A stretch of DNA of 64,000 nucleotides, from assembly GCA_038886535.1 (NCBI GenBank), contig JAVZXS010000002.1, positions 1 to 64,000 of the forward strand. The letters are read 5' to 3'. The notes below the pieces were generated by a model. It saw only the letters and a list, made by a program, of their open reading frames with translations. It was not told where the DNA came from and made no database searches. Position numbers and translations under genes: made by a program. Shown here piece after piece: positions 1 to 64,000 of the stretch. Origin of the DNA: Candidatus Micrarchaeia archaeon (GTDB lineage: Archaea; Micrarchaeota; Micrarchaeia; CABMEP01). Each line of letters starts with the position of its first letter. Within the stretch, counting starts at the first letter, position 1.

Positions 1-1
1 A

Positions 2-1408
2 ATAGGAAAGAGTGAAGAAGGAGTTGAGAATTCACTTCAAAAACTTAACAAATTCATCAAAGAAAAGCATTCTTTTGAGGAAAGAATCAACAAGATAGGC
101 GAAATGCTTAATAAACTAAAAAGAGCTGGAATCTTTAACAAGGAAACATATGAATCATTCATAGATGAATTAAAAAGAATGCAGGAATTAGAAGAGCAAA
201 TAGTTAAAACAATAGAATCCATAATAAAAGAGACAGAAGTTACAAAAGAGAAAAAACCATCAACTGAAACAATTAGAGAAAAATTGTCTAAATTAGCAGA
301 CAAAATAAGAAAAGAAATCTCTCTCCTACAGAGTCTTGCAAGCAGGATTGAAAAGATTAGAATAGAATTAGAAAAACAAACAGAAAAACAGATCTTAAAA
401 GAGGTTAGGGAATCAAAACCAAAACTGATTTCTATTCAGAATCTTGAAGCCATATTGACAAAAGTATGGATAAATTCTGTTATTGAGTTCATCGCAGATA
501 AACTGATTAAGATCAAAGCAGGAAGAAGAGAGGAAACAGAGGGAAGAAGAAGAGCAGGGAGAAAAGAAGTAAAAGAAGAGAGATACTGGGAAGACAGACT
601 GAAAGAGGTGGAAAAAGAAAGAAATGCTGATTTTGAAAGATTCAATAGAAAATTAAGAACTATGTTCAAACCAGAAGAATATAAAGAAATAGCAAAGCAT
701 GCAAAGAAAAGTATCGTTGCATTTCTCAGGGGAATTGCAAATAACTGGTCTGAGCGATGGTTAGAACCGTTAGAATCAATAGAAGATATAAGAGGAATTA
801 AGATCGAAGAAAAAGGACTAAATATAATAATAGAAACTTTAAAGAGGAGGATCTCTTTCATTTCTATTTCTTCTTATGATATTCAAACAATGGAAAGAAT
901 AATAAAAGAGAATCCTGATGCAACGAATACACTAAATGCACTCATTGATTACATGGATGAAATAAGGATAAATGGAGTATTTAGAAAGATCCTTGTGAAA
1001 AACATAAGAAAATATAAAAACGGAGCAAAGCCATTGCTTTTTAAGAATTTATTGAATGAGTTGAATACAGTTAACATTCCCATCCAAATAAGCAACAGCT
1101 TCATCCAGGAAGCGACAAGGGATAAGAAAAACATGACTGAGAAAGATAAGGAAGAAGAAAAAGTAAGAGGGAGTGAAACTAAAGAGAGTAACGAAATAGA
1201 TGATATAGTGAAGTTCATAGTCTTTTATGTCTCGCTTCTTAATATGAGAAAAACAAGAATCAGGAGCATTCTTTCTCAAATCAGTGATGAAAAAGATCAA
1301 AGAAAAGAGATCGCAAAATTATATGCTAAACAGTGTGCTTTGATAAGATTTTATTCTTCAATCACCCTTTCAGAACTTAAACAACATACATTAGATTTGC
1401 AGTTTTAG
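2..1408 (+). CDS. Hypothetical Lys/Glu-rich coiled-coil protein, 5'-truncated by the window edge
   Basis: The frame of ORF 104..1408 is open back to base 2; charged helical composition; no recognised motif. Confidence 0.7.
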   Translation: MGKSEEGVENSLQKLNKFIKEKHSFEERINKIGEMLNKLKRAGIFNKETYESFIDELKRMQELEEQIVKTIESIIKETEVTKEKKPSTETIREKLSKLADKIRKEISLLQSLASRIEKIRIELEKQTEKQILKEVRESKPKLISIQNLEAILTKVWINSVIEFIADKLIKIKAGRREETEGRRRAGRKEVKEERYWEDRLKEVEKERNADFERFNRKLRTMFKPEEYKEIAKHAKKSIVAFLRGIANNWSERWLEPLESIEDIRGIKIEEKGLNIIIETLKRRISFISISSYDIQTMERIIKENPDATNTLNALIDYMDEIRINGVFRKILVKNIRKYKNGAKPLLFKNLLNELNTVNIPIQISNSFIQEATRDKKNMTEKDKEEEKVRGSETKESNEIDDIVKFIVFYVSLLNMRKTRIRSILSQISDEKDQRKEIAKLYAKQCALIRFYSSITLSELKQHTLDLQF

Positions 1409-1455
1409 CCATTATTTGCTTCGTTCCAGATAAAGTTATTAAATCCGGTGTAAAG

Positions 1456-3633
1456 ATGAGTAAAAAGAGACTCAGTAAACAGCAAAATACAAATGAACAA
1501 AACAGGAACGAAAAGACATATATGGATAGAAATGAAAACGCTAGAAATGAGAGTAGCCCAGATAGAAATGAAAATATAGATAAGAACAGCGAGATAAATA
1601 CTATAAATAAAGAAAGAGATAAAATTAGGCATGGCTTTCTGAATGAGTTTTTGATTAAGTTTCTGAAGAAATACAATATCCCGTTTCACTCATTTTATAT
1701 AGAACCTTCTGAATCTGAGAGTAAATTCAAGACTGATTTGAAAAGAGTAGGTCAAGAAAAGTTAGAGAAGATCGTACAAGAGAACAATGCATATCTCTCA
1801 ATTTTAGAAACGCTGATAGAAAATATAATATCCGATGATGATGCAGAGACAATAAAATATACTTTTAACTATGGAATTCTTGATATTGATGCAAGATTTA
1901 AAGACGGAACCACCCCTCTTTTTAAGGCTTGCGTATTGGGCAAATATAAAGTTGCAAAACAGCTAATTAAATTAGGTGCGGACGTTAATCTCACATCTGA
2001 AGGTTACACTCCATTATCTATTGCTTGCGGCGCTAATCATATAGAAATAATCAAACTTCTTCTTGAAAATGGAGCTAAGGTCAATTTCACTGAGCAGAAG
2101 ATTACCCCGCTTGAAGTGGCAATAGCACAAAATAATGTAGAAATAGTTAAAATTCTGCTTGATAACGGTGCAGATCCAAACCTTTTTTGCCTGCGACCGC
2201 CTTTATTTGCAGCTTGTGAAAGTGGAAACAAGGAAATTATCAACCTACTTATAAGTCATGGTGCAAACATGAATATTCTTTATGCTCCATTCAGACCTAT
2301 CAACGTAGATAATACAATTTCTCTTTTGTCATATATGGTATACCTAGCAAAAGAAGATGTGATCAAATTACTTATTGATCATGGAATAGATCTCAATATT
2401 AAAAATGGAAATGGAATGACAGCCTTATCATATCTCTCTGTTCAATCTTACAGATATCTTAATGATAACACTATAAAAACATTGATTAAAAATAGGACAA
2501 CTCTACCATCAAAAGAAGAATATAAAATCATGTTATTTAGGATCGCAAAAGAATTGATTAAGGCAGGAGCAGACATCAATAGTGAAGATAACGATGGTTG
2601 GACGCCGCTAATGTTTGCTTGTAAATATGGTGAAGAACAACTTGTAAAATTATTTTTGAAAGCAGGTGCAGACCCTAATCATCGTTCAAAAGCAGGAACA
2701 ACTCCACTATCTATAGCTGCAGTTAATAATCAGATAGGTGTAATAAGGTTTTTAATCGAAGCAGGTGCAGATCCAAATATAACAAGTTCAACTGGAAAGA
2801 CACCATTAATAAAAGCAACCGAAAAAGGTTATTTAGAAGCAGTGAGAACTCTCATAGAGAACGGTGCAGATCTCGATATTAGAGATGAAGAAGGCAATAC
2901 TGCATTGTCTTATGCTATGATAGCACGAAGAAAAGATATAATAAGGCTCTTACTAAAGAACAAAGCAAACCCCAATGTAAAAATAAGCCGATCTCTTACT
3001 TTAAAAGAGCTGCTTAAAGAAGGAATACCTTTATTTATTGCTGAAAATTTAAAGAAATACGGATTTGAAGAGAATAGTAAAATAAAGATCAGTTTTTCAT
3101 GTTTGAGTTTTGCATTATTTCAAGGTGACATAGATATTATCGAGTCTCTCCTTGAAAACGGTGCAGATGTGGAGCTGATTGACAACGGCTTAACTCCTTT
3201 AATGATAGCAGTTTTATCAAACAAAAAAGAAATTGTAAAATCGATTTTAAAATATAAACCAAACATTAATGCAAAAGGCATATCAAACATCACAGCCATG
3301 CATCTGGCAGCGATGAAGAATAAAGATTCAGACATAATTGACCTTTTGATAAATTATGGTGCAGATATAGAAGCAAGGGATTCGGCTGGTTTGCCCCCTA
3401 TCGTATATGCTATTCAGAGCAATAATACAAATGCAGCTAAGGCTTTAATAAAGTACGGGGCAAAAACAAACTTTAAATTTCCAGATGGTCGCAGCTTATT
3501 TGTTTATGCTGTGCAAAATAAATTTTCAGATATTTCTCTTATTTCAGGAGGAGATGATATCGAACCAATTGCATTAGATTTTAAAGAAATAACAAAGGAA
3601 AAAAGTAAAAGAAGCATTAAGAAGAAAGGCTGA
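1456..3633 (+). CDS. Ankyrin repeat protein (about 15 repeats) with Asn-rich N-terminus
   Basis: Repeated TPLxxA...vklLl.xGAdvN units (TPLFKAC, TPLSIAC, TPLEVAI, TPLMFAC, TPLIKAT, TPLMIAV etc.). Confidence 0.95.
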   Translation: MSKKRLSKQQNTNEQNRNEKTYMDRNENARNESSPDRNENIDKNSEINTINKERDKIRHGFLNEFLIKFLKKYNIPFHSFYIEPSESESKFKTDLKRVGQEKLEKIVQENNAYLSILETLIENIISDDDAETIKYTFNYGILDIDARFKDGTTPLFKACVLGKYKVAKQLIKLGADVNLTSEGYTPLSIACGANHIEIIKLLLENGAKVNFTEQKITPLEVAIAQNNVEIVKILLDNGADPNLFCLRPPLFAACESGNKEIINLLISHGANMNILYAPFRPINVDNTISLLSYMVYLAKEDVIKLLIDHGIDLNIKNGNGMTALSYLSVQSYRYLNDNTIKTLIKNRTTLPSKEEYKIMLFRIAKELIKAGADINSEDNDGWTPLMFACKYGEEQLVKLFLKAGADPNHRSKAGTTPLSIAAVNNQIGVIRFLIEAGADPNITSSTGKTPLIKATEKGYLEAVRTLIENGADLDIRDEEGNTALSYAMIARRKDIIRLLLKNKANPNVKISRSLTLKELLKEGIPLFIAENLKKYGFEENSKIKISFSCLSFALFQGDIDIIESLLENGADVELIDNGLTPLMIAVLSNKKEIVKSILKYKPNINAKGISNITAMHLAAMKNKDSDIIDLLINYGADIEARDSAGLPPIVYAIQSNNTNAAKALIKYGAKTNFKFPDGRSLFVYAVQNKFSDISLISGGDDIEPIALDFKEITKEKSKRSIKKKG

Positions 3634-3721
3634 ATGATATGATGAATATCTAAACCTATCATCTATTTGCTTAAAAGTAAACATCTCTTAAAAACAGATA
3701 AAAAAACTTTAGAACTAATAG

Positions 3722-3757
3722 TGGACTTATAAAGTTTGGACTTAATTTTTGGACTTA
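3722..3757 (+). repeat. Three copies of TGGACTTA in the intergenic region upstream of the toprim-dnaG genes
   Basis: Copies at 3722-3729, 3737-3744 and 3750-3757. Confidence 0.7.
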
Positions 3758-3877
3758 ATAAAAAGCTAATTGTATAAATTTACTAAAAGAAATAGAAAGG
3801 TTTAAAAATAAGTGTGGCTTAATGATATTAAAGTGCAATATTATCAGCATGGCTGTTGAGTAGCCTAAAATCCGAAC

Positions 3878-4366
3878 ATGAAAACCGAAGTTGTCAAACA
3901 AAAGCTAAAGACGCTTAAACGGGTGCTTGAGCACCTTAATACCTCTAGAGTAATAGTTCTCGTAGAGGGTAAACGTGATATTCATGCTCTTAGAAATTCA
4001 CATTTCTATGAAGGAGAGATTATACAAATATCAAACAGAAAGCCGCACGAACTTGCGCAGCTTTTGCTTGGCACTGAAAAGACTGTTGTAATACTTACAG
4101 ATTATGATGATGCTGGCGAGCAGCTTCTTGAAAGGTTTGCAGATGAATTATCTGCAAATAATATAACTGTGGACGTTACAACACGAAAGTCTCTGCGTTG
4201 GATTTTAGGCATAAATACAATAGAGGAAATCTCAACTGCTTACGCTGATTTTGTTGCACGTGTTACATGTGCACAGCACGAATTGTGCTTGACTGAGGAA
4301 TTATTAATTCCTATTAAAAGTCAGGAATTAGTAATTCTGAATAAGGACAATTCAAGGGTGCACTAA
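3878..4366 (+). CDS. Small TOPRIM-domain protein (RNase M5/UPF0292-like)
   Basis: VLVEGKRD and ILTDYDDAG TOPRIM motifs; lies upstream of dnaG as in many archaea. Confidence 0.85.
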   Translation: MKTEVVKQKLKTLKRVLEHLNTSRVIVLVEGKRDIHALRNSHFYEGEIIQISNRKPHELAQLLLGTEKTVVILTDYDDAGEQLLERFADELSANNITVDVTTRKSLRWILGINTIEEISTAYADFVARVTCAQHELCLTEELLIPIKSQELVILNKDNSRVH

Positions 4367-4409
4367 AGACAATAAATAATCATTCATTAGTGCATCGATA
4401 GGTGATAAA

Positions 4410-5678
4410 ATGGGAAAGATTTACATAGATACTGTTAAATATGTGATTCATGCAAATGTTGAGATAACGGGTTTAGTAGAAAAACCAGACGTAGTTGGAG
4501 CTATATTCGGTCAAACCGAGGGATTGCTAGGTGAAGAGCTTGACTTAAGAGAATTACAGAAAAATGGAAGAATTGGAAGGATAGAGGTCAATCTTCAACC
4601 GAAAGGAAATAAATCAGTTGGAACAATAGAAATCCCTTCAAGTTTAGATCTTGTTGAGACTTGTATTATTGCCGCTGCACTTGAAACAGTTGATAGAGTA
4701 GGGCCATGTGAGGCATACATAACAGTTCAGAGAGTGGAAGACACTAGAAATATAAAGAGGAAAAGAGTAGTTGAAAGAGCAAAAGAACTTGTAAAGAAAA
4801 TGATCACTACAGAGATACCAGAGAGAAAAGAACTTTCAGAACTTGTTCGTGCAGAGGTAAAAACAGCAGAGATCTCTTCTTATGGACCTGAGAAGTTACC
4901 AGCTGGTCCGAACATAGAATCTGCAGACTCAATAATACTTGTTGAAGGAAGAGCTGATGTAATAAACTTATTAAAGAATGATATAAACAACGTAATTGCA
5001 ATAGGTGGAGCAAATGTTCCAAAATCTATAATTGATCTATGTAAGAAGAAAGAAGTAACACTCTTTGTAGATGGAGACAGAGGTGGAGAGATAATAATGA
5101 AGGAAGTGCTAAATAGTTGTGAAGTTGATTATATAGCAAGAGCTCCTACTGGAACAGAGGTAGAAGAACTAACAAGGAAAGAAATTCTTAAGTCATTAAG
5201 ATCAAGAGTTCCAGTCGAGCAGGCAGACACACTAAAGAGGAGAAAGGAAGAAAGCAGCTTTGAGCAGCAGTATAGGTCAGTTATTTCAAAAGAACCATCG
5301 ATTCAACCGATTCAGCCAACTCAACCGATGAAACAGGAAGTAATTACTCAACAGACAAAAACAGAAGAACAAGAAGCTTCAATTCCAACAGGAATTCCTG
5401 AGATTATACAATCAGAGCTTAATTCCCTTGAAGGTTCTTTAAAAGCTAAATTTTATGATGAACAGATGAATGTAATAGGAGAAGTTCCAGTAAGAGATGT
5501 AACAAAAGCATTGCAAGAAGCAAAAGGAGTTTCTACAGTTATATTGGATGGAATAATAACTCAAAGACTTGTTGATTTAACAGAAACTCTTAATATAAAA
5601 ACAATAGCAGGAATTAAAATGGGCAACGTATTTAGAAAACCACAGAACCTTCAAATTTTCGTAAAACAACAAGTTTAA
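4410..5678 (+). CDS. dnaG: Archaeal DnaG-like primase / exosome-associated protein
   Basis: KPDVVGAIFGQTEGLLG..LDLRELQKNGRIGRI, VEGRADV, DGDRGG, DGIITQRL. Confidence 0.97.
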   Translation: MGKIYIDTVKYVIHANVEITGLVEKPDVVGAIFGQTEGLLGEELDLRELQKNGRIGRIEVNLQPKGNKSVGTIEIPSSLDLVETCIIAAALETVDRVGPCEAYITVQRVEDTRNIKRKRVVERAKELVKKMITTEIPERKELSELVRAEVKTAEISSYGPEKLPAGPNIESADSIILVEGRADVINLLKNDINNVIAIGGANVPKSIIDLCKKKEVTLFVDGDRGGEIIMKEVLNSCEVDYIARAPTGTEVEELTRKEILKSLRSRVPVEQADTLKRRKEESSFEQQYRSVISKEPSIQPIQPTQPMKQEVITQQTKTEEQEASIPTGIPEIIQSELNSLEGSLKAKFYDEQMNVIGEVPVRDVTKALQEAKGVSTVILDGIITQRLVDLTETLNIKTIAGIKMGNVFRKPQNLQIFVKQQV

Positions 5679-5721
5679 TTTTCTATTTTTAATTTCTGTT
5701 TTTATTTTTTTATTTTCTTTT

Positions 5722-6753
5722 TTATTTATATTTGAATCTTAATATACCTGCTATTCCTCCAAATTTTTGCAGTTTTTTCCAGGGTTCTTCTCCAGATGTG
5801 AAAACAGTAATTTCCACTCCTTTTTCTTTAGCTTGGTCAAGAATCTCAGGATTATTTCTTGCATATTCATCTAATATATATAGTTCCCCAAGTGCCCCAT
5901 ATTGGTTTGCCTCATCAACTTCTTCTCTTCCTTTTACTACTAGACCACTATTTCTTCCCAGTTCAGTCATTAATTTTTCAATCTTTTCAAATTCTTGTGA
6001 AATTCTATCTTCTTTCATTATTTGCTTGACAGTTCCACTTTTTATAAGTTCATAAACTCCACTTTTTTCTGCTGTGCTTGTATGTTCAATTGTAATATTC
6101 TTCAATAATTCTGGGTGTTTGTTTTTTATATAATTTCTAAAAGACTCTGCAGTAAAACCTGGTCCGGCAACGAGTACACGTTTCGAGTTCTGAATAACTT
6201 TTACAAGTTCTGCAAAATATTTGTTTATCTTTTCTTCATAAGCATCATCTCTTTTAGAAGTTCTACTTTCAAGTTCAAAATCAAACTCAACTCCATAACT
6301 TCTTAACGTTGCTACATTAGCTATTTTGTCATCCATTACAATTATTTTTAATATAGGTCTTTTACTACTTTTTTCAGCATCTTTTATTCTATCTAGTTCA
6401 TAAGTCGTCCATTTTTCTTTTTTTATTTTATATTGATATCCTACTTCGAAATCAATAGTATGGTGGCTTCCTTTTTGGACATATTCTTCTGGAGTTCCAG
6501 ATAAAATAATACCCATAACTCTTAATATATTTGCATTTTTATGCAATTCTGTCCTTTCAACTTTCAATTCGATTGTAACCTCTTTTTTTTCGCCAGATTC
6601 TCCCTTTTCTCCTTCTGATCTAAATCTTCTTATAGTTTTTCCAATAACAATATCTCCAGGATTTATTATCTTCATAAGATGCCATAAATCCTCGAAATTT
6701 TCTGGTTCTATTTTCATTTCACTGTTTCTCGTATCGAATTTAATTATTTTCAT
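5722..6753 (-). CDS. pelA: mRNA surveillance protein Pelota
   Basis: PENFEDLWHL, GSHHTI, AGPGF, C-terminal FGGIAGILRF. Confidence 0.96.
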   Translation of the reverse strand: MKIIKFDTRNSEMKIEPENFEDLWHLMKIINPGDIVIGKTIRRFRSEGEKGESGEKKEVTIELKVERTELHKNANILRVMGIILSGTPEEYVQKGSHHTIDFEVGYQYKIKKEKWTTYELDRIKDAEKSSKRPILKIIVMDDKIANVATLRSYGVEFDFELESRTSKRDDAYEEKINKYFAELVKVIQNSKRVLVAGPGFTAESFRNYIKNKHPELLKNITIEHTSTAEKSGVYELIKSGTVKQIMKEDRISQEFEKIEKLMTELGRNSGLVVKGREEVDEANQYGALGELYILDEYARNNPEILDQAKEKGVEITVFTSGEEPWKKLQKFGGIAGILRFKYK

Positions 6754-6793
6754 ATTAATCAGTTTATTAATCAGTTTTCATATTAATCAGTTT
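6753..6793 (+). repeat. Three copies of TATTAATCAGTTT next to the pelota start codon
   Basis: Copies at 6753-6765, 6765-6777 and 6781-6793. Confidence 0.8.
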
Positions 6794-6909
6794 TTATATT
6801 AACTAATCTATATATAATATTTAAATATTTAATCGATGTATTAAATTTACAGATTGCTATGTTTCTATTGGTTGCAATCTAAACAATATATAACTACTAG
6901 AGTGATTTT

Positions 6910-7926
6910 ATGGATGCAAAGAGAATAACATTACTATCTTTGATTATTTTGTTGGGGTTGGTGTTTCTTTCGGGATGTACATCAACTAAGAAATGTAAAT
7001 TAGATTCTGATTGTGGAAGTTGGCAGATATGCAACAATTCAAAATGTATCGCAGCCGCTGGATTCTGTGATTCAAACAATGACTGTGCAGCTCATGAGCA
7101 ATGCAATGCAAAAACACATACTTGTGTAGTAAGAACGGGTATGTGCAATACAAATGCAGATTGTCCAGATTGGCAGGAATGCGACACTGCAACGCATGAA
7201 TGCAAAGTTAGGTTAGGCTATTGTATTGACAGCACTTACTGTACTAAGGATTATGAGGTTTGTGATTCAACAACCCACCTTTGTACTCCAAAAGAAGGAA
7301 GATGTAACAATGATTATGATTGTGCAGGATGGCAGCTTTGCAATACAACAACAAATATGTGCTATCCTAGAGCCGGATACTGCTTTACAAGGCTTGACTG
7401 CAATCTTTGGGAAGAATGTGATGAAAGAACAAACAAATGTAAAGTCAGAGAAGGATACTGTGCAAATGATGGAAACTGTCAGAAGTGGCAGATATGCAAT
7501 TTGACTACCCATAGGTGTGAAGTAGCTCCAAAGTTCTGTGATTCTGATGCCCAATGTGAGTCCTGGCAGTATTGTGTTTTATCAACTCACCAGTGCACTG
7601 CAAGAAAAGGATACTGCAGCTCAACATCAGATTGTGCTGGAGGATATTCTGGTTACGAAACATGTGACCCTGAAACACACAAATGCATAGTTACAGCGGG
7701 AAGATGCGCAAGTGATTCCGATTGTAAGAATTGGGAATATTGTGACTCTACAAGTAAGGTATGCAAAGTGAAGTCAGGATACTGCAATTCGAACAACGAT
7801 TGCGAAAGGTCACAGGCATGTGACACTTCAATCCACAGGTGCTATAATCTGTACTGCGTCACAGATGCAGATTGCGACTCGGGTTACAAATGTTCCTTTG
7901 TAACTAGATCTTGTTATAAAGTTTAA
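6910..7926 (+). CDS. Cys-rich repeat lipoprotein (12 four-Cys repeats of about 26 aa)
   Basis: Hydrophobic signal with lipobox-like FLSGC; repeats C-x2-D-x-DC-x2-W(Q/E)-x-C-x3-T-x2-C-x4-G(Y/F). Confidence 0.9.
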   Translation: MDAKRITLLSLIILLGLVFLSGCTSTKKCKLDSDCGSWQICNNSKCIAAAGFCDSNNDCAAHEQCNAKTHTCVVRTGMCNTNADCPDWQECDTATHECKVRLGYCIDSTYCTKDYEVCDSTTHLCTPKEGRCNNDYDCAGWQLCNTTTNMCYPRAGYCFTRLDCNLWEECDERTNKCKVREGYCANDGNCQKWQICNLTTHRCEVAPKFCDSDAQCESWQYCVLSTHQCTARKGYCSSTSDCAGGYSGYETCDPETHKCIVTAGRCASDSDCKNWEYCDSTSKVCKVKSGYCNSNNDCERSQACDTSIHRCYNLYCVTDADCDSGYKCSFVTRSCYKV

Positions 7927-7975
7927 TTTTTTCTTTTTTATTTCTTATTTTATATTTAGGAATTTTGGGGATTTA

Positions 7976-8452
7976 ATGCTAAATGAGTCAGTATCATTTC
8001 TCATGCAAAACCTATCCGATCCATTAGTTGTTTCATTTATTCTTGGGGCTTTACCTGTTTCAGAAGTTAGAGGCGCAGCAATTTACGCTTTCTCAATTAA
8101 TAATCCAGCTTTTATCTTACCTGCTATAGTATCCAATATATTAGTATGTCCTTTAATTTTATTGCTTTGGGATATATTAAAGATACAAAAAATAGGTGAA
8201 TTTATTCTTGGTAAGTCACTTGATAATAAATTACATAAATTTGCAAAGGCCTACGAAAATCAAGGTATGTTGGCTTTGATAATATTTATAGGTCTTCCAT
8301 TCCCAGCTACAGGGGTTTATACTGGAACACTGCTAGCAGAGATTTTAGGTATTAAACGAAGTAAGATGCTATTAGGGTCTATTGTCGGTGTTTTTCTTTC
8401 TGCAGCTATAATGTACATTCTACTAAGTAATCTTTTTAGCTTATTTTTATAA
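7976..8452 (+). CDS. Small multi-drug export family membrane protein (COG2426-like)
   Basis: LPVSEVRGA and FIGLPFPATGVYTG motifs; several TM segments. Confidence 0.85.
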   Translation: MLNESVSFLMQNLSDPLVVSFILGALPVSEVRGAAIYAFSINNPAFILPAIVSNILVCPLILLLWDILKIQKIGEFILGKSLDNKLHKFAKAYENQGMLALIIFIGLPFPATGVYTGTLLAEILGIKRSKMLLGSIVGVFLSAAIMYILLSNLFSLFL

Positions 8453-8500
8453 ATCAATAAAATATAGAATAAATTAAAAATAATAAAATAAAAAAAGAAA

Positions 8501-9565
8501 TTATCCGCAGCTTCCACTTACGCTGCCAGTTTCACTGCTTAATGTTGTGCTGCAGGAGTTAGGCTGGGTTTCAAAAGCAGAGCATATGGTTTGTTTGTAT
8601 GCTTCTGCAGTTCTACTACCAGAATATTCAATATCGTTTATAAATAAAGTCGGTGAGCCCTGTACTCCATATTTCTGGTTAATAATGTATTCCTGCTCTG
8701 CATATTTCAATGCGTTCTCATTGTAACAGTTCTTTATAAGCTCTGTGTCTATTCCCTTGCTTTTCGCTATGTTTTCCCAGCAAGTGTCTACATTCTGGTA
8801 GTTACAAGAAGTGCTGACTGTTTTAATATAGTCTCTCCAAACAGAGTAATCATATTTCTCTTTTATGCACATCTGTCTTATGTCTTCATTTAATTCCTGA
8901 ACTCCATGCATTGAGCAGTATGTTTTATTCAAACAATATGCATCTTCTTGGCCAGAATAGTATTGTGCAGGATAGATCACATAATGGAGTTCAAATTCGA
9001 TTTTGTCTCCAAGTAAATCAGTAACTGGCCACATTGCGTTTTCTGCCTGTTGACCATATGGGCAGTAGCTCATCACAAATAACTTCACATTTGGCTTTTC
9101 AGATTTTGGAATTTCCTGCACTTGAGTCTGAGTGCCTTGGTTTGTTTGAGGGATGCTCTGACTCATGTTGTAAATTCCACCAACTATCATAAATTCTCCA
9201 TCATTAGTGACATAAACCTCTCCTTCGCTCAGTTTAGCGCCGTTTTGCATTATTTCAATCTGAAGAACAGATATTCCGTTTAATTGCGTTATGTTTTTAA
9301 CAACTGCATTCGCATTGTAGGATTTAAGGAAATTTTTATCAAGGTAATTTGCAACCTTTGTTGATAGATCTGCAGTACTCATCTCTATTCCATATTTTGG
9401 TTTTGATAATGATAGAAATGGTAGATCCCATGCATTCATTATTAAATAACCCACTAATGCATAACCCAATACCAAACCGAAAACAACTCCAATCACAAGG
9501 CTTGTGATAATGAGTTTTCTCTTACTTGTTTGGGCTACCTTTTCTTTTAACTTTTTAATAACCAT
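8501..9565 (-). CDS. Membrane-anchored thioredoxin-fold (DsbA/GILT-like) protein
   Basis: N-terminal TM; FVMSYCPYG, SMHGVQE, GVQGSPTLFIN (cis-Pro loop). Confidence 0.85.
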   Translation of the reverse strand: MVIKKLKEKVAQTSKRKLIITSLVIGVVFGLVLGYALVGYLIMNAWDLPFLSLSKPKYGIEMSTADLSTKVANYLDKNFLKSYNANAVVKNITQLNGISVLQIEIMQNGAKLSEGEVYVTNDGEFMIVGGIYNMSQSIPQTNQGTQTQVQEIPKSEKPNVKLFVMSYCPYGQQAENAMWPVTDLLGDKIEFELHYVIYPAQYYSGQEDAYCLNKTYCSMHGVQELNEDIRQMCIKEKYDYSVWRDYIKTVSTSCNYQNVDTCWENIAKSKGIDTELIKNCYNENALKYAEQEYIINQKYGVQGSPTLFINDIEYSGSRTAEAYKQTICSAFETQPNSCSTTLSSETGSVSGSCG

Positions 9566-9673
9566 TTTATCACCTAAAATTAGTTAAGTATGAGATATTA
9601 TTGTTATTATACATTGATAAATCTTTACTTTGATTATTATATTAACCTTATGTGGATAAAATCAGGTATCTAA

Positions 9674-10198
9674 ATGGATAGAAAGAATAAATCTAGTAAA
9701 ATTCAATTTTTGCCAGTTTACATTTCATTCATGTTTTTATGGAATCTAATCATATTCTTAACTCCTATTCTTTCTGTCAATAACTTGGAAATCTCTAAAT
9801 CGCTATTTACATTTTTCTCATTTTTTTGCCACCAGTTATTTGAAAGGTCAATTTGTATGAATAATAATATGGAAATAGGAAACTGCTCAGTATCAAACGG
9901 GTTTATATATCAATTTCCAGTCTGCGCAAGAGATATAGGTTTTTATTTCGGAATGCTAATTGGCGGAATTGTTATGTTAATTGCACGCAGAGGAGAAGAA
10001 AAAATGCCTAATTTATTATTCCTTTTGATTTTCATCTTACCTATGGCAATAGACGGTATTACACAATTATTGTATCTTAGGGAGAGCACGAATGAATTAA
10101 GGCTGATCACAGGATTTCTTGCAGGCATGATCATTCCATTTTATTTGATGCCTGTTCTAAATAGATTTTCTTTTAGGGGTGTTAAGAGTGAAAGATAA
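9674..10198 (+). CDS. DUF2085-like membrane protein
   Basis: CHQLFERS, FPVCARDIG, PMAIDGITQ, RESTNELRLITG. Confidence 0.9.
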   Translation: MDRKNKSSKIQFLPVYISFMFLWNLIIFLTPILSVNNLEISKSLFTFFSFFCHQLFERSICMNNNMEIGNCSVSNGFIYQFPVCARDIGFYFGMLIGGIVMLIARRGEEKMPNLLFLLIFILPMAIDGITQLLYLRESTNELRLITGFLAGMIIPFYLMPVLNRFSFRGVKSER

Positions 10199-10643
10199 AG
10201 AAAATAGATCTAAAAATCAGGTGACAAACCAGATGGCAATAAAAGACATAGAGAAGAAAATCAGGAATTTCAATAAAGAGATAAATGTTTTGTCAAAATC
10301 AAAAGAATTGAGGCACCTAAATCTAATGAAAAAAAGAGTACTTAGCCAGATAAAGAAGTGCATAGATCCAGAGTTAGGAAGCAATATAATGGATCTTGGT
10401 TTCATTTATGGTTTAGAATTGACAAAAACAGATAATAAATATAAAGTAAAAATAATTATGACCCTTACCTCTCCATTCTGTCCTTTATCTAATTATCTTG
10501 CATCAGATGTTAAGGAAAAAGTAATGAAGCTTAAAGATGTTTCAGATGTAGAAGTGGAAATAGTATTCAATCCACAATGGAACCCGTCAATGCTTTCAGC
10601 AGAATTGCAGAGAAAAATGTTTAGTCAATTCATTAATCCATAA
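10179..10643 (+). CDS. Metal-sulfur cluster assembly factor (DUF59/PaaD-like); true start may be GTG 10188 or later
   Basis: DPELGSNIMDLGFIY, MTLTSPFCP, FNPQW. Confidence 0.9.
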   Translation: MLRVKDKENRSKNQVTNQMAIKDIEKKIRNFNKEINVLSKSKELRHLNLMKKRVLSQIKKCIDPELGSNIMDLGFIYGLELTKTDNKYKVKIIMTLTSPFCPLSNYLASDVKEKVMKLKDVSDVEVEIVFNPQWNPSMLSAELQRKMFSQFINP

Positions 10644-10661
10644 CTAGTTATGTTTTCATAA

Positions 10662-10699
10662 ATCAACATATATCAACATATTGGTGTAATATCAACATA
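10662..10699 (+). repeat. Three copies of ATCAACATA between convergent genes
   Basis: Copies at 10662-10670, 10672-10680 and 10691-10699. Confidence 0.65.
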
Positions 10700-10711
10700 A
10701 GTCAAAGGTTC

Positions 10712-11155
10712 CTATACATCAATTATAACCTGACATCTCCACATTTCTTTTCCGTTTATTTTTATTTTCTCTACTTTAAAATGATGCATAGTAACTGCCT
10801 TTGCATCTATAACTATATCGTGTTTTTTCGGATCTATCTTATCCCCATATGCATTTGCATGAAGCATATATCCTTCATCATCTCTATGGATTTTAATATC
10901 AAATTTACTAAAAAACATCTGTTCTGCATCCTTTAGAAAAACTAGTTCATCTAAAAAAGAGAATAGGAGTCTCTCTTCATTTATTTCTTTCTTAGAAATT
11001 TCATATTTTGTTTTAGGCTCTATTTTATTCGGGTCTCTCACCATTACACCAAGTAAGGCAATTCCAGCATATGAGAACATTTCTTCCAATGATTCTCCTG
11101 TTGCCTCAAATGCAACATCTGCAGATGTTAATTCAGTAAGATATTTGTAAGCCAT
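10712..11155 (-). CDS. Archease (RtcB activator)
   Basis: TSADVAFEATG, KAVTMH, C-terminal IIDV; directly downstream of rtcB; likely start MAYKY at 11155. Confidence 0.93.
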   Translation of the reverse strand: MAYKYLTELTSADVAFEATGESLEEMFSYAGIALLGVMVRDPNKIEPKTKYEISKKEINEERLLFSFLDELVFLKDAEQMFFSKFDIKIHRDDEGYMLHANAYGDKIDPKKHDIVIDAKAVTMHHFKVEKIKINGKEMWRCQVIIDV

Positions 11156-11175
11156 GTTTTCCCTTAAATTATCTA

Positions 11176-14133
11176 TCAACCTTTGATGTTTGCAATAGGT
11201 ATGAACCTTACAACTCTTTTTGATATTCCTGCATTTTCACAGGTTTCTGTAACATCATCTATCGATTTGTATGCAGCCCCTGCCTCCTCAGCCAATCCTG
11301 AAAGGCTGTCTGTTCTTACAATAATACCTCTTTTTTCCATATCCTTCTGCAATTGATCTCCTCTGAACTGATGCTTTGCCTGTGCCCTTGACATGGTTCT
11401 TCCGCTTCCATGCGCAGTGCTACCAAATGTATTTTCTTCTGCATATTTTGTACCCAATAACAAGTAGCTTCCAGTTTCCATTGATCCTCCGAGAATAACT
11501 GGCTGTCCAAGCTTGCTATATTCTGAAGGGATCTCTTTATTTTCAGGTCCAAATGCACGCGTGGCACCCTTTCTGTGAACTATTACCTCTTTCCAACTTC
11601 CCTCTATTAGATACTTCTCCAGCTTTGCTGTGTTATGTGTGACGTCATAAATTTGATGCATTCCTAGTTTTTCAGGATCTGATTTAAAGACATCGCTAAA
11701 TACTTCTCTTATTCTATGGAGTATGACTTGACGGTTTGCAAATGCCATGTTCATTGCTCCTTTCATTGCTGAGAAATAAGTCTGACCTTCTGGCGAGTTG
11801 AAAGGCGCACAAGCAAGCTCCTTGTCCAGGATTTTTATCTTATATTTTGATTCCATTACATTAAGAAAAGTATTAAGAGAATCAGTTGCAACCTGGTGTC
11901 CAAATCCTCTGCTTCCACAATGGAACATTACAACAATCTGACCAGGGAATATACCAAGCTTCTTTGCAGCCTCTTTGTCAAAAATGTTTTCCTCCTTTAC
12001 AACTTGAATTTCTAGGTAATGATTTCCTGAACCTAATGTTCCAATTTGATCATAACCTCTTGTGATTGCTCTTTGACTTATCTTTGAAGCATCCGCCCCT
12101 TCCATGCATCCCTCTTCCTCTGTTCTCTTAAGATCTTCATCCCATCCGTATCCTTTTTTAACAGCCCATTTTGCTCCTTCTTCTATTACCTTTTTGAATT
12201 CGTCCTTGCTTATTTTTACAAATCCAGTTGCACCTACACCTGAGGGAACTCTCTTGAATAATTGATCTATTAATTCACGAATTTTTGGCTTTACATCGTT
12301 TATGGTCAAATCAGTTCTTACAAGACGCATTCCGCAGTTTGATACCACAAATCCATTTGCTATGAAATTATGTGCCCTATGGTTGATAGTAAAGTCGTAT
12401 ACCCAGCCTTCATAGTCTGTTTTTTCCTTTTGAACTACTTCTGTCCATATTGCTCCACTTCTACCGAGTCCTTCGGTTGCTTTCTTGCAAAAATCTTCAA
12501 ACCTATCGAATTCGAACGATATTCTCGGTTTTGTTTTTCTTTTTTCGTAAATTGATCTTATTAAAAATCGTGAATTAACATATTCTGATTCAAGCTCTTT
12601 AATTATTTCAGATTTCGAATAGCTAGATTGCCTCATTGTTTCAGCTAAACTGATTGCATTTATTCTCTTATTTATTATGTTTTCTTTCAGCCTAAGATAT
12701 ACAATCGCAGCATTTGCCTTTGAAGTTTTTTCATTGTTATATTCAAATCCAATCGTTTTGTACAATCTAATCAAATTTTCCGAGTCATTATGCACATGCA
12801 AGCGTATTCTGAATGTTTTGCTGAATTTCCCATCATATTCATAAACCGGTTCACTTACAACGCTTTTTATGTTAAATTCAGCAAGTATTTTTTGTATTTC
12901 AGAAAGAAAATCTACTCCAGATTTAATACATTCTGCTGATTTGTTTATTGATACAGATGGCATGTAAAAATTGAATTCATGGTTAGTAAGTACCTTTGGA
13001 GTACTCATTTCAGCTCCAAAGAATGCAGCAAGGAACAATCGTTTTTGCCACTTTGGAGATTTCGTGATCCATGCAGGCAATTTAAATGCCTGATATGTCT
13101 TATTGCCTACAGGTGCACCAAGCATGGCTAACAATGCAGCAAAAGCGCGCGAAGAAACACGCAAAGAATGCTCCAGAAATTCAAATCTGACCTCACCGTA
13201 TTTTGTAGAAATTTTATGTTTTCTTTTTCTTGAATAGATTTTGCTCGAGAATCCAAGGCGCTTAATTTCATCTTGCATGTTTTTAAGATCTTCCTTATTT
13301 CCCCAGAAGCATGAGCATATTCTACCACTTCGATCAATGTATATGGTTCCATCTCCCATGTTGTACGCAACTAATTTTATAAGCAGAGGAAAATTCTCAG
13401 ATGAAAATCTTAGAGGAAGGAGATTTCTTTTTTTAAGTTCTGTAATTATTTTCTCTTTGCTTGTTTTTGAAAGAGGTAAAATATCGATATCTGATTCGCT
13501 GACAATTATTTCTTCTGATGGAATCTCATATTCCGTTCCTTCAAAGGGAAAAACCACTATTTTTTCTCCTTCTTTTATATCCTGTATCTTTTTCATTCCA
13601 TCCTTTGTCATGATCGGGTGGTCTGCTGTTGCCTTTATCTCCATTCCACATTTAGTCTTTATAATAAAAACATCATCTTTAGACCTGCGCCTTAAATGGA
13701 AAAGAATATCTGCATTAGTCCTTCTTTTTTCTGAAATTAGTGGCAATCTTATCTGTGTTTTGGATTCGAACATGTCTTCAATTCTCAGTGTATACCCATA
13801 TTCAGTCAGTATGCGAGTCTCACCAACTAGACAATTTATGTCAAAGCCCACCCCACCGGGTGAAATTACACCTGTTTCTATGTCAAATGCTGCAACACCA
13901 CCTATTGGAAAACCATATCCGGAATGGCCATCCGGCATGACATAAGAGTATCTTTGAATTCCTGGGAGAGTAGCAACATTTGATGCCTGGTCAAACACTG
14001 CAAGATCCATCGTATCAAGCAATTTCTTGCTTGCATATACTCTTACAGGTACTCGCATTCCTTGCTTGAAAGACGGAGAAATTTCCCATAGATAATCATT
14101 TATCTTTATGAATTCAGGTTTTTTCTGCACCAC
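11176..14133 (-). CDS. rtcB: tRNA-splicing ligase RtcB, intein-containing (about 486 aa after splicing)
   Basis: MPDGHSGYGFPIGG, GFDIN/CGMR, GTLGSGNHYLE, HCGSRGFGHQ, HRKGATRAF, HGSGR. Confidence 0.98.
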   Translation of the reverse strand: MVQKKPEFIKINDYLWEISPSFKQGMRVPVRVYASKKLLDTMDLAVFDQASNVATLPGIQRYSYVMPDGHSGYGFPIGGVAAFDIETGVISPGGVGFDINCLVGETRILTEYGYTLRIEDMFESKTQIRLPLISEKRRTNADILFHLRRRSKDDVFIIKTKCGMEIKATADHPIMTKDGMKKIQDIKEGEKIVVFPFEGTEYEIPSEEIIVSESDIDILPLSKTSKEKIITELKKRNLLPLRFSSENFPLLIKLVAYNMGDGTIYIDRSGRICSCFWGNKEDLKNMQDEIKRLGFSSKIYSRKRKHKISTKYGEVRFEFLEHSLRVSSRAFAALLAMLGAPVGNKTYQAFKLPAWITKSPKWQKRLFLAAFFGAEMSTPKVLTNHEFNFYMPSVSINKSAECIKSGVDFLSEIQKILAEFNIKSVVSEPVYEYDGKFSKTFRIRLHVHNDSENLIRLYKTIGFEYNNEKTSKANAAIVYLRLKENIINKRINAISLAETMRQSSYSKSEIIKELESEYVNSRFLIRSIYEKRKTKPRISFEFDRFEDFCKKATEGLGRSGAIWTEVVQKEKTDYEGWVYDFTINHRAHNFIANGFVVSNCGMRLVRTDLTINDVKPKIRELIDQLFKRVPSGVGATGFVKISKDEFKKVIEEGAKWAVKKGYGWDEDLKRTEEEGCMEGADASKISQRAITRGYDQIGTLGSGNHYLEIQVVKEENIFDKEAAKKLGIFPGQIVVMFHCGSRGFGHQVATDSLNTFLNVMESKYKIKILDKELACAPFNSPEGQTYFSAMKGAMNMAFANRQVILHRIREVFSDVFKSDPEKLGMHQIYDVTHNTAKLEKYLIEGSWKEVIVHRKGATRAFGPENKEIPSEYSKLGQPVILGGSMETGSYLLLGTKYAEENTFGSTAHGSGRTMSRAQAKHQFRGDQLQKDMEKRGIIVRTDSLSGLAEEAGAAYKSIDDVTETCENAGISKRVVRFIPIANIKG
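12337..13833 (-). mobile_element. Intein (499 aa) with LAGLIDADG-type homing endonuclease region in RtcB
   Basis: Starts CLVGETRI after DIN; block B ATADHPI; LAGLIDADG-like YNMGDG and FFGAEM; ends HNFIANGFVVSN before Cys+1. Confidence 0.95.
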
Positions 14134-14237
14134 ACCTTCACCCCATAGATAATTAGAAAAATTAATTATTTCAATGAAATATTTTGTTATATTATTACAG
14201 TATCATCTTTATTAATCTTTATTCACAATTATCTATC

Positions 14238-15191
14238 ATGGCCTTTGAAATACTTTTACAATTATTCTTTCTTATAATTGCATTAATCGCATTGGCATTC
14301 TCCTCTAAAATAGCATTAGAGAGCGCAGAGAAGCTTGCTTCATATTTTGGATTGAGTCAACTTGCTATCGGCTTTATCTTAATCTCTGTCCTTACAAGCC
14401 TTCCTGAATTCTCAATTGCAATTCTATCATCTTCATCACACAACAATAATCTTTCTCTTGGAGATTTGTTGGGATCTAATGTTACGAATATTGCATTAAT
14501 ATTTGGATTATTTCTATTTCTGTCAATGAAACCTATAAGGCCTAATAAAAAGAGAATGAATGAAATTCTGCTTTATATTTTCATTTCATTAATACCTGTT
14601 GTTCTGTTTATAGATGGGTCTCTTTCATTTACTGACGGTTTGATACTGTTGGTACTTTATCTATTTTTCATTAAAAACATATTAGATTCAAGAGAAAAAA
14701 CATTCACAATAAGTAATCTAGATAAGAAGAGTGCAGCAAGAGAATTCTTAGTATTGCTTGCAGCAATATTTATTGTAATAATTAGTGCAGAATTTGTAAT
14801 TAAAATAGCTGTAGAAATAGCGGAAATGTTGAATCTGTTCCAATCATTTATCGGAGCTACATTAATTGCATTCAACACTTCGTTACCTGAACTTGCCCTT
14901 ACTCTTGTTGCAGTTAGAAAAAGAGTCTCAGACATTGCTATAGGTAATTTGATAGGAAGCAACGTCATTAATATCACTCTTCTTTTAGGTTTGAATGTTT
15001 TGATAAACCCATTTTTACCTAATATAGAAGTTGCTAGCGCAATCTTTGCTTTCATCTTTATAACTTCAGGATATCTCGTTTACAAGCTTCTTTTGCATAA
15101 TTCATTGGAGAAGAAAGATGGTATTGTTTTACTTGCCGCTTATGTTTTATATATAATCGTTCTCTCATCAGTTCAAATAGCCCTCCATTAG
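14238..15191 (+). CDS. Sodium:calcium (CaCA family) antiporter
   Basis: Two alpha-repeats TSLPE...GDLLGSNV and TSLPE...GNLIGSNV; likely start MAFEIL at 14238. Confidence 0.93.
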   Translation: MAFEILLQLFFLIIALIALAFSSKIALESAEKLASYFGLSQLAIGFILISVLTSLPEFSIAILSSSSHNNNLSLGDLLGSNVTNIALIFGLFLFLSMKPIRPNKKRMNEILLYIFISLIPVVLFIDGSLSFTDGLILLVLYLFFIKNILDSREKTFTISNLDKKSAAREFLVLLAAIFIVIISAEFVIKIAVEIAEMLNLFQSFIGATLIAFNTSLPELALTLVAVRKRVSDIAIGNLIGSNVINITLLLGLNVLINPFLPNIEVASAIFAFIFITSGYLVYKLLLHNSLEKKDGIVLLAAYVLYIIVLSSVQIALH

Positions 15192-15204
15192 TGCAAGTGA
15201 GTAT

Positions 15205-16644
15205 ATGAAAAATCATATCAGGCAGAGAAGACATACCATGAACCTTTCAGTGATTGAAGGGAGCTTATATTCATGCATGGTTGGATTCGCACAGTATTTT
15301 ATAACACCATACGCAGTATTCTTAGGTATGTCTAATTTTATGATTGGTTTACTGCGTTCAATTTCATCTCTTGTTTCTGCATTAGGCTTTTATCTAAGCC
15401 CCTTACTTATGCAGTTTGAAGAAAAACGAAAAGAAACAATATCTAAGTTTGTTTCTTATCAAGCTTATACAATAATATTATTTCTTTTAATTCCATTATT
15501 TCCATTTGATAAATCAATTTTATTCATCATTTTTTATTCACTGTTTCTTTTCTTTGGTTCACTAATATCTCCAATTTGGACTTCACTAATGAAAGATGTT
15601 GTAATAAAGAAAGAGCGAGGTTCATATTTTGGAATGAGAAACAAACTTGCAGGACTTTTTGAAGTTGGTTCTTCTTTAGTTGCAGGTGCGATACTTAGCT
15701 ATTTTACAAACAATGTTTATTTAGGATTTATAACAATCTTTATCTTCGCCTTTATATTTAGAATTTTTTCATCAAATTTAATACTTAAACATTGGGACCC
15801 AGTATCAAGATCAAAAAGACCAATGCATAAGTCTCAAGGTTTTAATTTAAAATTACTTATCCTAAATGATGCATATCTAAATAATCTGATTCTTCTTGGA
15901 GGAGGAATGCTTTTTGCTACAAATATTGCAGGTCCATTCTTTGCGGTTTTCATGCTTAAAAATTTGAATTTTAGTTATCTTGATTTTACAATTGCAACAA
16001 TTGCATCAACCTTAGCAACACTTCTATCTCAACCATATTGGGGTAAATTAATAGATAAATATGGAACGCGTCCAGTTATATTCTCCACTTCAATCTTAAT
16101 TCCACTCATTCCATTACTATGGGTTCCAGCTACTAATCTTTCTTATGTAATTATTATCCAGCTTTATTCTGGCCTTGTTTGGGCAGGTTTTGATTTAGCT
16201 GTGTTTAACATGTTATTGAAGATATCTCCCAGAAATAAGACTCAATTGTATTCTGCATCATACAATGGTGCAATATCGATATTAACATTTCTAGGCATGT
16301 TAACTGGTAGTTTTATCATATTGGCTTTGGATTATGTTGATATAAAGATACTTAATAGTATTCAGATAATCTTTATTATTTCTGGTTTATTGAGATTTAT
16401 TGTTGCAGGGATTGCGCTTCCAAGAATAACCAAGCATATGCAGGTTAATTCTTTAGAGTTTTTCGTGAAAACAATAACAGTATATCCAATTAAAGGTGTG
16501 TTATCAGAAGTTGAACAGGGAACAATATTCGCTGAACAAATAGTGGTTTCAACTTCAAGATTAATATTTGATCCAATCGCTTCCTTCAAAAGAATTTCAA
16601 AAGGTTTTAAAGCAACCATAAGTTTAATAAGCCCAAAGAGATAA
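15205..16644 (+). CDS. MFS transporter
   Basis: About 12 TM segments; ERGSYFGMRN and WGKLIDKYGTR motifs. Confidence 0.9.
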   Translation: MKNHIRQRRHTMNLSVIEGSLYSCMVGFAQYFITPYAVFLGMSNFMIGLLRSISSLVSALGFYLSPLLMQFEEKRKETISKFVSYQAYTIILFLLIPLFPFDKSILFIIFYSLFLFFGSLISPIWTSLMKDVVIKKERGSYFGMRNKLAGLFEVGSSLVAGAILSYFTNNVYLGFITIFIFAFIFRIFSSNLILKHWDPVSRSKRPMHKSQGFNLKLLILNDAYLNNLILLGGGMLFATNIAGPFFAVFMLKNLNFSYLDFTIATIASTLATLLSQPYWGKLIDKYGTRPVIFSTSILIPLIPLLWVPATNLSYVIIIQLYSGLVWAGFDLAVFNMLLKISPRNKTQLYSASYNGAISILTFLGMLTGSFIILALDYVDIKILNSIQIIFIISGLLRFIVAGIALPRITKHMQVNSLEFFVKTITVYPIKGVLSEVEQGTIFAEQIVVSTSRLIFDPIASFKRISKGFKATISLISPKR

Positions 16645-16686
16645 TATTTTCAAATCTTATAGAAAATTATTAAACGTAGTGATAAT

Positions 16687-17193
16687 ATGCAGATAGTCAA
16701 AATCCCAGTTGAAAGGATAAAGGTATTAATGTCAAATGCAAAATTAATAGAAGAAAAGGGAGAGATAGAACTTTCTGTTTCAAATGAAGAAGGGATATTA
16801 ATTAAATCAAGCGACCCTATAGCTGAATGGAAGGCAATCAACGTGGTTAAGGCAGTAGGGAGAGGTTTCAATCCAATGATAGCAATAAATCTTTTTAGTG
16901 ATGATTATATTCTCCATATCATAAATCTTAAAGACATATTTGACAAGGAAAAGCAGAGAATAAGAGTCAGAGCAAGACTTATAGGCACAAAAGGAAAGAC
17001 AAGAGCCACAATAGAAGAAATAAGCGGTGCATTTGTTTGTATATACGGAAACACTATAAGTTTCATAGGGAAACCTGAAGAAGTTGCCATGGCAGTAGAA
17101 GCTGCAAACATGATAATAAACGGAGTAAGTCACGGTGCAGTTTATATGTTTCTTCAAAAAGAAAGAAAACGATTAGAATCAATGAAAATTTGA
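16687..17193 (+). CDS. KH-domain pre-rRNA processing protein (Dim2/Pno1-like)
   Basis: KAVGRGFNP, RARLIGTKGKTR, HGAVY. Confidence 0.9.
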   Translation: MQIVKIPVERIKVLMSNAKLIEEKGEIELSVSNEEGILIKSSDPIAEWKAINVVKAVGRGFNPMIAINLFSDDYILHIINLKDIFDKEKQRIRVRARLIGTKGKTRATIEEISGAFVCIYGNTISFIGKPEEVAMAVEAANMIINGVSHGAVYMFLQKERKRLESMKI

Positions 17194-17329
17194 TTTTTTT
17201 AGCCATTTTTACTTCTTAATGTCATGTTTTTAATATTTTCTTAACAAATATATATGTTGCTTAATTAGCAAAATAAAAACAAAGAACGCAAACGCTCTTT
17301 TCTTTTATTAGGTCGACCAAGGTGTTCGT

Positions 17330-19072
17330 ATGGATCAAAAAGATCAGATTCCACAAGTTACTGTGCAAGAAGTTCCTCAACTAAATAAAGATCAGGTGAT
17401 TTCTACAGAGATAAAATCAACAAAAATAACCGCAGGGGTTCAAGAAATAGAGAGTAAAGAGATATTCTCAGAATTCCGTGAGCATTCTGTAGCAGAATTC
17501 TTTAAGAAAAATAGGCAGATGCTTGGTTTATCAGGTAAGGTCAGGTCACTTACAACACTTGTTCACGAATATGTAACAAACAGTTTGGATGCATGTGAAG
17601 AAGCAAAGATTCTTCCAAATATATATGTCAAAATTGATAATCTTCCAAATGGTCATGTAAGACTTTATGTAGAAGACAATGGGCCCGGAATACCTAAACA
17701 ATTCATAGGAAGGGCGCTTGGTCAGATGCTTGCAGGCACTAAATTCCACAGATTTGTTCAACAAAGAGGTCAGCAAGGTATAGGTGCTACAGCTGGAACA
17801 ATGTATGCTCAAATAACAACAGGAAAACCGATACATTGTCGCTCAAGTACAGGAGATAATATTATATATGAATGCGATATTGCAGTTGATCTTAAAACAA
17901 ATACTCCAAAAATTTCAAACATGGTTGAATACACTGGAAAATATAGAGGCTTAACTATAATTGGAGAATTTGGAGAGGTCAAATATGATAGAAGTGAGTA
18001 TTCTGCATTCGAATATCTAAAAGCAACCGCACTTGCCAATCCTCATGCTCAAATAACAATCGTAGAGCCAGATGGTCAGAGAACAGTATTTCAAAGAGCA
18101 CATGAAGAAGTACCTGAGAGGCCAAAACCAGCACAACCACATCCATTAGGAATTACGACTGATGACTTGATCAATTATGCTCATCATTCCAAAGAAAGGA
18201 AGCTTTCATCTTTCCTTACTGCCAACTTTGCAAGGATATCAGATTCAAAGATAGAAGAATTAAAGAAACTGTGCCCATCGATAAACTTTGACAAGATGCC
18301 TAGGGAACTTAAGTGGGAGGAGGCAGAAGCAATAGTCAATGCATTTAAACAGATAAAATGGATCGCCCCTTCAGCAGATCCACTAAGGCCGATAGGAAAG
18401 GAGCAAATAGAAAAAGCACTTAAAAACGTACTTCAACCTGAATTTATTTCTGTTTCTGAGAGAAGCCCCAAGGTATTTAGAGGAGGAGTTCCTTTCTTAG
18501 TTGAAGTTGGAATTGCATACAAAGGAAAGGCCGGAAGGCAAAAATCAGATGGTACAGTGGGATTAGATGTGAAGAGATTTGCAAATAGAGCACCGCTTCT
18601 TTTTGATGCAGGTGGATGTGCAACAATGGAAGCAGTCAAGACAATCGATTGGAGTCGATATGGGTTAAAAGATATCGAGAATATGCCTGTAACTTTATTT
18701 ATGAATTTAGTTTCAGTACATGTACCCTACACAAGTGCAGGTAAGCAAGCAATTTCACCAGAAGAAGAAATAGTTGAAGAATTTAGATATGCAATTATGG
18801 AGGTTGCAAGAGATCTTGATCGTTATTTATCAGGAAAAATAAGAGATGAACAAAGAGAGGCGAGAAAGAAAGCAATAATGAGATATGTCAAACAATTGTC
18901 ATCTGATCTTCCTTATCTTGCAGGTGAAAAAACTCCTGAAGAACTTGAGAAGAAACTTATAAGTATAATCGAGTCTAAATATTCAAAGATATTTGAAAAA
19001 GGAAGGCTAACTAGTGAAGAAGAAAAGCAAATTAAAAAACAGAAAGAAGAGGAAGAAGATATAGAAGAATAA
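17330..19072 (+). CDS. top6B: DNA topoisomerase VI subunit B
   Basis: GHKL motifs EYVTNSLDA, EDNGPGI, RGQQGIG; RFANRAPL; VPYTSAGK. Confidence 0.98.
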   Translation: MDQKDQIPQVTVQEVPQLNKDQVISTEIKSTKITAGVQEIESKEIFSEFREHSVAEFFKKNRQMLGLSGKVRSLTTLVHEYVTNSLDACEEAKILPNIYVKIDNLPNGHVRLYVEDNGPGIPKQFIGRALGQMLAGTKFHRFVQQRGQQGIGATAGTMYAQITTGKPIHCRSSTGDNIIYECDIAVDLKTNTPKISNMVEYTGKYRGLTIIGEFGEVKYDRSEYSAFEYLKATALANPHAQITIVEPDGQRTVFQRAHEEVPERPKPAQPHPLGITTDDLINYAHHSKERKLSSFLTANFARISDSKIEELKKLCPSINFDKMPRELKWEEAEAIVNAFKQIKWIAPSADPLRPIGKEQIEKALKNVLQPEFISVSERSPKVFRGGVPFLVEVGIAYKGKAGRQKSDGTVGLDVKRFANRAPLLFDAGGCATMEAVKTIDWSRYGLKDIENMPVTLFMNLVSVHVPYTSAGKQAISPEEEIVEEFRYAIMEVARDLDRYLSGKIRDEQREARKKAIMRYVKQLSSDLPYLAGEKTPEELEKKLISIIESKYSKIFEKGRLTSEEEKQIKKQKEEEEDIEE

Positions 19073-19100
19073 TTCATTAGTTCAGATAAATGGTGATTTT

Positions 19101-20246
19101 ATGGCAAAGAAAAAAGATATTCAGATTGAAAAATCTAATGCACCTCTTACAAAAGAAGATATACTAGTAAAAGAAAAATTAGAAATGTTAGGAAAACAGT
19201 TGATTAGAGAAATTGAAAATGGTCAATCACCATATTTTGAAACTCTATTAAGAGGAAGGTCAAATGTATTCCATAGTGAAGAAGGTTATTTATATTTAGG
19301 TGATAAGAAGGAAAAAAGAGTTTTCCTTAATGTAGCACAAGCAAAGAAATTTATGCAGACTATAGCAGTAGCTGCTAAATGCAAGAAATTCAAAGAGGAG
19401 AATCTTCATACTTCAATTAGAGGTCTTTTCTATCAGTTGAAATTTACTTTAGGTGAGGATTTAGATGAGGAACTTTTTGAAGAACAATCAGAATCTAATG
19501 AACTTGTTGAAGACCTCGAAGTTGCTCTTTCACTTAAAAGAGAGGATCTAAATTTAAGTACAGATAGGAAGGGTGTAGTCGCTGGAAATCTTATCATACT
19601 CGATAAATTCGGTGGCGAAGAGATAGAGATAGATTGTACAAAACAAGGTCGTTCTGGATGGATGATCCCTTCTGATGTAGATAACGGAATGGAATTTATA
19701 GATGTAGATGTAGATTATGTTCTTGTAGTAGAAAAAGATGCGCTTTGGCAAAGATTGAATGAAGATAAATTCTGGAAAAAAGAAAATTGTCTTATAATTA
19801 CACCAAAAGGTCAAGCATCAAGAGGATGCAGAAGACTTATAAGAAAGTTGGCAGATAGAAACATTCCAATATACTGCTTTATGGATTGTGACGCATGGGG
19901 ATGGTACATATATTGGACAATAAAGACAGGAAGTATGAACCTTGCTTATTTAGGTAAAAACATTGCAACACCTGAAGCAAAGTTCATAGGTGTAACTATG
20001 TCTGATATAGAAAGATATGACTTCTTAAAGAAACTAACAATAAATGCAAAAGAAGTAGATCTTAAAAGAGCAGAAGAACTTCTTTCTTATCCTTGGATTA
20101 GCAAGCATCAAGATTGGGTTAAAGAATTGAAGATAGTTCTAGATACAAAGAAAAAGATAGAGCAGGATGCATTGCAAGGACCTCGTTTAACATTCGTTGG
20201 AGAATACGTAAGGGAAAAAATCGAGAAAAAGCAATTCTTATACTGA
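19101..20246 (+). CDS. top6A: DNA topoisomerase VI subunit A
   Basis: SIRGLFY catalytic Tyr, EQSES, VVEKD, DCDAWG; follows top6B. Confidence 0.97.
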   Translation: MAKKKDIQIEKSNAPLTKEDILVKEKLEMLGKQLIREIENGQSPYFETLLRGRSNVFHSEEGYLYLGDKKEKRVFLNVAQAKKFMQTIAVAAKCKKFKEENLHTSIRGLFYQLKFTLGEDLDEELFEEQSESNELVEDLEVALSLKREDLNLSTDRKGVVAGNLIILDKFGGEEIEIDCTKQGRSGWMIPSDVDNGMEFIDVDVDYVLVVEKDALWQRLNEDKFWKKENCLIITPKGQASRGCRRLIRKLADRNIPIYCFMDCDAWGWYIYWTIKTGSMNLAYLGKNIATPEAKFIGVTMSDIERYDFLKKLTINAKEVDLKRAEELLSYPWISKHQDWVKELKIVLDTKKKIEQDALQGPRLTFVGEYVREKIEKKQFLY

Positions 20247-20252
20247 AATGAA

Positions 20253-20288
20253 AATATCAATACGTTTCATAATATCAGTACGGTTCAT
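20253..20288 (+). repeat. Imperfect 18-bp tandem duplication downstream of top6A
   Basis: AATATCAATACGTTTCAT followed by AATATCAGTACGGTTCAT. Confidence 0.65.
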
Positions 20289-20485
20289 ACTCACATAGTT
20301 ATATGGTGATGTTTTTTGCAATATTGTTTCCTTTTTCTCATTTCATATTTTTTTGTTATATCATACTATTAAATGTGTTTTTAATATTGTAAAAATACAA
20401 TATGTAGTATAAATTTTATTCGTTTAATGTCGTATTTTCAGAAATTTATAGAAAACTTTTTAAAGTTCAATGTTTCTTATATTTT

Positions 20486-21799
20486 ATGGTAGTCCGCTCT
20501 CTTCGTGATTCAACTCTGCTTATCGCAGAAGCAAATTCTTTTTTGGATCGTTTAGAACGACCAAAGACGTTGAAAGAAATCGAAAGCAATCTTCATTCTT
20601 TAAGTCGCATTAAAGAAGAAATGTTAGCTGCAGGTTTCAATGCAACTTTTCCTGAACTAATGCTTAATATAAAAACAGAACTAGCTGACGATGAAATTTC
20701 TTCAGATCTCTCAAAACAGTTAAGAAATCTAAGAGAGTTTGCAAATCTTAAAAAATATACTCTTAATAGAGTAAAGGTTGCAATCGCCTCACATAACATT
20801 TTATACAATATGTTTCAGAGAGGAACAGTATATGCTTTTGCGGACTATCTTCCATATAATGGTCAATACTTATATGAACTTATTTATTTAGGTGAACCAG
20901 CAATACGCGCATATAACGCATTGAATATAATTCTTTCACAGAAAAAAGAAAATAAAAGTGGAGAATATACTGTTGTTATTTCTGTCGATGGGAAAAAACA
21001 AAAGATAAAACTTGATTCAAATCAAAACCTCGGTGAAAGAGTAAGAAGAGTATACGGAGAGGGGGCTACAATATTAAGCATTACTAAAAGAAATACTGAA
21101 AAGCCATTAGTAAATGGAAGGAGCAATAGAATAGCGATCGCGTCAGCATATGCAAGATTAGCAGCTAGTTTAGTATATCCAAAATTAAGTAATAGCCAAT
21201 TATTTACAAATGAAAAACATAAAATTTATTCATCAATCCTTTCAAAGCATGGATTATCTTCAGATACTAGAATAGATTTATTAGATGAAAGAGAAGATCT
21301 TGAAGATGAGTTATATTCCAAGAACCTTCTTTTTGAAGAGAATAATATAAAAGTTTTGCATCCTGATGTAATAAATGCGATTACAAAGAATAGAAAGAGA
21401 TTTAATAAAGAAACAGTTAAAGAAGCGGAGAGACTTCTTAGTGAAGATATATTCTATTTCTTTATGGCAGAGTCAAAGAAGGCAAGAACAGCATACCCAC
21501 TATTCAAAGGAATTTCAAATGAAATTGATGAACGTTTTGACTTCATGAATAAAGTGATCGGAAACAATTCAGTTCCTTTGATAAAAGAGAAACTTGCTCT
21601 TGAATCTTTAGTTCCGACTTCAAGTAAGGAATTGTCTGCAGTTCTTTTGTTAAACTCTGGAAGAAAGAAAGAATGGTGTATGGAGAAATTTGGTCTTTCT
21701 GAAGCAGAGCTAGAAGAAGCCAAATCAAAGTTAGCTCCTTATCTTAAGAATGTCTCATCACAAGCTAGAGAGTTTCTTGATCTGTTAAAAAAGAAATGA
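20486..21799 (+). CDS. Conserved archaeal hypothetical protein (possibly DUF530-like)
   Basis: Long ORF; N-terminal STLLIAEANSFLD and KKYTLNRVKVAIASH resemble DUF530 from memory; family call tentative. Confidence 0.55.
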   Translation: MVVRSLRDSTLLIAEANSFLDRLERPKTLKEIESNLHSLSRIKEEMLAAGFNATFPELMLNIKTELADDEISSDLSKQLRNLREFANLKKYTLNRVKVAIASHNILYNMFQRGTVYAFADYLPYNGQYLYELIYLGEPAIRAYNALNIILSQKKENKSGEYTVVISVDGKKQKIKLDSNQNLGERVRRVYGEGATILSITKRNTEKPLVNGRSNRIAIASAYARLAASLVYPKLSNSQLFTNEKHKIYSSILSKHGLSSDTRIDLLDEREDLEDELYSKNLLFEENNIKVLHPDVINAITKNRKRFNKETVKEAERLLSEDIFYFFMAESKKARTAYPLFKGISNEIDERFDFMNKVIGNNSVPLIKEKLALESLVPTSSKELSAVLLLNSGRKKEWCMEKFGLSEAELEEAKSKLAPYLKNVSSQAREFLDLLKKK

Positions 21800-21851
21800 T
21801 TTCTTTAATAATTTTTTCTTTAATTTTGCATTTTAAAGTTAGGTTGATATC

Positions 21852-22178
21852 TTGCAAGAGAATGAAATTATAAAGAGAAAGGTTACTATTAGAGATATAG
21901 TTAACATATTAAATAGACCCTACCCTATTAAAAGAATTAGAATAAGTCAGGGCGCATACAATTTCCTTCCAAAGAAAGCTTTAAACACTTTAAATAAAAT
22001 GAAAATTAAAATCGAAGTAATACCTTTGAAAAGAGGTCCAAGTACCAAGGTAGACAAAGAGAAAATAAGAATGCTTTACAAATCCGATGTAAATGCATAT
22101 GAGATTTCAAAAAATTTAAAAATTCCTTTGAGAACTGTCTATTATCACATTAAAAGAATAAAGAAAGAAGAAAATTGA
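21852..22178 (+). CDS. Small protein with C-terminal helix-turn-helix (DUF1699-like N-terminus, tentative)
   Basis: RGP...AYEISKNLKIPLRTVYYHI HTH; TTG start after GGTTGA. Confidence 0.7.
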   Translation: MQENEIIKRKVTIRDIVNILNRPYPIKRIRISQGAYNFLPKKALNTLNKMKIKIEVIPLKRGPSTKVDKEKIRMLYKSDVNAYEISKNLKIPLRTVYYHIKRIKKEEN

Positions 22179-22306
22179 TTAGAAATAATTATTTTAATTA
22201 CTTTAAAATTTTTTGTACAATTTAAATAAATTTGCAAGGTGTTTCTAATCAGTATAGAAAATGAAAAAGAATTTAAATTTAGACATATATTATAATATTA
22301 CTTTGT

Positions 22307-22405
22307 GCCTCGGTAGCTCAGTTGGTAGAGCGTGTGGCTGTTAATTGTATTAGTCAGTTTAAAGCAGAAACCACAAGGTCGGAAGTTCGAGTCTTCCCCG
22401 GGGCG
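22307..22405 (+). tRNA. tRNA-Asn(GTT) with a 26-nt intron at canonical position 37/38 (intron 22344-22369)
   Basis: Acceptor GCCTCGG/CCGGGGC, D-arm GCTC/GAGC, anticodon stem TGTGG/CCACA with CT-GTT-A, T-arm GGAAG-TTCGAGT-CTTCC; bulge-helix-bulge with CTGT/GCAG helix and TAA/AAA bulges; no encoded CCA. Confidence 0.96.
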
Positions 22406-22407
22406 CA

Positions 22408-22911
22408 TCATTTTTCTATTTTTATTTTATCTCCAATTCTTATACCATTTATTTTTGAGAAATTGGTGTTCAATTCTAGAGCATATAAAATAGGTTTATT
22501 TGGACTATATATCTTACATGTTTGGTTTTTTATGTTGCAAGGTTCAATTTCAACAATTTGAATAATGTTTAGTTCTTTATCAATAAATAGTATTTCTAAA
22601 GGGATCAATGTATCTTTCATCCAAAAAGAGTGGTAGTCTTCATTTTCAAAAATAAATAACATGCCTTCGTCTTTTCCAAGGTATGTTCTATTCATTAATC
22701 CTATAGCTCTTTCTTCTGGTGTATCTGCAATTTCTACTTTTATTTTGATATCATTTACTATTACTTCTGCAAATTCAGTTGTTTTTTCTTTTGTTTTTAT
22801 ATAAGATTCATAAAATAGAAAAAATAGAATAAAAGCTAAAATTACAAAAATCAATATTAGTTTATTTCTTCCTGAGATTTTATTCTCTTTATTTTCAGAT
22901 ATACTTTTCAT
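22408..22911 (-). CDS. DUF192 family membrane-anchored protein
   Basis: VEIADTPEERAIGLM, GMLFIF, FWMKDTLIPL, ALELN. Confidence 0.93.
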   Translation of the reverse strand: MKSISENKENKISGRNKLILIFVILAFILFFLFYESYIKTKEKTTEFAEVIVNDIKIKVEIADTPEERAIGLMNRTYLGKDEGMLFIFENEDYHSFWMKDTLIPLEILFIDKELNIIQIVEIEPCNIKNQTCKIYSPNKPILYALELNTNFSKINGIRIGDKIKIEK

Positions 22912-22953
22912 TCAAAACACTTACTCGCTAATTATTTCTTACCTCTTAATTAT

Positions 22954-25779
22954 TTATTCGATTTTACCTATTATCACTTTTTGTAATTCAACAGGAGGAA
23001 TTGCATTTGCCATTTCTATAGCAAATGAAAGTTTTGTTTCGCTTTCAGATACGATTTCAAATAAAGTATCTCCAGGATTAACTTTATCACCTGTTTCACA
23101 ATGTAGTATTATTCCTGCTCCTTTATCTTTCGGTGCGCCAGCAACTCTAGCTATTTTATTTATATATTTGTTGTCAACGTGCGACACTCTTCCTCCCTTT
23201 TCTGCTTTAATTGCATATCTATAATGACCGATTGGAATATCATCCTCCTTTACATTTGGATTTCCACCTTGCGCCTCTACAATCTCTTTGAATTTTTCAT
23301 ATGCCTTTCCACTTTTGATAATGTCAAATGCATAGTCAGCACCTTTTCCAACTGGCGCCTTCCCAAGCATTTCTAAGATACTTCCAGCCATAAGGCAGCT
23401 CTTCTCCCTCAATTCCTCTCCATCTTTCATTTTAAGCGCTTTAAGGACTTCAAGACATTCAAGACCCGGACCTATACCAAATCCTATTGGATCAGATCCA
23501 TCAGTTATTAGACATCGTGTTTTTATTCCAAGCTGTTCACTAACTTGTAGAAAATCATTCGCTAGCAATCTTCCCTCTGATTCATTTTCAACTTTTGCAC
23601 CTCTTCCAACAGGAATGTCAACAATTAGATACTCCGCGCCTACTGCTTTCTTCTTTCCCAGGATAGATGCTAGTAGAAGACCTTTTGGATCTAGGTGCAA
23701 AGAGTTTCTTATTCTGATTAATTTGTCGTCTACTGGCGCTAGATTTATTGCGCCTCCCCATGCAATACATCCATGTGTTTTAAGAACAACTTTTCTCAAT
23801 TCTTCAATGGGAAGAACAACAGGCGCAAAAACCTCAAATGTATCTGCAGTTCCGGACGCAGATGAAATAGCTCTTGATGATGTTTTCGGAATATATACTC
23901 CGGCAGCTGCAAGAATAGGAACGATTAACATTGTAGTTCTGTTTCCCGCAACTCCTCCTATACAATTATGCACTGCGATTGGCGCAGTTCCAGCCATGAA
24001 TCTGTGATAACCATCAACTTTAATATCATATACGTATTCTGTATTAGGTTTTATCAGTTCGATTCTTTTAATGCGTAAAACAGACAACTGTCCTCTTATG
24101 AATTTCCTAACATCTTCGCTTTTAATATGGGCCATAATGCGTGATAGTTTTTCCTTTGTTATATACTTTTGTTCTTTTAATAGCTTTCTAAAACGCCAAT
24201 CAATTTTATTTTTATCGATCTCTCCAATTTCTTTTATCGGCAGTAGGTTGAGGAATGAGATATTCGCTTTCTTTCTCTCGCCAAAGATTTGGCGTGCTTG
24301 CGTGTATACATAGTATGAATCTTGAGTCATTGCAGTTTGTTTTGGAAATTTTCTTTTCTTCCCCCCAGACATCGACAATTTGGCTGAACATCCCATCAAG
24401 CTAAGCAAGTACTGTAATCCTATTGCCAGATTCTTAGAAGAAGTCACATAAATAACTTTGTATCCTCTTCTCACATATCTATCTCCAGCAAATAACGCCT
24501 TTATGAATTCTTTTTTCATTTCTTCATCTAAATCAAAAATGAATGGTGGAATCTGTTTATTGAGGGCATCGCTTCCAGCTTTCAGTTTTTCAAATTCTTT
24601 TGCAAGCTTTTGGTTATAAATACATATGCGGATTGCGGTTTTATGCACCCTGTTAATTGTCGGTTCTTTTCCAAATAAATGCTTAATGCATGCAACCGCG
24701 TCTTCGATAAGTTCCTTTTCGTGAGAACCAAAATTCAGGAAGATGCCTTGAGAATTTGTAAATCCTTCTGCAATGTAATATCCCAAAAATCTCATAAATT
24801 CACGATCGATCTTTATTTCTTTCTCTCCAATGCTAATCCTTTCCAGTTTTTCTTTGTTTTCATTTTTGAATCCAGAAGGTACAACCACATAATCTCCAAC
24901 TTTTAATTCCTTCGCCATGATGTTGGTTATCTTTCCATTTTTTAGAATAAAAACAGTATGGTCGGAAGTCACAGCGATGTTTCTATTTCCAACTAATGAG
25001 ATTTTATAAAGTTTATCCGGTGCCTTCACTCGAAATACACCAGAAACAGGTTTGAATGAAACATTTCCTTCGTCATCAAATACAAGGGTCTGGAGTCCGT
25101 TTAAATTTTTATTAGTAAATTCCGCACCATCATCATTTATAATTTCATCTGGCTTGCATCGATCAAATATTTTGTCAATTGCATCACCAATGTTGACAAC
25201 CTTTGCTTCTCCACTATTCTTTATTAAGATAGGTACGTCTCCAGCCAGGCAATGCTTATCTGCAATAGGGTGGACACCAAGATCTAATGTTGTTCCTGTT
25301 TCAACCATTGCCTTAGCAAGAGAAACTGTTTCCCCTATTCCAAATCCATTTATATACGCAGCTGCAATGAATGATGCAAGTTCACCTTCACTTAATCTAT
25401 TTTCAACTGTTTCTTTTACTATAGTATATATCTCGTTTTCAGTAAGCGATTCTCTATCCATTTTTTTCTTTATATATTCTAATGATTTTGGAACCGGGAT
25501 ATGTTGTATTTCTACAATATCGCCATCTTTAACTTTCAATTGTTTTGCTATATCTTTATAAATTGCCACGTCTCCTTTTTTAACCATTGTTTCTGATGTA
25601 TCTATTATAGATATTACTTCTTTTCCTTTGTATTTTATACTCACTCTGTCAGATATGTAAATATCATTATAAGTTGCTTCTTCCTCATTAAGAATAGCTA
25701 TATTTTTTCCAGCTTCTATGTCCAATATTCTTACTTTGAATCTATGAATTCTGTGTGGAATTTCTTTGTTTATTTTCAT
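22954..25779 (-). CDS. AMP phosphorylase, intein-containing (about 512 aa after splicing)
   Basis: DKH/CIGGVAGN, PKTSSRAISSASGTAD, IPVGRGAK, AGAPKDKGAG; N-terminal extension typical of archaeal AMP phosphorylases; adjacent to R15P isomerase. Confidence 0.95.
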   Translation of the reverse strand: MKINKEIPHRIHRFKVRILDIEAGKNIAILNEEEATYNDIYISDRVSIKYKGKEVISIIDTSETMVKKGDVAIYKDIAKQLKVKDGDIVEIQHIPVPKSLEYIKKKMDRESLTENEIYTIVKETVENRLSEGELASFIAAAYINGFGIGETVSLAKAMVETGTTLDLGVHPIADKHCLAGDVPILIKNSGEAKVVNIGDAIDKIFDRCKPDEIINDDGAEFTNKNLNGLQTLVFDDEGNVSFKPVSGVFRVKAPDKLYKISLVGNRNIAVTSDHTVFILKNGKITNIMAKELKVGDYVVVPSGFKNENKEKLERISIGEKEIKIDREFMRFLGYYIAEGFTNSQGIFLNFGSHEKELIEDAVACIKHLFGKEPTINRVHKTAIRICIYNQKLAKEFEKLKAGSDALNKQIPPFIFDLDEEMKKEFIKALFAGDRYVRRGYKVIYVTSSKNLAIGLQYLLSLMGCSAKLSMSGGKKRKFPKQTAMTQDSYYVYTQARQIFGERKKANISFLNLLPIKEIGEIDKNKIDWRFRKLLKEQKYITKEKLSRIMAHIKSEDVRKFIRGQLSVLRIKRIELIKPNTEYVYDIKVDGYHRFMAGTAPIAVHNCIGGVAGNRTTMLIVPILAAAGVYIPKTSSRAISSASGTADTFEVFAPVVLPIEELRKVVLKTHGCIAWGGAINLAPVDDKLIRIRNSLHLDPKGLLLASILGKKKAVGAEYLIVDIPVGRGAKVENESEGRLLANDFLQVSEQLGIKTRCLITDGSDPIGFGIGPGLECLEVLKALKMKDGEELREKSCLMAGSILEMLGKAPVGKGADYAFDIIKSGKAYEKFKEIVEAQGGNPNVKEDDIPIGHYRYAIKAEKGGRVSHVDNKYINKIARVAGAPKDKGAGIILHCETGDKVNPGDTLFEIVSESETKLSFAIEMANAIPPVELQKVIIGKIE
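23965..25251 (-). mobile_element. Intein (429 aa) with LAGLIDADG homing endonuclease region in AMP phosphorylase
   Basis: Starts CLAGDVP after DKH; block B VTSDHTV; LGYYIAEG and LFAGDR motifs; block F YVYDIKV; ends VHN before Cys+1. Confidence 0.95.
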
Positions 25780-25806
25780 ATCCTCACCATTCGGATGATT
25801 ATTAAT

Positions 25807-26712
25807 TTATTCATTTTGCAGATATCTTTCAACCGCACTCATTATATTTTGTGGAGGTATTATACCTAATTCAGTGATATACGCTCTTATATATGAGGGA
25901 GGTGTAACATCAAAAGCAGGATTAATAACTTTCAATCCTTTTATCTTTTTGGCAAGAACTTCTTTTGGATCTCTCATTTCTATTTCTGTCATCTTTCCGA
26001 ACTTAGTGAGCGGATCAAATTTATATATCTGGGTAGCAGAATAGAATGGAACCTTCATATCATTTGCTACAGTTGCGATTGTGGATGTTCCTATTTTATT
26101 ATATAATGATCCATCCGTAGCTATAGCATCTGCCCCAACAATTACCATGCTAACATCTTTCATAACATATCGAACAGCTGAGTCAATTATAAGGGTTACA
26201 TCTACACCAGCAGAGGCAAGCTGCTTTGCAGTTATGTGGCCCTGATAGAGAGGTCTCGTTTCAGTGCAGTATACCTTTATTTTCTTTTTCTTATTTGCTT
26301 GTATGAGAATGCTGTTAACTGTTGTACTATGGCAATGAGTTAAGATAACTTGGTCGTCCCAAATCATTTCTGATCCATATTCAGTTATTTTTAGAAATGA
26401 TTCAGTAAACATCTTGTCATATATCTTCATGGTTTCTTCTGCAATTTTCTTTATTTCTTCTACATCTTTTCCTTTCTCAAGCCTTGCGAAAAAGAATCTA
26501 AGTGTGTTTCTTGCCATTGGTTCAGTGGGTCTGAGTGAAAGAAGTTTCTCACTTGTTTTTTCTATTTCATTTAAAATCTCCTCTCTTGTTTTTGCATTGC
26601 TTTTCTGAATGCTAATTACCAATGCCTTTGCAGTAGCTTCTGCGACTCTTCTTGCACCTTGAATCTTCAATGCTTTTATATCCCGCATTATTCTTTTAAC
26701 TTCTGCTGCCAT
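25807..26712 (-). CDS. Ribose-1,5-bisphosphate isomerase (eIF2B-like)
   Basis: IQGA, RPTEP, LTHCHS, ETRPLYQG, VGADAI, NKIGT, NPAFDVTP; co-oriented upstream of AMP phosphorylase. Confidence 0.93.
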   Translation of the reverse strand: MAAEVKRIMRDIKALKIQGARRVAEATAKALVISIQKSNAKTREEILNEIEKTSEKLLSLRPTEPMARNTLRFFFARLEKGKDVEEIKKIAEETMKIYDKMFTESFLKITEYGSEMIWDDQVILTHCHSTTVNSILIQANKKKKIKVYCTETRPLYQGHITAKQLASAGVDVTLIIDSAVRYVMKDVSMVIVGADAIATDGSLYNKIGTSTIATVANDMKVPFYSATQIYKFDPLTKFGKMTEIEMRDPKEVLAKKIKGLKVINPAFDVTPPSYIRAYITELGIIPPQNIMSAVERYLQNE

Positions 26713-26820
26713 AATTCTATTCTTTCAGATATAATTTTAAACTTTAACTATTTAACAAAAAAAAAAGAAGCTTTAAAATTTAAATGTATATAATATTATT
26801 TAGCAAGCGATCGTGATTTT

Positions 26821-27957
26821 ATGGTTAATTCCCTCAGACAAATTGTGGACATTCCTTTAAGTGGAGGAATGGATCTTCAAAATTTTGATGATCTTTCAGA
26901 AGATGATAAAGAACTTCTTAAATTTTATGAGTCATCCAAACCTAAAATATATGTTTTAGGAATGGGTGGGAGCGGTAGTAATACTGTAAACAGATTATCT
27001 CAAATAGGGATCAAAGGAGCAACTATAATTGCAATGAATACCGATGTGCAACATCTTCTTCATATCAAAGCAGATAAAAAAATATTATTGGGAAAAACAA
27101 CAACAAGAGGGATAGGTGCAGGTAGCGATCCAGAAGTAGGAGAAGCAGCTGCAACAGAATCTCTTGAAGACATTAAGCGTGCAATTTCAGATGCTTCTCT
27201 AGTTTTTGTGACTTGTGGGTTAGGTGGTGGAACTGGAACTGGTTCTGCTCCAGTTGCGGCAAAGGTTGCTAAAGAAATGGGTGCATTAGTTGTAGCTGTT
27301 GTAACACTTCCATTCACTTCAGAAGGAGAAAAGAGAAGGCAGAACGCAATGAAGGGTTTAGAAAAATTAAAGAGATCTGTTGATACTCTTATTGTAATAC
27401 CTAATGATAAGCTTCTTGCAGTCGTGCCAGATCTTCCTTTAGATGCTGCATTTAGAGTTTCAGATGAAGTGCTTGCAAAATCCGTCAAAGGAATAACTGA
27501 GCTGATCACTGTTTCTGGTCTTATTAATTTAGATCTTGCGGATCTTAAAACAATTCTAAAGGATGGCGGTTATGCAATGATCGGAGTTGGAGAATCCAGC
27601 GTTGATTCTTCTTATGATGAAAGAGCATTGCTTGCTGCAAGCACCGCGCTCAAAAGTCCGCTTTTAGATGTTGATATCTCCACTTCAAACCGAGCAATTA
27701 TTAATGTCGTTGGTGGAGAAGACATGACATTAAGAGAGGCCGAGCTTATAGCAAGAGAGGTATCAAAGCAGATAGCAAAGGATTCCCATATAATCTGGGG
27801 TGCAAGAGTGGATAAATCATTGAAAAGGTCTCAGATTCAAGTTTTGGTCGTGCTTGTTGGTGTTAATGTAGGAGATTTAAATGGAAAACCAGACAAGGTA
27901 AAGGTTGCGGAGGAACTGGAAGAAATAGATCTAAATGATCTAGATCTTGCACTCTAA
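26821..27957 (+). CDS. ftsZ: Cell division protein FtsZ
   Basis: GGSGSN, GLGGGTGTG tubulin signature, INLDLAD. Confidence 0.98.
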   Translation: MVNSLRQIVDIPLSGGMDLQNFDDLSEDDKELLKFYESSKPKIYVLGMGGSGSNTVNRLSQIGIKGATIIAMNTDVQHLLHIKADKKILLGKTTTRGIGAGSDPEVGEAAATESLEDIKRAISDASLVFVTCGLGGGTGTGSAPVAAKVAKEMGALVVAVVTLPFTSEGEKRRQNAMKGLEKLKRSVDTLIVIPNDKLLAVVPDLPLDAAFRVSDEVLAKSVKGITELITVSGLINLDLADLKTILKDGGYAMIGVGESSVDSSYDERALLAASTALKSPLLDVDISTSNRAIINVVGGEDMTLREAELIAREVSKQIAKDSHIIWGARVDKSLKRSQIQVLVVLVGVNVGDLNGKPDKVKVAEELEEIDLNDLDLAL

Positions 27958-28091
27958 GAAATATTATTTGATTATTTTGACATTAAGCACATATTTTTAT
28001 TTCTTTTTATTATATAATATTATGTCTATTTATAATTGTAATTGGTTATGAATAGAATGATTTGTATTTAATCTATTTTAAAGGTGTTAAG

Positions 28092-28277
28092 ATGTCACTT
28101 GTTAAAGGAATAAAGGAGTTTTATGATAAGGCAGTATATGTATGGAGAGCAAGCAAGAAACCTTCTAAAAAAGAATTAAACGAAAATCTTAAGATAGTAT
28201 TGCTAGGAATTTTGATTTTAGGGGTCATAGGTTTTATAATATCAATAATATTTGGTTTCTTACAATTTTCACAATGA
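28092..28277 (+). CDS. secE: Protein translocase SecE / Sec61-gamma
   Basis: ASKKPSKKE followed by one TM; conserved position between ftsZ and spt5; ATG 28092 after AGGTG. Confidence 0.9.
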   Translation: MSLVKGIKEFYDKAVYVWRASKKPSKKELNENLKIVLLGILILGVIGFIISIIFGFLQFSQ

Positions 28278-28290
28278 ATTGGGTGGAGTT

Positions 28291-28737
28291 ATGATATTTG
28301 CATATAGGGTAACTTCAGGACAGGAACACATAGTCTTAGAGATGCTTACACACAAGGCTGAAAAGATGAAGGATTCGATAGGTGCAATAGTAAGATTTCC
28401 AGAAGTAAAAGGTTATATATTCATAGAATCATCTGATATCTCTGCAGCAAAGACTATCTCTCAAGGTATTAGACATATAAAAGGAATGATTTCAAAACCA
28501 GTCGATCTTAATGAAATGACCAAGCTTATAGAAGAAGGTGTGCAATCGGTCAAGCTTGGAAAAGGAGATATAATTGAATTTACTTCAGGACCATTCAAGG
28601 GTGAAAGAGGAAAAATAATGAGAATAGATGAAACGAAAGATACAATAACTGTAGAACTTATAGATGTTGCAGTTTCTGTTCCTGTAACAGCTAAGATCAG
28701 TACAGTAAAGATAATACAAAAAGCAGAAGAGGAGTAA
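28291..28737 (+). CDS. spt5: Transcription elongation factor Spt5 (NusG)
   Basis: VTSGQE, KGYIFIE, KOW motif GPFKGERGKI. Confidence 0.95.
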   Translation: MIFAYRVTSGQEHIVLEMLTHKAEKMKDSIGAIVRFPEVKGYIFIESSDISAAKTISQGIRHIKGMISKPVDLNEMTKLIEEGVQSVKLGKGDIIEFTSGPFKGERGKIMRIDETKDTITVELIDVAVSVPVTAKISTVKIIQKAEEE

Positions 28738-28823
28738 TCAGTTTAAATTAATGTTTATAGACATCTAGACGATGGCTAAATATCTAGTAAATAAAAAGTT
28801 AGAATTAGATAATAGGTGAGTAT

Positions 28824-29312
28824 ATGGCTGAAATTACAGTTTCACTTCTTGTAGAAGGAGGAAAGGCTTCCGGAGGACCACCGTTAGCAACTTCAATAGG
28901 ACCTCTTGGAATAAATGTCAATAATATTGTTAAAGAAATAAATGAGAAAACAAAAGATTTTGCAGGAGTAACAGTTCCAGTAAAAGTAATAGTAAATAAA
29001 GAGAACAAATCATATAAAATCGAAGTTGGAGTGCCTGCAGTAGCTTCTTTAATAAAGAAAGAGATAGGCATAGAGAAAGGAGCAAAGGCAGAACCCGGGC
29101 AGAAGCCAGCTCCAGCAGGAGACATCAGCTTTGACAAGGTTGTCAAGATCGCAAAGATAAAGATTGGGTCAACAAATACAACAGAGCTGAAGTCTGCCGT
29201 TCTTTCAGTTTTAGGAACATGTTTAAGCGTAGGAGTTACATGTGAAGGGCAGGATCCAAGAGTAATAGCAAAGAAGGTCAAGAAAGGAGAATATGATGCA
29301 AGCATCAAGTGA
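28824..29312 (+). CDS. rpl11: 50S ribosomal protein uL11
   Basis: GGKASGGPPL...GPLG, VPVKV, GTCLSVGV. Confidence 0.97.
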   Translation: MAEITVSLLVEGGKASGGPPLATSIGPLGINVNNIVKEINEKTKDFAGVTVPVKVIVNKENKSYKIEVGVPAVASLIKKEIGIEKGAKAEPGQKPAPAGDISFDKVVKIAKIKIGSTNTTELKSAVLSVLGTCLSVGVTCEGQDPRVIAKKVKKGEYDASIK

Positions 29313-29318
29313 GGTTAA

Positions 29319-31013
29319 ATGAAAATAAAATTTGTAGAGAATGAATTATACATTAAAACAAAAAGTTGCAGAATATTCTCTATTTTAATTTTTATTTTAT
29401 TATCTTTTTCTACTCTCTTTTCATTTCCGATTGATGTAAAATGGAAGGTTCAAACAACACAGACTTCAACAGCACCAGTAATTGGACAGGATTATCTATT
29501 TTCAATTTCAGACTCTGGAAACGTGGTAGCATTTAATCGCTTCACAATGGCGAGAGTTTGGAATTTAGATCTAGGTAAAAGCGTGAAGTATCAATCAAGT
29601 TTCATAAGTAATATTCTTTTCGTTCCAGCTGGAAATACATTATTTGCAATTTCAAAAGATGGACAGATAATAGGAAACATATCATTTAATTCCACCATCT
29701 CTATTCCAGTTGTTCAGGTAGGTTCAAACTTAGTGGTTGCAACAAGGGATGGGAATGTTTATATAATATCGCAGCCAGGTAATACATTTACAAATAAAAA
29801 TATAATAAAAGCAACTAGATTAGATGGAGAAATAGATTCGTCTTTTACAGTAAGCGGAAATAAAATTTTCATAGCTACAGTTAGTGGTAAGATTTATTCA
29901 ATAGATCCGGCGGGTTCTCCAGTACTTTTATATGATCTTGGGTATTCGGTATGGCGATCAAGACTTGCCATTACTAATAATACAATTTATGTCCCAGCTG
30001 AGCACTCATTATATGGAGTTGACATGCAAGGTAAGCTTCTTATTGTAAAAAGAATTGCAGATGGCAATCTCAATTCAATAGCAACAGATGGAGAGAGGCT
30101 TTATATCGGTTCTGATGATGGTTATTTGTACTCTTTAGATCTTGAAGGGAATATCATTTGGAAGTTCAAAACAAACAATTCAATCAAAAGCGTTCCAGTT
30201 ATTCTTCAAGATTCAATTTTAATCTCTTCTAGGGACAACAACATATACAGCATAAATAAGAAAGGAAATCTTAAATGGAACATTTCAGTTTCAGATTGGC
30301 CAAGTGATATAGTTGAAGAAAGAGGAGTGTTTTATTCTACTGCATACGATGGAACAATTTATGTAGTCTCATTACTTTCATGCCAAATAACAAATCCTGA
30401 AGTCGGTTCTACTATTCTTCCAATTGTGACGGTAGCAGGTGATGCTTATTCAGAGAATGGGGTAAAATTAGTTCAAGTAAGAACAGTGCCGGGAGAATGG
30501 CAATCTGTTAATTTGCATGGAGATGGAAATAATTTAAGTTGGTCTGGAAATATTCAGATTACAGGATTTATAGAAGGAGAGGTGTCTCTTCAGTGCAGAG
30601 TGATAGACAAATATGATAATCAAGAGCAGTCTCCTTATTTCACTTCGACCTATAATTTTGTTTTCTCAGAAGAAAAACTACCTAAGATAAACGTTTCTTA
30701 TCCTTCGCAAGTTAATGTGAATCAGCCAATTATAATAAAATTCTTTACTACAGAAGGAGCTATCTTAACAGATGTTAATGTAAAAATTGGTGGAGAGACA
30801 TTTAAAGTGACAGATAAATCAGGACAGTTTACATATACTCCTGCAAAGGAGGGGGACTTAACTATTTATATTGAGAAATCAGGTTATCAACAGAGACAAA
30901 TACAAATAAAAGTTACAAAACCTTTAATTCAACCGATATATGTAGCGATAATATTTCTTGTTGCAGTAGCAATAGTCATATATTCCTCAATAAGAAAAGG
31001 AACTTGGAAATAA
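29319..31013 (+). CDS. Secreted, C-terminally anchored PQQ-type beta-propeller protein with Ig-like domains
   Basis: Signal peptide; repeats such as YIGSDDGYLYSLDLEGNIIWKF; C-terminal TM followed by basic tail. Confidence 0.85.
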   Translation: MKIKFVENELYIKTKSCRIFSILIFILLSFSTLFSFPIDVKWKVQTTQTSTAPVIGQDYLFSISDSGNVVAFNRFTMARVWNLDLGKSVKYQSSFISNILFVPAGNTLFAISKDGQIIGNISFNSTISIPVVQVGSNLVVATRDGNVYIISQPGNTFTNKNIIKATRLDGEIDSSFTVSGNKIFIATVSGKIYSIDPAGSPVLLYDLGYSVWRSRLAITNNTIYVPAEHSLYGVDMQGKLLIVKRIADGNLNSIATDGERLYIGSDDGYLYSLDLEGNIIWKFKTNNSIKSVPVILQDSILISSRDNNIYSINKKGNLKWNISVSDWPSDIVEERGVFYSTAYDGTIYVVSLLSCQITNPEVGSTILPIVTVAGDAYSENGVKLVQVRTVPGEWQSVNLHGDGNNLSWSGNIQITGFIEGEVSLQCRVIDKYDNQEQSPYFTSTYNFVFSEEKLPKINVSYPSQVNVNQPIIIKFFTTEGAILTDVNVKIGGETFKVTDKSGQFTYTPAKEGDLTIYIEKSGYQQRQIQIKVTKPLIQPIYVAIIFLVAVAIVIYSSIRKGTWK

Positions 31014-31641
31014 ATCCTGAATGGATGTATCTATTGTTAACCTCATTTAAAATATTTCTTTTTTCATTCCCACTTTTCCAAACAATATAGCTACAGATAA
31101 ACGTAAGAGAGAGGGTCATTATTGCTATTATTTCTATTCTTTCATTTGGAATTATTGGATGGGTTCCAATCAAATAGTCAAAAGCATCATTAAGCAAATA
31201 GAACCCAAATATTAGGAATAAATCCTTTTTCTTTATTTCTAATCCAGTTAAAGCAAGTCCTTCCAACACGAGACCAAGATGTGCGATAAATAAAATTGAG
31301 TAAGTAAAAGGATCAGAAACAAGAAAGTAATTATAATAAAATAGGATTACAAACATAGTCCATGTTCCATATTTAATTGAACCGACTGCAGTGAAGTTAG
31401 TAAGGAATCTAAATAGTCCAAATAATTTTTGGTTAGTGGGATTTTCTTCTTTTCTCCATATATCTCTTAATTTCCAGATTAATATAATCCCAACTAACAA
31501 TGCTTGTAAAGGACAGTCAATTATTAATAGCCAGTATAAAAAATTCCAATCAGAAAGTTGATCTGAATAATAGTAGACACCATATAAAAATCCTATAAAA
31601 TTTATAACTGCTATAATCAAGAGTAGATTTCCTTCTTGCAT
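30976..31641 (-). CDS. DUF1405-like membrane protein
   Basis: YYYSDQL, IDCPL, IKYGTW, NDAFDYLIGTHP. Confidence 0.8.
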   Translation of the reverse strand: MQEGNLLLIIAVINFIGFLYGVYYYSDQLSDWNFLYWLLIIDCPLQALLVGIILIWKLRDIWRKEENPTNQKLFGLFRFLTNFTAVGSIKYGTWTMFVILFYYNYFLVSDPFTYSILFIAHLGLVLEGLALTGLEIKKKDLFLIFGFYLLNDAFDYLIGTHPIIPNERIEIIAIMTLSLTFICSYIVWKSGNEKRNILNEVNNRYIHSGFISKFLFLLRNI

Positions 31642-31676
31642 TTTGTCACTTTCTATCTTTACAGAATTTATAAGAA

Positions 31677-32156
31677 TTATTCTTTAATAATTTTTATAGG
31701 CACTCCTCCAACAAAACTGTTTTGTCTAACATCCTTATTCACAAGGGACATCGCAGATATCTTAGCATTATTTCCTATCTTAACTCCTGGAAGTATTGTG
31801 CAATTTGCCCCTATCATAACATTTTTACCTATATCAACATTTCCTATTCTTAATTCTTCCTGTAAGAATTCATGTGTCAATATTGTAGAATTAAATCCTA
31901 TAATAGTGTTATCTTCTATTTTGATTAGTTCAGGAAAAAATATGTCAAACGTGACACCTAATCCAATTGATACGTTCTTACCTATCTTCATTCCAGTCAT
32001 TTTGTAAAGTAATCTTTTGATTGTCAATGAAGGCATGTATTTAGCAAGATATATCAATATGAAATTATATATTATTATCAAAGGGTTTTTTACTTTATAC
32101 CAATAAAGAAGCGAATTTCCTTTTCCAGAGAATCTTATGGATTTGAGTCTTCTCAT
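31677..32156 (-). CDS. Hexapeptide-repeat (left-handed beta-helix) acyltransferase
   Basis: GMKIGKNVSIG, ILTHEF, IGANCTILPGVKIG, GGVP. Confidence 0.92.
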   Translation of the reverse strand: MRRLKSIRFSGKGNSLLYWYKVKNPLIIIYNFILIYLAKYMPSLTIKRLLYKMTGMKIGKNVSIGLGVTFDIFFPELIKIEDNTIIGFNSTILTHEFLQEELRIGNVDIGKNVMIGANCTILPGVKIGNNAKISAMSLVNKDVRQNSFVGGVPIKIIKE

Positions 32157-32281
32157 TTAATCACTCTTTTTTAAATTATTTAGTTTAATCCATAAAACAA
32201 TATATTTTTAAATTATCGCATTGTATATATCTTATCTATTGTAGTAATTATTAAATATACGCGCAGATCTTTATATCTGTT

Positions 32282-32311
32282 GCCCGTATAACCGCATTCT
32301 GCGGGAGGGTG
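32282..32311 (+). promoter_or_regulatory. Structured 5' leader of rpl1; candidate uL1 autoregulatory site overlapping the SD sequence
   Basis: GCCC-GTATAA-CCGCA-TTC-TGCGG-GA-GGGT forms two helices around an asymmetric internal loop. Confidence 0.5.
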
Positions 32312-32317
32312 TTTTAA

Positions 32318-32950
32318 ATGATTAATGATGAGAGCATTAAACAGGCTATTTCAAAAGCTTTAGAAGAAAAGGGTTCAAGAAAGTTTGTACAGTCTGTTGA
32401 GATGGCTGTGAATTTTAAAAACATAGACATGTCAAAACAGGAGAACAAGCTTAATCTTGAAGTTACACTTCCAAAAGGAAGAGGAAAAAACATAAACTTA
32501 GTTGTATTTGCAGATGGCAACGTTGCAGCTGATGCAAAGGCAGCAGGAGCAGAATTTGTAATAGGTAGCGATCAAATTCCAAAATATAAGAAATCAGACA
32601 TAAAAAGACTTGCAAAGAATTCAGAGTTTTTTGCACAACCTCAATTAATGGTAGTAGTTGGTAAGCATTTTGGTCAGATTCTTGGTGGAAGAGGAAAGAT
32701 TCCAAAGCCTCTTGTTGGAAATATTTCTGCAATGCTTAAGAATGCGAGAAATATTGTAAAGATAAGATCAAGAGGAAAGTTCCTTCCAGTTGTTCACTGT
32801 GCTATCGGAACAGAAAATATGTCTGTAGAGGACCTTACTGAAAACGCGAAAGCAGTTCTCAATGCAATAAGAAATAAATTCGGTGGAGACTCAGTAATAA
32901 AATCAGTTGTAATTAAACTTTCCATGGGTAAACCAGTTAAAGTCGAATAA
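32318..32950 (+). CDS. rpl1: 50S ribosomal protein uL1
   Basis: RKFVQSVE, LPKGRG, GRGKIPKP, KLSMGKP. Confidence 0.97.
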   Translation: MINDESIKQAISKALEEKGSRKFVQSVEMAVNFKNIDMSKQENKLNLEVTLPKGRGKNINLVVFADGNVAADAKAAGAEFVIGSDQIPKYKKSDIKRLAKNSEFFAQPQLMVVVGKHFGQILGGRGKIPKPLVGNISAMLKNARNIVKIRSRGKFLPVVHCAIGTENMSVEDLTENAKAVLNAIRNKFGGDSVIKSVVIKLSMGKPVKVE

Positions 32951-32966
32951 ATAAAAGGTGATATTT

Positions 32967-33806
32967 ATGGTAAGCGCACTTGAAATTAAAAAGCAAAAAG
33001 TAAATGAAATAGCTAATCAATTAAAAACAGCAAAAGTTGTTGCAGTTGTAGATTTGCATACTTTACCAAATGCTCTTTTACATCAGATAAGAAAAGAACT
33101 AAAAGGTGAAGCAAAAATTATAATATATAAAACATCTCTTCTTAGAAGAGCACTTAAACTTGCAAAACTAAACGAATTACTTCCAGCCATGAAAGGAGAG
33201 AAAGCACTGCTCATTACAAATACAGACCCATTCAAACTTTACAAAAAGATGAACGCAAATCCATTGAAGGTTTATGCAAAGCCTGGCCAAATAGCTCCTT
33301 ATGATATAATTGTACCTGCTGGAGAAACACAGTTGTCACCCGGTCCGATCCTGACAGAGCTTAAGAGTGCAGGAATAGATGCAAGAATACAGGGAGGAAA
33401 GGTCGCAGTTGGAAAGGATTCTTTAGTGGCGAAGAAGGGTGAAGTTATAAAGGACGTGGTGGCTAAGGCATTACAAAAATTAGATATAAGGCCTTTTGAA
33501 GTAAGAGTACATGTTCCTCTTGCATATGAAGGTGGAATAGTATACAGCGAAGAGCTTCTCAATGTTGACGAGAAGAAATTATTATCAGATATAGCAGCCG
33601 GATACTTTAATGCAAGAGCAATTTCAATGGAGATTGGATATGTAACAAAAGACACAATAGAACCTTTGATGCAGAAGGCATATCGCAATGCAAGATATAT
33701 TGGAATTGAGAGAGATATTATGCTTCCTGAATTAATGGAAGAATTGATGAAGAAGGCAGCAAGGCAGGCACAGTCTGTAAATTCAGTAGTGCCTAATGCT
33801 GCATGA
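32967..33806 (+). CDS. rpl10: 50S ribosomal protein uL10 (P0)
   Basis: AKPGQIAPYDIIVPAGET..PGP; between rpl1 and rpl12; ATG at 32967. Confidence 0.96.
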   Translation: MVSALEIKKQKVNEIANQLKTAKVVAVVDLHTLPNALLHQIRKELKGEAKIIIYKTSLLRRALKLAKLNELLPAMKGEKALLITNTDPFKLYKKMNANPLKVYAKPGQIAPYDIIVPAGETQLSPGPILTELKSAGIDARIQGGKVAVGKDSLVAKKGEVIKDVVAKALQKLDIRPFEVRVHVPLAYEGGIVYSEELLNVDEKKLLSDIAAGYFNARAISMEIGYVTKDTIEPLMQKAYRNARYIGIERDIMLPELMEELMKKAARQAQSVNSVVPNAA

Positions 33807-33837
33807 TCATCAAATTAGATGTTTTTGAGGTGAATTT

Positions 33838-34137
33838 ATGGAGTATATCTACGCTGCTTTGTTGTTGCACGCAGGCAAGAAAGAAATAACAGAGGATGCA
33901 TTGAATGCAACCGTAAAGGCTGCTGGCTTGACACCAGATCCAGCAAAGGCAAAGATGGTGGTTACAGCTCTACAAGGAGCAAACATAGATGAGATATTAA
34001 AGAACGCATCTATGCCAGTTGCAATAGCAGCTCCATCTGGTGGCGCAGCTCCAGCTGAAGCAAAGAAAGAAGAGAAGAAAGAGGAGAAGAAGACAGAAGA
34101 AGAAGCAGCAGCAGGACTTGGTAGCCTGTTCGGCTAA
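33838..34137 (+). CDS. rpl12: Ribosomal stalk protein P1 (aL12)
   Basis: [11 protein letters not shown] start and C-terminal [10 protein letters not shown]. Confidence 0.98.
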
Positions 34138-34268
34138 TTCTTCTATTTTCTTTTTTATTTTATTGTCAGTAATCTTTCTCTATTTTTTCTTGTTTTCTGG
34201 TTTTTCTTAAGACTCTAAAATCTGCCTATTCACAAAAGAGATATAAAATTTTGTTTCATAATTATATT

Positions 34269-35365
34269 ATGCAGATTCAATCTTTAGGTAAGCATGTTAA
34301 TAATGAGCATTTTTTTAATACATTAATATTTTCTGCATTAGTAAATGCACAGAAAGAGGTCGATTCCGAGAATTATATTTCAAAAATCCAATTAAGTAAG
34401 GGAGCAGAAGAGTTATTTAAAAAATTAGGTCTCAATGGCAGTTCAGATTTACTCACTTTTTTTGGAAAACAAAATAAGACCATGTTTTTTTATTTCAAAA
34501 GGGTGTGTTGATTGATCTTAGGATCTTAAAAGAAGAGGATAAGGCATATGTGCAATTTAATTTTAATCCGTTAATAAATTTCTTTAAATTAACGCCAGAT
34601 GCTGAAAAGGTAATAGCAATAGTTTCAAGATTGGAGAAAACTAAAAGAAAGAACTTCAACTATAATTTTTTAGTTACCACTACAGATATGAATTCATTGG
34701 TTAATGAAATTAAAAAATACACAAACGATAAAATTGAATACAAACAAATAGGAAAGGATAAGTTTAATGTTACCATTACAAGAGGCGATCCAAAAATAAG
34801 AGAAATTAGCGAAAATGCTAAGTCAGATGCATTTGCATGTCTGGCAAATATTTATTTCAGCAAAAGCAAAAGGAAACAGTTTGTTAATTTTCTTGTAGAT
34901 TTGTGGAATGCACCCTACAATGATTTCGAAAGTAGAAGAGCAATAGAGGAGGTGTTTTCAAAAGCAAGTTGGAAGGTGTGGAGTGAAATAAAGAATCATT
35001 TACCTGCTGCAATAAGGGACCAAATCGCTAAGAAGAGAGAAAAGGCTCTGCCAAAAGAGAGATTGGAAGAGGTGAAAAAAGAAATCGCTTTTAGTAAGAG
35101 ATACAAACAGTTAGAAAAAATTATTTCATCTATCAAAGAAGTAGAATCAAGTAATAAAGAACTTAAAGACGATCTAAAGAAGCTAAGAAAGGAGATTAAG
35201 AAAATATTAAAGATAGCTAAAGAAGAAAATAAAGAAGATGTAATAAAGAAAGAGATAGAAAGCTATGCAGCAAGAAATCTAAGAGAGGATTGGTATTTAC
35301 ATTTAGAAGAAATATTCAAATTTAGGACATTTTTATCCAAGAAATATTCAAACGTTTTAAAGTGA
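34269..35365 (+). CDS. Hypothetical protein split into two overlapping ORFs (34269..34511 and 34505..35365), possibly by a frameshift in a T7 run
   Basis: One extra T in 34485-34491 fuses the frames; the C-terminal part is Lys/Glu-rich. Confidence 0.5.
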
Positions 35366-35367
35366 TT

Positions 35368-36081
35368 TTATTTCGTTTTAATGATTCGCAATAATCTTCC
35401 ATTAAGTCTGTTTAGATTAATTTCCAACACTCCTTTTTGTATTCCTATCGGTTTTCCTAATCCTTTTTTAATTGCTTTTCTATAATCCTCAATAGTATCT
35501 ACATTAGCAAATGTATACACGCTCCCTATCTCTCTTAGGATATGCGCATCGCTGCCACCGATTTGTGGAATTTTATTCTTTGTTGCGTATTCTATTGCCT
35601 TTCCATTTTCTTTTGCGTTACACCTTCCATTTATTGACTCTATCACATCAAGTTTTATCTTTCTTTCGGATAAAAATTGCAACATATTTTGTTTTCGAAA
35701 CATACCTGAGAATGGATGGGGTATTGCAGCAATCCCATTTCTTTCATGAATCTGCTCAATTATTTCTTCAACATTTTCAGGAGTCTGTTCTTCTTTTTTT
35801 ATTTTCAGGTCTTCGTCTAAAAAAAGAGCAAGGATCTCACCAATTTTCTTTCCTTTCTTTTCACCAAACTTTGGTTTCTTTCTTATCACTATTTCTTTTC
35901 CTGCAACAAATACAAGTCCAAGTACCTTTGCAGCCTTTTTTCCTCTTTCCCATCCAGAAGAGGTGTCATGGTCTGTTATAGCAAATCCATTCAGGCCAAG
36001 CGCCTTTGCTCTTGAAGCTATTTCTTCAGGGCTGCAGCATCCATCAGAGTATATCGAGTGAATATGAAGATCAAGTTTCAT
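35368..36081 (-). CDS. PHP-domain metal-dependent phosphoesterase
   Basis: DLHIHSIYSDG, AITDHD, PHP, GGSDAH. Confidence 0.93.
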   Translation of the reverse strand: MKLDLHIHSIYSDGCCSPEEIASRAKALGLNGFAITDHDTSSGWERGKKAAKVLGLVFVAGKEIVIRKKPKFGEKKGKKIGEILALFLDEDLKIKKEEQTPENVEEIIEQIHERNGIAAIPHPFSGMFRKQNMLQFLSERKIKLDVIESINGRCNAKENGKAIEYATKNKIPQIGGSDAHILREIGSVYTFANVDTIEDYRKAIKKGLGKPIGIQKGVLEINLNRLNGRLLRIIKTK

Positions 36082-36133
36082 TAATAATCTATTTGTATGA
36101 TAACATTTTATATCTTATTTTATAATATTTAAT

Positions 36134-36634
36134 ATGGACACTAAAAACATTGGGGATGGAAAAGTAGAGAAATACTATCTTTCATGGGAAAAAATAGAAA
36201 AAATGTGTCAGGACATAGCGAACCAAATAGAAAGGCAGAATATAAAAATAGATAAGATAATAGCAATAAGCAGAGGAGGACTTATTCCAGGAAGAATACT
36301 CTCCAGTATTCTTAAAAATAATAATTTGTCCACTATAAGGGTTACATTTTATACAAAACCGGGCGTGGCTAAAGAGAGGCCTCACCTAGCAGAGGACCTT
36401 TCAACAGATGTTACAGACAAGAAGGTGCTTATTGTTGATGACGTTGTTGAATCTGGAAAGACGCTTTCTCTTACATATAATTACCTTAAAGAAAGAGGAG
36501 TTAAAAAAGTGTATACCGCAGCTCTTATTGATAAAACTGTTGATGGAAAAGAAAAAATTATGTCTCCAGATTTTTATTCGGAAAAGATCGCTAATAAGTG
36601 GATCGTTTATCCTTGGGAAAAATTTGAAGAATGA
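36134..36634 (+). CDS. Purine phosphoribosyltransferase (type I PRTase)
   Basis: ISRGGLIP, LIVDDVVESGKTL PRPP loop, WIVYPWE. Confidence 0.93.
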   Translation: MDTKNIGDGKVEKYYLSWEKIEKMCQDIANQIERQNIKIDKIIAISRGGLIPGRILSSILKNNNLSTIRVTFYTKPGVAKERPHLAEDLSTDVTDKKVLIVDDVVESGKTLSLTYNYLKERGVKKVYTAALIDKTVDGKEKIMSPDFYSEKIANKWIVYPWEKFEE

Positions 36635-36657
36635 TAATTTTAGCAATTAACAATAAA

Positions 36658-37311
36658 TCACTCATTTTTGGGATATCCGAATCTTCCTACTAGAGGAACA
36701 AACATAACAGGCAAAATAGCTCTTGTAGTGATGCCTCCATTTTCATTCTTTTCAACTAAAACAAGATCCTGCCAGTATCCTATGCCAACCGGAATAAGCA
36801 TCTTTCCTCCTTTCTTCAATTGTTCTAATAGAGGTGGTGGGATCTGCGGGGCACCAGCAGATACAATTATTCTGTCAAAAGGTGACCTTTCCTGCAATCC
36901 TTCAGTTCCATCCTTTACAATTATCTCAACATTTTCAATTCCCAGCTGCTTTATTATCTGCTTTGCATTCTCCGCAAGTTCTTTTATTCTTTCTATAGAA
37001 TATATTTTTCCATTATTTCCTACAAGCTTTGCCAATAAACACGTCTGCCATCCAGATCCAGTTCCAACCTCAAGCACAGTCATTCCTTCCTTAACATTTA
37101 ATTCTTTAAGCATTATTCCAACCATGGAAGGGGCAGAGATTGTTTGTCCAAATCCAATAGGTAAAGGAAGATCCAGATAGCTTGAATCTTTTAGCTCAGC
37201 CGGGATAAACAATTCTCTTTTAATTTCTCTCATTGCTGAAGCTATCTTTTCATCAATATAATTATTTTTAAAAAGATATTCTATCATTATGCTATTCTTG
37301 TCTTCTTTCAT
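36658..37311 (-). CDS. pcm: Protein-L-isoaspartate O-methyltransferase
   Basis: GQTISAP, VLEVGTGSGW, PFDRIIVSAG, FVPLVG. Confidence 0.96.
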   Translation of the reverse strand: MKEDKNSIMIEYLFKNNYIDEKIASAMREIKRELFIPAELKDSSYLDLPLPIGFGQTISAPSMVGIMLKELNVKEGMTVLEVGTGSGWQTCLLAKLVGNNGKIYSIERIKELAENAKQIIKQLGIENVEIIVKDGTEGLQERSPFDRIIVSAGAPQIPPPLLEQLKKGGKMLIPVGIGYWQDLVLVEKNENGGITTRAILPVMFVPLVGRFGYPKNE

Positions 37312-37434
37312 AGAATCACATAATAATAAAGATATAAATATCTTAATGTCTACTACTATATTAAAATATAATCAAACATCATCTCAAGAATTCTAATTAT
37401 ATTTATTCATTTTTAGTTTTTTACAGGTGTTTTT

Positions 37435-37623
37435 ATGAAGTGTATAATAAATGGAAAATCAAATAATATAAGATTTGAAGGAACAGTTCAGGAACTTCTA
37501 AGCAAGCTTGGAATAAGCGAGCAAATAGTGATTGTTAAGGTCAATGGGAAGATTGTCACAGAATTAGATAAAGTTTCCAATCAAGATAATGTTGAAATCC
37601 AGAAAGTAATACTTGGTGGATGA
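37435..37623 (+). CDS. ThiS/MoaD-family ubiquitin-like sulfur carrier (SAMP-like)
   Basis: 62 aa beta-grasp-like pattern, VKVNG, C-terminal GG; adjacent to the tRNA thiolase. Confidence 0.9.
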   Translation: MKCIINGKSNNIRFEGTVQELLSKLGISEQIVIVKVNGKIVTELDKVSNQDNVEIQKVILGG

Positions 37624-37639
37624 TTTAAAGGTGTTAACA

Positions 37640-38587
37640 GTGGTTAAATGTTCTTTCTGCAGTAAGCAGGCAGTAATCCATCTATCATATTCAAATACAA
37701 ATCTATGCGAGAAGCATCTTGTTTATTCAGTGGAAAGAAGGGTGAAACGCACGATCAGGGAATATGGGATGTTGGACGGAGCCAAACATGTGGGAGTAGC
37801 GGTTTCTGGTGGAAAAGACAGCCAAGTTCTTTTGTATCTTCTAAACAAGATAGCAAAGCCAATGAGAATAAAGCTTACTGCCATACTTGTGGATGAAGGA
37901 ATAGAAGGATATAGAGATAAGATCATACCAGAGGCCAAGAAGCTTGCTTCTGAGCTTGAAGTCCCTTTAGAAATAGTGACATTCAAAGAGCTAACAGAAC
38001 ATACTCTAGATGAGATAATGTCGATAGAGAAAGAAAGGAGGGAGGATTCATCGTGTACATATTGCGGTGTATTCAGGAGATACGCATTAAACCTTGCAGC
38101 AAAGAGATTAGGGGTTGATAGATTAGCTATAGGGCATAATCTTGACGATATGGTTCAGAGCTATCTAATGAATATATTAAGAAATGAGGGTTTGCTTTTT
38201 AGATTCAAGCCTATGGGTGGCGCAATAGAAGATGAGAGATTTGTTATGAGGATAAGGCCTCTTTTCAAGATTCCAGAGAAAGAGATAGCAGTCTATGCTG
38301 TTGTAAAGGGTTTCAAGTCTGTATTTGTGGAGTGTCCTTATGTCAATGAAGGCCTAAGGCCTTTGGTGCGTGATTTCATCAATTTAGCTGAATCTAGATA
38401 TCCAGGAACAAAGTTTAAGATTCTTCAAAATTATTTAGAGACAAGCAGTGTGATTTCAGACAAATTCGATTCTAGTAGAAAAGAAAAGAAAATAAACAGC
38501 TGCTCAATTTGTGGAGAACCAACTTCAGGTTCAATATGCAAAGCATGCAGCCTTTTGGAAAAATTGAAAAGAGAGAAGCGAGTGTAA
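37640..38587 (+). CDS. tRNA 2-thiolation protein (NcsA/TtuA family)
   Basis: N- and C-terminal Zn fingers, SGGKDS PP-loop, CTYCGVFRR, GHNLDD, CPY; likely GTG start 37640. Confidence 0.94.
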   Translation: MVKCSFCSKQAVIHLSYSNTNLCEKHLVYSVERRVKRTIREYGMLDGAKHVGVAVSGGKDSQVLLYLLNKIAKPMRIKLTAILVDEGIEGYRDKIIPEAKKLASELEVPLEIVTFKELTEHTLDEIMSIEKERREDSSCTYCGVFRRYALNLAAKRLGVDRLAIGHNLDDMVQSYLMNILRNEGLLFRFKPMGGAIEDERFVMRIRPLFKIPEKEIAVYAVVKGFKSVFVECPYVNEGLRPLVRDFINLAESRYPGTKFKILQNYLETSSVISDKFDSSRKEKKINSCSICGEPTSGSICKACSLLEKLKREKRV

Positions 38588-38602
38588 AATATTAGAAAAA
38601 TA

Positions 38603-39355
38603 CTAGATTTTGTTTATAGAATTGATTATATCTATAATTTGAGTTAAATCCTCAATCATATAATCTGCTTTTGGACCTTTCGCCTCATCGCTGTTGCATT
38701 TTCTATTAAGATATACTGTAATAAGGCCAGCATCTTTTGATGGCTCAATATCATTCGAATAGCTGTCGCCAACCATTATTATTTCTTTTACATCCCTGCC
38801 TAATTTTGAAGCTATCCATAGGAAATATTCTTTTGTTTTTATATCTATACTTTGGCATAATTTGTTCTCTTGAATATACTGCTCAGTTACAAATATTTCA
38901 TCTATAAGCATGTTTAAATTCGTCCAATTTATTTTATCTATTTGTTTATGTGTGATTCCTGCTGTAGCTATTCCAATACAAAGTCCTTTTTTCTTAAGAG
39001 AAGTCAGAGTTTCTATCACCTCGTTGTACAGGAAAGCGAAATATGCATATTTTGTTTTATGATGCGCACTTATTCCTGCTGTCGCTATCCTATCAATCTT
39101 TAGCTGGTCATTTATTCCCAAGTTTTTGCAAACTATCATTGCGGTTTCATCAATAAGCTTCCCATAATTAGATCCTTTTTCTTTTCTTATCTTTTCCATT
39201 GTTTCCTCAAGCACTTTTCTTGACAACTTTATTCTGAACTTTTCAGTTGCCTCTGACTGCATTCCAATTATCACTGCTCTTTTTGAAAGCTCCTTGTATT
39301 CATTTGTATTCAAAATTGTATTATCCCAGTCAAACAAAACAGTTGTTATTGCCAT
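38603..39355 (-). CDS. HAD-superfamily hydrolase
   Basis: FDWDNT motif I, MVGDSYSNDI motif IV. Confidence 0.9.
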   Translation of the reverse strand: MAITTVLFDWDNTILNTNEYKELSKRAVIIGMQSEATEKFRIKLSRKVLEETMEKIRKEKGSNYGKLIDETAMIVCKNLGINDQLKIDRIATAGISAHHKTKYAYFAFLYNEVIETLTSLKKKGLCIGIATAGITHKQIDKINWTNLNMLIDEIFVTEQYIQENKLCQSIDIKTKEYFLWIASKLGRDVKEIIMVGDSYSNDIEPSKDAGLITVYLNRKCNSDEAKGPKADYMIEDLTQIIDIINSINKI

Positions 39356-39430
39356 GAAATAAAGACACAAGACAAATATAAATACATTTCGCCTATATTA
39401 TTTTTAGATTTAATATATGGTGGTGTAGTT

Positions 39431-40096
39431 ATGAAAGAAAAAAGAATGATAAAAGCAATAATCTTTGATATGGATAACACTCTTTTAGAGCTGAATGTTG
39501 ATTGGTATAAACTTACAAATGATATAGATTATGAATACTTCCAGGGAAGGTATTCGCACTTAACCCCGCATAAATTTTTTGTTGCTTTTTTCTCAAAGCT
39601 TTTAGATAAGCTTACAAGCAGGCAGAAGAAAGAAATTAGAGAAAAGAGATTAGAGAAAGAGATGGAAGGACTGGCAACAGGCACATGTTTCCCTTACAGA
39701 GGAATCTTGAAATCTTTAAGCAAGAAATACAAGCTTGGTGTTGTGTCTGGAAATTATCGCCAAACAGTAATAAAAGCATTGCAAAAGTGTGGATTTAGAA
39801 AATACATTAAAGCAATAGTATCTATAGATGATGTTCCAGAATCAAAGCCATCTCCTCTTCCTTTGCAAAAGGCACTTAAAATGTTAAGGGTTAAGCCAGA
39901 GGAAGCAGTTTATGTGGGAGATCACCCAGATGACATAAAGGCAGCTAGGAATGCAGGAATGCATTCAATAGGCGTGCTTACATACAAGAGAAAATACGAT
40001 CAACTTCAGAAAGAAAATCCAGAATTAATAATCAAAAACTTATTTGAGCTTGAAGGCGCGATTGATCAATTAGAACATAAAATGCGAATGAACTGA
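39431..40096 (+). CDS. HAD-superfamily hydrolase (phosphoglycolate phosphatase-like)
   Basis: FDMDNTL, KPSP, YVGDHPDDI. Confidence 0.92.
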   Translation: MKEKRMIKAIIFDMDNTLLELNVDWYKLTNDIDYEYFQGRYSHLTPHKFFVAFFSKLLDKLTSRQKKEIREKRLEKEMEGLATGTCFPYRGILKSLSKKYKLGVVSGNYRQTVIKALQKCGFRKYIKAIVSIDDVPESKPSPLPLQKALKMLRVKPEEAVYVGDHPDDIKAARNAGMHSIGVLTYKRKYDQLQKENPELIIKNLFELEGAIDQLEHKMRMN

Positions 40097-40160
40097 AAGT
40101 GAATAATGTTTAATTGTCTCTCAAATAGATGAATTTTAAATTTATTGCTTATATTTTATT

Positions 40161-40853
40161 ATGGCAGAATCTAAAAAGATACAAATTGGAATTTCTGGAA
40201 TAGATGACATGCTTAATGGCGGAATACCTAAAAGGCATCATGTGCTTGTTTCAGGTGGTCCTGGAAGCGGAAAAACATTATTCTGCTTTGAATACCTTTA
40301 CAGGGGTGCAAAGAAAGGTGAGAAAGGTCTTTTTATTACCTTAGAAGAGGATCCAGAATTAATAGTTGAAAACGTAAAGGGCGCATTTTCAGGATTGAAG
40401 GATATAGATTCAATGATAAATAAGGATATATTTATCATCAAACCTGCAATGTATGACTTCAAAAACTTTTCAGACATCCTCCAGTCGTATGTGGTTCACC
40501 ATGGAGTTAAAAGAGTGGTCATAGATTCATCTACTTTACTCAGATTCAGCTTTGAAGAGGTTTTAGAGTTTAGGAAGAAACTTATTGAATTCCTTAGTTT
40601 CTTAAGAAATCTGGATTGCACTGCATTGATTACTTCAGAGCTAGAGAATCCAGTAAGAAACAAAATGAAGTTCAAAATAGAGCATTTTGCAGCAGATGGA
40701 ATTATAGTTCTTTACAACATGCCAAGAAAGGAAAAAAGAATAAGGGCTTTAGAAATAATAAAAATGAGAGGAACAGACCATTCAAGAGATTTAGTCCCAA
40801 TGAAGATCACATCCCAAGGAATAACTGTATTTCCGGGTGAAAAGATCTATTGA
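40161..40853 (+). CDS. KaiC-like (RecA-superfamily) ATPase with intact motifs
   Basis: GGPGSGKT Walker A, TLEE, VIDS, KMRG. Confidence 0.93.
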   Translation: MAESKKIQIGISGIDDMLNGGIPKRHHVLVSGGPGSGKTLFCFEYLYRGAKKGEKGLFITLEEDPELIVENVKGAFSGLKDIDSMINKDIFIIKPAMYDFKNFSDILQSYVVHHGVKRVVIDSSTLLRFSFEEVLEFRKKLIEFLSFLRNLDCTALITSELENPVRNKMKFKIEHFAADGIIVLYNMPRKEKRIRALEIIKMRGTDHSRDLVPMKITSQGITVFPGEKIY

Positions 40854-40900
40854 TTGATGATAATATAGAGATTTAATAAGAGAGTTAAGATAGTGGTTCA

Positions 40901-41710
40901 ATGAGAATCGATAATGAATATGTTTCATTTATTTTCGATCTTGAACAAGATATAGATTTAAGCAAGCTTTCAAAAAGCAAGAACTTTCTTTCGCTTCCAA
41001 ATGAATCTAACTTTTTGTTTTCTGTTATTGAAAACAAGATATTTTTCATTGTTTTTAAAAGCGGAAAAGTGAGGATCACCTATCCAAACGGTGATGTAGA
41101 ATCTCTTCAGAAAAATATTTCAGAGTTTGCACCAAAGATAAGTGAATTATTCAACGAAGTTAAAGAGAAGGCTAAGATAAAGGCAAACATATCCTCAGTT
41201 ATTTCAAAAGGAAGATTGGAAAGCGAAAAAGATGGCTTTGAGATAAGAAAAGATATCTGCGAGAAGGATTGTTCGATTCCAGTAGGGCTTTTTTTCGATT
41301 TGGCTTTTCTTTCTCCAATGCAGTTGTTCGGTCAATACAACCATGAAAGATTGCTAACCTTTTCAGGAGAAAAATTCGGTAGAAAGATATCTGCTAAGAA
41401 TAAGCAACATTTAGAGAAAGAAATAAAGAAGTTTATTGAACAGAATAATTTAGGGTTAGTTGAAATAATCAAACCGAAGGAGGATGAAATAGGAGCCATG
41501 CCTTTTTCTTCCTTCAGAGTATATAAAAGCAAGTTTGTGTATGGATTGCCGCCAACTGGAAGGGCAGAATGTTATTTCATACAAGCTCTGATAAGGGGCG
41601 CATTTGCAGCATATCTTAAGCAGGAAAATATTAATGTGATTGAAACTAAATGTTGGAGAAAAGGAGATGTTTATTGCGAATTCAATGTTTACCTGTTAAA
41701 ACATTCATGA
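40901..41710 (+). CDS. V4R-domain protein with putative N-terminal TBP-like half-domain
   Basis: C-terminal CYFIQALIRG...ETKCWRKGDVYCEF (V4R); N-terminal DLEQDIDLSKL...IVFKSGKVRIT. Confidence 0.8.
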   Translation: MRIDNEYVSFIFDLEQDIDLSKLSKSKNFLSLPNESNFLFSVIENKIFFIVFKSGKVRITYPNGDVESLQKNISEFAPKISELFNEVKEKAKIKANISSVISKGRLESEKDGFEIRKDICEKDCSIPVGLFFDLAFLSPMQLFGQYNHERLLTFSGEKFGRKISAKNKQHLEKEIKKFIEQNNLGLVEIIKPKEDEIGAMPFSSFRVYKSKFVYGLPPTGRAECYFIQALIRGAFAAYLKQENINVIETKCWRKGDVYCEFNVYLLKHS

Positions 41711-41835
41711 TTAGTATTTATATTACGAATTTATAGGTATAGATATTTTTATTAATTAGATGTATTAATATTTTTATTAATATTCTAAAAATATATTCTA
41801 ATGATCAATAAAAAGTACAATAAAAAGTAGGTTTT

Positions 41836-42525
41836 ATGAAATCTCAAAAGGATAAAATAGGAATAGATTTTATAGATAATCTAATGCAAGGAGGACTTCC
41901 ATCAAAGACAGCTCTGCTAATAGAAGGCACATCTGGAATTGGTCAGAATGTCATGCTTTATCAATTCATTTATGAAGGAATAAAGAATAACGAAAAATGC
42001 ATCTATCTATTTTCAGGGCATATGATAGATGAGATATTGGATGAGTTTGAGTCTTATGGAATAGAGGTAAAGGAAAAAGATATTGTTTGGATTGATGCCT
42101 CTTCTTCAAATGAAAATGCAATTCAATGCGATTTATCAGAACTTTACACTGTTTCTTCAGCTATTAAAAATGTGTTATCAAGCAGAAAGAAAAACGAAAA
42201 GATAAGATTTGCTACTGATGCAGTATCTCCCATGCTGATGGCAAATAATCCAGCAGAGGTTTACAAGTTTCTTTCATCTCTTATAACAGAGCTGAAGAAA
42301 GCAGATGCACTGTCAATGTTTATAATCGAGGATGCAATGCACGAACCACAGGTAACTGCATCTATAGAGCAACTTTGCGACGGAGTTATTGAATTAAAGG
42401 CAATTGAAAGAGATTTGGAAATCGAAACAGTAATGAAGATAAAGAAGATGAAGAATATTCCTCCATTTCAAAAGTATTTCAAATATAAAGTTACAGAAGA
42501 AGGTATAATAGAAAAGAGGGAATAA
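41836..42525 (+). CDS. KaiC-like protein with degenerate Walker A (probably catalytically inactive)
   Basis: GTSGIGQN lacks the Walker A Lys; no EE pair; LCDGVIEL and KKMK retained. Confidence 0.85.
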   Translation: MKSQKDKIGIDFIDNLMQGGLPSKTALLIEGTSGIGQNVMLYQFIYEGIKNNEKCIYLFSGHMIDEILDEFESYGIEVKEKDIVWIDASSSNENAIQCDLSELYTVSSAIKNVLSSRKKNEKIRFATDAVSPMLMANNPAEVYKFLSSLITELKKADALSMFIIEDAMHEPQVTASIEQLCDGVIELKAIERDLEIETVMKIKKMKNIPPFQKYFKYKVTEEGIIEKRE

Positions 42526-42526
42526 C

Positions 42527-43285
42527 ATGTCTGAATTTACAAGCGAATCAAACTTAACAAACATAATTGCAGAGATCGCAGGATTGTCAGCTCCATTCTA
42601 TTTAATAATTGCATTGTCTCTGCCAATCATAGCCGCCTTACTAGTATATAGATACTTAATAACTAATAAGATAGTTGTTGACAAATTAGCAAAGAAAAGA
42701 CTCTTTGCCTCTATGCTTACTGCAGTGTTTTCAATCTTATTCACTGAGATAGATGCAATAGGATCACTGACTGGATTGGAATTCGGACAATATGTTCTGA
42801 TAAGAAGATATGTGGGTGCAGTTGCAATATACGGAGTTTATCTTTTGTTCTGTTCGCTAATTGAATCTGCTTTGAAATATGATTACACCCATAACAGAAA
42901 GAGGCTAGTGCAGGACGGACATATGGGAAGAATATCCAGCTTCCTTCTCATAGCCATACTGATTATTTCTCCATTTATTGGGGATAAGCAGCTTTCAGAT
43001 TTCTTTACATTCATGATAGCAGTACTCTTGCTTTTAATTATGATAATCGCACTAAAAGTTTTGAAAGATACTGAAAAGGGAATAAAAGACAAAACAACAA
43101 GAAAATTCACTGTATGGTCTTGCTATCAGGTAGTTTTCATGAGCATAGGCGCATTTTTCAATACAGTTGCAATATTGGCAAGCCTTCCACCTGCAGCAAA
43201 CCTGATAAGAATACCGATGTCAATCCTAGTTGCATATGCAGCTTATAAGGTTTCAAAGAATTTAATAAAAGTAGAAGAAGAGTAA
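42527..43285 (+). CDS. Seven-TM membrane protein (possible sensor)
   Basis: Seven hydrophobic segments; starts 1 nt after the second KaiC-like gene. Confidence 0.7.
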   Translation: MSEFTSESNLTNIIAEIAGLSAPFYLIIALSLPIIAALLVYRYLITNKIVVDKLAKKRLFASMLTAVFSILFTEIDAIGSLTGLEFGQYVLIRRYVGAVAIYGVYLLFCSLIESALKYDYTHNRKRLVQDGHMGRISSFLLIAILIISPFIGDKQLSDFFTFMIAVLLLLIMIIALKVLKDTEKGIKDKTTRKFTVWSCYQVVFMSIGAFFNTVAILASLPPAANLIRIPMSILVAYAAYKVSKNLIKVEEE

Positions 43286-43297
43286 TAAGGTGATCTT

Positions 43298-44524
43298 ATG
43301 GATTCAAATCTTCCAAAAAGAAGAGAGACATTTCAGGTAAAGGTCGGAGACATAACTATTGGCAGCCAGCATCCAATCGTAGTCCAGTCAATGACAAATA
43401 CCAATACAGCTGATGTTGATTCAACTGTAAAACAGATAATAGAACTTCATAAAGCAGGATCAGAAATGGTAAGATTCACAGTAAAAGATGATGAAATGGC
43501 AAAGGCAGTTCCAGAGATAAAGAAAAAACTTATTGATCAGGGGTACACTCTTCCTCTAATAGGGGATTTTCATTTCAACGGAGACATCCTTCTTTCAAAA
43601 TATCCAAAGATGGCAGAGTCTCTTGACAAATGGAGGGTCAATCCAGGAAATGCAGGAAGCGATGAAAGATTTAGAAATATCATAAAGCTTGCAATAGATT
43701 ACAACAAGCCTATAAGAATAGGCGTAAACGGAGGTTCATTGGATCAAAAACTTCTTGCAAGGATGATAGAGAAGGATTTGAAGAAACCAAAAGAAAAGCA
43801 GCTTGGTTCCCACAGGGTTTTTCTTGATGCAATGATAAAGAGTGCATTAACATCTGCAGAATCTGCAATAGAGGCAGGAATGCCAGAGAATGCAATTATA
43901 TTATCAGCTAAGGTATCGAATGTGAGAGATCTCATTTATGTTTATTCTAATCTTGCAAAGAAATGCAAGTTCCCCCTTCATCTAGGGCTGACAGAGGCTG
44001 GAGGGGGATCAAAGGGAATAGTTGCATCAGCACAAGGAATAGGGATTCTTTTGAATCAGGGAATCGGGGATACGATTCGTGTTTCTATCACTCCAAGGCC
44101 AGGGCAAAGTAGGACTGAGGAAGTGATTGTTGCCCAAGAAATACTTCAAACTCTTGGTCTCAGGGCGTTCTTCCCGATGGTTACGAGCTGTCCGGGTTGT
44201 GGAAGAACAACGAGCACTGTTTTTCAAACCATAGCAGAGGAGATAAGCAAGTATCTTCAGCAGCAGTCTCATGTTTGGAGGGCGCAGGGATACAAGGGAT
44301 TTGAAAACATGAAGGTTGCAGTCATGGGGTGCATTGTCAATGGTCCGGGCGAGTCAAGAGAGGCAAACATAGGACTAAGCCTGCCAGGATCTGGAGAAAC
44401 CCCATCAGCTCCTGTGTTTGCAGATGGAAAACAGATTGCAACCCTGACCGGAGATGCAAGATCCATCTCAGAGCAGTATAAGAAATTGATAGAGGATTAT
44501 GTGAAGACGCATTATAGAATTTGA
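43298..44524 (+). CDS. ispG: (E)-4-hydroxy-3-methylbut-2-enyl-diphosphate synthase (MEP pathway)
   Basis: VQSMTNT, DFHF, RVNPGN, RIGVNGGSL, PLHLGLTEAG, GIGDTIRVS, CPGCGRT, VMGCIVNGPGE. Confidence 0.98.
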   Translation: MDSNLPKRRETFQVKVGDITIGSQHPIVVQSMTNTNTADVDSTVKQIIELHKAGSEMVRFTVKDDEMAKAVPEIKKKLIDQGYTLPLIGDFHFNGDILLSKYPKMAESLDKWRVNPGNAGSDERFRNIIKLAIDYNKPIRIGVNGGSLDQKLLARMIEKDLKKPKEKQLGSHRVFLDAMIKSALTSAESAIEAGMPENAIILSAKVSNVRDLIYVYSNLAKKCKFPLHLGLTEAGGGSKGIVASAQGIGILLNQGIGDTIRVSITPRPGQSRTEEVIVAQEILQTLGLRAFFPMVTSCPGCGRTTSTVFQTIAEEISKYLQQQSHVWRAQGYKGFENMKVAVMGCIVNGPGESREANIGLSLPGSGETPSAPVFADGKQIATLTGDARSISEQYKKLIEDYVKTHYRI

Positions 44525-44577
44525 TTTCCTGGATTTTATTAAACAGCATATTTATAAATATATACTATAATTATCAT

Positions 44578-44651
44578 ATAAGCGACATTGTTGATATTAT
44601 TGGTAAAAGTATAGTAATTATACTATTACCTTATCAATTTTAGTCGCTTAT
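44578..44651 (+). promoter_or_regulatory. Long imperfect hairpin in the probable 5' UTR of the surface protein gene
   Basis: Nested pairs ATAAGCGAC/GTCGCTTAT, TTGATA/TATCAA, GGTAA/TTACC, AGTATA/TATACT; TATA-like TTTATAAA at 44551. Confidence 0.7.
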
Positions 44652-44671
44652 TTTATATTTGGGTGAATCTA

Positions 44672-47600
44672 ATGAAAAAATTATCTGTAATTTTGTCTTT
44701 CTTTCTTTTTGGACTGCTGAGTGCAGTCTCTATTAATTTAATCTCTCCAGCAAATAACACATTTACAAATCAAACAACTGTTGCTTTTGTATTTAATGCT
44801 ACAGATGATGAAAATACAACTCTAAATTGTAGTTTGTATATCAACGACGCTCTCAATATAATAAATGAAACAGTGGAGAACAGTTCAATTACTAATTTCA
44901 CACTTACAGATGTTAGTGAAGGAAATTATTTGTGGTATATAAACTGTAGCAATGGAATAGACATAAATACCTCTGATATTTATAACCTCACAATTGATAC
45001 ATCTGGCTTCATAATCTATTCAATAGGTGCTGCAGAACCAGATCGGTTTGTGTCGAATAATTCTGCAAATAATCAGCTAACCTTGATTGTAAATGCATCT
45101 GACAATGGACCTGCAGGAATTGATTATTTAACTGCAAACTTCACAGCATTGCAGCAACCAGGACTTGATTATGTTAATATGACATATAATGATACAACAG
45201 GATTGTGGAATGCAACGATAACAGTTACAGATGTAAGCAATTTTGAATTCACTCCACTTAATGTTTCTGTATTCGGTTTCGATAAGGCTGGCAATGGATT
45301 GGGCGGAGGACAGTCATCAACTATGTTCACTCTCTACAAATTCAGCCAACCTACATTTGTCGGTAATCCATGCTACCAATGGGGAGATTCAACAACAGAT
45401 TTGACCGAAGAAACAGATTTTGAGCATGTAAACTATGTGCTTGAACTACAGGTCAATGTATCTTGCATGATGGACGGATTGCCACCAGGTTCTCCAAGCT
45501 GGATGAATCAGTTTGAAACTGTAGCATTGTTTAACTTTACATCCTTAAACTTTTCCGATCCTTCAACAGGTCCAAAGCTTGCAGCTCTCGCAAACAACAT
45601 GCAAGTAAATATCACCCTGCCTGGAGAATTTGGAGATTCAAGAATATATTTCAATACATCATATCTCTCTGAATTTAACACAACCGCAGTTGTGAAATTA
45701 TTCCATCTTCCATTTGTTTCACAACCAAATATTGAACCAGATCCAGACGCAGCAGGTTATGATGACACTTCAATTGTGTGGGACCAGGGCGTAGGAGAAG
45801 GTAATCTTACCTTCACAGTTTATGGTTTCTCAGGCTACAATATAACTGATGACGTAGCTCCAAACATAACTTTGAATTCACCAAACCCATCTATGCCATA
45901 TACCAATGATTCTACCCCAACAATAAACATAACTCTAAATGGAACAAAGACAACAATAAGCTACTTGCTTGTTCAGATAGATAATACAAGCTATGTGTTT
46001 AATTCAACAGTCAACCAAACCAATTGCCAAGCAACTGCAAATCCAGAAATCATGAATTGTGTGTTTGATAGCAGCAATTTGTCAAACGGACAGCACACTT
46101 TGTTCATACTGACGCGTGACTTTGGTGGGGAATCTGGAAACGCAGCAAATTACACAATTAACTTTACAGTAGATACTGTAGCTCCAACAGTAAATATCAC
46201 TTCGCCAACATCAAATTCAATTAAGGGAGAAGTAATACATATACAGATTACTGTTTCTGAGACTGCAGATACAAATATTTCAATATACAATAGTACAGGT
46301 GCACTAGTTAATTCAACAATGATAAATAACAATACATCAATATCTACTTCATTGTCTGTTCCTGCTGAAGGCATTTATTCCTTAGTTGCAACATCCTGTG
46401 ATATTGCAGGAAACTATGGAAATGCAACAGTTTCAAATATAACAGTTGATATGACAAATCCAGTTGTTGTCATATCATTACCAACAAACGATACAGAATT
46501 TGATTCCGCAACGATAACAATATCTGGAAATTCAATAGATGAAAATCTGAACTACACAAACATTTCAATCCAAGTTAGTGGACAGTTAATAAGTTCCACC
46601 ACAACAACAAATTCATCATGGAGTGTCAAATTAGCAGTTAACGCAAGTTTGAGTGAATATTATATCATGGCAAAAGCATATGATCTTGCAGGCAATTATG
46701 GAATTGTAAATGTAACAAATATAACAGTTAATGATACAACTGCACCATCTGTAACTGCTATAAGCGCAACAACTTCAGGATCAACAGTTACACTAAGTGT
46801 AACAACAAATGAGTTTGCAGTATGCAGATATTCAACAAGCGACATTGATTACGAAAACATGTCAAACATGACAACAACGGGTGAATTATCGCACAGCCAT
46901 TCAATAACGTACAGTTCAACAACATCTGGAACATTTTATGTCAGGTGTGTAGATCCGATTGGAAATGTAATGAACTCATCAAACAGTACAACTTTCAGTG
47001 TTACAATATCTTCAGGAAGTTCAAGCTCTTCATCATCAACCACAAACCAAACAACAAATGTCACACCATATGTTCCACCTGTGACACCGCCAACAACACA
47101 ACCGCAACCTGAAGAAACGCCAGCCCCAACAACCCCTATAAGTGTTGTTTCATCAACTGCTTCAACAGTTGTGTTTAGCTTGAATGCAGTTGCTGGAGAA
47201 CAAATAACTATAGATGTTGCAAAGATGGCAAGCGGAGTTGCACAAGGCACTGGAATATCAAAGATATCAATCGCTACAAGATCAGCAGTGTCTAATGTAC
47301 AGGTTGCAATAAAGCCTGTAGAAAAACCATCTTCCATTCCAGAGCCAGCAAAGAAGGTTCTCAATTATATAGAGATTAGCTTTGGAGGAGCAAGCGATGC
47401 AGTTCAAAGCGCAAAGATAACATTCACATTGAAGAAGTCAGACATCAGAAAGCAAAACATAGATTCAGATACAATCAAGCTCCTAAGATATGCAAACGGA
47501 CAATGGCAGGAGCTCCAGACAGTGAAAGGATTTGAGGATCTTGAATCAATAACATTTGAAGCAACCACGCCAGGCTTCAGCTACTTTGCAATTGCAGGAA

Positions 47601-47785
47601 GCGAGATACAGGCTCCAGCAGAAACTCCTAAAGTTACAACAACAACTACTGAAGAAGAACCCGGAATAACAGTGGTTTCTGAAAAGAAGGAGGAGAGCCC
47701 GTTAGGATTGATACTGCTGATAGCAGTTATCCTGATAATAGGATACATTGTGCTAAGCAGCCAGAAGCCATGGAAGACAAAATAA
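44672..47785 (+). CDS. Large cell-surface glycoprotein with Ig-like repeats and PGF-pre-PGF domain
   Basis: Signal peptide, many N-x-S/T sequons, DxxAP/DxAGN Ig-like repeats, Ser/Thr/Pro linker, ATTPGFSYFAI, C-terminal TM. Confidence 0.9.
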   Translation: MKKLSVILSFFLFGLLSAVSINLISPANNTFTNQTTVAFVFNATDDENTTLNCSLYINDALNIINETVENSSITNFTLTDVSEGNYLWYINCSNGIDINTSDIYNLTIDTSGFIIYSIGAAEPDRFVSNNSANNQLTLIVNASDNGPAGIDYLTANFTALQQPGLDYVNMTYNDTTGLWNATITVTDVSNFEFTPLNVSVFGFDKAGNGLGGGQSSTMFTLYKFSQPTFVGNPCYQWGDSTTDLTEETDFEHVNYVLELQVNVSCMMDGLPPGSPSWMNQFETVALFNFTSLNFSDPSTGPKLAALANNMQVNITLPGEFGDSRIYFNTSYLSEFNTTAVVKLFHLPFVSQPNIEPDPDAAGYDDTSIVWDQGVGEGNLTFTVYGFSGYNITDDVAPNITLNSPNPSMPYTNDSTPTINITLNGTKTTISYLLVQIDNTSYVFNSTVNQTNCQATANPEIMNCVFDSSNLSNGQHTLFILTRDFGGESGNAANYTINFTVDTVAPTVNITSPTSNSIKGEVIHIQITVSETADTNISIYNSTGALVNSTMINNNTSISTSLSVPAEGIYSLVATSCDIAGNYGNATVSNITVDMTNPVVVISLPTNDTEFDSATITISGNSIDENLNYTNISIQVSGQLISSTTTTNSSWSVKLAVNASLSEYYIMAKAYDLAGNYGIVNVTNITVNDTTAPSVTAISATTSGSTVTLSVTTNEFAVCRYSTSDIDYENMSNMTTTGELSHSHSITYSSTTSGTFYVRCVDPIGNVMNSSNSTTFSVTISSGSSSSSSSTTNQTTNVTPYVPPVTPPTTQPQPEETPAPTTPISVVSSTASTVVFSLNAVAGEQITIDVAKMASGVAQGTGISKISIATRSAVSNVQVAIKPVEKPSSIPEPAKKVLNYIEISFGGASDAVQSAKITFTLKKSDIRKQNIDSDTIKLLRYANGQWQELQTVKGFEDLESITFEATTPGFSYFAIAGSEIQAPAETPKVTTTTTEEEPGITVVSEKKEESPLGLILLIAVILIIGYIVLSSQKPWKTK

Positions 47786-47809
47786 ATTAAATTAAGCCAA
47801 GTTGATAAA

Positions 47810-47840
47810 AGGGCGCACGCCCTGCTTTTTATTTTTTATT
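47810..47840 (+). terminator. Hairpin plus T-tract terminator after the surface glycoprotein gene
   Basis: AGGGC-GCAC-GCCCT followed by GCTTTTTATTTTTT. Confidence 0.6.
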
Positions 47841-47933
47841 TATTTTTTAAGTTCCTTTTCGTATTTTGCTATATTTATATTTCTTTTCTTCTTTAATACC
47901 ATTGTTTTCAAAAATTGAAACATAGGTGTTTTT

Positions 47934-48803
47934 ATGGAGATAATAGTTGCAGAACCTAAAGGCTTCTGTTTTGGAGTTAAAAGATCTATTGATATGGTTG
48001 AGAAGGCGATCAAGGAAGGAAAGAAAAACATTCAGATCTTTGGTCCTATAGTTCATAATCCTCAACAGATTGCTCTCCTTGAGAAAAAAGGAGTAAAGAT
48101 GGTTAATACTATTGATGAGATCCAGCCTGGAACTGTTTTTATCAGGGCACATGGAGTTTCACCAGATGTTTTCAAAAAGATAAAGGAAAAAGCAGTAGAG
48201 GTAATCGATGCAACATGTCCCTTTGTTAAAGTGGAACAGGAATATGCAAGGAAGCTTGCAGAAGAAGGCTATCAAGTGATAGTAATAGGTGAAAAAAACC
48301 ATCCAGAAGCACTAGGCGCACAAGGATATGCTCCGGGTTCTATCATAATAGGAAGTGTTGAAGAAGCAAGAGGGTTAAAGGAAACACCTAAGATCGGAGC
48401 TGTAGTTCAAACTACATTAGAGCCAGAGGCAGTGGATGATATAGTTGCAGAACTTTATCATAAGGCAAAGGAAGTGAGGGTTTTCAATACAATCTGCCAA
48501 TCAACAAAGATGAGACAGCCTGCTGCAAGGAAGGTTGCACAGGAAGCTGACATAATGATAGTTGTTGGAGGAAAAAATAGTGGAAATACAAGAAGGCTTG
48601 CTGAGGTTTGCAGCAGAATAAAGCCAACCTATCATATTGAAACCGCTGCCGAGCTTAAAAACGAGTGGTTCAAAGGAGTAAACAAGGTTGGAATCAGTGC
48701 AGGCGCTTCCACCCCTGAATTCATAATTGACGAAGTTATAGAAGCAATAAAGCAAATCGATAAAAAAATTGGTAAAAATAATGAAAATAAAAGGAAAAAA
48801 TGA
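47934..48803 (+). CDS. ispH: 4-hydroxy-3-methylbut-2-enyl diphosphate reductase (MEP pathway)
   Basis: GFCFGV, IVHN, RAHG, DATCPFV, HPE, QTT, TICQST, SGNT, GASTP. Confidence 0.98.
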   Translation: MEIIVAEPKGFCFGVKRSIDMVEKAIKEGKKNIQIFGPIVHNPQQIALLEKKGVKMVNTIDEIQPGTVFIRAHGVSPDVFKKIKEKAVEVIDATCPFVKVEQEYARKLAEEGYQVIVIGEKNHPEALGAQGYAPGSIIIGSVEEARGLKETPKIGAVVQTTLEPEAVDDIVAELYHKAKEVRVFNTICQSTKMRQPAARKVAQEADIMIVVGGKNSGNTRRLAEVCSRIKPTYHIETAAELKNEWFKGVNKVGISAGASTPEFIIDEVIEAIKQIDKKIGKNNENKRKK

Positions 48804-49029
48804 GCTGATTTGAACTTCTCAACCTTAGATTATATTTTAGATTATTTAACCCCTTATTTCTGATTTTAAATTCAGTCCTAACTTTGCAATTGCAAAAACT
48901 TATTGAATATGTTTTAAAGATTGCAAAAGATGGATTAGAGCGGGAATAGGGCTCTCAGTGTAGATAGGCGTTGATTTAACAAAGGTCTACAATTTAAGAA
49001 AGGATTATAAATATTTATATATATCAATA

Positions 49030-49055
49030 TGTCAATACAAGTTGTCAATACAAGT
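49030..49055 (+). repeat. Perfect 13-bp tandem repeat TGTCAATACAAGT just upstream of arsR
   Basis: Copies at 49030-49042 and 49043-49055. Confidence 0.85.
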
Positions 49056-49061
49056 GGGGCT

Positions 49062-49376
49062 ATGGAAAACATAAAGGAAACTTTGAAGATTTTGAAGGCA
49101 TTGTCTGATGAAACAAGGTTAAGAATAGTTTATTTTCTTTTAGATGGCGAAAAATGCGTCTGTGAGATTTTCCCTCACGTAAAGAGGAGCCAATCAACTG
49201 TTTCAATACAGCTGTCAAAACTTGAAAATTTGGGAATTGTTGAATCAGAAAGGAAAGGAAAACAAGTTTTCTACAGGATAAAAGACTATCGTGTTTGCGA
49301 TATTTTCAAGGCGTTGGGTTTTGAGAGAGGGAAAGTATTGAAGAAAGCCTGTTGCATGAAAAGAGGTGAACAATAA
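49062..49376 (+). CDS. arsR: ArsR/SmtB family metalloregulator
   Basis: KALSDETRLRI, CVCE metal site, SQSTVSIQL, C-terminal CC; likely start 49062. Confidence 0.9.
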   Translation: MENIKETLKILKALSDETRLRIVYFLLDGEKCVCEIFPHVKRSQSTVSIQLSKLENLGIVESERKGKQVFYRIKDYRVCDIFKALGFERGKVLKKACCMKRGEQ

Positions 49377-50482
49377 TGAGGTCTAAATTTTTAGTGCTTG
49401 CACTTTTGTTTCTTCTGAGCATCTCTTTCGCTCAGAGTGTTTGTGTTTATTTCTTTTATGGTGACGGATGTCCACACTGCGCCAAGGTTGAACCATTCAT
49501 CAATCAAATGAAACAAAAATATCCACAGTTAGAGTTGCACCAGTTTGAGATTTACAATAATAGAAGTAATGCACAATTGTTGAATTCTTTTTTTGATTCA
49601 TACAACATTTCTCAGAAAGAAAGAGGAGTTCCGATTGTTTTTGTTTCAAACTTTTATATTATGGGGGACAGACCAATCATTGATAATCTTGAAGAAAAAA
49701 TTCAAAGTTTAATTGAAACTGGGAGCGAGTGTCCTTCTCCTGAGATCACTGGAGTTTCTGGAATTGCTGAAAAGGAAGCATTGTCTGGGTTAACACTTGA
49801 TCTGCCGCAGCTATTTTTTACTGCGACAGGAGCCGCTCTTGTTGATTCGATCAATCCATGTGCGATTGCAGTGCTCTTGATCCTGTTAACTGCCCTCCTT
49901 ACAGCTGGAGAAAAGACAAGAGCACTTAAGGCAGGACTTGCATTCATTCTTTCAATCTATATAACTTATTTCTTATTTGGTCTTGGCCTGTTTCATGCCT
50001 TGCAGATAAGCGGACTCTCCTATTGGTTCTACCAAATACTTGGATTCCTTGCAATAGTAATTGGTGTACTTAACATAAAAGATTATTTCTGGTATGGTGG
50101 GGGAGGATTCGTGATGGAGATTCCTCGTTCTTGGAGGCCTACGCTCAAAAAACTACTGCAAAGTGTCACAAGTCCCTCTGGAGCATTTCTGATGGGCTTT
50201 GTGGTTTGCCTGTTTGAATTGCCATGCACTGGAGGACCATACTTATTTATGACGGGCCTCCTTGCACAGCAGGTTACTCAAGCAATAGCAATTCCTATCC
50301 TTCTCTATTACAATCTTCTGTTTGTTTTGCCTTTGATTGGAATTATTATCTTGCTTTACTTTGGAATGTCAAAAGTTGAAGAAATGGAGGAATGGAGAAC
50401 TAGGAATATTCGTCTACTTCATCTCGTGGCAGGTCTTATCATGGTCGCATTAGGTGGTGCAGTTATTCTTAGGGTTATATGA
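49376..50482 (+). CDS. Thioredoxin/glutaredoxin domain fused to CcdA/DsbD-like membrane domain
   Basis: Signal peptide, CPHC, GVP; DSINPC and ELPCTGGPY. Confidence 0.9.
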   Translation: MRSKFLVLALLFLLSISFAQSVCVYFFYGDGCPHCAKVEPFINQMKQKYPQLELHQFEIYNNRSNAQLLNSFFDSYNISQKERGVPIVFVSNFYIMGDRPIIDNLEEKIQSLIETGSECPSPEITGVSGIAEKEALSGLTLDLPQLFFTATGAALVDSINPCAIAVLLILLTALLTAGEKTRALKAGLAFILSIYITYFLFGLGLFHALQISGLSYWFYQILGFLAIVIGVLNIKDYFWYGGGGFVMEIPRSWRPTLKKLLQSVTSPSGAFLMGFVVCLFELPCTGGPYLFMTGLLAQQVTQAIAIPILLYYNLLFVLPLIGIIILLYFGMSKVEEMEEWRTRNIRLLHLVAGLIMVALGGAVILRVI

Positions 50483-50538
50483 TCATTTAGCTACAGATAA
50501 TATTCACAAAATTATGATGAGACAAGGAGAAGATATAT

Positions 50539-51567
50539 ATGGATCTATTATCGCTTTTGTTTGCTGGCATAACTGCTCTTCAAGAATACCTTTTAGAGCA
50601 TACACTTACATGCCTTATACCTGCATTTTTCATAGCTGGTGCTATTACTGTGGTCATCTCGAAGGAATCTGTGCTAAAATATCTTGGTGCGAAGACTAAG
50701 AAGCGAATATCATATGCAGTAGCATCAATCATAGGAACAATCCTTGCTGTTTGTTCCTGTACTGTTCTTCCTTTGTTTGCGGGAATTTACAAGAGAGGAG
50801 CAGGCCTTGGTCCTGCGATAACTTTTCTTTTTTCTGGGCCAGCAATCAATTTGCTAGCTATCATTTACTCGGCGAGTCTGTTGGGCATTGATATCGGAAT
50901 TGCAAGAACAGTAGCAGCCATACTTCTTTCAATAGTAATCGGTCTTATAATGGCTTATCTATTTAGAAATGAAAAAAGCAAAGGAGATCTGAGCATTGGA
51001 GAATCAAAAACCAAACCAACTGTGCAAGTTGTTTCCTTTCTTTCAATTTTAATCCTGATTCTTGTTATTGGAGCTGCACAAATAGAATTAACATTAAAGT
51101 CATTTTTCCTTATCGTTCTGCTTTTCGCTCTTATTGTTGTTCTCAAGATCTGGTATTCAAAGGAAGAGATAAAGGAATGGCTGAGTGCAACATGGGATTT
51201 AGCAAAACAACTTGTTCCATTGCTTTTGATTGGAGTTTTTATTGCAGGAATTATCACTGCAATTGTTCCAAGAGAACTAATTGAGAATTCCGTCGGAGGA
51301 AATTCAATAACCTCAAATTTAGTTGCTTCGATTTTTGGAGCATTCATGTATTTTGCAACTCTTACTGAAGTTCCGATAGTAAAATCTCTGATGGTTCTTG
51401 GGATGGGTAAAGGTCCGGCCCTTGCCTTGCTGCTTGCAGGCCCGTCTTTAAGCCTTCCAAACATGCTTGTAATAAACAAAGTTCTTGGGCTTAAGAAAAC
51501 AGTTGCATATGTTTTCTTAGTAATTATTTTCTCTGCTTTAGCTGGGTTTATTTTCGGAATGCTGTGA
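50539..51567 (+). CDS. ArsP-family (DUF318) permease
   Basis: CLIPAFFIAGA, AVCSCTVLPLF, GPAIN, YFATLTEVPI, GPSLSLP. Confidence 0.93.
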   Translation: MDLLSLLFAGITALQEYLLEHTLTCLIPAFFIAGAITVVISKESVLKYLGAKTKKRISYAVASIIGTILAVCSCTVLPLFAGIYKRGAGLGPAITFLFSGPAINLLAIIYSASLLGIDIGIARTVAAILLSIVIGLIMAYLFRNEKSKGDLSIGESKTKPTVQVVSFLSILILILVIGAAQIELTLKSFFLIVLLFALIVVLKIWYSKEEIKEWLSATWDLAKQLVPLLLIGVFIAGIITAIVPRELIENSVGGNSITSNLVASIFGAFMYFATLTEVPIVKSLMVLGMGKGPALALLLAGPSLSLPNMLVINKVLGLKKTVAYVFLVIIFSALAGFIFGML

Positions 51568-51587
51568 GGTGACTGTGAGGTGAAAAA

Positions 51588-51827
51588 ATGGTTAGAATGA
51601 AGATTGAAATTTGTGGCTCTGGATGTCCAAAGTGTGTCTCTACAGAATCAGTTGTAAGGAAAGTTGTGAAAAAACTCGGAATAGACGCTGAGATAAAGAA
51701 AGTTTCAGATTTCAATACAATGGCAGATTTGGGGGTGATGATGACTCCTGCAGTGGTAGTAAATGGAAAGGTGAAGATCCAGGGCAAAATACCAACTGAA
51801 GAAGAAATAGAGAAAGTATTGAAATAA
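51588..51827 (+). CDS. Small redox-active disulfide protein (thioredoxin family)
   Basis: GSGCPKC and GVMMTPAVVVNG; typical of ars clusters. Confidence 0.92.
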   Translation: MVRMKIEICGSGCPKCVSTESVVRKVVKKLGIDAEIKKVSDFNTMADLGVMMTPAVVVNGKVKIQGKIPTEEEIEKVLK

Positions 51828-51874
51828 AAAGATAAATAATAAAAAAATAAATAATCAAATTAAATTTTAGTCCA

Positions 51875-52831
51875 TCAATCTCTTATTCCTTCAGGTGTGA
51901 CTTTGAACACACATTCTCCTTCGGGCATGTTCGGCGAGTCTATAAGTCTTGCGATTCTTTTTTCTTCTTTTCCTCTTCTTACATATACCCTATATGTTGA
52001 TTGATGCGCTAGAACGTGCCCTCCAATAGGAGTTGTAGGATCGCCGAATAGGATTGCAGGATTATCCATTACTTGGTTTGTAATGTAAACTGCAACATTG
52101 TATGTATCAGCAAGTCTTTGGAGTGCACGGATATGTCTGTTTAATTTTTGCTGCCTTTCTCCAAGAGCGCCCCTTCCTACATAATCTGATCTAAATTGAG
52201 AGGTCAAAGAATCAACTATAATTAGTTTTATGTTCTCTTTCTTTATCAGTTCGTCAGCCTTTTCAATTAGAAGAATTTGATGATCTGAATTCATAGCTCT
52301 TGCAACATGGATATTCTTCAAGACCTGATCCGGATCCATTCCTTGTGCTTCTGCTATCTGTCTTATTCTTTCTGGTCTGAATGTTGCTTCAGAATCTATG
52401 AAAAGTACTTTTCCGCCAAGCCCTCCTTGACCTTCAGGCTTTTGTACATTTACTGCAAGTTGGAATCCAACTTGTGTTTTCCCTGAACCAAATTTACCGA
52501 AGAATTCTGTTATCGCTTGCGTTTCTACTCCTCCTCCAAGCAATTCATCAAGTTCCTTTGATCCTGTGCTAATCTTTGCAATTTGTTTTCTTCTCTCGTA
52601 AACCTGATCTCCTGTTTCAAATCCAATTTCCGTTGCTTTCTTTGCAGCTTCTATTGCTTTTTTCGCATTGTCAACACTAATTTCACCTATCTCTGCAAGT
52701 TCATGTGGAGACGCAGTTGCAATCTTTTCAATAGTATCATATCCCTCTGCTCTGAGCTTTTCAGCAGTTGCAGGCCCTATACCTGGAAGATCTTCTAATT
52801 CTTTTACATACTCACTTTTTTCCTTTGCCAT
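51875..52831 (-). CDS. radA: DNA repair and recombination protein RadA
   Basis: [12 protein letters not shown]h[31 protein letters not shown]; no intein. Confidence 0.98.
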
Positions 52832-53048
52832 ACTATCACCAATAATCCACTACAATAAATCCCGATTATTATATATTAGTATTTTGAAAACTAATTTATT
52901 TATAATTAACTTCTTTTTTATATTAACTTACATATTTATATATCTCATCTAACCTCATTTCCAGTGATTCTAGAAGGAGTGTTCTTTTAATAAATATTTT
53001 TTCATTTTTAATATTATTTTTTTTAGTTTTATTAATATAATTATCATC

Positions 53049-54005
53049 TCATTCATTTGCAAAATCGATAATTCTTTCTAATGATTCTTGTGGTGTTTCA
53101 ATTGTATTAAGGAAGATGATGTCACATTTCTGAAGTAATCTTTCATATGCGCTTTTTCTTACTTCAGTCTTCCAGCTATTTTTTTGTAGCCAGTGTGGAT
53201 TAAAGAAATCATTATTTACTAAATGCTTTAGTGCTTCTTTTACAGTTAATCTTGTAACAACAGGCTTATTCATCTCTCTCCTTAGGATTATGAATTTATT
53301 TATATCAACAGAATCAGCTATTTTTTCTTTCCCTACAACCTTTGAAAGATTAAGTATAGCTCTTTCTTTATTATCTATCTTTGCAAACCTCATTATATCT
53401 TTATATTCTTTCCAACTTTTGCTGAGGTCGGCTCTAATATATGTATTTTTTTCACTTCTGTATCCCATTGCTGTTCCATTTATGAACTTAAAATAAAACC
53501 AATCATCAGCTACTATCTTTGTATTTTGTTTTGTCAAAAGCCCATAGCTTAATGTTGTTTTTCCAGTTCCTGAAGGGCCTAGGATGCAAGTTCCATTCCC
53601 ATTTACATTTAGTAATGCTGCATGGGCTGAAAATATATTATGGTTATCCTCTAATACATCTCCTATAAGTGCTAATGCAACTGATTTTAGCCATCCATAG
53701 TAATCATTATTTTTGAAGAAAGCAGTTCTTGATTTAGGGTCATATTGTACAGTTGGAATTCCTTTAGCAGCAGATCCAGATTCGATTGATAATAGCTTTG
53801 CATGCGATCTTATTCCTTCATCAATGAAAAACCAGTTTTCATCCCATTGGTCTTCCCATTCTTCGCTATCAGAATAGAAATGAAGGCATGCTCCACTTAT
53901 GTTTGCCTTTCTTTCAAAAATTATGGAAGGAATGTACTTTTTGTATATTCTTTCCTTTTCATCTATGCTTATTATTTTTTTAACATATTTAGATTTAGTA
54001 GACAT
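53049..54005 (-). CDS. HPr kinase/PEPCK-like P-loop protein
   Basis: SAHAA, ILGPSGTGKTT, VADDW. Confidence 0.75.
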   Translation of the reverse strand: MSTKSKYVKKIISIDEKERIYKKYIPSIIFERKANISGACLHFYSDSEEWEDQWDENWFFIDEGIRSHAKLLSIESGSAAKGIPTVQYDPKSRTAFFKNNDYYGWLKSVALALIGDVLEDNHNIFSAHAALLNVNGNGTCILGPSGTGKTTLSYGLLTKQNTKIVADDWFYFKFINGTAMGYRSEKNTYIRADLSKSWKEYKDIMRFAKIDNKERAILNLSKVVGKEKIADSVDINKFIILRREMNKPVVTRLTVKEALKHLVNNDFFNPHWLQKNSWKTEVRKSAYERLLQKCDIIFLNTIETPQESLERIIDFANE

Positions 54006-54116
54006 ATGTTAATGGTTGGAAGGTAATATTTATAATATTTACACGTGTATATAAAATGTCAGCATGCTAGTTACTCTAGCAATGCATTTACGTTCTAAAA
54101 ACAAAGGTGAGATAAT

Positions 54117-54473
54117 ATGAAGAAATTAGGAGTATTGATGGCATTATTTCTTTTAGGAACATTGGTTTTTGCACAGACCGGTTCATCAACAGAAGCAAGT
54201 ACAAAGCTTAAATCCGTTCTTAGAACTGTTTGTGATCTTTCTGCAGGACTTTTAGGTCCAATAGCATTTGTACTTATTGTTCTTGCAGGAGTAGTATATG
54301 CAGGCAGTCAATTCTTTGGAGCTGAAGCTAGAGCAACAGGTTCAAAATGGGCAATGACAATGATAACTGGAGCAATAGTAGCATTCTTGCTATGGATTAT
54401 AGGTCCAATGATAATTTCTGCATTCGGTGGTGGCAGCTACCAGATCGGTTCAAGTGCATGCTCTGGTTTCTGA
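54117..54473 (+). CDS. VirB2/TrbC-like pilin 1
   Basis: Signal peptide ending VFA/Q, two hydrophobic helices joined by QFFGAEARA..KW loop; strong AGGTGA RBS. Confidence 0.7.
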   Translation: MKKLGVLMALFLLGTLVFAQTGSSTEASTKLKSVLRTVCDLSAGLLGPIAFVLIVLAGVVYAGSQFFGAEARATGSKWAMTMITGAIVAFLLWIIGPMIISAFGGGSYQIGSSACSGF

Positions 54474-54504
54474 TTGATAATATTTTTTCTTTTAGTTGAT
54501 TGCC

Positions 54505-54909
54505 ATGTCAGATGCAAGGACTAGATTTAAAGGTCATTCAAAGAAATCAAAAAGCAATTCAACCTTATATTGGCTAGTCTTTGCTGTTTCTTTTATTTTT
54601 ATTATTTCATTTTCGTTTGCACAGACCATCGGTTCTACACAGGCGTCAGACAAACTTAAAAAAACACTTTGCGATCTTTACAAAGATCTTAATTCAGTAA
54701 TTCCAACTGTCGCATTTGTTCTCTTTGTTCTTGCAGGAGTTGCATATGCAGGAGGTCAATTCTTTGGAGCAGAAACAAGAGCAAAGTCAATATCCTGGTC
54801 AATGTCAATGGTGACTGGTGCAGTAGTTGGATTATTAATTGTTCAGGTTGCGTCCGTTCTTATTTCAAATCTTTCAGGTTATCAATTAAAGGACATTTGT
54901 CCTGTTTAA
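54505..54909 (+). CDS. VirB2/TrbC-like pilin 2
   Basis: Paralog of pilin 1: FSFA/Q, VLAGVAYAGGQFFGAETRA..SW. Confidence 0.7.
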   Translation: MSDARTRFKGHSKKSKSNSTLYWLVFAVSFIFIISFSFAQTIGSTQASDKLKKTLCDLYKDLNSVIPTVAFVLFVLAGVAYAGGQFFGAETRAKSISWSMSMVTGAVVGLLIVQVASVLISNLSGYQLKDICPV

Positions 54910-54984
54910 ATAGTCAATATTTAAATTTTAAATATCTAACATCTTTTTAAATTTTTATTTATAATTTGTTAGTAAGGTGTTTAA

Positions 54985-55344
54985 ATGAAAATCAATATCT
55001 TAATGTCAATAGCCTTTATGTTATTATTGTTTTCGTTCTCATTTGCACAGGGAACTTCTGATGTTACAGAAAGGTTAGTAGTGGGATTGAATGATGTATG
55101 TGTTCAATTGACACAGATTCTTCCTATAATTGCTATTGTATTGTTTGTACTTGCAGCAGTAATTTATGGAATTGGTCATATATTTGGTGCAGAGATGAAA
55201 TCAAAGGCCACAGGCTGGGCTACTTCTATGGTTGTTGGAGCAGTTATCTCGCTTCTAATATTCTTGTTGGCAAGACCTATTCTAGGCATTTTTATTCCAG
55301 AGATATCCACCTCTGACTTCTGCACAGAAAGATTCTATCCATAA
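54985..55344 (+). CDS. VirB2/TrbC-like pilin 3
   Basis: Paralog: FSFA/Q, VLAAVIYGIGHIFGAEMKS..GW. Confidence 0.7.
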   Translation: MKINILMSIAFMLLLFSFSFAQGTSDVTERLVVGLNDVCVQLTQILPIIAIVLFVLAAVIYGIGHIFGAEMKSKATGWATSMVVGAVISLLIFLLARPILGIFIPEISTSDFCTERFYP

Positions 55345-55441
55345 ATTTTTTATTTCACTTTTTGGCATATTCTCTTTTATTCCTTTTTCTATTCAATACA
55401 TAGCATTTAAAAACTTTTAAAGAAATAATAAAGCGATAGCT

Positions 55442-56263
55442 ATGGCACTCGGATTTACTACTAGACAAATGGCTTATGGGGCGATAGGAGTTTCCATATT
55501 AGTTTTCTTAATAATGGCAACACTTCCAGGGGGAAGTACTTTACAATTCATCATGGCAGGTTTGTCTTTATTTACTGCAGTATTGTCATTTATTCTTTGG
55601 AAATACGGATATTGGATGGTTCCATTCATAACAAAGAGGCTTAACATAATTGAAGTACATGATGGGCAATGGGAAACCACTCCAGCACAGGATGCAATAG
55701 TTAAAAAGATAGGAGATGAATATTATGCATCTGTTTTTCTTCACATTAAGATGTACAAATCTACAACAGAAAGATCTCAAGAAGAAAACATGGTTTTCAT
55801 AGATTCATTTGAAAGAGCAATTGCAAACATAAAATATCCAGTAAAGATTGCAACACTTCTTTATGCTAAGGACATAGCAAAATACAGAGAGGATATTGAG
55901 ACAAAGAAATATGAAGCGCAATTAAAGCTTCAGAGAGAAAGAGAAAAATCAGAGCCCGATGTTTTGGCATTAGATAGATTGGAAAAGGAAGTAGCAATGT
56001 ATGAGGCAGAGTTAAACAGAATCATTTCTGGAGAAAGGCCAATGGGATTGATTTCATATGCAATGACAACTGGGGTTGGAGTTACAAAAGATGCAGCAGT
56101 TGCAGTAGCAAAGAATCAGGCAGCTGAAATAAAGACATTGCTTGCAAACGCCCTTAATGTAGAGGTATCATATTTGTATGGAGAAGATATGATGAAGTGT
56201 TATGATCTTGAACACATGGTTCCTCCAACAATAAAGGCATTGAAAGATTTTGTTGAGGCATAG
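55442..56263 (+). CDS. Two-TM membrane protein with coiled coil; possible VirB3/PrgI plus VirB4-N-terminal-like component
   Basis: Two N-terminal TMs, then an alpha/beta region and a coiled coil; sits between the pilins and the ATPase. Confidence 0.55.
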   Translation: MALGFTTRQMAYGAIGVSILVFLIMATLPGGSTLQFIMAGLSLFTAVLSFILWKYGYWMVPFITKRLNIIEVHDGQWETTPAQDAIVKKIGDEYYASVFLHIKMYKSTTERSQEENMVFIDSFERAIANIKYPVKIATLLYAKDIAKYREDIETKKYEAQLKLQREREKSEPDVLALDRLEKEVAMYEAELNRIISGERPMGLISYAMTTGVGVTKDAAVAVAKNQAAEIKTLLANALNVEVSYLYGEDMMKCYDLEHMVPPTIKALKDFVEA

Positions 56264-56294
56264 TTTGGTAAATTATTTTTTTATTGGTGAATAA

Positions 56295-57866
56295 ATGGGT
56301 GATTTAAAGATAAACGATGTTCAGAATACGGATATAGGAAGAAGAACAATCATTGTCAGCCCACCAGAGCCACCCGCAGAATATCTAATGGGCGATCCTA
56401 AGGATTCAATATATTTAGGAAGAACAGCTGTTTTTAATGTTCCTTTCTATTGGAATTTCAAGAGATTAACAAATCCACATATCGCAATAACAGGAATCAC
56501 TGGTTCTGGTAAATCCTATTTGATAAAGACATTTCTCCTCAGGGCAGCACTAGTATGGAATGCAAATGCAATCATCATCGACTGGGCTGGAGAATATAAG
56601 GCATGGGTTAAACAAGTCAATGGGGTTGTAGTAGCTCTTGGAAGAGGTTCTTATCTAAATCTTTTAGACCTTGGAGGCATGAAGCCTTCAGATAGGATAA
56701 AACAAGTAATAAGATCACTTGAAATACTTACTGATATAGGTCAATATCCAGAACAAAGGAGACTTATAGAAGAAGCGATAGAAAAGGCATATTTGAATGC
56801 AGGATTTAAGCTTTCAGAAAAGGATCAGAGAGATGCATTAGGCAATCCTCTAAGGCCGCCTACTCTTAAAGACGTTCAAAAAATTCTACAACAAATGCTT
56901 GAGACAGGGACATATGAGTTTCCTGCAGAACTTCAGAATGCTATTTATAAGATAAAGAAGTTTACTCTTGAAGGTGATGATTATTTTGCAGAACAGTCTA
57001 CTATAGATCTTGACAAACTTCTTACATCTGGTCTTGTTGCAATCGATCTCTCGGGATTGCCAGACGAAACTTTCCGTGCGCTTGCAGCTCTTACCATTCT
57101 TCAATTCATAAAAGAAAAGATGAGAATGGAAGGATGGAAGCCAGAGAAGGGAATAAAACTTTTTGTTGTGCTGGACGAAGCTTGGAAAATTTCGAAGGAT
57201 GAGAATAGCGATGCAGTTATGATTGTAAGAGAAGGAAGAAAGTATCAATTTGCACTGATAGTTGCATCACAGACTCCAACAGATATAAGTGAGGTAATAT
57301 TCAGCAATGTAGGGACTGTAATTATGTTAAGATTAAAGTTTGAAAAGTATCTCGATTATTTGCAAAATTCATTGAGGTTTAGTAATTATATAAGACAACA
57401 GATTTTGGGATTTGGAGTTGGGCAAGCTGCGATTTCTATGGCTTATGAGCAAACCACTCCATTCAGCGAAACATTCATACTTAAGAAGATTGACGGTGAA
57501 GAGCCAATAGTTGATTACTTCATCGATATTCTATCTGTGCTGACAGAAGCACAAAGAAGGGATGAGACAATGCCAAAGAGTTTTTCAATGGAAAGAACAG
57601 CATTCAAGAAGAGATTGAGAGAAATGGGACTTAGCGATCAAAGAGTAGAGGAGATATCTACACTAATTGAAAAGAAGGCAAAGCACATCGATGCAATAGA
57701 ATTCGTGATAGAGCTTGAAAGAAGCGGAGTAAACAGGAAAACAATTACAATGTTCTTCAGAGAGCTTGGAATTGATGATAGTACTATTATAAACATATTT
57801 ACAAGAGCAGATCAGAAAAAGACAGGAGCAGGAGAAAGAGAATTAACTCAAATAACATTAGAATGA
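56295..57866 (+). CDS. VirB4/HerA-like (FtsK-HerA superfamily) ATPase
   Basis: NPHIAITGITGSGKS Walker A, IIDWAGEY, VLDEAW Walker B, REGRKY, ASQ. Confidence 0.9.
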   Translation: MGDLKINDVQNTDIGRRTIIVSPPEPPAEYLMGDPKDSIYLGRTAVFNVPFYWNFKRLTNPHIAITGITGSGKSYLIKTFLLRAALVWNANAIIIDWAGEYKAWVKQVNGVVVALGRGSYLNLLDLGGMKPSDRIKQVIRSLEILTDIGQYPEQRRLIEEAIEKAYLNAGFKLSEKDQRDALGNPLRPPTLKDVQKILQQMLETGTYEFPAELQNAIYKIKKFTLEGDDYFAEQSTIDLDKLLTSGLVAIDLSGLPDETFRALAALTILQFIKEKMRMEGWKPEKGIKLFVVLDEAWKISKDENSDAVMIVREGRKYQFALIVASQTPTDISEVIFSNVGTVIMLRLKFEKYLDYLQNSLRFSNYIRQQILGFGVGQAAISMAYEQTTPFSETFILKKIDGEEPIVDYFIDILSVLTEAQRRDETMPKSFSMERTAFKKRLREMGLSDQRVEEISTLIEKKAKHIDAIEFVIELERSGVNRKTITMFFRELGIDDSTIINIFTRADQKKTGAGERELTQITLE

Positions 57867-57921
57867 TGACCTAAACATATTCAGATTGTATATTCATGTA
57901 GAAGGATTTAGAGGGATTTTG

Positions 57922-58368
57922 ATGGCTAAAGTATGTATAATTGGAAAAGAAGAAGTCAAGGGAGGAAATTACAAGAAAGTCAAGGAAGATATAGTTATCT
58001 CATCCATAAGGAATCTTAAGAGATTCTTTAAGATCGCTGCAGAAAACGAGCTTGTAGTGTGTGAGAATCATCTCGGAGAGGCAATTAAAAGAAGAAAGGA
58101 ATTTGAATCATCAATAGTAAAGATAGTTGCTGTGGTTGCAGTGATAGCGGTTATAGCAATCATACTAGCTTTACTCAATAACTCTCTCAATTTCATCCCA
58201 GCTACAATTTCAATGATCATCTTACTATTCATACTATTGATGTTTGTTTCTTTGTTTAGGTATTTCCCTGCAATAGAAAATGCAGAAATAGTTTCGAATG
58301 AGAAAGAGAAAAAGCAAAAAGAGACTACAAAGCAATTTAAAGAAAAGCAAAAAGTAAAGAGGAGATAA
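57922..58368 (+). CDS. Two-TM membrane protein with possible metal-binding N-terminus
   Basis: VCIIG...VCENH, then two hydrophobic helices and a basic tail. Confidence 0.7.
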   Translation: MAKVCIIGKEEVKGGNYKKVKEDIVISSIRNLKRFFKIAAENELVVCENHLGEAIKRRKEFESSIVKIVAVVAVIAVIAIILALLNNSLNFIPATISMIILLFILLMFVSLFRYFPAIENAEIVSNEKEKKQKETTKQFKEKQKVKRR

Positions 58369-58369
58369 G

Positions 58370-59116
58370 ATGGTTTCATTTGACAAGAAAGATCAACAGG
58401 TTTCATCAAGAGAACCATTCATCGAGGGATTTAGGATAGAAGCAAAGATGCTCAAAGGAACTCAGGAAATAATAGATGCACTTTCGCCATTGCAGTTCTT
58501 AGACATAGTAGAAACAAAAACAGGAATAGCAGCAATTAATGTCGAGAGAAGAGACATTCAAAAGAATCCATATCTCTTTTCCATAATCTATCTCAATCCA
58601 GATTGTATAGAGATAATATACAGCTATAACCCAGATGAGAGCCCAAAGAAAAGAAGATTAGAAATACTTCGCTACTTTTTGAATATTGTAACTCTTCTTG
58701 AGAATGTTTATTTCATTAATCACAAACAGCTTTATCAGGTTGTTGACAACTTCATGTCACGTCTTTTGGAATATACCTCTTCTACCTATGAGGAGCTTTT
58801 CTCAAAATATGATTCAGTAAAGGAAGAGTGCGACAGGATAAAGAAGCAGCTTGCAGAGGTAACAGCTGCAAATGAAAGCCTCAGGAAATCAAACATGGAG
58901 CTGAAGGAGCAGCAGAATCAATTGATGCTTAGGATAAAGGAACTCGAGATGGTTTCAGATGATGTTCTCATCTCAAGAATACAGACATGGTTGGATGAAC
59001 ATAATTATGAGATAAACATTTCTGATTTCGCTAGAATAAATAAGGTCAGTGAGCAAAGAGTAGAAGAGATACTTAATAAAATGGTAAGAGAAGGATATTT
59101 AATACAGAGAGAATAA
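58370..59116 (+). CDS. Coiled-coil protein with C-terminal winged-helix domain
   Basis: Heptad region from YDSVKEE to RIKELE; IQTWLDEHNYEINISDFARINKVSEQRVEEILNKMVREGYL. Confidence 0.75.
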   Translation: MVSFDKKDQQVSSREPFIEGFRIEAKMLKGTQEIIDALSPLQFLDIVETKTGIAAINVERRDIQKNPYLFSIIYLNPDCIEIIYSYNPDESPKKRRLEILRYFLNIVTLLENVYFINHKQLYQVVDNFMSRLLEYTSSTYEELFSKYDSVKEECDRIKKQLAEVTAANESLRKSNMELKEQQNQLMLRIKELEMVSDDVLISRIQTWLDEHNYEINISDFARINKVSEQRVEEILNKMVREGYLIQRE

Positions 59117-59164
59117 CAAATGCTATGTTGATGATTTCTTAATATTCTAATAAAGAGGATAGGT

Positions 59165-61786
59165 ATGCAAGATGAGAAAAATCAAACAAATCAAAGAAAA
59201 TTTGCAAAGGTACATAGGGCAGTATACAAGTTTAATATTAGAAGGATGTTCATACCTATCAAGAGATTTATAAAAAAGACAAATGAATTCACCCCACAGA
59301 TGATCTTGGATTCATTATCATCTTTATTCAAGCCAAAGGAGAAGTATGGTGAGAAAAAAGAACTCAAGCCAATGAAACCAGTAAAGGCAATGCCTTCTCC
59401 TATAATGAATTTCATAATTGTATTCCTTTTATGCCTGTTGGCGATCGGAGGATATTTTCTTTTCATTTATTACACTGGTCCTTCAGAGCCTGTGACTCCT
59501 CCGGTAACAGAAATACCAAAACCAACTCTTTCAGTAAATGTATTGAGCTCAGGCTATCTTGATTCTTCTTTTGACAAGACAAGATGGTTTGCCTTAGTTG
59601 AAATTTCTTCCCAGAATGCTACAAACATAAGCTTGGATATGGTTATTCAGCAGAATCCCATCCCAAATGATGTTTATATATTAAGAGTTCCAAACTACCA
59701 ATTTGCATCAAACTATCCTCAGTTCTATTCTGTTCTGAAGAACAAGCTTGAGAAGAAAGGATTGTATCTTTCAGAAATAACTATAGATGAACTTGTCTCT
59801 TTGCCATCCACAAGAAAAATAATTTTAGTGGTTCCTTCAGGCTATCTCCCAGCTGTATTTGTTGGGGAGGAATATGCAAATTTCACTCTAAAAAGCTTTG
59901 TTGAAAATGGAAATGTTGTAATCTACATAGGTTACAAACCAACAGACAGCATTCTTTATTCCAATTCTCCAAACCCGCAGCCATTATCTCTAGATAAGAT
60001 AGCAAGCTGGCAGCTTTCATTTGATCAAGCTACAGATCAGCCATCATTCTTCTCGTTCAGGAATCCATTGTATTCTGTAAAGGCAGTAGGAAGTACATCA
60101 ACCCGTCCAGCAGTAACAGGAGAACCTGGCGGTTTCTCTGTTAAGTGGGGTGGAGATGGGTTTGCATATTTTATACCAACCACAATAGATTTCTGGTGGC
60201 AATTTTCAGGTGAGAAGTCTGCAGAGGAGCTTGCAGATGCGATAGTAAATGGAAAATGGGGCTATGGTCTTTCAAGAATACAGAAAACCATTCCTGTGAA
60301 TGGTTCCATAAACAAGCAGATAATCATATTCAGCTCGCAATTTAAATTCCCGGACAGCACAAGGGTTTCAAGATCTTATGGGAAGCTTTATGTTCAATCC
60401 CTGAATCAGGTAGAGAACCTAACTGAAATCAATGGTATTTCTCTTCCTGTCAGATTTCCAACCAGGCCGAATGGCATTTTGATGCATGATGATGTAGCAT
60501 TAAATTCAATCATAACTGGAAATCCTCTTGAGATAAAGTACTCTTTAAACGAAAATACAACTGAATTAAGACAGCTTTATTTATCTGCCATATCAGAAAA
60601 CAATGAAGAAATTTTATTCACGCCTATAACTGCTGCTCCAGTACCTCTTAAGCTTTCAAATGCAGTATATAGATTTGATAACAGGCTTCCGCAAGGCAAT
60701 TATATATTAAGAATAACAGATGACAGGCGAAACGTTTATGCACAATCATATCTTTCAATGGCATCTTTCAATATCGAACCTTACATCACAGATTTCATAT
60801 CTGGCAATTATATCTTTAATGTATATTTCTCATCAACAGGTGAGCAATACACCTCTGATTTGAAGAATGTGGTTGTCTCAGTTGATGATGGAGACAAAAA
60901 GACACTCGAGGTAAGACAGGGTAGAATTTTATATAACGCCACTCCTATTACTGTGCCTGGTGTTCATATATTTAAATTTGAATTCGGGCCGGATACAATT
61001 ATTCTTCCAGTAACTTACACAAGACCTGTTTCTATGTTTGAGAGGCCAGAAAACATAGCAATGGGAATAATCGCAATACTTCTCTTTGCAATCGGGTATT
61101 TGATTTCAAGACCAGAGGCAGTAAAATATTCAATAGATGTTCCAGATTTCCCACCCTTACAATCAATAGCAGTTCCAATAAAAAGAGAAAAAATATTGGA
61201 CATGTTTGATTCGATAAATGCTGATCTTAAATGGAAATATACTCCACTTACAATCAATGATCTAAAGATGGGATTCAAGAAGATAATGTTCAGAGGAAAA
61301 CCTCTTCTTGTTGGCGATTACAATCTTGAAATGGTTCTTGACAAGCTTAAGGAAGAGGGATATGTTGTCCAGTCAATGGATTATTATGGATTAAAAAGAT
61401 GGGAGAAGGAAACAAGAAAATCAATTTATTACCTTGCTCTTGTTAGGGCTCTTAGGGATGTGTTTGTAACAGAGGGAATTCCATTCCTTCAATTTGGACA
61501 GAGGGGAGATGCAGATACAGTACTAAGCTACGGTGGAGAAAAGGTATATATTCACATTTATGAATCTGATGCAGTTATAAAGAAGGCAATTCAAACTTCC
61601 TCTTTCGGAAGAACAATTATTGTTTTTGAGAATGAAACAGTGATGAATGATTTCCTATCCAGAATTCATACTCCGAGCCAGCAAAACGTAGTATTCAAAT
61701 TGCTCCTTGACAACGGAAAGATAAGCGTTGCTCCAATAACAAGTTTCATGGATGTTCTGACAAAGAAAAAAATATTTACTTACTAA
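59165..61786 (+). CDS. Large two-TM membrane protein with extracellular domain and cytoplasmic C-terminal region
   Basis: TMs FIIVFLLCLLAIGGYFLF and IAMGIIAILLFAIGYL; 873 aa; last gene of the co-oriented cluster. Confidence 0.8.
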   Translation: MQDEKNQTNQRKFAKVHRAVYKFNIRRMFIPIKRFIKKTNEFTPQMILDSLSSLFKPKEKYGEKKELKPMKPVKAMPSPIMNFIIVFLLCLLAIGGYFLFIYYTGPSEPVTPPVTEIPKPTLSVNVLSSGYLDSSFDKTRWFALVEISSQNATNISLDMVIQQNPIPNDVYILRVPNYQFASNYPQFYSVLKNKLEKKGLYLSEITIDELVSLPSTRKIILVVPSGYLPAVFVGEEYANFTLKSFVENGNVVIYIGYKPTDSILYSNSPNPQPLSLDKIASWQLSFDQATDQPSFFSFRNPLYSVKAVGSTSTRPAVTGEPGGFSVKWGGDGFAYFIPTTIDFWWQFSGEKSAEELADAIVNGKWGYGLSRIQKTIPVNGSINKQIIIFSSQFKFPDSTRVSRSYGKLYVQSLNQVENLTEINGISLPVRFPTRPNGILMHDDVALNSIITGNPLEIKYSLNENTTELRQLYLSAISENNEEILFTPITAAPVPLKLSNAVYRFDNRLPQGNYILRITDDRRNVYAQSYLSMASFNIEPYITDFISGNYIFNVYFSSTGEQYTSDLKNVVVSVDDGDKKTLEVRQGRILYNATPITVPGVHIFKFEFGPDTIILPVTYTRPVSMFERPENIAMGIIAILLFAIGYLISRPEAVKYSIDVPDFPPLQSIAVPIKREKILDMFDSINADLKWKYTPLTINDLKMGFKKIMFRGKPLLVGDYNLEMVLDKLKEEGYVVQSMDYYGLKRWEKETRKSIYYLALVRALRDVFVTEGIPFLQFGQRGDADTVLSYGGEKVYIHIYESDAVIKKAIQTSSFGRTIIVFENETVMNDFLSRIHTPSQQNVVFKLLLDNGKISVAPITSFMDVLTKKKIFTY

Positions 61787-61896
61787 TTAAACATTCACTT
61801 ACTGCTTTACCTAATTTATATGCTACCATAAACAGTAAGTAAAAAATTAAGAATTATAAGAGATTGAATATATGAGATTGAAAGATTATATTTTCT

Positions 61897-63033
61897 CTAT
61901 CTTTTCTCATTTTCAGTCAAGAGTTGATTGTATATCTCTATGTGTCTTTTCAGTGTTTTTTCTATTGAGTGCTCCTTTGCCATCTTTACTGCATTCTTTG
62001 ACAATCTTTCTCTGTTTTTTATGCATTTTATTACTGCCTCTGCACATCCCTTAACATCATGCGGCTTAAAGAGATAACCATTGTAATCATCCTTTACAAG
62101 ATCTGGTATTGCAAGATAATCTGCACCTGCAACAGGTAATCCACATGCAAGTGCTTCAAGGCAGGAAAGGCCCTGTGTTTCAAACATAGAAGGAAATGCA
62201 AATACATCAGCATTATGATAAAATTCAACTATATCTTTATGCTTTACTCCGCTAATGAATATGAATATATCCTCTACCTTATTTTTCTTTACTAATTCTT
62301 TGTATTTTTGTTCCATAGGTCCGCTTCCCACTATTATAAAAAACGCATTCTTTATTTCTTTTCTAATAATAGGTGCAGCTTTGATTAGCACCTCAAGATT
62401 CTTTTCTTTCACCAGTCTTCCAGTGTAGAGTATAACTGTTTTATCTAGCCACATTTTCTTTTTACCAGGTTTGAACCTTTTAAGATCAATTCCATTTGAA
62501 ATTGCTTCAACATTTTTTATTCCATTCCTTATGCATTCTTTTTTCATATATTCGCTAGGAACAATGACTTTATCACATTGATTATAATACCATCTAAGAT
62601 ATCTCCATGCAACACTCTTCATTATCTTCTGCATTGGCTTGATCGGAGCTATGTAATGAGTCGCCTCCTGGATATTTGTATGGAGAGTTCCTACAAGAGG
62701 CTTTTTGAGAATGCTTGCTGCATAAAGCGCTGCTAAACCCATTGGACCCATCCCGTGTGAATGTATGACATCAATCTTTTCTTTTCTAACTATTTCTTCT
62801 GCATCCGGATATGGGAATATAGCAAGCTTGTATGTAGGATAGGGAATGAATTCTATTGATGGAAAGATATATGCATCATCTTTTCTTCTTCTCTTTTTAA
62901 CTTCAGGCGTTCCTGCTGCAAATACTACTATTTTATTCCCTAGTTTCTCCAGCCTTTCTTTTATATTTGTTATAGCAACAACAACACCATCAACATTAGG
63001 ATACCAAGTTTCTGTAAAGAATGCAATTCTCAT
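61897..63033 (-). CDS. Glycosyltransferase family 4 (GT-B)
   Basis: FTETWYPNVDGV, GRLVKEKN, ETQGLSCLEALACGLPV. Confidence 0.95.
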   Translation of the reverse strand: MRIAFFTETWYPNVDGVVVAITNIKERLEKLGNKIVVFAAGTPEVKKRRRKDDAYIFPSIEFIPYPTYKLAIFPYPDAEEIVRKEKIDVIHSHGMGPMGLAALYAASILKKPLVGTLHTNIQEATHYIAPIKPMQKIMKSVAWRYLRWYYNQCDKVIVPSEYMKKECIRNGIKNVEAISNGIDLKRFKPGKKKMWLDKTVILYTGRLVKEKNLEVLIKAAPIIRKEIKNAFFIIVGSGPMEQKYKELVKKNKVEDIFIFISGVKHKDIVEFYHNADVFAFPSMFETQGLSCLEALACGLPVAGADYLAIPDLVKDDYNGYLFKPHDVKGCAEAVIKCIKNRERLSKNAVKMAKEHSIEKTLKRHIEIYNQLLTENEKR

Positions 63034-63189
63034 ATCTCCACCTATCTAAATCCTCATTTTTCCATCATTATTTTTTCCATCCTTATTATTTCTCCACCAA
63101 TTTATTGTATAGGTTTTGTTGCACAATTTTATTTTATTTATACTTATTTTGTTGTTTACACAAATTATACATTCTATTAACTGTTTTTA

Positions 63190-63999
63190 TTACTGTTTAT
63201 TGATCATCTCCATTACTTCTTGTGGGTCAATATTTAATCTATACTTAGCCATTAATCTTTGAATTTCTTTTGCACTTTTTATTCCTTCTTTTTCTATTAT
63301 CTCCTTTAATTTTTCTCCAGATATGCGCATGAGTTTAGCACTTGAAATGATTTCTTCTATTTCTTCAATGTCTTCTCCTATCTCTTGTTTTTTCTCTGCA
63401 ACTAGCTTCAGCACTTCAGGTATTGCTGCCTTTGTTATTTTTTCATCTCTGTAAAGAATGAGTATCATCTTTATTTTTTCTTCGCTCAATGAATTTACAT
63501 CTACACCTTCTCTTCTTAGTGATTTAATTGTGTCTTCGCAAGTGACAGCAGCAACAGTAGGATTAACTCCCTCTTCTACAAGTTCAAGAAATAGATTCAA
63601 TTTTTCAGATCTTATCATCTTTCCAGCCATCTCTGCATTCAGAAGAGATCTCACTCTCTCTTCTATTTCATTGAAAGATGGAAAGTTTTGGCTTTCAGCA
63701 ATCATATCTTCAGTTATTCTTATGGGAGCAATGTCTGTTTCTGGATACATTCTTGCAGATCCAGGCAAAGGTCTCATGTAATGCGTTTTACCTTGCAAAT
63801 CCGCTCTTCTTGTCTCTTCAGGAACATTGGTTGCGTATGCTCGCTTGAAAACAAGCTTCAATGCAGAGATGCATTGTTCCTTTTCTCCAACTACAATTAT
63901 CCATCCATCATCATGATCAAGTTTTAACAAATTTGCTATCTCTCCGATTTCATTTCTAATATTATATTTATCTATATTCTCATCAGAATGAATTATTCC
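63190..63999 (-). CDS. gatE: Glu-tRNA(Gln) amidotransferase subunit E, 3' part (continues beyond the window)
   Basis: Frame open to the window end (GIIHSDE...), VPEETR, YMRPLPGSARMYPETD. Confidence 0.95.
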   Translation of the reverse strand, partial: GIIHSDENIDKYNIRNEIGEIANLLKLDHDDGWIIVVGEKEQCISALKLVFKRAYATNVPEETRRADLQGKTHYMRPLPGSARMYPETDIAPIRITEDMIAESQNFPSFNEIEERVRSLLNAEMAGKMIRSEKLNLFLELVEEGVNPTVAAVTCEDTIKSLRREGVDVNSLSEEKIKMILILYRDEKITKAAIPEVLKLVAEKKQEIGEDIEEIEEIISSAKLMRISGEKLKEIIEKEGIKSAKEIQRLMAKYRLNIDPQEVMEMINKQ

Positions 64000-64000
64000 T

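Follow-up and report, generated by a model that had tools for sequence, protein, structure and literature searches.

The ispG and ispH genes of a Micrarchaeota genome belong to a complete bacterial-type MEP pathway that has probably replaced the mevalonate route

Introduction

The bacterial MEP pathway has been reported in 52 Woesearchaeota genomes (PMC8204110), where the MEP genes are described as co-located, ispD and ispF as fused, the acquisition as horizontal, and GGGPS and DGGGPS as absent (PMC8204110; PMC8421398; Castelle and Banfield, 2018, cited there). Within Micrarchaeota, a complete MEP pathway is listed for the orders Zaosheniarchaeales, Norongarragalinales and Micrarchaeales, with gcpE in a fraction of 0.875 of Zaosheniarchaeales (Natl Sci Rev 2025, PMC12892359). 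By our own count from the printed rows of Dataset S7 of that study, the CABMEP01 block of 15 genomes contains dxr in 14, gcpE in 14, GGGPS in 13, DGGGPS in 14, TPI in 14 and GAPDH in one, with HMGCR, MVK, ipk, araM and PGK at 0. In the main text the orders 'also have' MEP and an ipk route is suggested; there is no statement of a genome-level exclusion of mevalonate (which is visible in its table), of a link between TPI and MEP or of forms lacking dxs. Escherichia coli has been engineered to make archaeal ether lipids from MEP isoprenoids (PMC5889666), a bacterial precedent for MEP precursors feeding ether-lipid enzymes.

We analysed the 64 kb at the start of contig C2 (the window) of a 1.14 Mb genome in 40 contigs (88.26% complete, 0.25% contaminated; hereafter the source genome), in which a sequence-only reading had picked out ispG and ispH. 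That reading held MEP to have been noted in only a few DPANN genomes, which understates both the Woesearchaeota reports and those on the Micrarchaeota order itself (PMC8204110; PMC12892359). Dataset S7 (PMC12892359) lists named records with 95–97% IspH and 99% RadA identity to the source genome, two congeners, within its CABMEP01 block, and on this indirect basis we provisionally place it in the Zaosheniarchaeales (Micrarchaeota). As published for that order, it combines complete MEP with GGGPS and DGGGPS, and no G1P dehydrogenase was found. MEP presence in the order is thus an already published trait, which the source genome confirms; new here are the genome-level exclusion of mevalonate and leads on substrate supply.

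The ispG and ispH locus

The features of the locus are as follows.

40161..43285, + strand: KaiC–V4R–KaiC–membrane protein block 5' of ispG (profile matches, neighbourhood comparison)
43288..43295, + strand: ispG Shine-Dalgarno site, AGGTGATC (pairs with the 3' end of the 16S gene at C1:53)
43298-44524, + strand: ispG (HMBPP synthase), 408 aa, long Thermus-like type (profile scores, alignment, motifs)
44663..47785, + strand: PGF-pre-PGF surface protein gene between ispG and ispH (domain 83.6 bits, cut-off 28)
47810..47823, + strand: terminator-like hairpin and T run in the interval between the PGF gene and ispH (consensus match only)
47924..47928, + strand: ispH Shine-Dalgarno site, AGGTG (sequence match)
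47934-48803, + strand: ispH (HMBPP reductase), 289 aa (profile scores, alignment, motifs)

IspG scores 376.7 bits against TIGR00612 (cut-off 280.25) and 442.9 against NF001540 (345), and aligns over its full length to 4s38 (presumably Thermus thermophilus IspG; E 1e-152) with identical Fe-S and TIM-barrel substrate motifs. IspH scores 295.2 bits against TIGR00216 (cut-off 187.85) and 292.9 against NF002187 (276), and aligns over its full length to 3dnf (presumably an Aquifex-type IspH; E 2.5e-78) and 4h4c, again with identical Fe-S and substrate motifs. The three Fe-S cysteines of IspG (C298, C301, C345) and E352 are intact, as are C12, C95, C188, H41, H73, H123, E125, QTT, KNSGNT and SAGAST in IspH; we take all of these to have catalytic roles. 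The sequence-only reading of two full-length enzymes with intact Fe-S motifs is thereby confirmed, and the loss of catalytic residues that it named as part of its counter-evidence is not found in either protein. What is shared with 4s38 and 3dnf is the full-length alignment and the motifs; the predicted proteins described here differ in sitting in an archaeal host with an archaeal ferredoxin and archaeal neighbours. Archaeal DnaG, topo VI, Spt5, RadA and GatE are also encoded in the window (profile matches).

The 252-aa membrane gene that ends the KaiC block (42527-43285) has its stop 12 nt before the ispG start, which bears out the spacing given earlier when measured from that stop. AGGTG precedes ispG (43288-43292) as it does ispH, and the PGF-pre-PGF gene has GGTG at 44662; the claim that this ribosome-binding site is like that of the neighbouring genes holds to this extent but fails for the KaiC, V4R and membrane genes, which lack it. 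GGTG occurs near an early start in 122 of 445 core genes of the source genome. A sigma-70 promoter scan gave 24 matches versus 20.8 expected, i.e. chance level. The hairpin at 47810-47823 suggests that ispH is transcribed separately and, with the 138-nt gap downstream of ispG, would define three transcription units.

The PGF-pre-PGF gene, which lies between ispG and ispH as first read, probably starts at ATG 44672. It varies in length among congeners and is absent from this position in the sister genus (G001), where ispG and ispH are directly adjacent; it was therefore either inserted later or lost in that genus. Its product has no relation to the MEP pathway. The KaiC–V4R–KaiC–membrane block also lies outside the pathway and is a variable neighbour: L048, L049 and L010 do not have it between ispG and the HAD gene.

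Completeness of the MEP pathway

The seven MEP steps are encoded at six places on core archaeal contigs of the source genome: dxs (C1:268747), dxr (C1:238948), a fused ispDF (C2:115312, on the contig of the window), ispE (C4:46364), ispG and ispH. Against NCBIfam cut-offs, Dxs scores 721.9 bits (465.95), Dxr 513.4 (315.7) and IspE 159.9 (138.7), and the two parts of IspDF are each barely above threshold (IspD 182.3 against 181.3, IspF 118.9 against 116.45). With IspG and IspH intact, the gene set for the pathway is complete. Thus the first of two options left open by the sequence-only reading, a full pathway, holds, as dxs, dxr and ispD/E/F are found elsewhere in the genome, all over their cut-offs. 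The family of the source genome (f1; nine genomes, three genera) has IspG in 9/9, dxs in 9/9, IspH in 8/9 and Dxr in 7/9. The arrangement differs from the Woesearchaeota-type cluster: the genes are scattered over three contigs, and GGGPS is present (cf. PMC8204110; PMC8421398).

Genes for support functions are also present: one for a 77-aa ferredoxin (C1:98605), which has an IOR-type oxidoreductase and a NiFe hydrogenase as neighbours, one for an FNR-like protein (C3:69505), and those for NifS/NifU. Pfam and NCBIfam scans took in 433 of 1,173 called ORFs, picked as soluble enzyme-like, on contigs C1–C13, and since the genome is 88% complete any single gene absence given below is soft.

Downstream isoprenoid and lipid genes

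IDI-2 is present in all nine family genomes, the source genome included. GGGP synthase, which the sequence-only reading had proposed looking for, is present at 211.2 bits against an equivalog cut-off of 161.55 and is kept in 8/9 family and 143/151 Micrarchaeia genomes. CarS (CDP-archaeol synthase) was found in 5/5 family genomes searched. An IdsA-type GGPP synthase and a DGGGPS-like UbiA were assigned by best family, below equivalog cut-offs, so that with a GGR-family protein all members of the archaeal ether-lipid set (GGPP synthase, GGGPS, DGGGPS, CarS, GGR) are assigned in the source genome. Also present are an inositol-1-phosphate synthase, an archaetidylinositol-phosphate-synthase-like gene and a cis-prenyltransferase. 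The genes for ispH and an IdsA-type prenyl synthase overlap in G075, at the start of ispH.

Lipids based on G3P or fatty acids were considered and rejected: GpsA was found in 0/31 genomes searched, PlsX, PlsY and Fab genes had no match in the source genome, and no other fatty-acid or acyltransferase gene was found there. PF13685 (G1P dehydrogenase) had no match in the source genome either; in the tables of PMC12892359, G1P dehydrogenase is missing in nearly all Micrarchaeota (araM in 0/15 of the CABMEP01 block). With neither G1P dehydrogenase nor GpsA found, self-made ether lipids would require another source of the backbone, and searches with E. coli queries found no GlpK (glycerol kinase) or GlpA in the source genome.

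This gap allows a different account, in which the MEP pathway is complete but serves only minor isoprenoids such as dolichol or undecaprenyl carriers, while the bulk membrane lipid is acquired from the host in finished form, the ether-lipid genes serving to remodel or supplement it. The four missing backbone enzymes and the cis-prenyltransferase are consistent with it, as are co-cultures of 'Ca. Micrarchaeum harzensis', whose lipid profile is described as identical to that of the host (PMC8975820). We nevertheless consider it rather unlikely, because GGGPS lies over its equivalog cut-off and has been kept in nearly all Micrarchaeia genomes, and because CarS, a GGR-like protein, the inositol-phosphate synthase and the archaetidylinositol-phosphate-synthase-like gene have been retained. 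We suggest instead that the synthesis of archaeal lipids as well as of carriers probably draws on MEP.

Absence of the mevalonate pathway

A comparison of MEP with mevalonate genes in the rest of the genome, proposed in the sequence-only reading, found the MEP set and not the upper mevalonate genes. HMG-CoA reductase and HMG-CoA synthase are each found in 0/9 family genomes, and mevalonate kinase in 0/9 beyond weak cross-hits of IspE. By contrast, the only sister-family genome (G009, 75% complete) has HMGR, HMGS and MVK and lacks IspG, IspH and Dxr. The same pattern extends across the class, where 19 of 151 Micrarchaeia genomes, from five families, carry Dxr or IspH. HMGR is found in 0/19 of these versus 118/132 other genomes (it is thus also missing in 14/132 non-MEP genomes), HMGS in 0/19 versus 11/12 chosen controls, and MVK in 0/19 versus 12/12; without G085, which is included in the set of 19 and is flagged as unpublished, the counts are 0/18. 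A Fisher test of MEP against HMGR gives p 1e-15 but treats kin as independent, and we do not rely on it for that reason; the exclusion rests on about five to seven lineages.

A mevalonate variant that escaped detection, to which MEP would be auxiliary, is suggested by section 6 of PMC12892359, according to which Zaosheniarchaeales seem to form IPP via ipk (the isopentenyl-phosphate-kinase route); the retention of IDI-2 and genome completeness of only 54–94% would also fit. We regard this as very improbable: Dataset S7 of the same paper has ipk, HMGCR and MVK at 0 in all 15 genomes of the block, tblastn of the source genome with relatives' IPK-like protein, MVK, PMK/DMD and HMGR gave no match, and the sole GHMP kinase found is IspE. 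Replacement of mevalonate by MEP in this family, with the mevalonate route gone, is the reading that we adopt with good confidence; the sequence-only reading had not anticipated this loss.

Substrate supply

Nucleoside salvage provides a candidate route to the pyruvate used by DXS, and its entry lies in the window.

22954..26712, − strand: AMP phosphorylase and ribose-1,5-bisphosphate isomerase, nucleoside salvage entry (profile matches; the link to MEP is putative)

RuBisCO, phosphoglycerate mutase, enolase, PEP synthase and PPDK are encoded elsewhere in the source genome, and we infer that salvage via RuBisCO supplies pyruvate for DXS.

A route to glyceraldehyde-3-phosphate was not found in the source genome by E. 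coli queries together with the scans of 433/1,173 ORFs. GAPDH was found in 1/5 genomes searched (G001 only, none in the source genome) and DeoC/class I aldolase in 0/5. Queries from E. coli detected no PGK, FbaA, PfkA, transketolase other than Dxs, FsaB or GldA in the source genome, but such queries have little power for archaeal forms: TPI and phosphoglycerate mutase, both archaeal, escaped them and were later found by Pfam. FucA, Eda, Edd, Zwf and DeoB were not found there either. An FBP aldolase/phosphatase motif matched only a 978-aa ORF on C10.

An archaeal-type TPI is nevertheless kept at C2:147338, unlinked to the MEP genes and without GAPDH, PGK or aldolase found. TPI is present in 12/19 MEP genomes, namely 12/14 of those with dxs and 0/5 of those without; the dxs-positive genomes lacking it are G002 (94% complete) and G004 (54% complete). 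In G026 and G080 the genes run dxs-ispE-ispH-dxr-ispG-ispD-tpi, with tpi last and overlapping ispD (the 20 kb covered around each cluster yielded no IspF), and in G146 TPI directly follows dxs. In family f5, G146 is the only one of six MEP genomes with dxs or TPI; the other five (92–97% complete, G085 among them) have dxr, ispG and ispH and lack both; in these dxs-less genomes UPF0047 (YjbQ) proteins are encoded next to ispG/ispH. Non-MEP genomes of f5 have TPI in 2/15. Since the controls were drawn from TPI-poor families and TPI occurs widely in other Micrarchaeia orders, where it serves glycolysis (PMC12892359, table), the evidence that we count for a tie to MEP is limited to the f5 pattern and the physical linkage. 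An HTH gene near dxs in the source genome, G026 and G080 turned out to be no enzyme. The presence of TPI without GAPDH, PGK or aldolase, together with its position beside MEP genes in three other genomes, suggests that imported triose phosphate (DHAP), isomerized by TPI, feeds DXS. An inositol-phosphate synthase for which no glucose-6-phosphate source was seen would fit the same dependence. The literature searched holds no statement on the TPI–MEP link or on dxs-less forms; subscription papers and supplementary figures or text may hold one.

The dxs-less f5 genomes show that a truncated pathway is real in relatives, and the window itself holds only ispG and ispH among MEP genes; the second option of the sequence-only reading, a terminal module working on scavenged MEcPP or HMBPP without the upper pathway, could draw on both observations. 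Its probability is very slight, and for the source genome it is refuted: the upper pathway (dxs, dxr, ispD, ispE, ispF) is encoded there in full, each member over its cut-off, and dxs occurs in every genome of the family.

Inheritance and acquisition

The order HAD-ispG-PGF-ispH-radA is kept in L048 and L049, and ispG-PGF-ispH-radA in L050 and L051, four other assemblies with 82–97% protein identity; contig continuity across ispG and ispH rests on these independent assemblies. Among the best 120 of ~8000 matches for each protein, the closest IspG relatives are 71–92% and the closest IspH relatives 68–97% identical, those with names being Micrarchaeota, while named bacteria reach ~58% and ~50%, respectively. 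Codon use of dxs, dxr, ispDF and ispE is native-like; that of ispG is atypical (GC3 0.355, 99th percentile of 445 genes), and the genes around it are likewise raised (0.27–0.34). Assembly chimerism or contamination with bacterial DNA might be suggested by this codon use and by small contigs of foreign appearance (C6 with a phage lysozyme, C7 with F-type conjugation genes, C10 with MnmE). It has a negligible probability, being refuted by the synteny in independent assemblies; the closeness of the Micrarchaeota homologues and the position of the MEP genes on C1, C2 and C4 amid archaeal core genes also speak against it.

The dN/dS values against congeners (three pairs each, a fourth being saturated) are 0.040–0.051 for ispG and 0.029–0.046 for ispH, which indicates that both genes are under purifying selection. 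In FastTree trees, built with sparse bacterial sampling and no clade test, the genes of the source genome cluster with those from g1 and g2, two genera of its family (support 1.0 for IspG, 0.973 for IspH and 0.973 for Dxr); the phylogenies called for in the sequence-only reading thus point to inheritance as one clade in two of the three genera. For IspH and Dxr, the nearest sequences are those of G111 and proteins that are unnamed or carry Norongarragalinales names. IspG belongs to a DPANN-rich group of loose support (0.879) next to Thermus and proteobacterial forms. G002, also of this family, has a clustered, divergent MEP set (33–46% identity; dxs 67%). G026, G061, G075 and G080 carry a short IspG type, and the occurrence of long and short types in the class implies at least two acquisitions in Micrarchaeia. 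A donor search by cluster look-up named only the Thermus cluster, so we claim no donor. The presence of IspG throughout the family, the single clade in two of its genera and the purifying selection support the predicted assimilated horizontal acquisition.

Discussion

The data are best explained if ispG and ispH encode the final two steps of a bacterial MEP pathway that is complete, has long been resident and has replaced mevalonate in this Micrarchaeota family, and we consider this probable. MEP-derived IPP and DMAPP would go to diether lipids and glycan carriers. IspG and IspH would be reduced by the 77-aa ferredoxin, itself reduced by the adjacent IOR-type oxidoreductase, or by the FNR-like protein, and NifS/NifU would assemble their clusters. 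Pyruvate would come from nucleoside salvage through RuBisCO, phosphoglycerate mutase, enolase and PEP synthase/PPDK. The least certain steps concern the other inputs: the searches turned up no way to make glyceraldehyde-3-phosphate or glycerol-1-phosphate, so that a host is the probable source of both triose phosphate and lipid backbone, and the archaeal TPI, otherwise an orphan, may convert DHAP into the DXS substrate.

More tentatively, we propose that the ether lipids derive solely from MEP isoprenoids and that Micrarchaeia made the swap several times, strictly losing mevalonate, with host triose phosphate being passed on by a native TPI recruited as DXS feeder; a further lineage may have dropped dxs and TPI and obtain DXP otherwise. 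If these added points hold, the family would show in nature how archaeal ether lipids can be built from a bacterial precursor route, in an archaeon without fatty-acid or acyltransferase genes found rather than in an engineered bacterium (PMC5889666). It would bear on the lipid divide, provide an isotope signature that could be sought in lipids, and name specific metabolites for which a DPANN symbiont depends on its host: triose phosphate, glycerol-1-phosphate and perhaps DXP.

Divergent MEP genes and the surroundings of dxs

G002, a genome of the same family as the source genome (G000), groups ispH, ispG and dxr in a cluster beside dxs (L165, G002:C1:80000-99999), close to where dxs is located in G000, with NMD3 as a neighbour. 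Despite the shared family, the three genes are only 33-46% identical to their G000 counterparts, and they can be read as a replaced or a fast-evolving set. In G026 and G080, dxs is immediately preceded by an HTH-domain gene, and in G000 such a gene lies 1.5 kb upstream of dxs; these genes are 48-51% identical and possibly mark a regulator or a common insertion site.

HTH-domain genes near dxs
L126, 13790-14539
L161, 15550-16245

Five MEP genomes of another family, f5 (G032, G061, G133, G143 and G085, unpublished), hold dxr, ispG and ispH; dxs and TPI (triosephosphate isomerase) are both absent from these five. UPF0047/YjbQ genes adjoin ispG/ispH in G133 and G032.

Upstream of ispG in the window, a KaiC-V4R-KaiC-membrane protein block (40161-43285) precedes the gene in some congeners as well and is missing in others. 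There are at least three further KaiC paralogues outside this block.

Other features of the window and the source genome

Inteins and ankyrin-repeat proteins
Window 11176-14133, intein with LAGLIDADG domain in RtcB
Window 22954-25779, intein with LAGLIDADG domain in AMP phosphorylase
Window 1456-3633, ankyrin-repeat protein
L159, contig C12, tandem array of ankyrin-repeat proteins

Core archaeal contig C4 encodes a long RelA/SpoT homologue (652 aa, L144:4922-6880) with HD_4, RelA_SpoT and TGS domains. On C1, three deoxynucleoside kinase genes in tandem (L118:17636-19159 and L119:1-780) adjoin PDH E1-like subunits and a RibB-like gene. G000 is bigger than most congeners because its bin includes contigs C6, C7, C8 and C10 (L150-L157), which are phage-like (lysozyme), F-type conjugative and bacterial-like (MnmE).

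A YvoF-like/LhaT-like gene pair

Window 31677-32156, minus strand, YvoF-like heptaprenylglyceryl-phosphate acetyltransferase (188.8 bits, below the cut-off of 300)
Window 30976-31641, minus strand, DUF1405/LhaT-like gene, directly downstream of the YvoF-like gene

The pair resembles the Bacillus lipoprotein N-acetylation module (PMC12345273), here in an archaeon that has GGGP synthase too.

Follow-up and report, generated by a model that had tools for sequence, protein, structure and literature searches.

The gene cluster and its predicted pilins

The window (the whole 64,000-nucleotide stretch of Candidatus Micrarchaeia archaeon DNA that was analysed) carries a compact gene cluster near its end. 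An earlier note on this DNA had described eight co-oriented genes at 54117-61786, and all eight ORFs were verified there on the + strand:

54117-54473, +, predicted pilin paralog 1: 118 aa; signal peptide ending ..VFA/Q; Cys 39 and 115
54496-54909, +, predicted pilin paralog 2: 137-aa ORF from TTG; Cys 59 and 135
54985-55344, +, predicted pilin paralog 3: 119 aa; Cys 39 and 113
55442-56263, +, membrane anchor and VirB4 N-terminal-domain-like protein (modelled): 273 aa
56295-57866, +, VirB4/CedB-like ATPase, whole gene: 523 aa
56295-57554, +, VirB4/CedB-like ATPase core: residues 1-420
57555-57866, +, C-terminal helical tail domain of the ATPase: residues ~421-523
57886-58368, +, zinc-ribbon-like protein with two TM helices: 160-aa ORF
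58370-59116, +, coiled-coil/winged-helix cytoplasmic protein: 248 aa
59165-61786, +, envelope protein with Ig-like ectodomain: 873 aa

The intergenic gaps are 1-97 nt, and the cluster is flanked by RadA, an HprK-like P-loop protein, a GT4 glycosyltransferase and GatE, in agreement with the ordinary flanking genes of the earlier description. By hydropathy, each of the three small proteins consists of a signal-peptide-like segment and two TM segments; the 273-, 160- and 873-aa proteins likewise have two TM segments each, and the ATPase and the 248-aa protein lack such segments.

The small proteins, three paralogs, align with one another at 32-40% identity and have a 73-nt DNA core in common. Cys occurs exactly twice in each, once near the N-terminus and once C-terminally, and both positions are conserved in the alignment; in paralog 1, the two TM helices are linked via an FGAE..R loop. 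Paralog 1 matches Pfam T4SS_pilin (PF18895) with 27.2 bits (cut-off 26.6) and TrbC with 19.9 bits. Paralog 2, which may in fact begin at the ATG of codon 4 rather than at the TTG, matches Pfam TrbC/VirB2 (PF04956) with 28.7 bits (cut-off 27.9) and the NCBIfam TrwL-type VirB2 pilin at E 8.5e-6. Paralog 3 stays under both cut-offs (TrbC 23.9 bits, T4SS_pilin 19.7 bits), and is assigned as a pilin because it is paralogous with the other two. A Pfam cut-off is passed by two of the three, with a margin of at most 1 bit, and these scores are to be read with the caveat that TM hairpins can yield spurious profile matches. Among 20 pilin family members, TrbC is matched by 12 and T4SS_pilin by 11 at E<=1e-3; the best PDB profile match is TrwL/VirB2, with a weak E of 0.063. 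Furthermore, of 41 relatives, 34 have a match to the pilin profile, and the seven without a match are exactly the seven that have no strong ATPase match. A fourth pilin lies 3.5 kb past the end of the window. We conclude that the small proteins, which the earlier note had correctly described as three paralogous two-helix proteins with a cleavable signal peptide, are predicted VirB2/TrbC-type prepilins that carry Sec-type signal peptides.

A VirB4-family motor split between two genes

The 273-aa protein matches no Pfam or NCBIfam family. It has an N-terminal TM hairpin (~residues 8-55), which may play a VirB3-like role, followed by a cytoplasmic domain (residues 73-273). When its AF2 model (pLDDT 81.3) was searched against the PDB with Foldseek, all 11 rows through rank 12 were TrwK/VirB4 of R388 (best E 3.3e-3, prob 1.0). 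In VIA, model residues 73-273 align on TrwK 219-384 with Z 12.4-9.2 (151-163 residues aligned, rmsd 3.3-4.0), while the next unrelated rows reach Z<=8 over ~60 helical residues. As modelled, the soluble domain is thus a VirB4 N-terminal-domain fold. The protein had been noted earlier as a 2-TM/coiled-coil protein; the two TM helices stand, but its identity is corrected to the missing N-terminal half of VirB4.

The ATPase gene supplies the complementary part. Its Walker A and Walker B motifs are at residues 67-74 and 291-298, and since only ~66 residues precede the P-loop, it has neither a HAS barrel nor a VirB4 N-terminal domain. Given that the 523-aa ATPase is without this domain and the 273-aa protein has it, we conclude that VirB4 is split here over two proteins, one carrying the N-terminal domain with a membrane anchor and the other the ATPase. 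In most Micrarchaeota, the anchor protein is present as two paralogs.

Public annotations of the ATPase conflict ("ATP-binding protein", "HerA", "type IV secretory pathway VirB4"), and the cluster could in principle be an operon of a HerA-type DNA-repair or defence ATPase that merely adjoins unrelated small membrane proteins. The top Pfam match is indeed DUF87 (4e-16; "HerA central domain"), ahead of AAA_10 and the TraG P-loop; a single-sequence PDB search returns HerA best (1.4e-13, over partial stretches), with VirB4 behind (7.8e-5, over the whole domain); and RadA lies 1.3 kb upstream. Nevertheless, the NCBIfam ranking is the reverse, with CedB at 3.7e-24, CD1110 VirB4-like at 5e-22 and CedD at 1.3e-20 against no better than 3e-14 for HerA, although no curated cut-off is reached (85 bits for CedB, where 700 are required). 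CedB, CD1110-VirB4, CedD and the Mycoplasma ICE VirB4 outrank HerA in all 27 ATPase family members (best E 2e-24 to 2e-20 versus 9e-17), the HerA families being 5-7 orders of magnitude worse than CedB/VirB4. The short segment before the P-loop leaves no room for a HAS-barrel domain, a NurA-like neighbour was not detected at the cluster, the partner protein has a modelled VirB4 N-terminal-domain fold, pilin and ATPase strictly co-occur, and RadA adjoins the cluster only in the eight closest loci. A HerA operon is therefore highly improbable, and the assignment to the FtsK-HerA/VirB4-type ATPases made in the earlier note can be narrowed to the CedB/VirB4 side.

The alignment of ATPase homologs contains invariant columns. 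With tblastn, the ATPase matches traC genes of plasmids, at just 22-27% identity to plasmid TraC; among the 25 plasmid matches listed, 13 are annotated traC and the others are unnamed ATP-binding, DUF87 or DUF5934 proteins. Of 79 loci, 65 contain a second small ORF matching query residues >=400; the ATPase retains its own tail in 64 of the 65. Most other Micrarchaeota have this free-standing tail-domain gene (~100 aa) just downstream of the ATPase; it is absent from the lineage of the present genome.

Accessory genes and the remainder of the system

The 160-aa ORF likely starts at Met13 (57922) and has its TM region at 71-131. Most of its relatives carry a CxxC...CxxC ribbon (alignment of 15 homologs), of which two of the four Cys are replaced here, with C17, C59 and H62 remaining; this suggests a degenerate, zinc-ribbon-like 2-TM protein. 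The 248-aa protein has an N-terminal domain, a coiled coil and a C-terminal winged-helix-like domain, with weak Pfam matches to EAP30/Vps36 wH (7.8e-6; 26.2 bits, cut-off 26.8), to TelA and ZapB on the coiled coil, and to MarR_2 (0.029).

No Pfam or NCBIfam family matches the 873-aa protein. In its AF2 model (pLDDT 76.4), a disordered cytoplasmic N-terminus is followed by a TM helix (79-103), an ectodomain made of a beta domain, an alpha/beta domain (168-365) and tandem beta-sandwiches (~368-618), a second TM helix (628-647), and a cytoplasmic part with a winged helix (~669-750) and an alpha/beta domain. Foldseek finds tandem MG/Ig-like domains (E ~2e-6), and VIA wide gives Z 10.0 for 168-365, 8-9.5 for the beta-sandwiches and 7.6-8.8 over 66-74 residues for the winged helix. 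With its two TM helices, Ig-like ectodomain and cytoplasmic winged helix, the protein is no VirB6/CedA-type polytopic channel.

In relatives, six polytopic paralogs with a pilin-like N-terminal hairpin lie between the pilins and the ATPase. The present genome has them as two colinear six-gene arrays on two other contigs. Hence, the core of the cluster stands as first described, but its completeness does not: with these arrays and the fourth pilin outside, the window contains just part of the system. In the complete Ca. Fermentimicrarchaeum genome, a single co-oriented block of ~16 kb holds 2 pilins, the 6 polytopic paralogs, 2 copies of the 273-aa-type gene, the ATPase, a free tail gene and homologs of the 160-, 248- and 873-aa genes. 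The pilins align with the polytopic N-terminus in hhalign (prob 87%, E 4e-6, 99 columns), a result subject to the same caveat on TM hairpins. VirB6/TrbL has no match anywhere in the genome, the polytopic-paralog profile matches no solved VirB6 by sequence, and in one Atlas look-alike cluster, 23% of the members bear Pfam CedA1 (score 0.90), which serves as a lead only.

TraG/VirD4-like ATPases do occur in the assembly, on contigs C7 and C31, with counterparts in 0 of 40 relatives. Contig C7 also encodes bacterial F-type TraC, TraN and TraF, and contig C8 encodes another TraC and a secretin; these genes therefore point to a mis-binned bacterial element. The system itself has no relaxase and no conserved coupling protein.

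Distribution, interpretation and known systems

At a threshold of E<=1e-60, 261 of 301 sampled Micrarchaeota genomes have the ATPase (157 of the 176 high-quality ones). Several families largely or wholly lack it with this query (f3, 0/7; f12, 0/5; f8, 2/15), so that it is not universal in the phylum. Its identity follows that of RadA over 33 relatives (Spearman 0.76), and comes close to it in level, with class-level values of 52-66% for the ATPase and 60-72% for RadA. The gene order is kept as well: the 273-aa gene, ATPase, 160-, 248- and 873-aa genes are in place in 75, 80, 66, 68 and 66 of 80 loci, so that the neighbours of the ATPase are conserved in 66-75. The genes flanking the cluster vary between families, and the RadA neighbourhood is confined to the eight closest loci. 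The system is thus conserved and syntenic across the phylum, which NCBI taxonomy lists as Microcaldota, kingdom Nanobdellati (= DPANN).

These data bear on whether the cluster belongs to a mobile element, integrated or in decay (an ICE or plasmid remnant), as its conjugation module, rather than to a cellular system. VirB4 and VirB2 are hallmarks of conjugative elements, 2292 of the 2673 plasmid records matching the ATPase are predicted conjugative, archaeal conjugative plasmids likewise have no recognisable relaxases in the available text of PMC12857230, and the C7 and C31 genes are TraG/VirD4-like. Against this, the ATPase is widespread with RadA-like divergence, the flanks change between families, and the context is one of housekeeping genes (other window ORFs include eRF1, RtcB, Topo VI A/B, FtsZ, Spt5 and ribosomal L1/L10/P1). 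A Pfam scan of the 48 other window ORFs found no integrase or relaxase (PF03432) and no direct repeats flank the cluster, as the earlier note had stated; the GC content of 0.34-0.37 is like that of the remainder of the window, whose sole tRNA is at 22307-22405. With the VirD4-like genes lacking in relatives and the C7 and C8 genes pointing to mis-binning, we consider a mobile element very unlikely.

A VirB2 pilin and VirB4 form the core of a T4SS. The pilin families, the ATPase ranking and the gene order all bear out the original proposal of a chromosomal, domesticated T4SS-like predicted pilus cluster in a DPANN archaeon. The genes probably encode the core of a T4SS-like (Ced/Ted-like) envelope machine that is typical of Micrarchaeota, fixed in the chromosome and passed on vertically. 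We read it as a T4SS variant of the Ced/Ted-like kind, domesticated and without a relaxase, that parallels the essential T4SS of Patescibacteria. A literature search found no published description of the Micrarchaeota system.

In the proposed mechanism, the prepilins would be inserted by Sec and cut after ..FA, leaving hairpins of ~95-100 aa with both termini outside, in which the single Cys pair could staple the N- and C-terminal segments. A hexameric ATPase, held at the membrane by the 273-aa protein, would pull pilins out of the membrane and polymerise them on a platform of the six polytopic paralogs, encoded elsewhere in the genome, each starting with a pilin-like hairpin. The 873-aa protein may be the envelope-spanning or adhesive part, while its winged helix, together with the zinc-ribbon and 248-aa winged-helix proteins, may couple the motor to substrate or regulation. 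Candidate cargoes are DNA, which Ced transports, or material from the host, which has been proposed for Patescibacteria; DNA or nucleotide uptake and host attachment, suggested in the earlier note, would be candidate functions. This tiny host-dependent archaeon would then likely have inherited a stripped-down relative of the bacterial conjugation machine, a putative means of passing DNA or other material to and from other cells.

Alternatively, the products could act as a translocon within the membrane and build no external pilus at all, with the VirB2-like hairpins, free or fused, serving as a channel or short stub and the split VirB4 energising uptake or export of DNA, nucleotides, lipids or proteins at a host contact site. 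The pilin-like hairpin is an integral N-terminal part of six polytopic paralogs, the conserved members include a large protein with an Ig-like ectodomain, and Gram-positive T4SSs, Patescibacteria excepted, are without VirB2 and VirB5 according to the available text of PMC12857230. On the other hand, free small pilins with a cleavable signal peptide are kept in 34 of 34 ATPase-bearing relatives, often in 2-7 copies, which is the pattern of a polymerising major subunit; and the homologous archaeal CedA1 and TedC form pili (PMC9905601). We regard the translocon as unlikely, although less so than the HerA and mobile-element alternatives, and retain the pilus-building machine.

In the available text of PMC11868833 and PMC9905601, Ced (Sulfolobales/Desulfurococcales) consists of CedA, CedA1, CedA2, CedB, CedD and CedE, and Ted (Thermoproteales) of TedA, TedB and TedC, the last with a cleavable signal peptide (PMC9905601). 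As described there, these systems are likewise archaeal, chromosomal ("domesticated") and relaxase-less; they share the VirB2-like two-helix pilins and the VirB4-family ATPase, CedB being the best NCBIfam match in Micrarchaeota. The VirB4 N-terminal domain is also spread over more than one polypeptide, CedB and CedD each bearing part of it (PMC11868833). In contrast, the Micrarchaeota domain sits with the TM anchor on a separate ATPase-free protein, the ATPase is without TM segments and far under the CedB equivalog cut-off, and six pilin-like-hairpin paralogs stand where no CedA/TedA-type 5-7-TM protein is recognised by sequence. The zinc-ribbon, coiled-coil/winged-helix and 873-aa proteins and the ATPase tail are not among the Ced/Ted components named in these texts, which fits the earlier remark that the accessory genes were not recognised from Ced/Ted. 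Ced is known for UV induction and DNA import.

The Patescibacteria T4SS is, in the available text of PMC12102498 and PMC12857230, chromosomal, near-ubiquitous and mostly relaxase-less, with arrays of 2-11 VirB2-like pilin genes (six in Southlakia epibionticum) and a proposed role in the epibiotic lifestyle. Micrarchaeota and Patescibacteria are both ultra-small host-dependent lineages with a chromosomal T4SS or T4SS-like system and divergent pilin arrays; essentiality is shown for Patescibacteria only. Their system is described as bacterial, of MPF-FATA type, with VirB1-, VirB3-, VirB6-, VirB8- and VirD4-like parts and an unsplit VirB4, unlike the Micrarchaeota one with its split VirB4, no TrbL/VirB6 match and no VirD4 in the 40 relatives. 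Bacterial conjugative T4SSs (R388 Trw, Ti VirB, F Tra) share the VirB2-type pilin and VirB4 ATPase and, for R388, the modelled fold of TrwK 219-384, but the Micrarchaeota system is without relaxase, coupling protein, VirB6/TrbL match, outer-membrane complex or mobile element. Finally, nanohaloarchaeal giant SPEARE-type proteins fuse a VirB4/TraG-like ATPase domain to a giant Ig-repeat protein (PMC10266531). The Micrarchaeota components are instead separate, moderate-sized proteins, and VirB2-type pilins are not mentioned for SPEARE in the available text of that source; nevertheless, both are DPANN systems that combine a VirB4/TraG-like ATPase with Ig-like surface domains, proposed for host interaction in SPEARE.

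The gene cluster and its pilins

As the earlier note had claimed, eight co-oriented ORFs lie on the + strand at 54117-61786, arranged head to tail with intergenic gaps of 1-97 nt. They are flanked upstream by RadA and an HprK-like P-loop protein and downstream by a GT4 glycosyltransferase and GatE, all on the strand opposite to the cluster. The remaining genes of the window are archaeal housekeeping genes, including eRF1, RtcB (with an intein), topoisomerase VI A and B, FtsZ, Spt5, ribosomal proteins L1, L10 and P1, IF-2B, GcpE and LytB. Among the 48 further window ORFs there is no match to integrase or relaxase families, and no direct repeats were found to bracket the cluster; the description of its surroundings as ordinary, with no integrase, relaxase or att-like repeats, is thus borne out. 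GC content is level across the window, and its sole tRNA is 32 kb from the cluster. The assembly (1.14 Mb, 40 contigs, 88% complete) is of Micrarchaeota, which NCBI lists as phylum Microcaldota in the kingdom Nanobdellati, equal to DPANN. The window stretch is present in seven hot-spring metagenome DNA runs, with no RNA run among those listed.

Other features of the window are the following:
1456-3633 (+): 725-aa protein made up nearly entirely of ankyrin repeats (Pfam Ank_2 2e-108), unusual for a small-genome archaeon
11176-14133 (-) and 22954-25779 (-): inteins within RtcB and a thymidine/AMP-phosphorylase-like gene
43298-44524 (+) and 47934-48803 (+): GcpE (IspG) and LytB (IspH), MEP isoprenoid pathway enzymes of bacterial type, located among archaeal chromosomal genes

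In three relatives (genomes G001, G006 and G039), RadA is split by an insertion, giving ORFs of 847-875 aa.

Pilins 1-3 are paralogs: they are 32-40% identical and have a 73-nt DNA core in common. Each carries a hydrophobic signal peptide that ends in ..FA and is followed by Q, and two TM helices with a conserved FGAE..R/K loop between them, in agreement with the earlier description of three paralogous two-helix proteins with cleavable signal peptides. Each pilin also has exactly two Cys, one ahead of the first helix and the other 3-7 residues from the C-terminus, and the pair is conserved. Because both termini are predicted to be outside after signal-peptide cleavage, this Cys pair could staple the N- and C-termini of the pilin together.

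Pilin 1 matches T4SS_pilin (PF18895) with 27.2 bits, above the cut-off of 26.6, and pilin 2 matches TrbC/VirB2 (PF04956) with 28.7 bits, above the cut-off of 27.9; pilin 3 falls under the Pfam cut-offs. At E<=1e-3, 12 of 20 members of the pilin family hit TrbC and 11 hit T4SS_pilin, with hardly any matches to other Pfam families. The Pfam scans of the pilins, which may not include the CedA1 model (PF27251), listed no row for it. By these Pfam matches, the proteins belong to the VirB2/TrbC-type pilins of T4SS. The best match of the family profile among solved structures is TrwL (VirB2 of R388), a weak one at E 0.063.

Past the window end, the same contig (C2; extracted locus L123) holds two more ORFs of interest:
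C2:67504-67860 (+), equal to L123:3504-3860: fourth pilin paralog, 118 aa, 3.5 kb past the window end, with the same signal peptide and Cys pair as pilins 1-3
L123:3886-4305: 139-aa protein with several TM segments and no family assignment, after the fourth pilin

A probable VirB4-type ATPase and the proteins encoded beside it

Both Walker motifs of the 523-aa ATPase, A at 67-74 and B at 291-298, are intact and invariant. HerA has a HAS barrel, and VirB4 has an N-terminal domain of ~400 residues. Since only ~66 residues precede the P-loop of the ATPase, it has neither of them.

The earlier note had called this protein an FtsK-HerA/VirB4-type ATPase. In family ranking, all 27 of 27 homologs place it on the VirB4/CedB side, in the order CedB > CD1110-type VirB4 > CedD > Mycoplasma ICE VirB4 > HerA, with HerA ~5-7 orders of magnitude worse. 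However, no curated cut-off is reached: the matches to CD1110 (5e-22), TraC (3e-15) and VirB4_CagE (2e-13) are all under theirs, and the CedB equivalog NF041017, which is the best NCBIfam match, scores 85.3 bits against a cut-off of 700 and covers model positions 251-537 only. A HerA of the NurA repair or defence type would come with a HAS barrel and a partner. HerA models score 42-52 bits on the ATPase against cut-offs of 800-970, no NurA or Sir2/DUF4297 partner is present among the Pfam results of the cluster, and the protein does not fall into this class. Counting against VirB4, a single-sequence PDB search of the ATPase puts HerA first (1.4e-13, over partial stretches) and VirB4 behind it at 7.8e-5; public records name the protein 'ATP-binding protein', 'HerA' or 'VirB4'. 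In a tblastn search, the ATPase matched 2673 plasmid records, of which 2292 are predicted to be conjugative; among the plasmid matches listed, 13 of 25 are annotated as traC, at 22-27% identity.

The 273-aa gene directly before the ATPase gene encodes a TM hairpin and a cytoplasmic domain. It has no match to any Pfam or NCBIfam family, and its family profile gave nothing significant against PDB sequences. With its AlphaFold model (pLDDT 81.3), all 11 Foldseek rows listed through rank 12 are TrwK/VirB4 of R388. VIA-align places model residues 73-273 on TrwK 219-384 (Z 12.4-9.2, 151-163 residues aligned), the stretch of the N-terminal domain immediately before the ATPase; the unrelated rows below TrwK have Z<=8 over ~60 helical residues. 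The protein had been described as 2-TM/coiled-coil; the TM hairpin stands, but the soluble domain is corrected to a VirB4 N-terminal-domain fold. Because the 273-aa domain has the fold that is absent from the ATPase, the two genes together look, on this predicted structure, like a VirB4 cut in two, and from the membrane anchor of the N-terminal piece we infer a VirB3-like role. No fused-length form occurs among the best 120 database relatives of the ATPase (395-568 aa). When the 273-aa protein (residues 62-273) and the ATPase (residues 1-420) were predicted as a complex from alignment inputs, the score was 0.00, which is evidence neither way. A precedent exists in Ced: according to PMC11868833, CedB and CedD carry different portions of the VirB4 N-terminal domain, and each has a TM segment.

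A helical tail of ~100 residues forms the C-terminal end of the ATPase. At 65 of 79 related loci, a free-standing tail gene follows the ATPase gene, while the window's lineage has the fused copy only. We considered that this small ORF might be a split-off C-terminus, and rejected it: the ATPase retains its own tail at 64 of these 65 loci, so the ORF is an extra copy. In some Micrarchaeota, an intein interrupts the orthologous ATPase gene right after the P-loop (L022:799-4323 (+); also in G014:C2 and G039:C37), and the intein-bearing ORF of 1174 aa matches Pfam Intein_splicing (4.8e-18) and the homing endonuclease family LAGLIDADG_3 (3.7e-18).

Three accessory proteins follow. In most relatives, the 160-aa protein consists of a cytoplasmic CxxC...CxxC zinc ribbon and a TM hairpin; here, two of the four ribbon Cys are replaced, and the start is likely Met13. 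The 248-aa protein is soluble, with weak coiled-coil and winged-helix matches. For the 873-aa protein, the model (pLDDT 76.4) has two TM helices enclosing an ectodomain, which is composed of an alpha/beta domain at 168-365 (Z 10.0) and tandem Ig-like beta-sandwiches. Its most conserved region is cytoplasmic and begins with a winged helix at 669-750 (Z 7.6-8.8, middling). The ESM Atlas held no usable match for it, and its family profile found nothing significant among PDB sequences. With two TM helices and an ectodomain instead of a polytopic fold, it was rejected as a VirB6/CedA-type protein.

Distribution across the phylum and components outside the window

At E<=1e-60, the ATPase is found in 261 of 301 sampled genomes of the phylum, and in 157 of the 176 high-quality ones. 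With the window protein as query, families f3 (0/7), f12 (0/5) and f8 (2/15) are without it or poor in it. Homologs of the same genus are 90-99% identical to the window protein, those of the same family 83-86% and those across the class 52-66%; the corresponding values for RadA are 89-99%, 79-85% and 60-72%. ATPase and RadA identities correlate with a Spearman coefficient of 0.76 over 33 relatives and 0.51 among the 24 distant ones, values that overstate the support because the relatives are not independent.

The locus survey covered 80 loci with 8-kb flanks, several of them cut by contig ends. The earlier note had made its reading depend on the gene order being conserved in relatives, and it is, at 66-80 of the 80 loci for each gene: 273-aa 75, ATPase 80, zinc-ribbon protein 66, 248-aa 68 and 873-aa 66. 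The 273-aa gene is present as two tandem paralogs at most loci. On the other hand, the RadA/HprK/GT4/GatE flanks are common to the 6-8 closest loci only. At a locus of another family, the genes upstream include one of 708 aa that is topoisomerase-like and ORFs that by eye look like phosphoglycerate kinase and adenylosuccinate lyase, while downstream there is a large ORF resembling family-B DNA polymerase. Taken together, distribution, divergence and changing flanks are what a cellular system passed on vertically would show, as opposed to a mobile element.

The window contains only part of this system. A phmmer pilin search within the 8-kb flanks found pilins at only 10 of the 80 loci, a low count because such flanks fall short of the pilins of other families: in at least nine genomes there, the pilins share the strand of the ATPase and lie 9-11 kb upstream of it. 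In a whole-genome search with the pilin profile, 34 of 41 relatives have matches, and the seven that have none are exactly the seven without a strong ATPase match. The complete genome of Ca. Fermentimicrarchaeum limneticum has six polytopic paralogs between the pilins and the ATPase side. Its co-oriented block of ~16 kb comprises, in this order, two pilins, the six paralogs, two anchor (273-aa type) proteins, the ATPase, and the free tail, zinc-ribbon, winged-helix and ectodomain proteins. The window's own genome has these paralogs on other contigs.

Polytopic paralog arrays in the window's genome
C1 44838-52704: polytopic array 1, six genes, colinear with the C4 array
C4 24764-32038: polytopic array 2, six genes, colinear with the C1 array

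For the polytopic paralogs, comparison with Pfam, NCBIfam and the sequences of solved structures gave no family, and their profile has no sequence match to solved VirB6. With hhalign, the pilin profile can be aligned to the N-terminal hairpin of these proteins (probability 87%, E 4e-6, 99 columns), a result to be read with the caveat of TM bias. In a look-alike cluster of the ESM Atlas (score 0.90), 23% of the members carry CedA1 (Pfam PF27251), which we take as a lead only. Their position and number suggest a membrane platform, with a role equivalent to VirB6/CedA.

The C1 array is followed by two further proteins, neither with a Pfam or NCBIfam family match, which may be additional envelope parts of the system:
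C1:52785-56703 (L104:14786-18703): 587-aa protein in which a signal/TM segment is combined with a long coiled coil; secreted 710-aa protein rich in Ser and Cys

In the 88%-complete genome, no PF03432 relaxase and no TrbL/VirB6 (PF04610) were found. VirD4-like ATPases and F-type conjugation genes do occur on other contigs:
C7 (L107: 327-8603; L109): TraG/VirD4-like ATPase (456 aa), a second full-length TraC (868 aa), TraN and TraF
C31 (L108): TraG/VirD4-like ATPase (469 aa)
C8 (L106: 931-5956): full-length F-type TraC (804 aa) and secretin

F-type TraC, TraN, TraF and secretin belong to a conjugation system of diderm bacteria. The TraG/VirD4-like ATPases of C7 and C31 were rejected as missing coupling proteins, given that 0 of 40 relatives have these genes and that C7 carries bacterial F-type tra genes. 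The pair of VirD4 coupling protein and relaxase (searched as PF03432) that marks the conjugative subtype is lacking. The contigs with F-type genes are probably a mis-binned or foreign bacterial conjugative element rather than part of the archaeal machine, which would also fit an assembly of 1.14 Mb compared with 0.5-0.8 Mb in congeners. The GC content of C7 and C8 equals that of the remaining assembly.

A candidate envelope machine and its closest counterparts

By family matches and phylum-wide conservation, the reading of the cluster as a T4SS-like, relaxase-less pilus cluster was essentially right. The model with the strongest support is an envelope machine of the Ced/Ted kind, derived from conjugation; the identities of the components and their conservation are demonstrated, and assembly, filament and cargo are proposals. 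In such a machine, a VirB4-type hexamer tethered to the membrane would extract the pilins inserted by Sec and polymerise them, with the pilin-fused polytopic proteins as the putative platform for polymerisation. The 873-aa protein would span or decorate the envelope, and the winged-helix and zinc-ribbon proteins may handle substrate or control.

The closest described systems are Ced/Ted and the T4SS of Patescibacteria. Relevant passages of PMC9905601 and PMC11868833 present Ced and Ted as chromosomal, pilus-forming and DNA-importing, and in PMC11868833 Ced import of chromosomal DNA is induced by DNA damage. For Patescibacteria, passages of PMC12102498 and PMC12857230 report a near-ubiquitous T4SS that has no relaxase, comes with arrays of divergent VirB2-like pilins (2-11) and is essential to growth as an epibiont. 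The Micrarchaeota system differs from both in (I) its own VirB4 split, (II) the six-paralog family, (III) the three accessory proteins and (IV) the lack of a conserved VirD4. It does have the Patescibacteria-like pattern of a lineage-wide chromosomal T4SS with a pilin array (three clustered and a fourth nearby in the window's genome, up to seven in relatives) and no PF03432 relaxase. This likeness is taken as a functional analogy only; in mirroring the essential CPR T4SS, it suggests that ultra-small symbionts have come to use T4SS-like machines by convergence.

The literature on Micrarchaeota and other DPANN, considered in its main texts, yielded no description of this system, and term look-ups in PMC8784108, PMC8561730, PMC11420986 and PMC13705601 returned no mention of it. 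The nearest DPANN report, as far as the relevant text of PMC10266531 goes, concerns giant nanohaloarchaeal proteins with VirB4/TraG-like domains.

The means by which DPANN archaea make physical contact with their hosts and draw material from them is an open question, for which the cluster is a phylum-wide, testable and concrete candidate that comes down to specific genes, among them those for a predicted filament subunit and a motor. It extends the idea of a domesticated conjugation machine from the Crenarchaeota, where Ced and Ted are found, to DPANN. Its architecture offers another way to divide VirB4 among polypeptides and a membrane protein family that starts with a pilin hairpin. A bolder reading, which as a whole we consider rather unlikely, is that Micrarchaeota (perhaps other DPANN too) depend on this machine as Patescibacteria do on their T4SS, with a lipid-lined VirB2-type tube on a hetero-hexameric six-paralog platform serving as the conduit by which these cells, poor in metabolism, take DNA, nucleotides or lipids from Thermoplasmatales-type hosts. 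Were it true, a conjugation machine would have become an organ of symbiosis twice and independently, once in each of the two great radiations of ultra-small symbionts, and the pilin-fused six-paralog platform together with the VirB4 split would make a T4SS architecture of a new kind.

The same operon, with an ATPase 51-82% identical, is also present on contigs labelled Saccharimonadales bacterium, Aenigmatarchaeota, Marsarchaeota or 'ainarchaeum' (loci L053, L023, L032, L081, L087 and L063), which are probably mis-binned or mislabelled Micrarchaeota.
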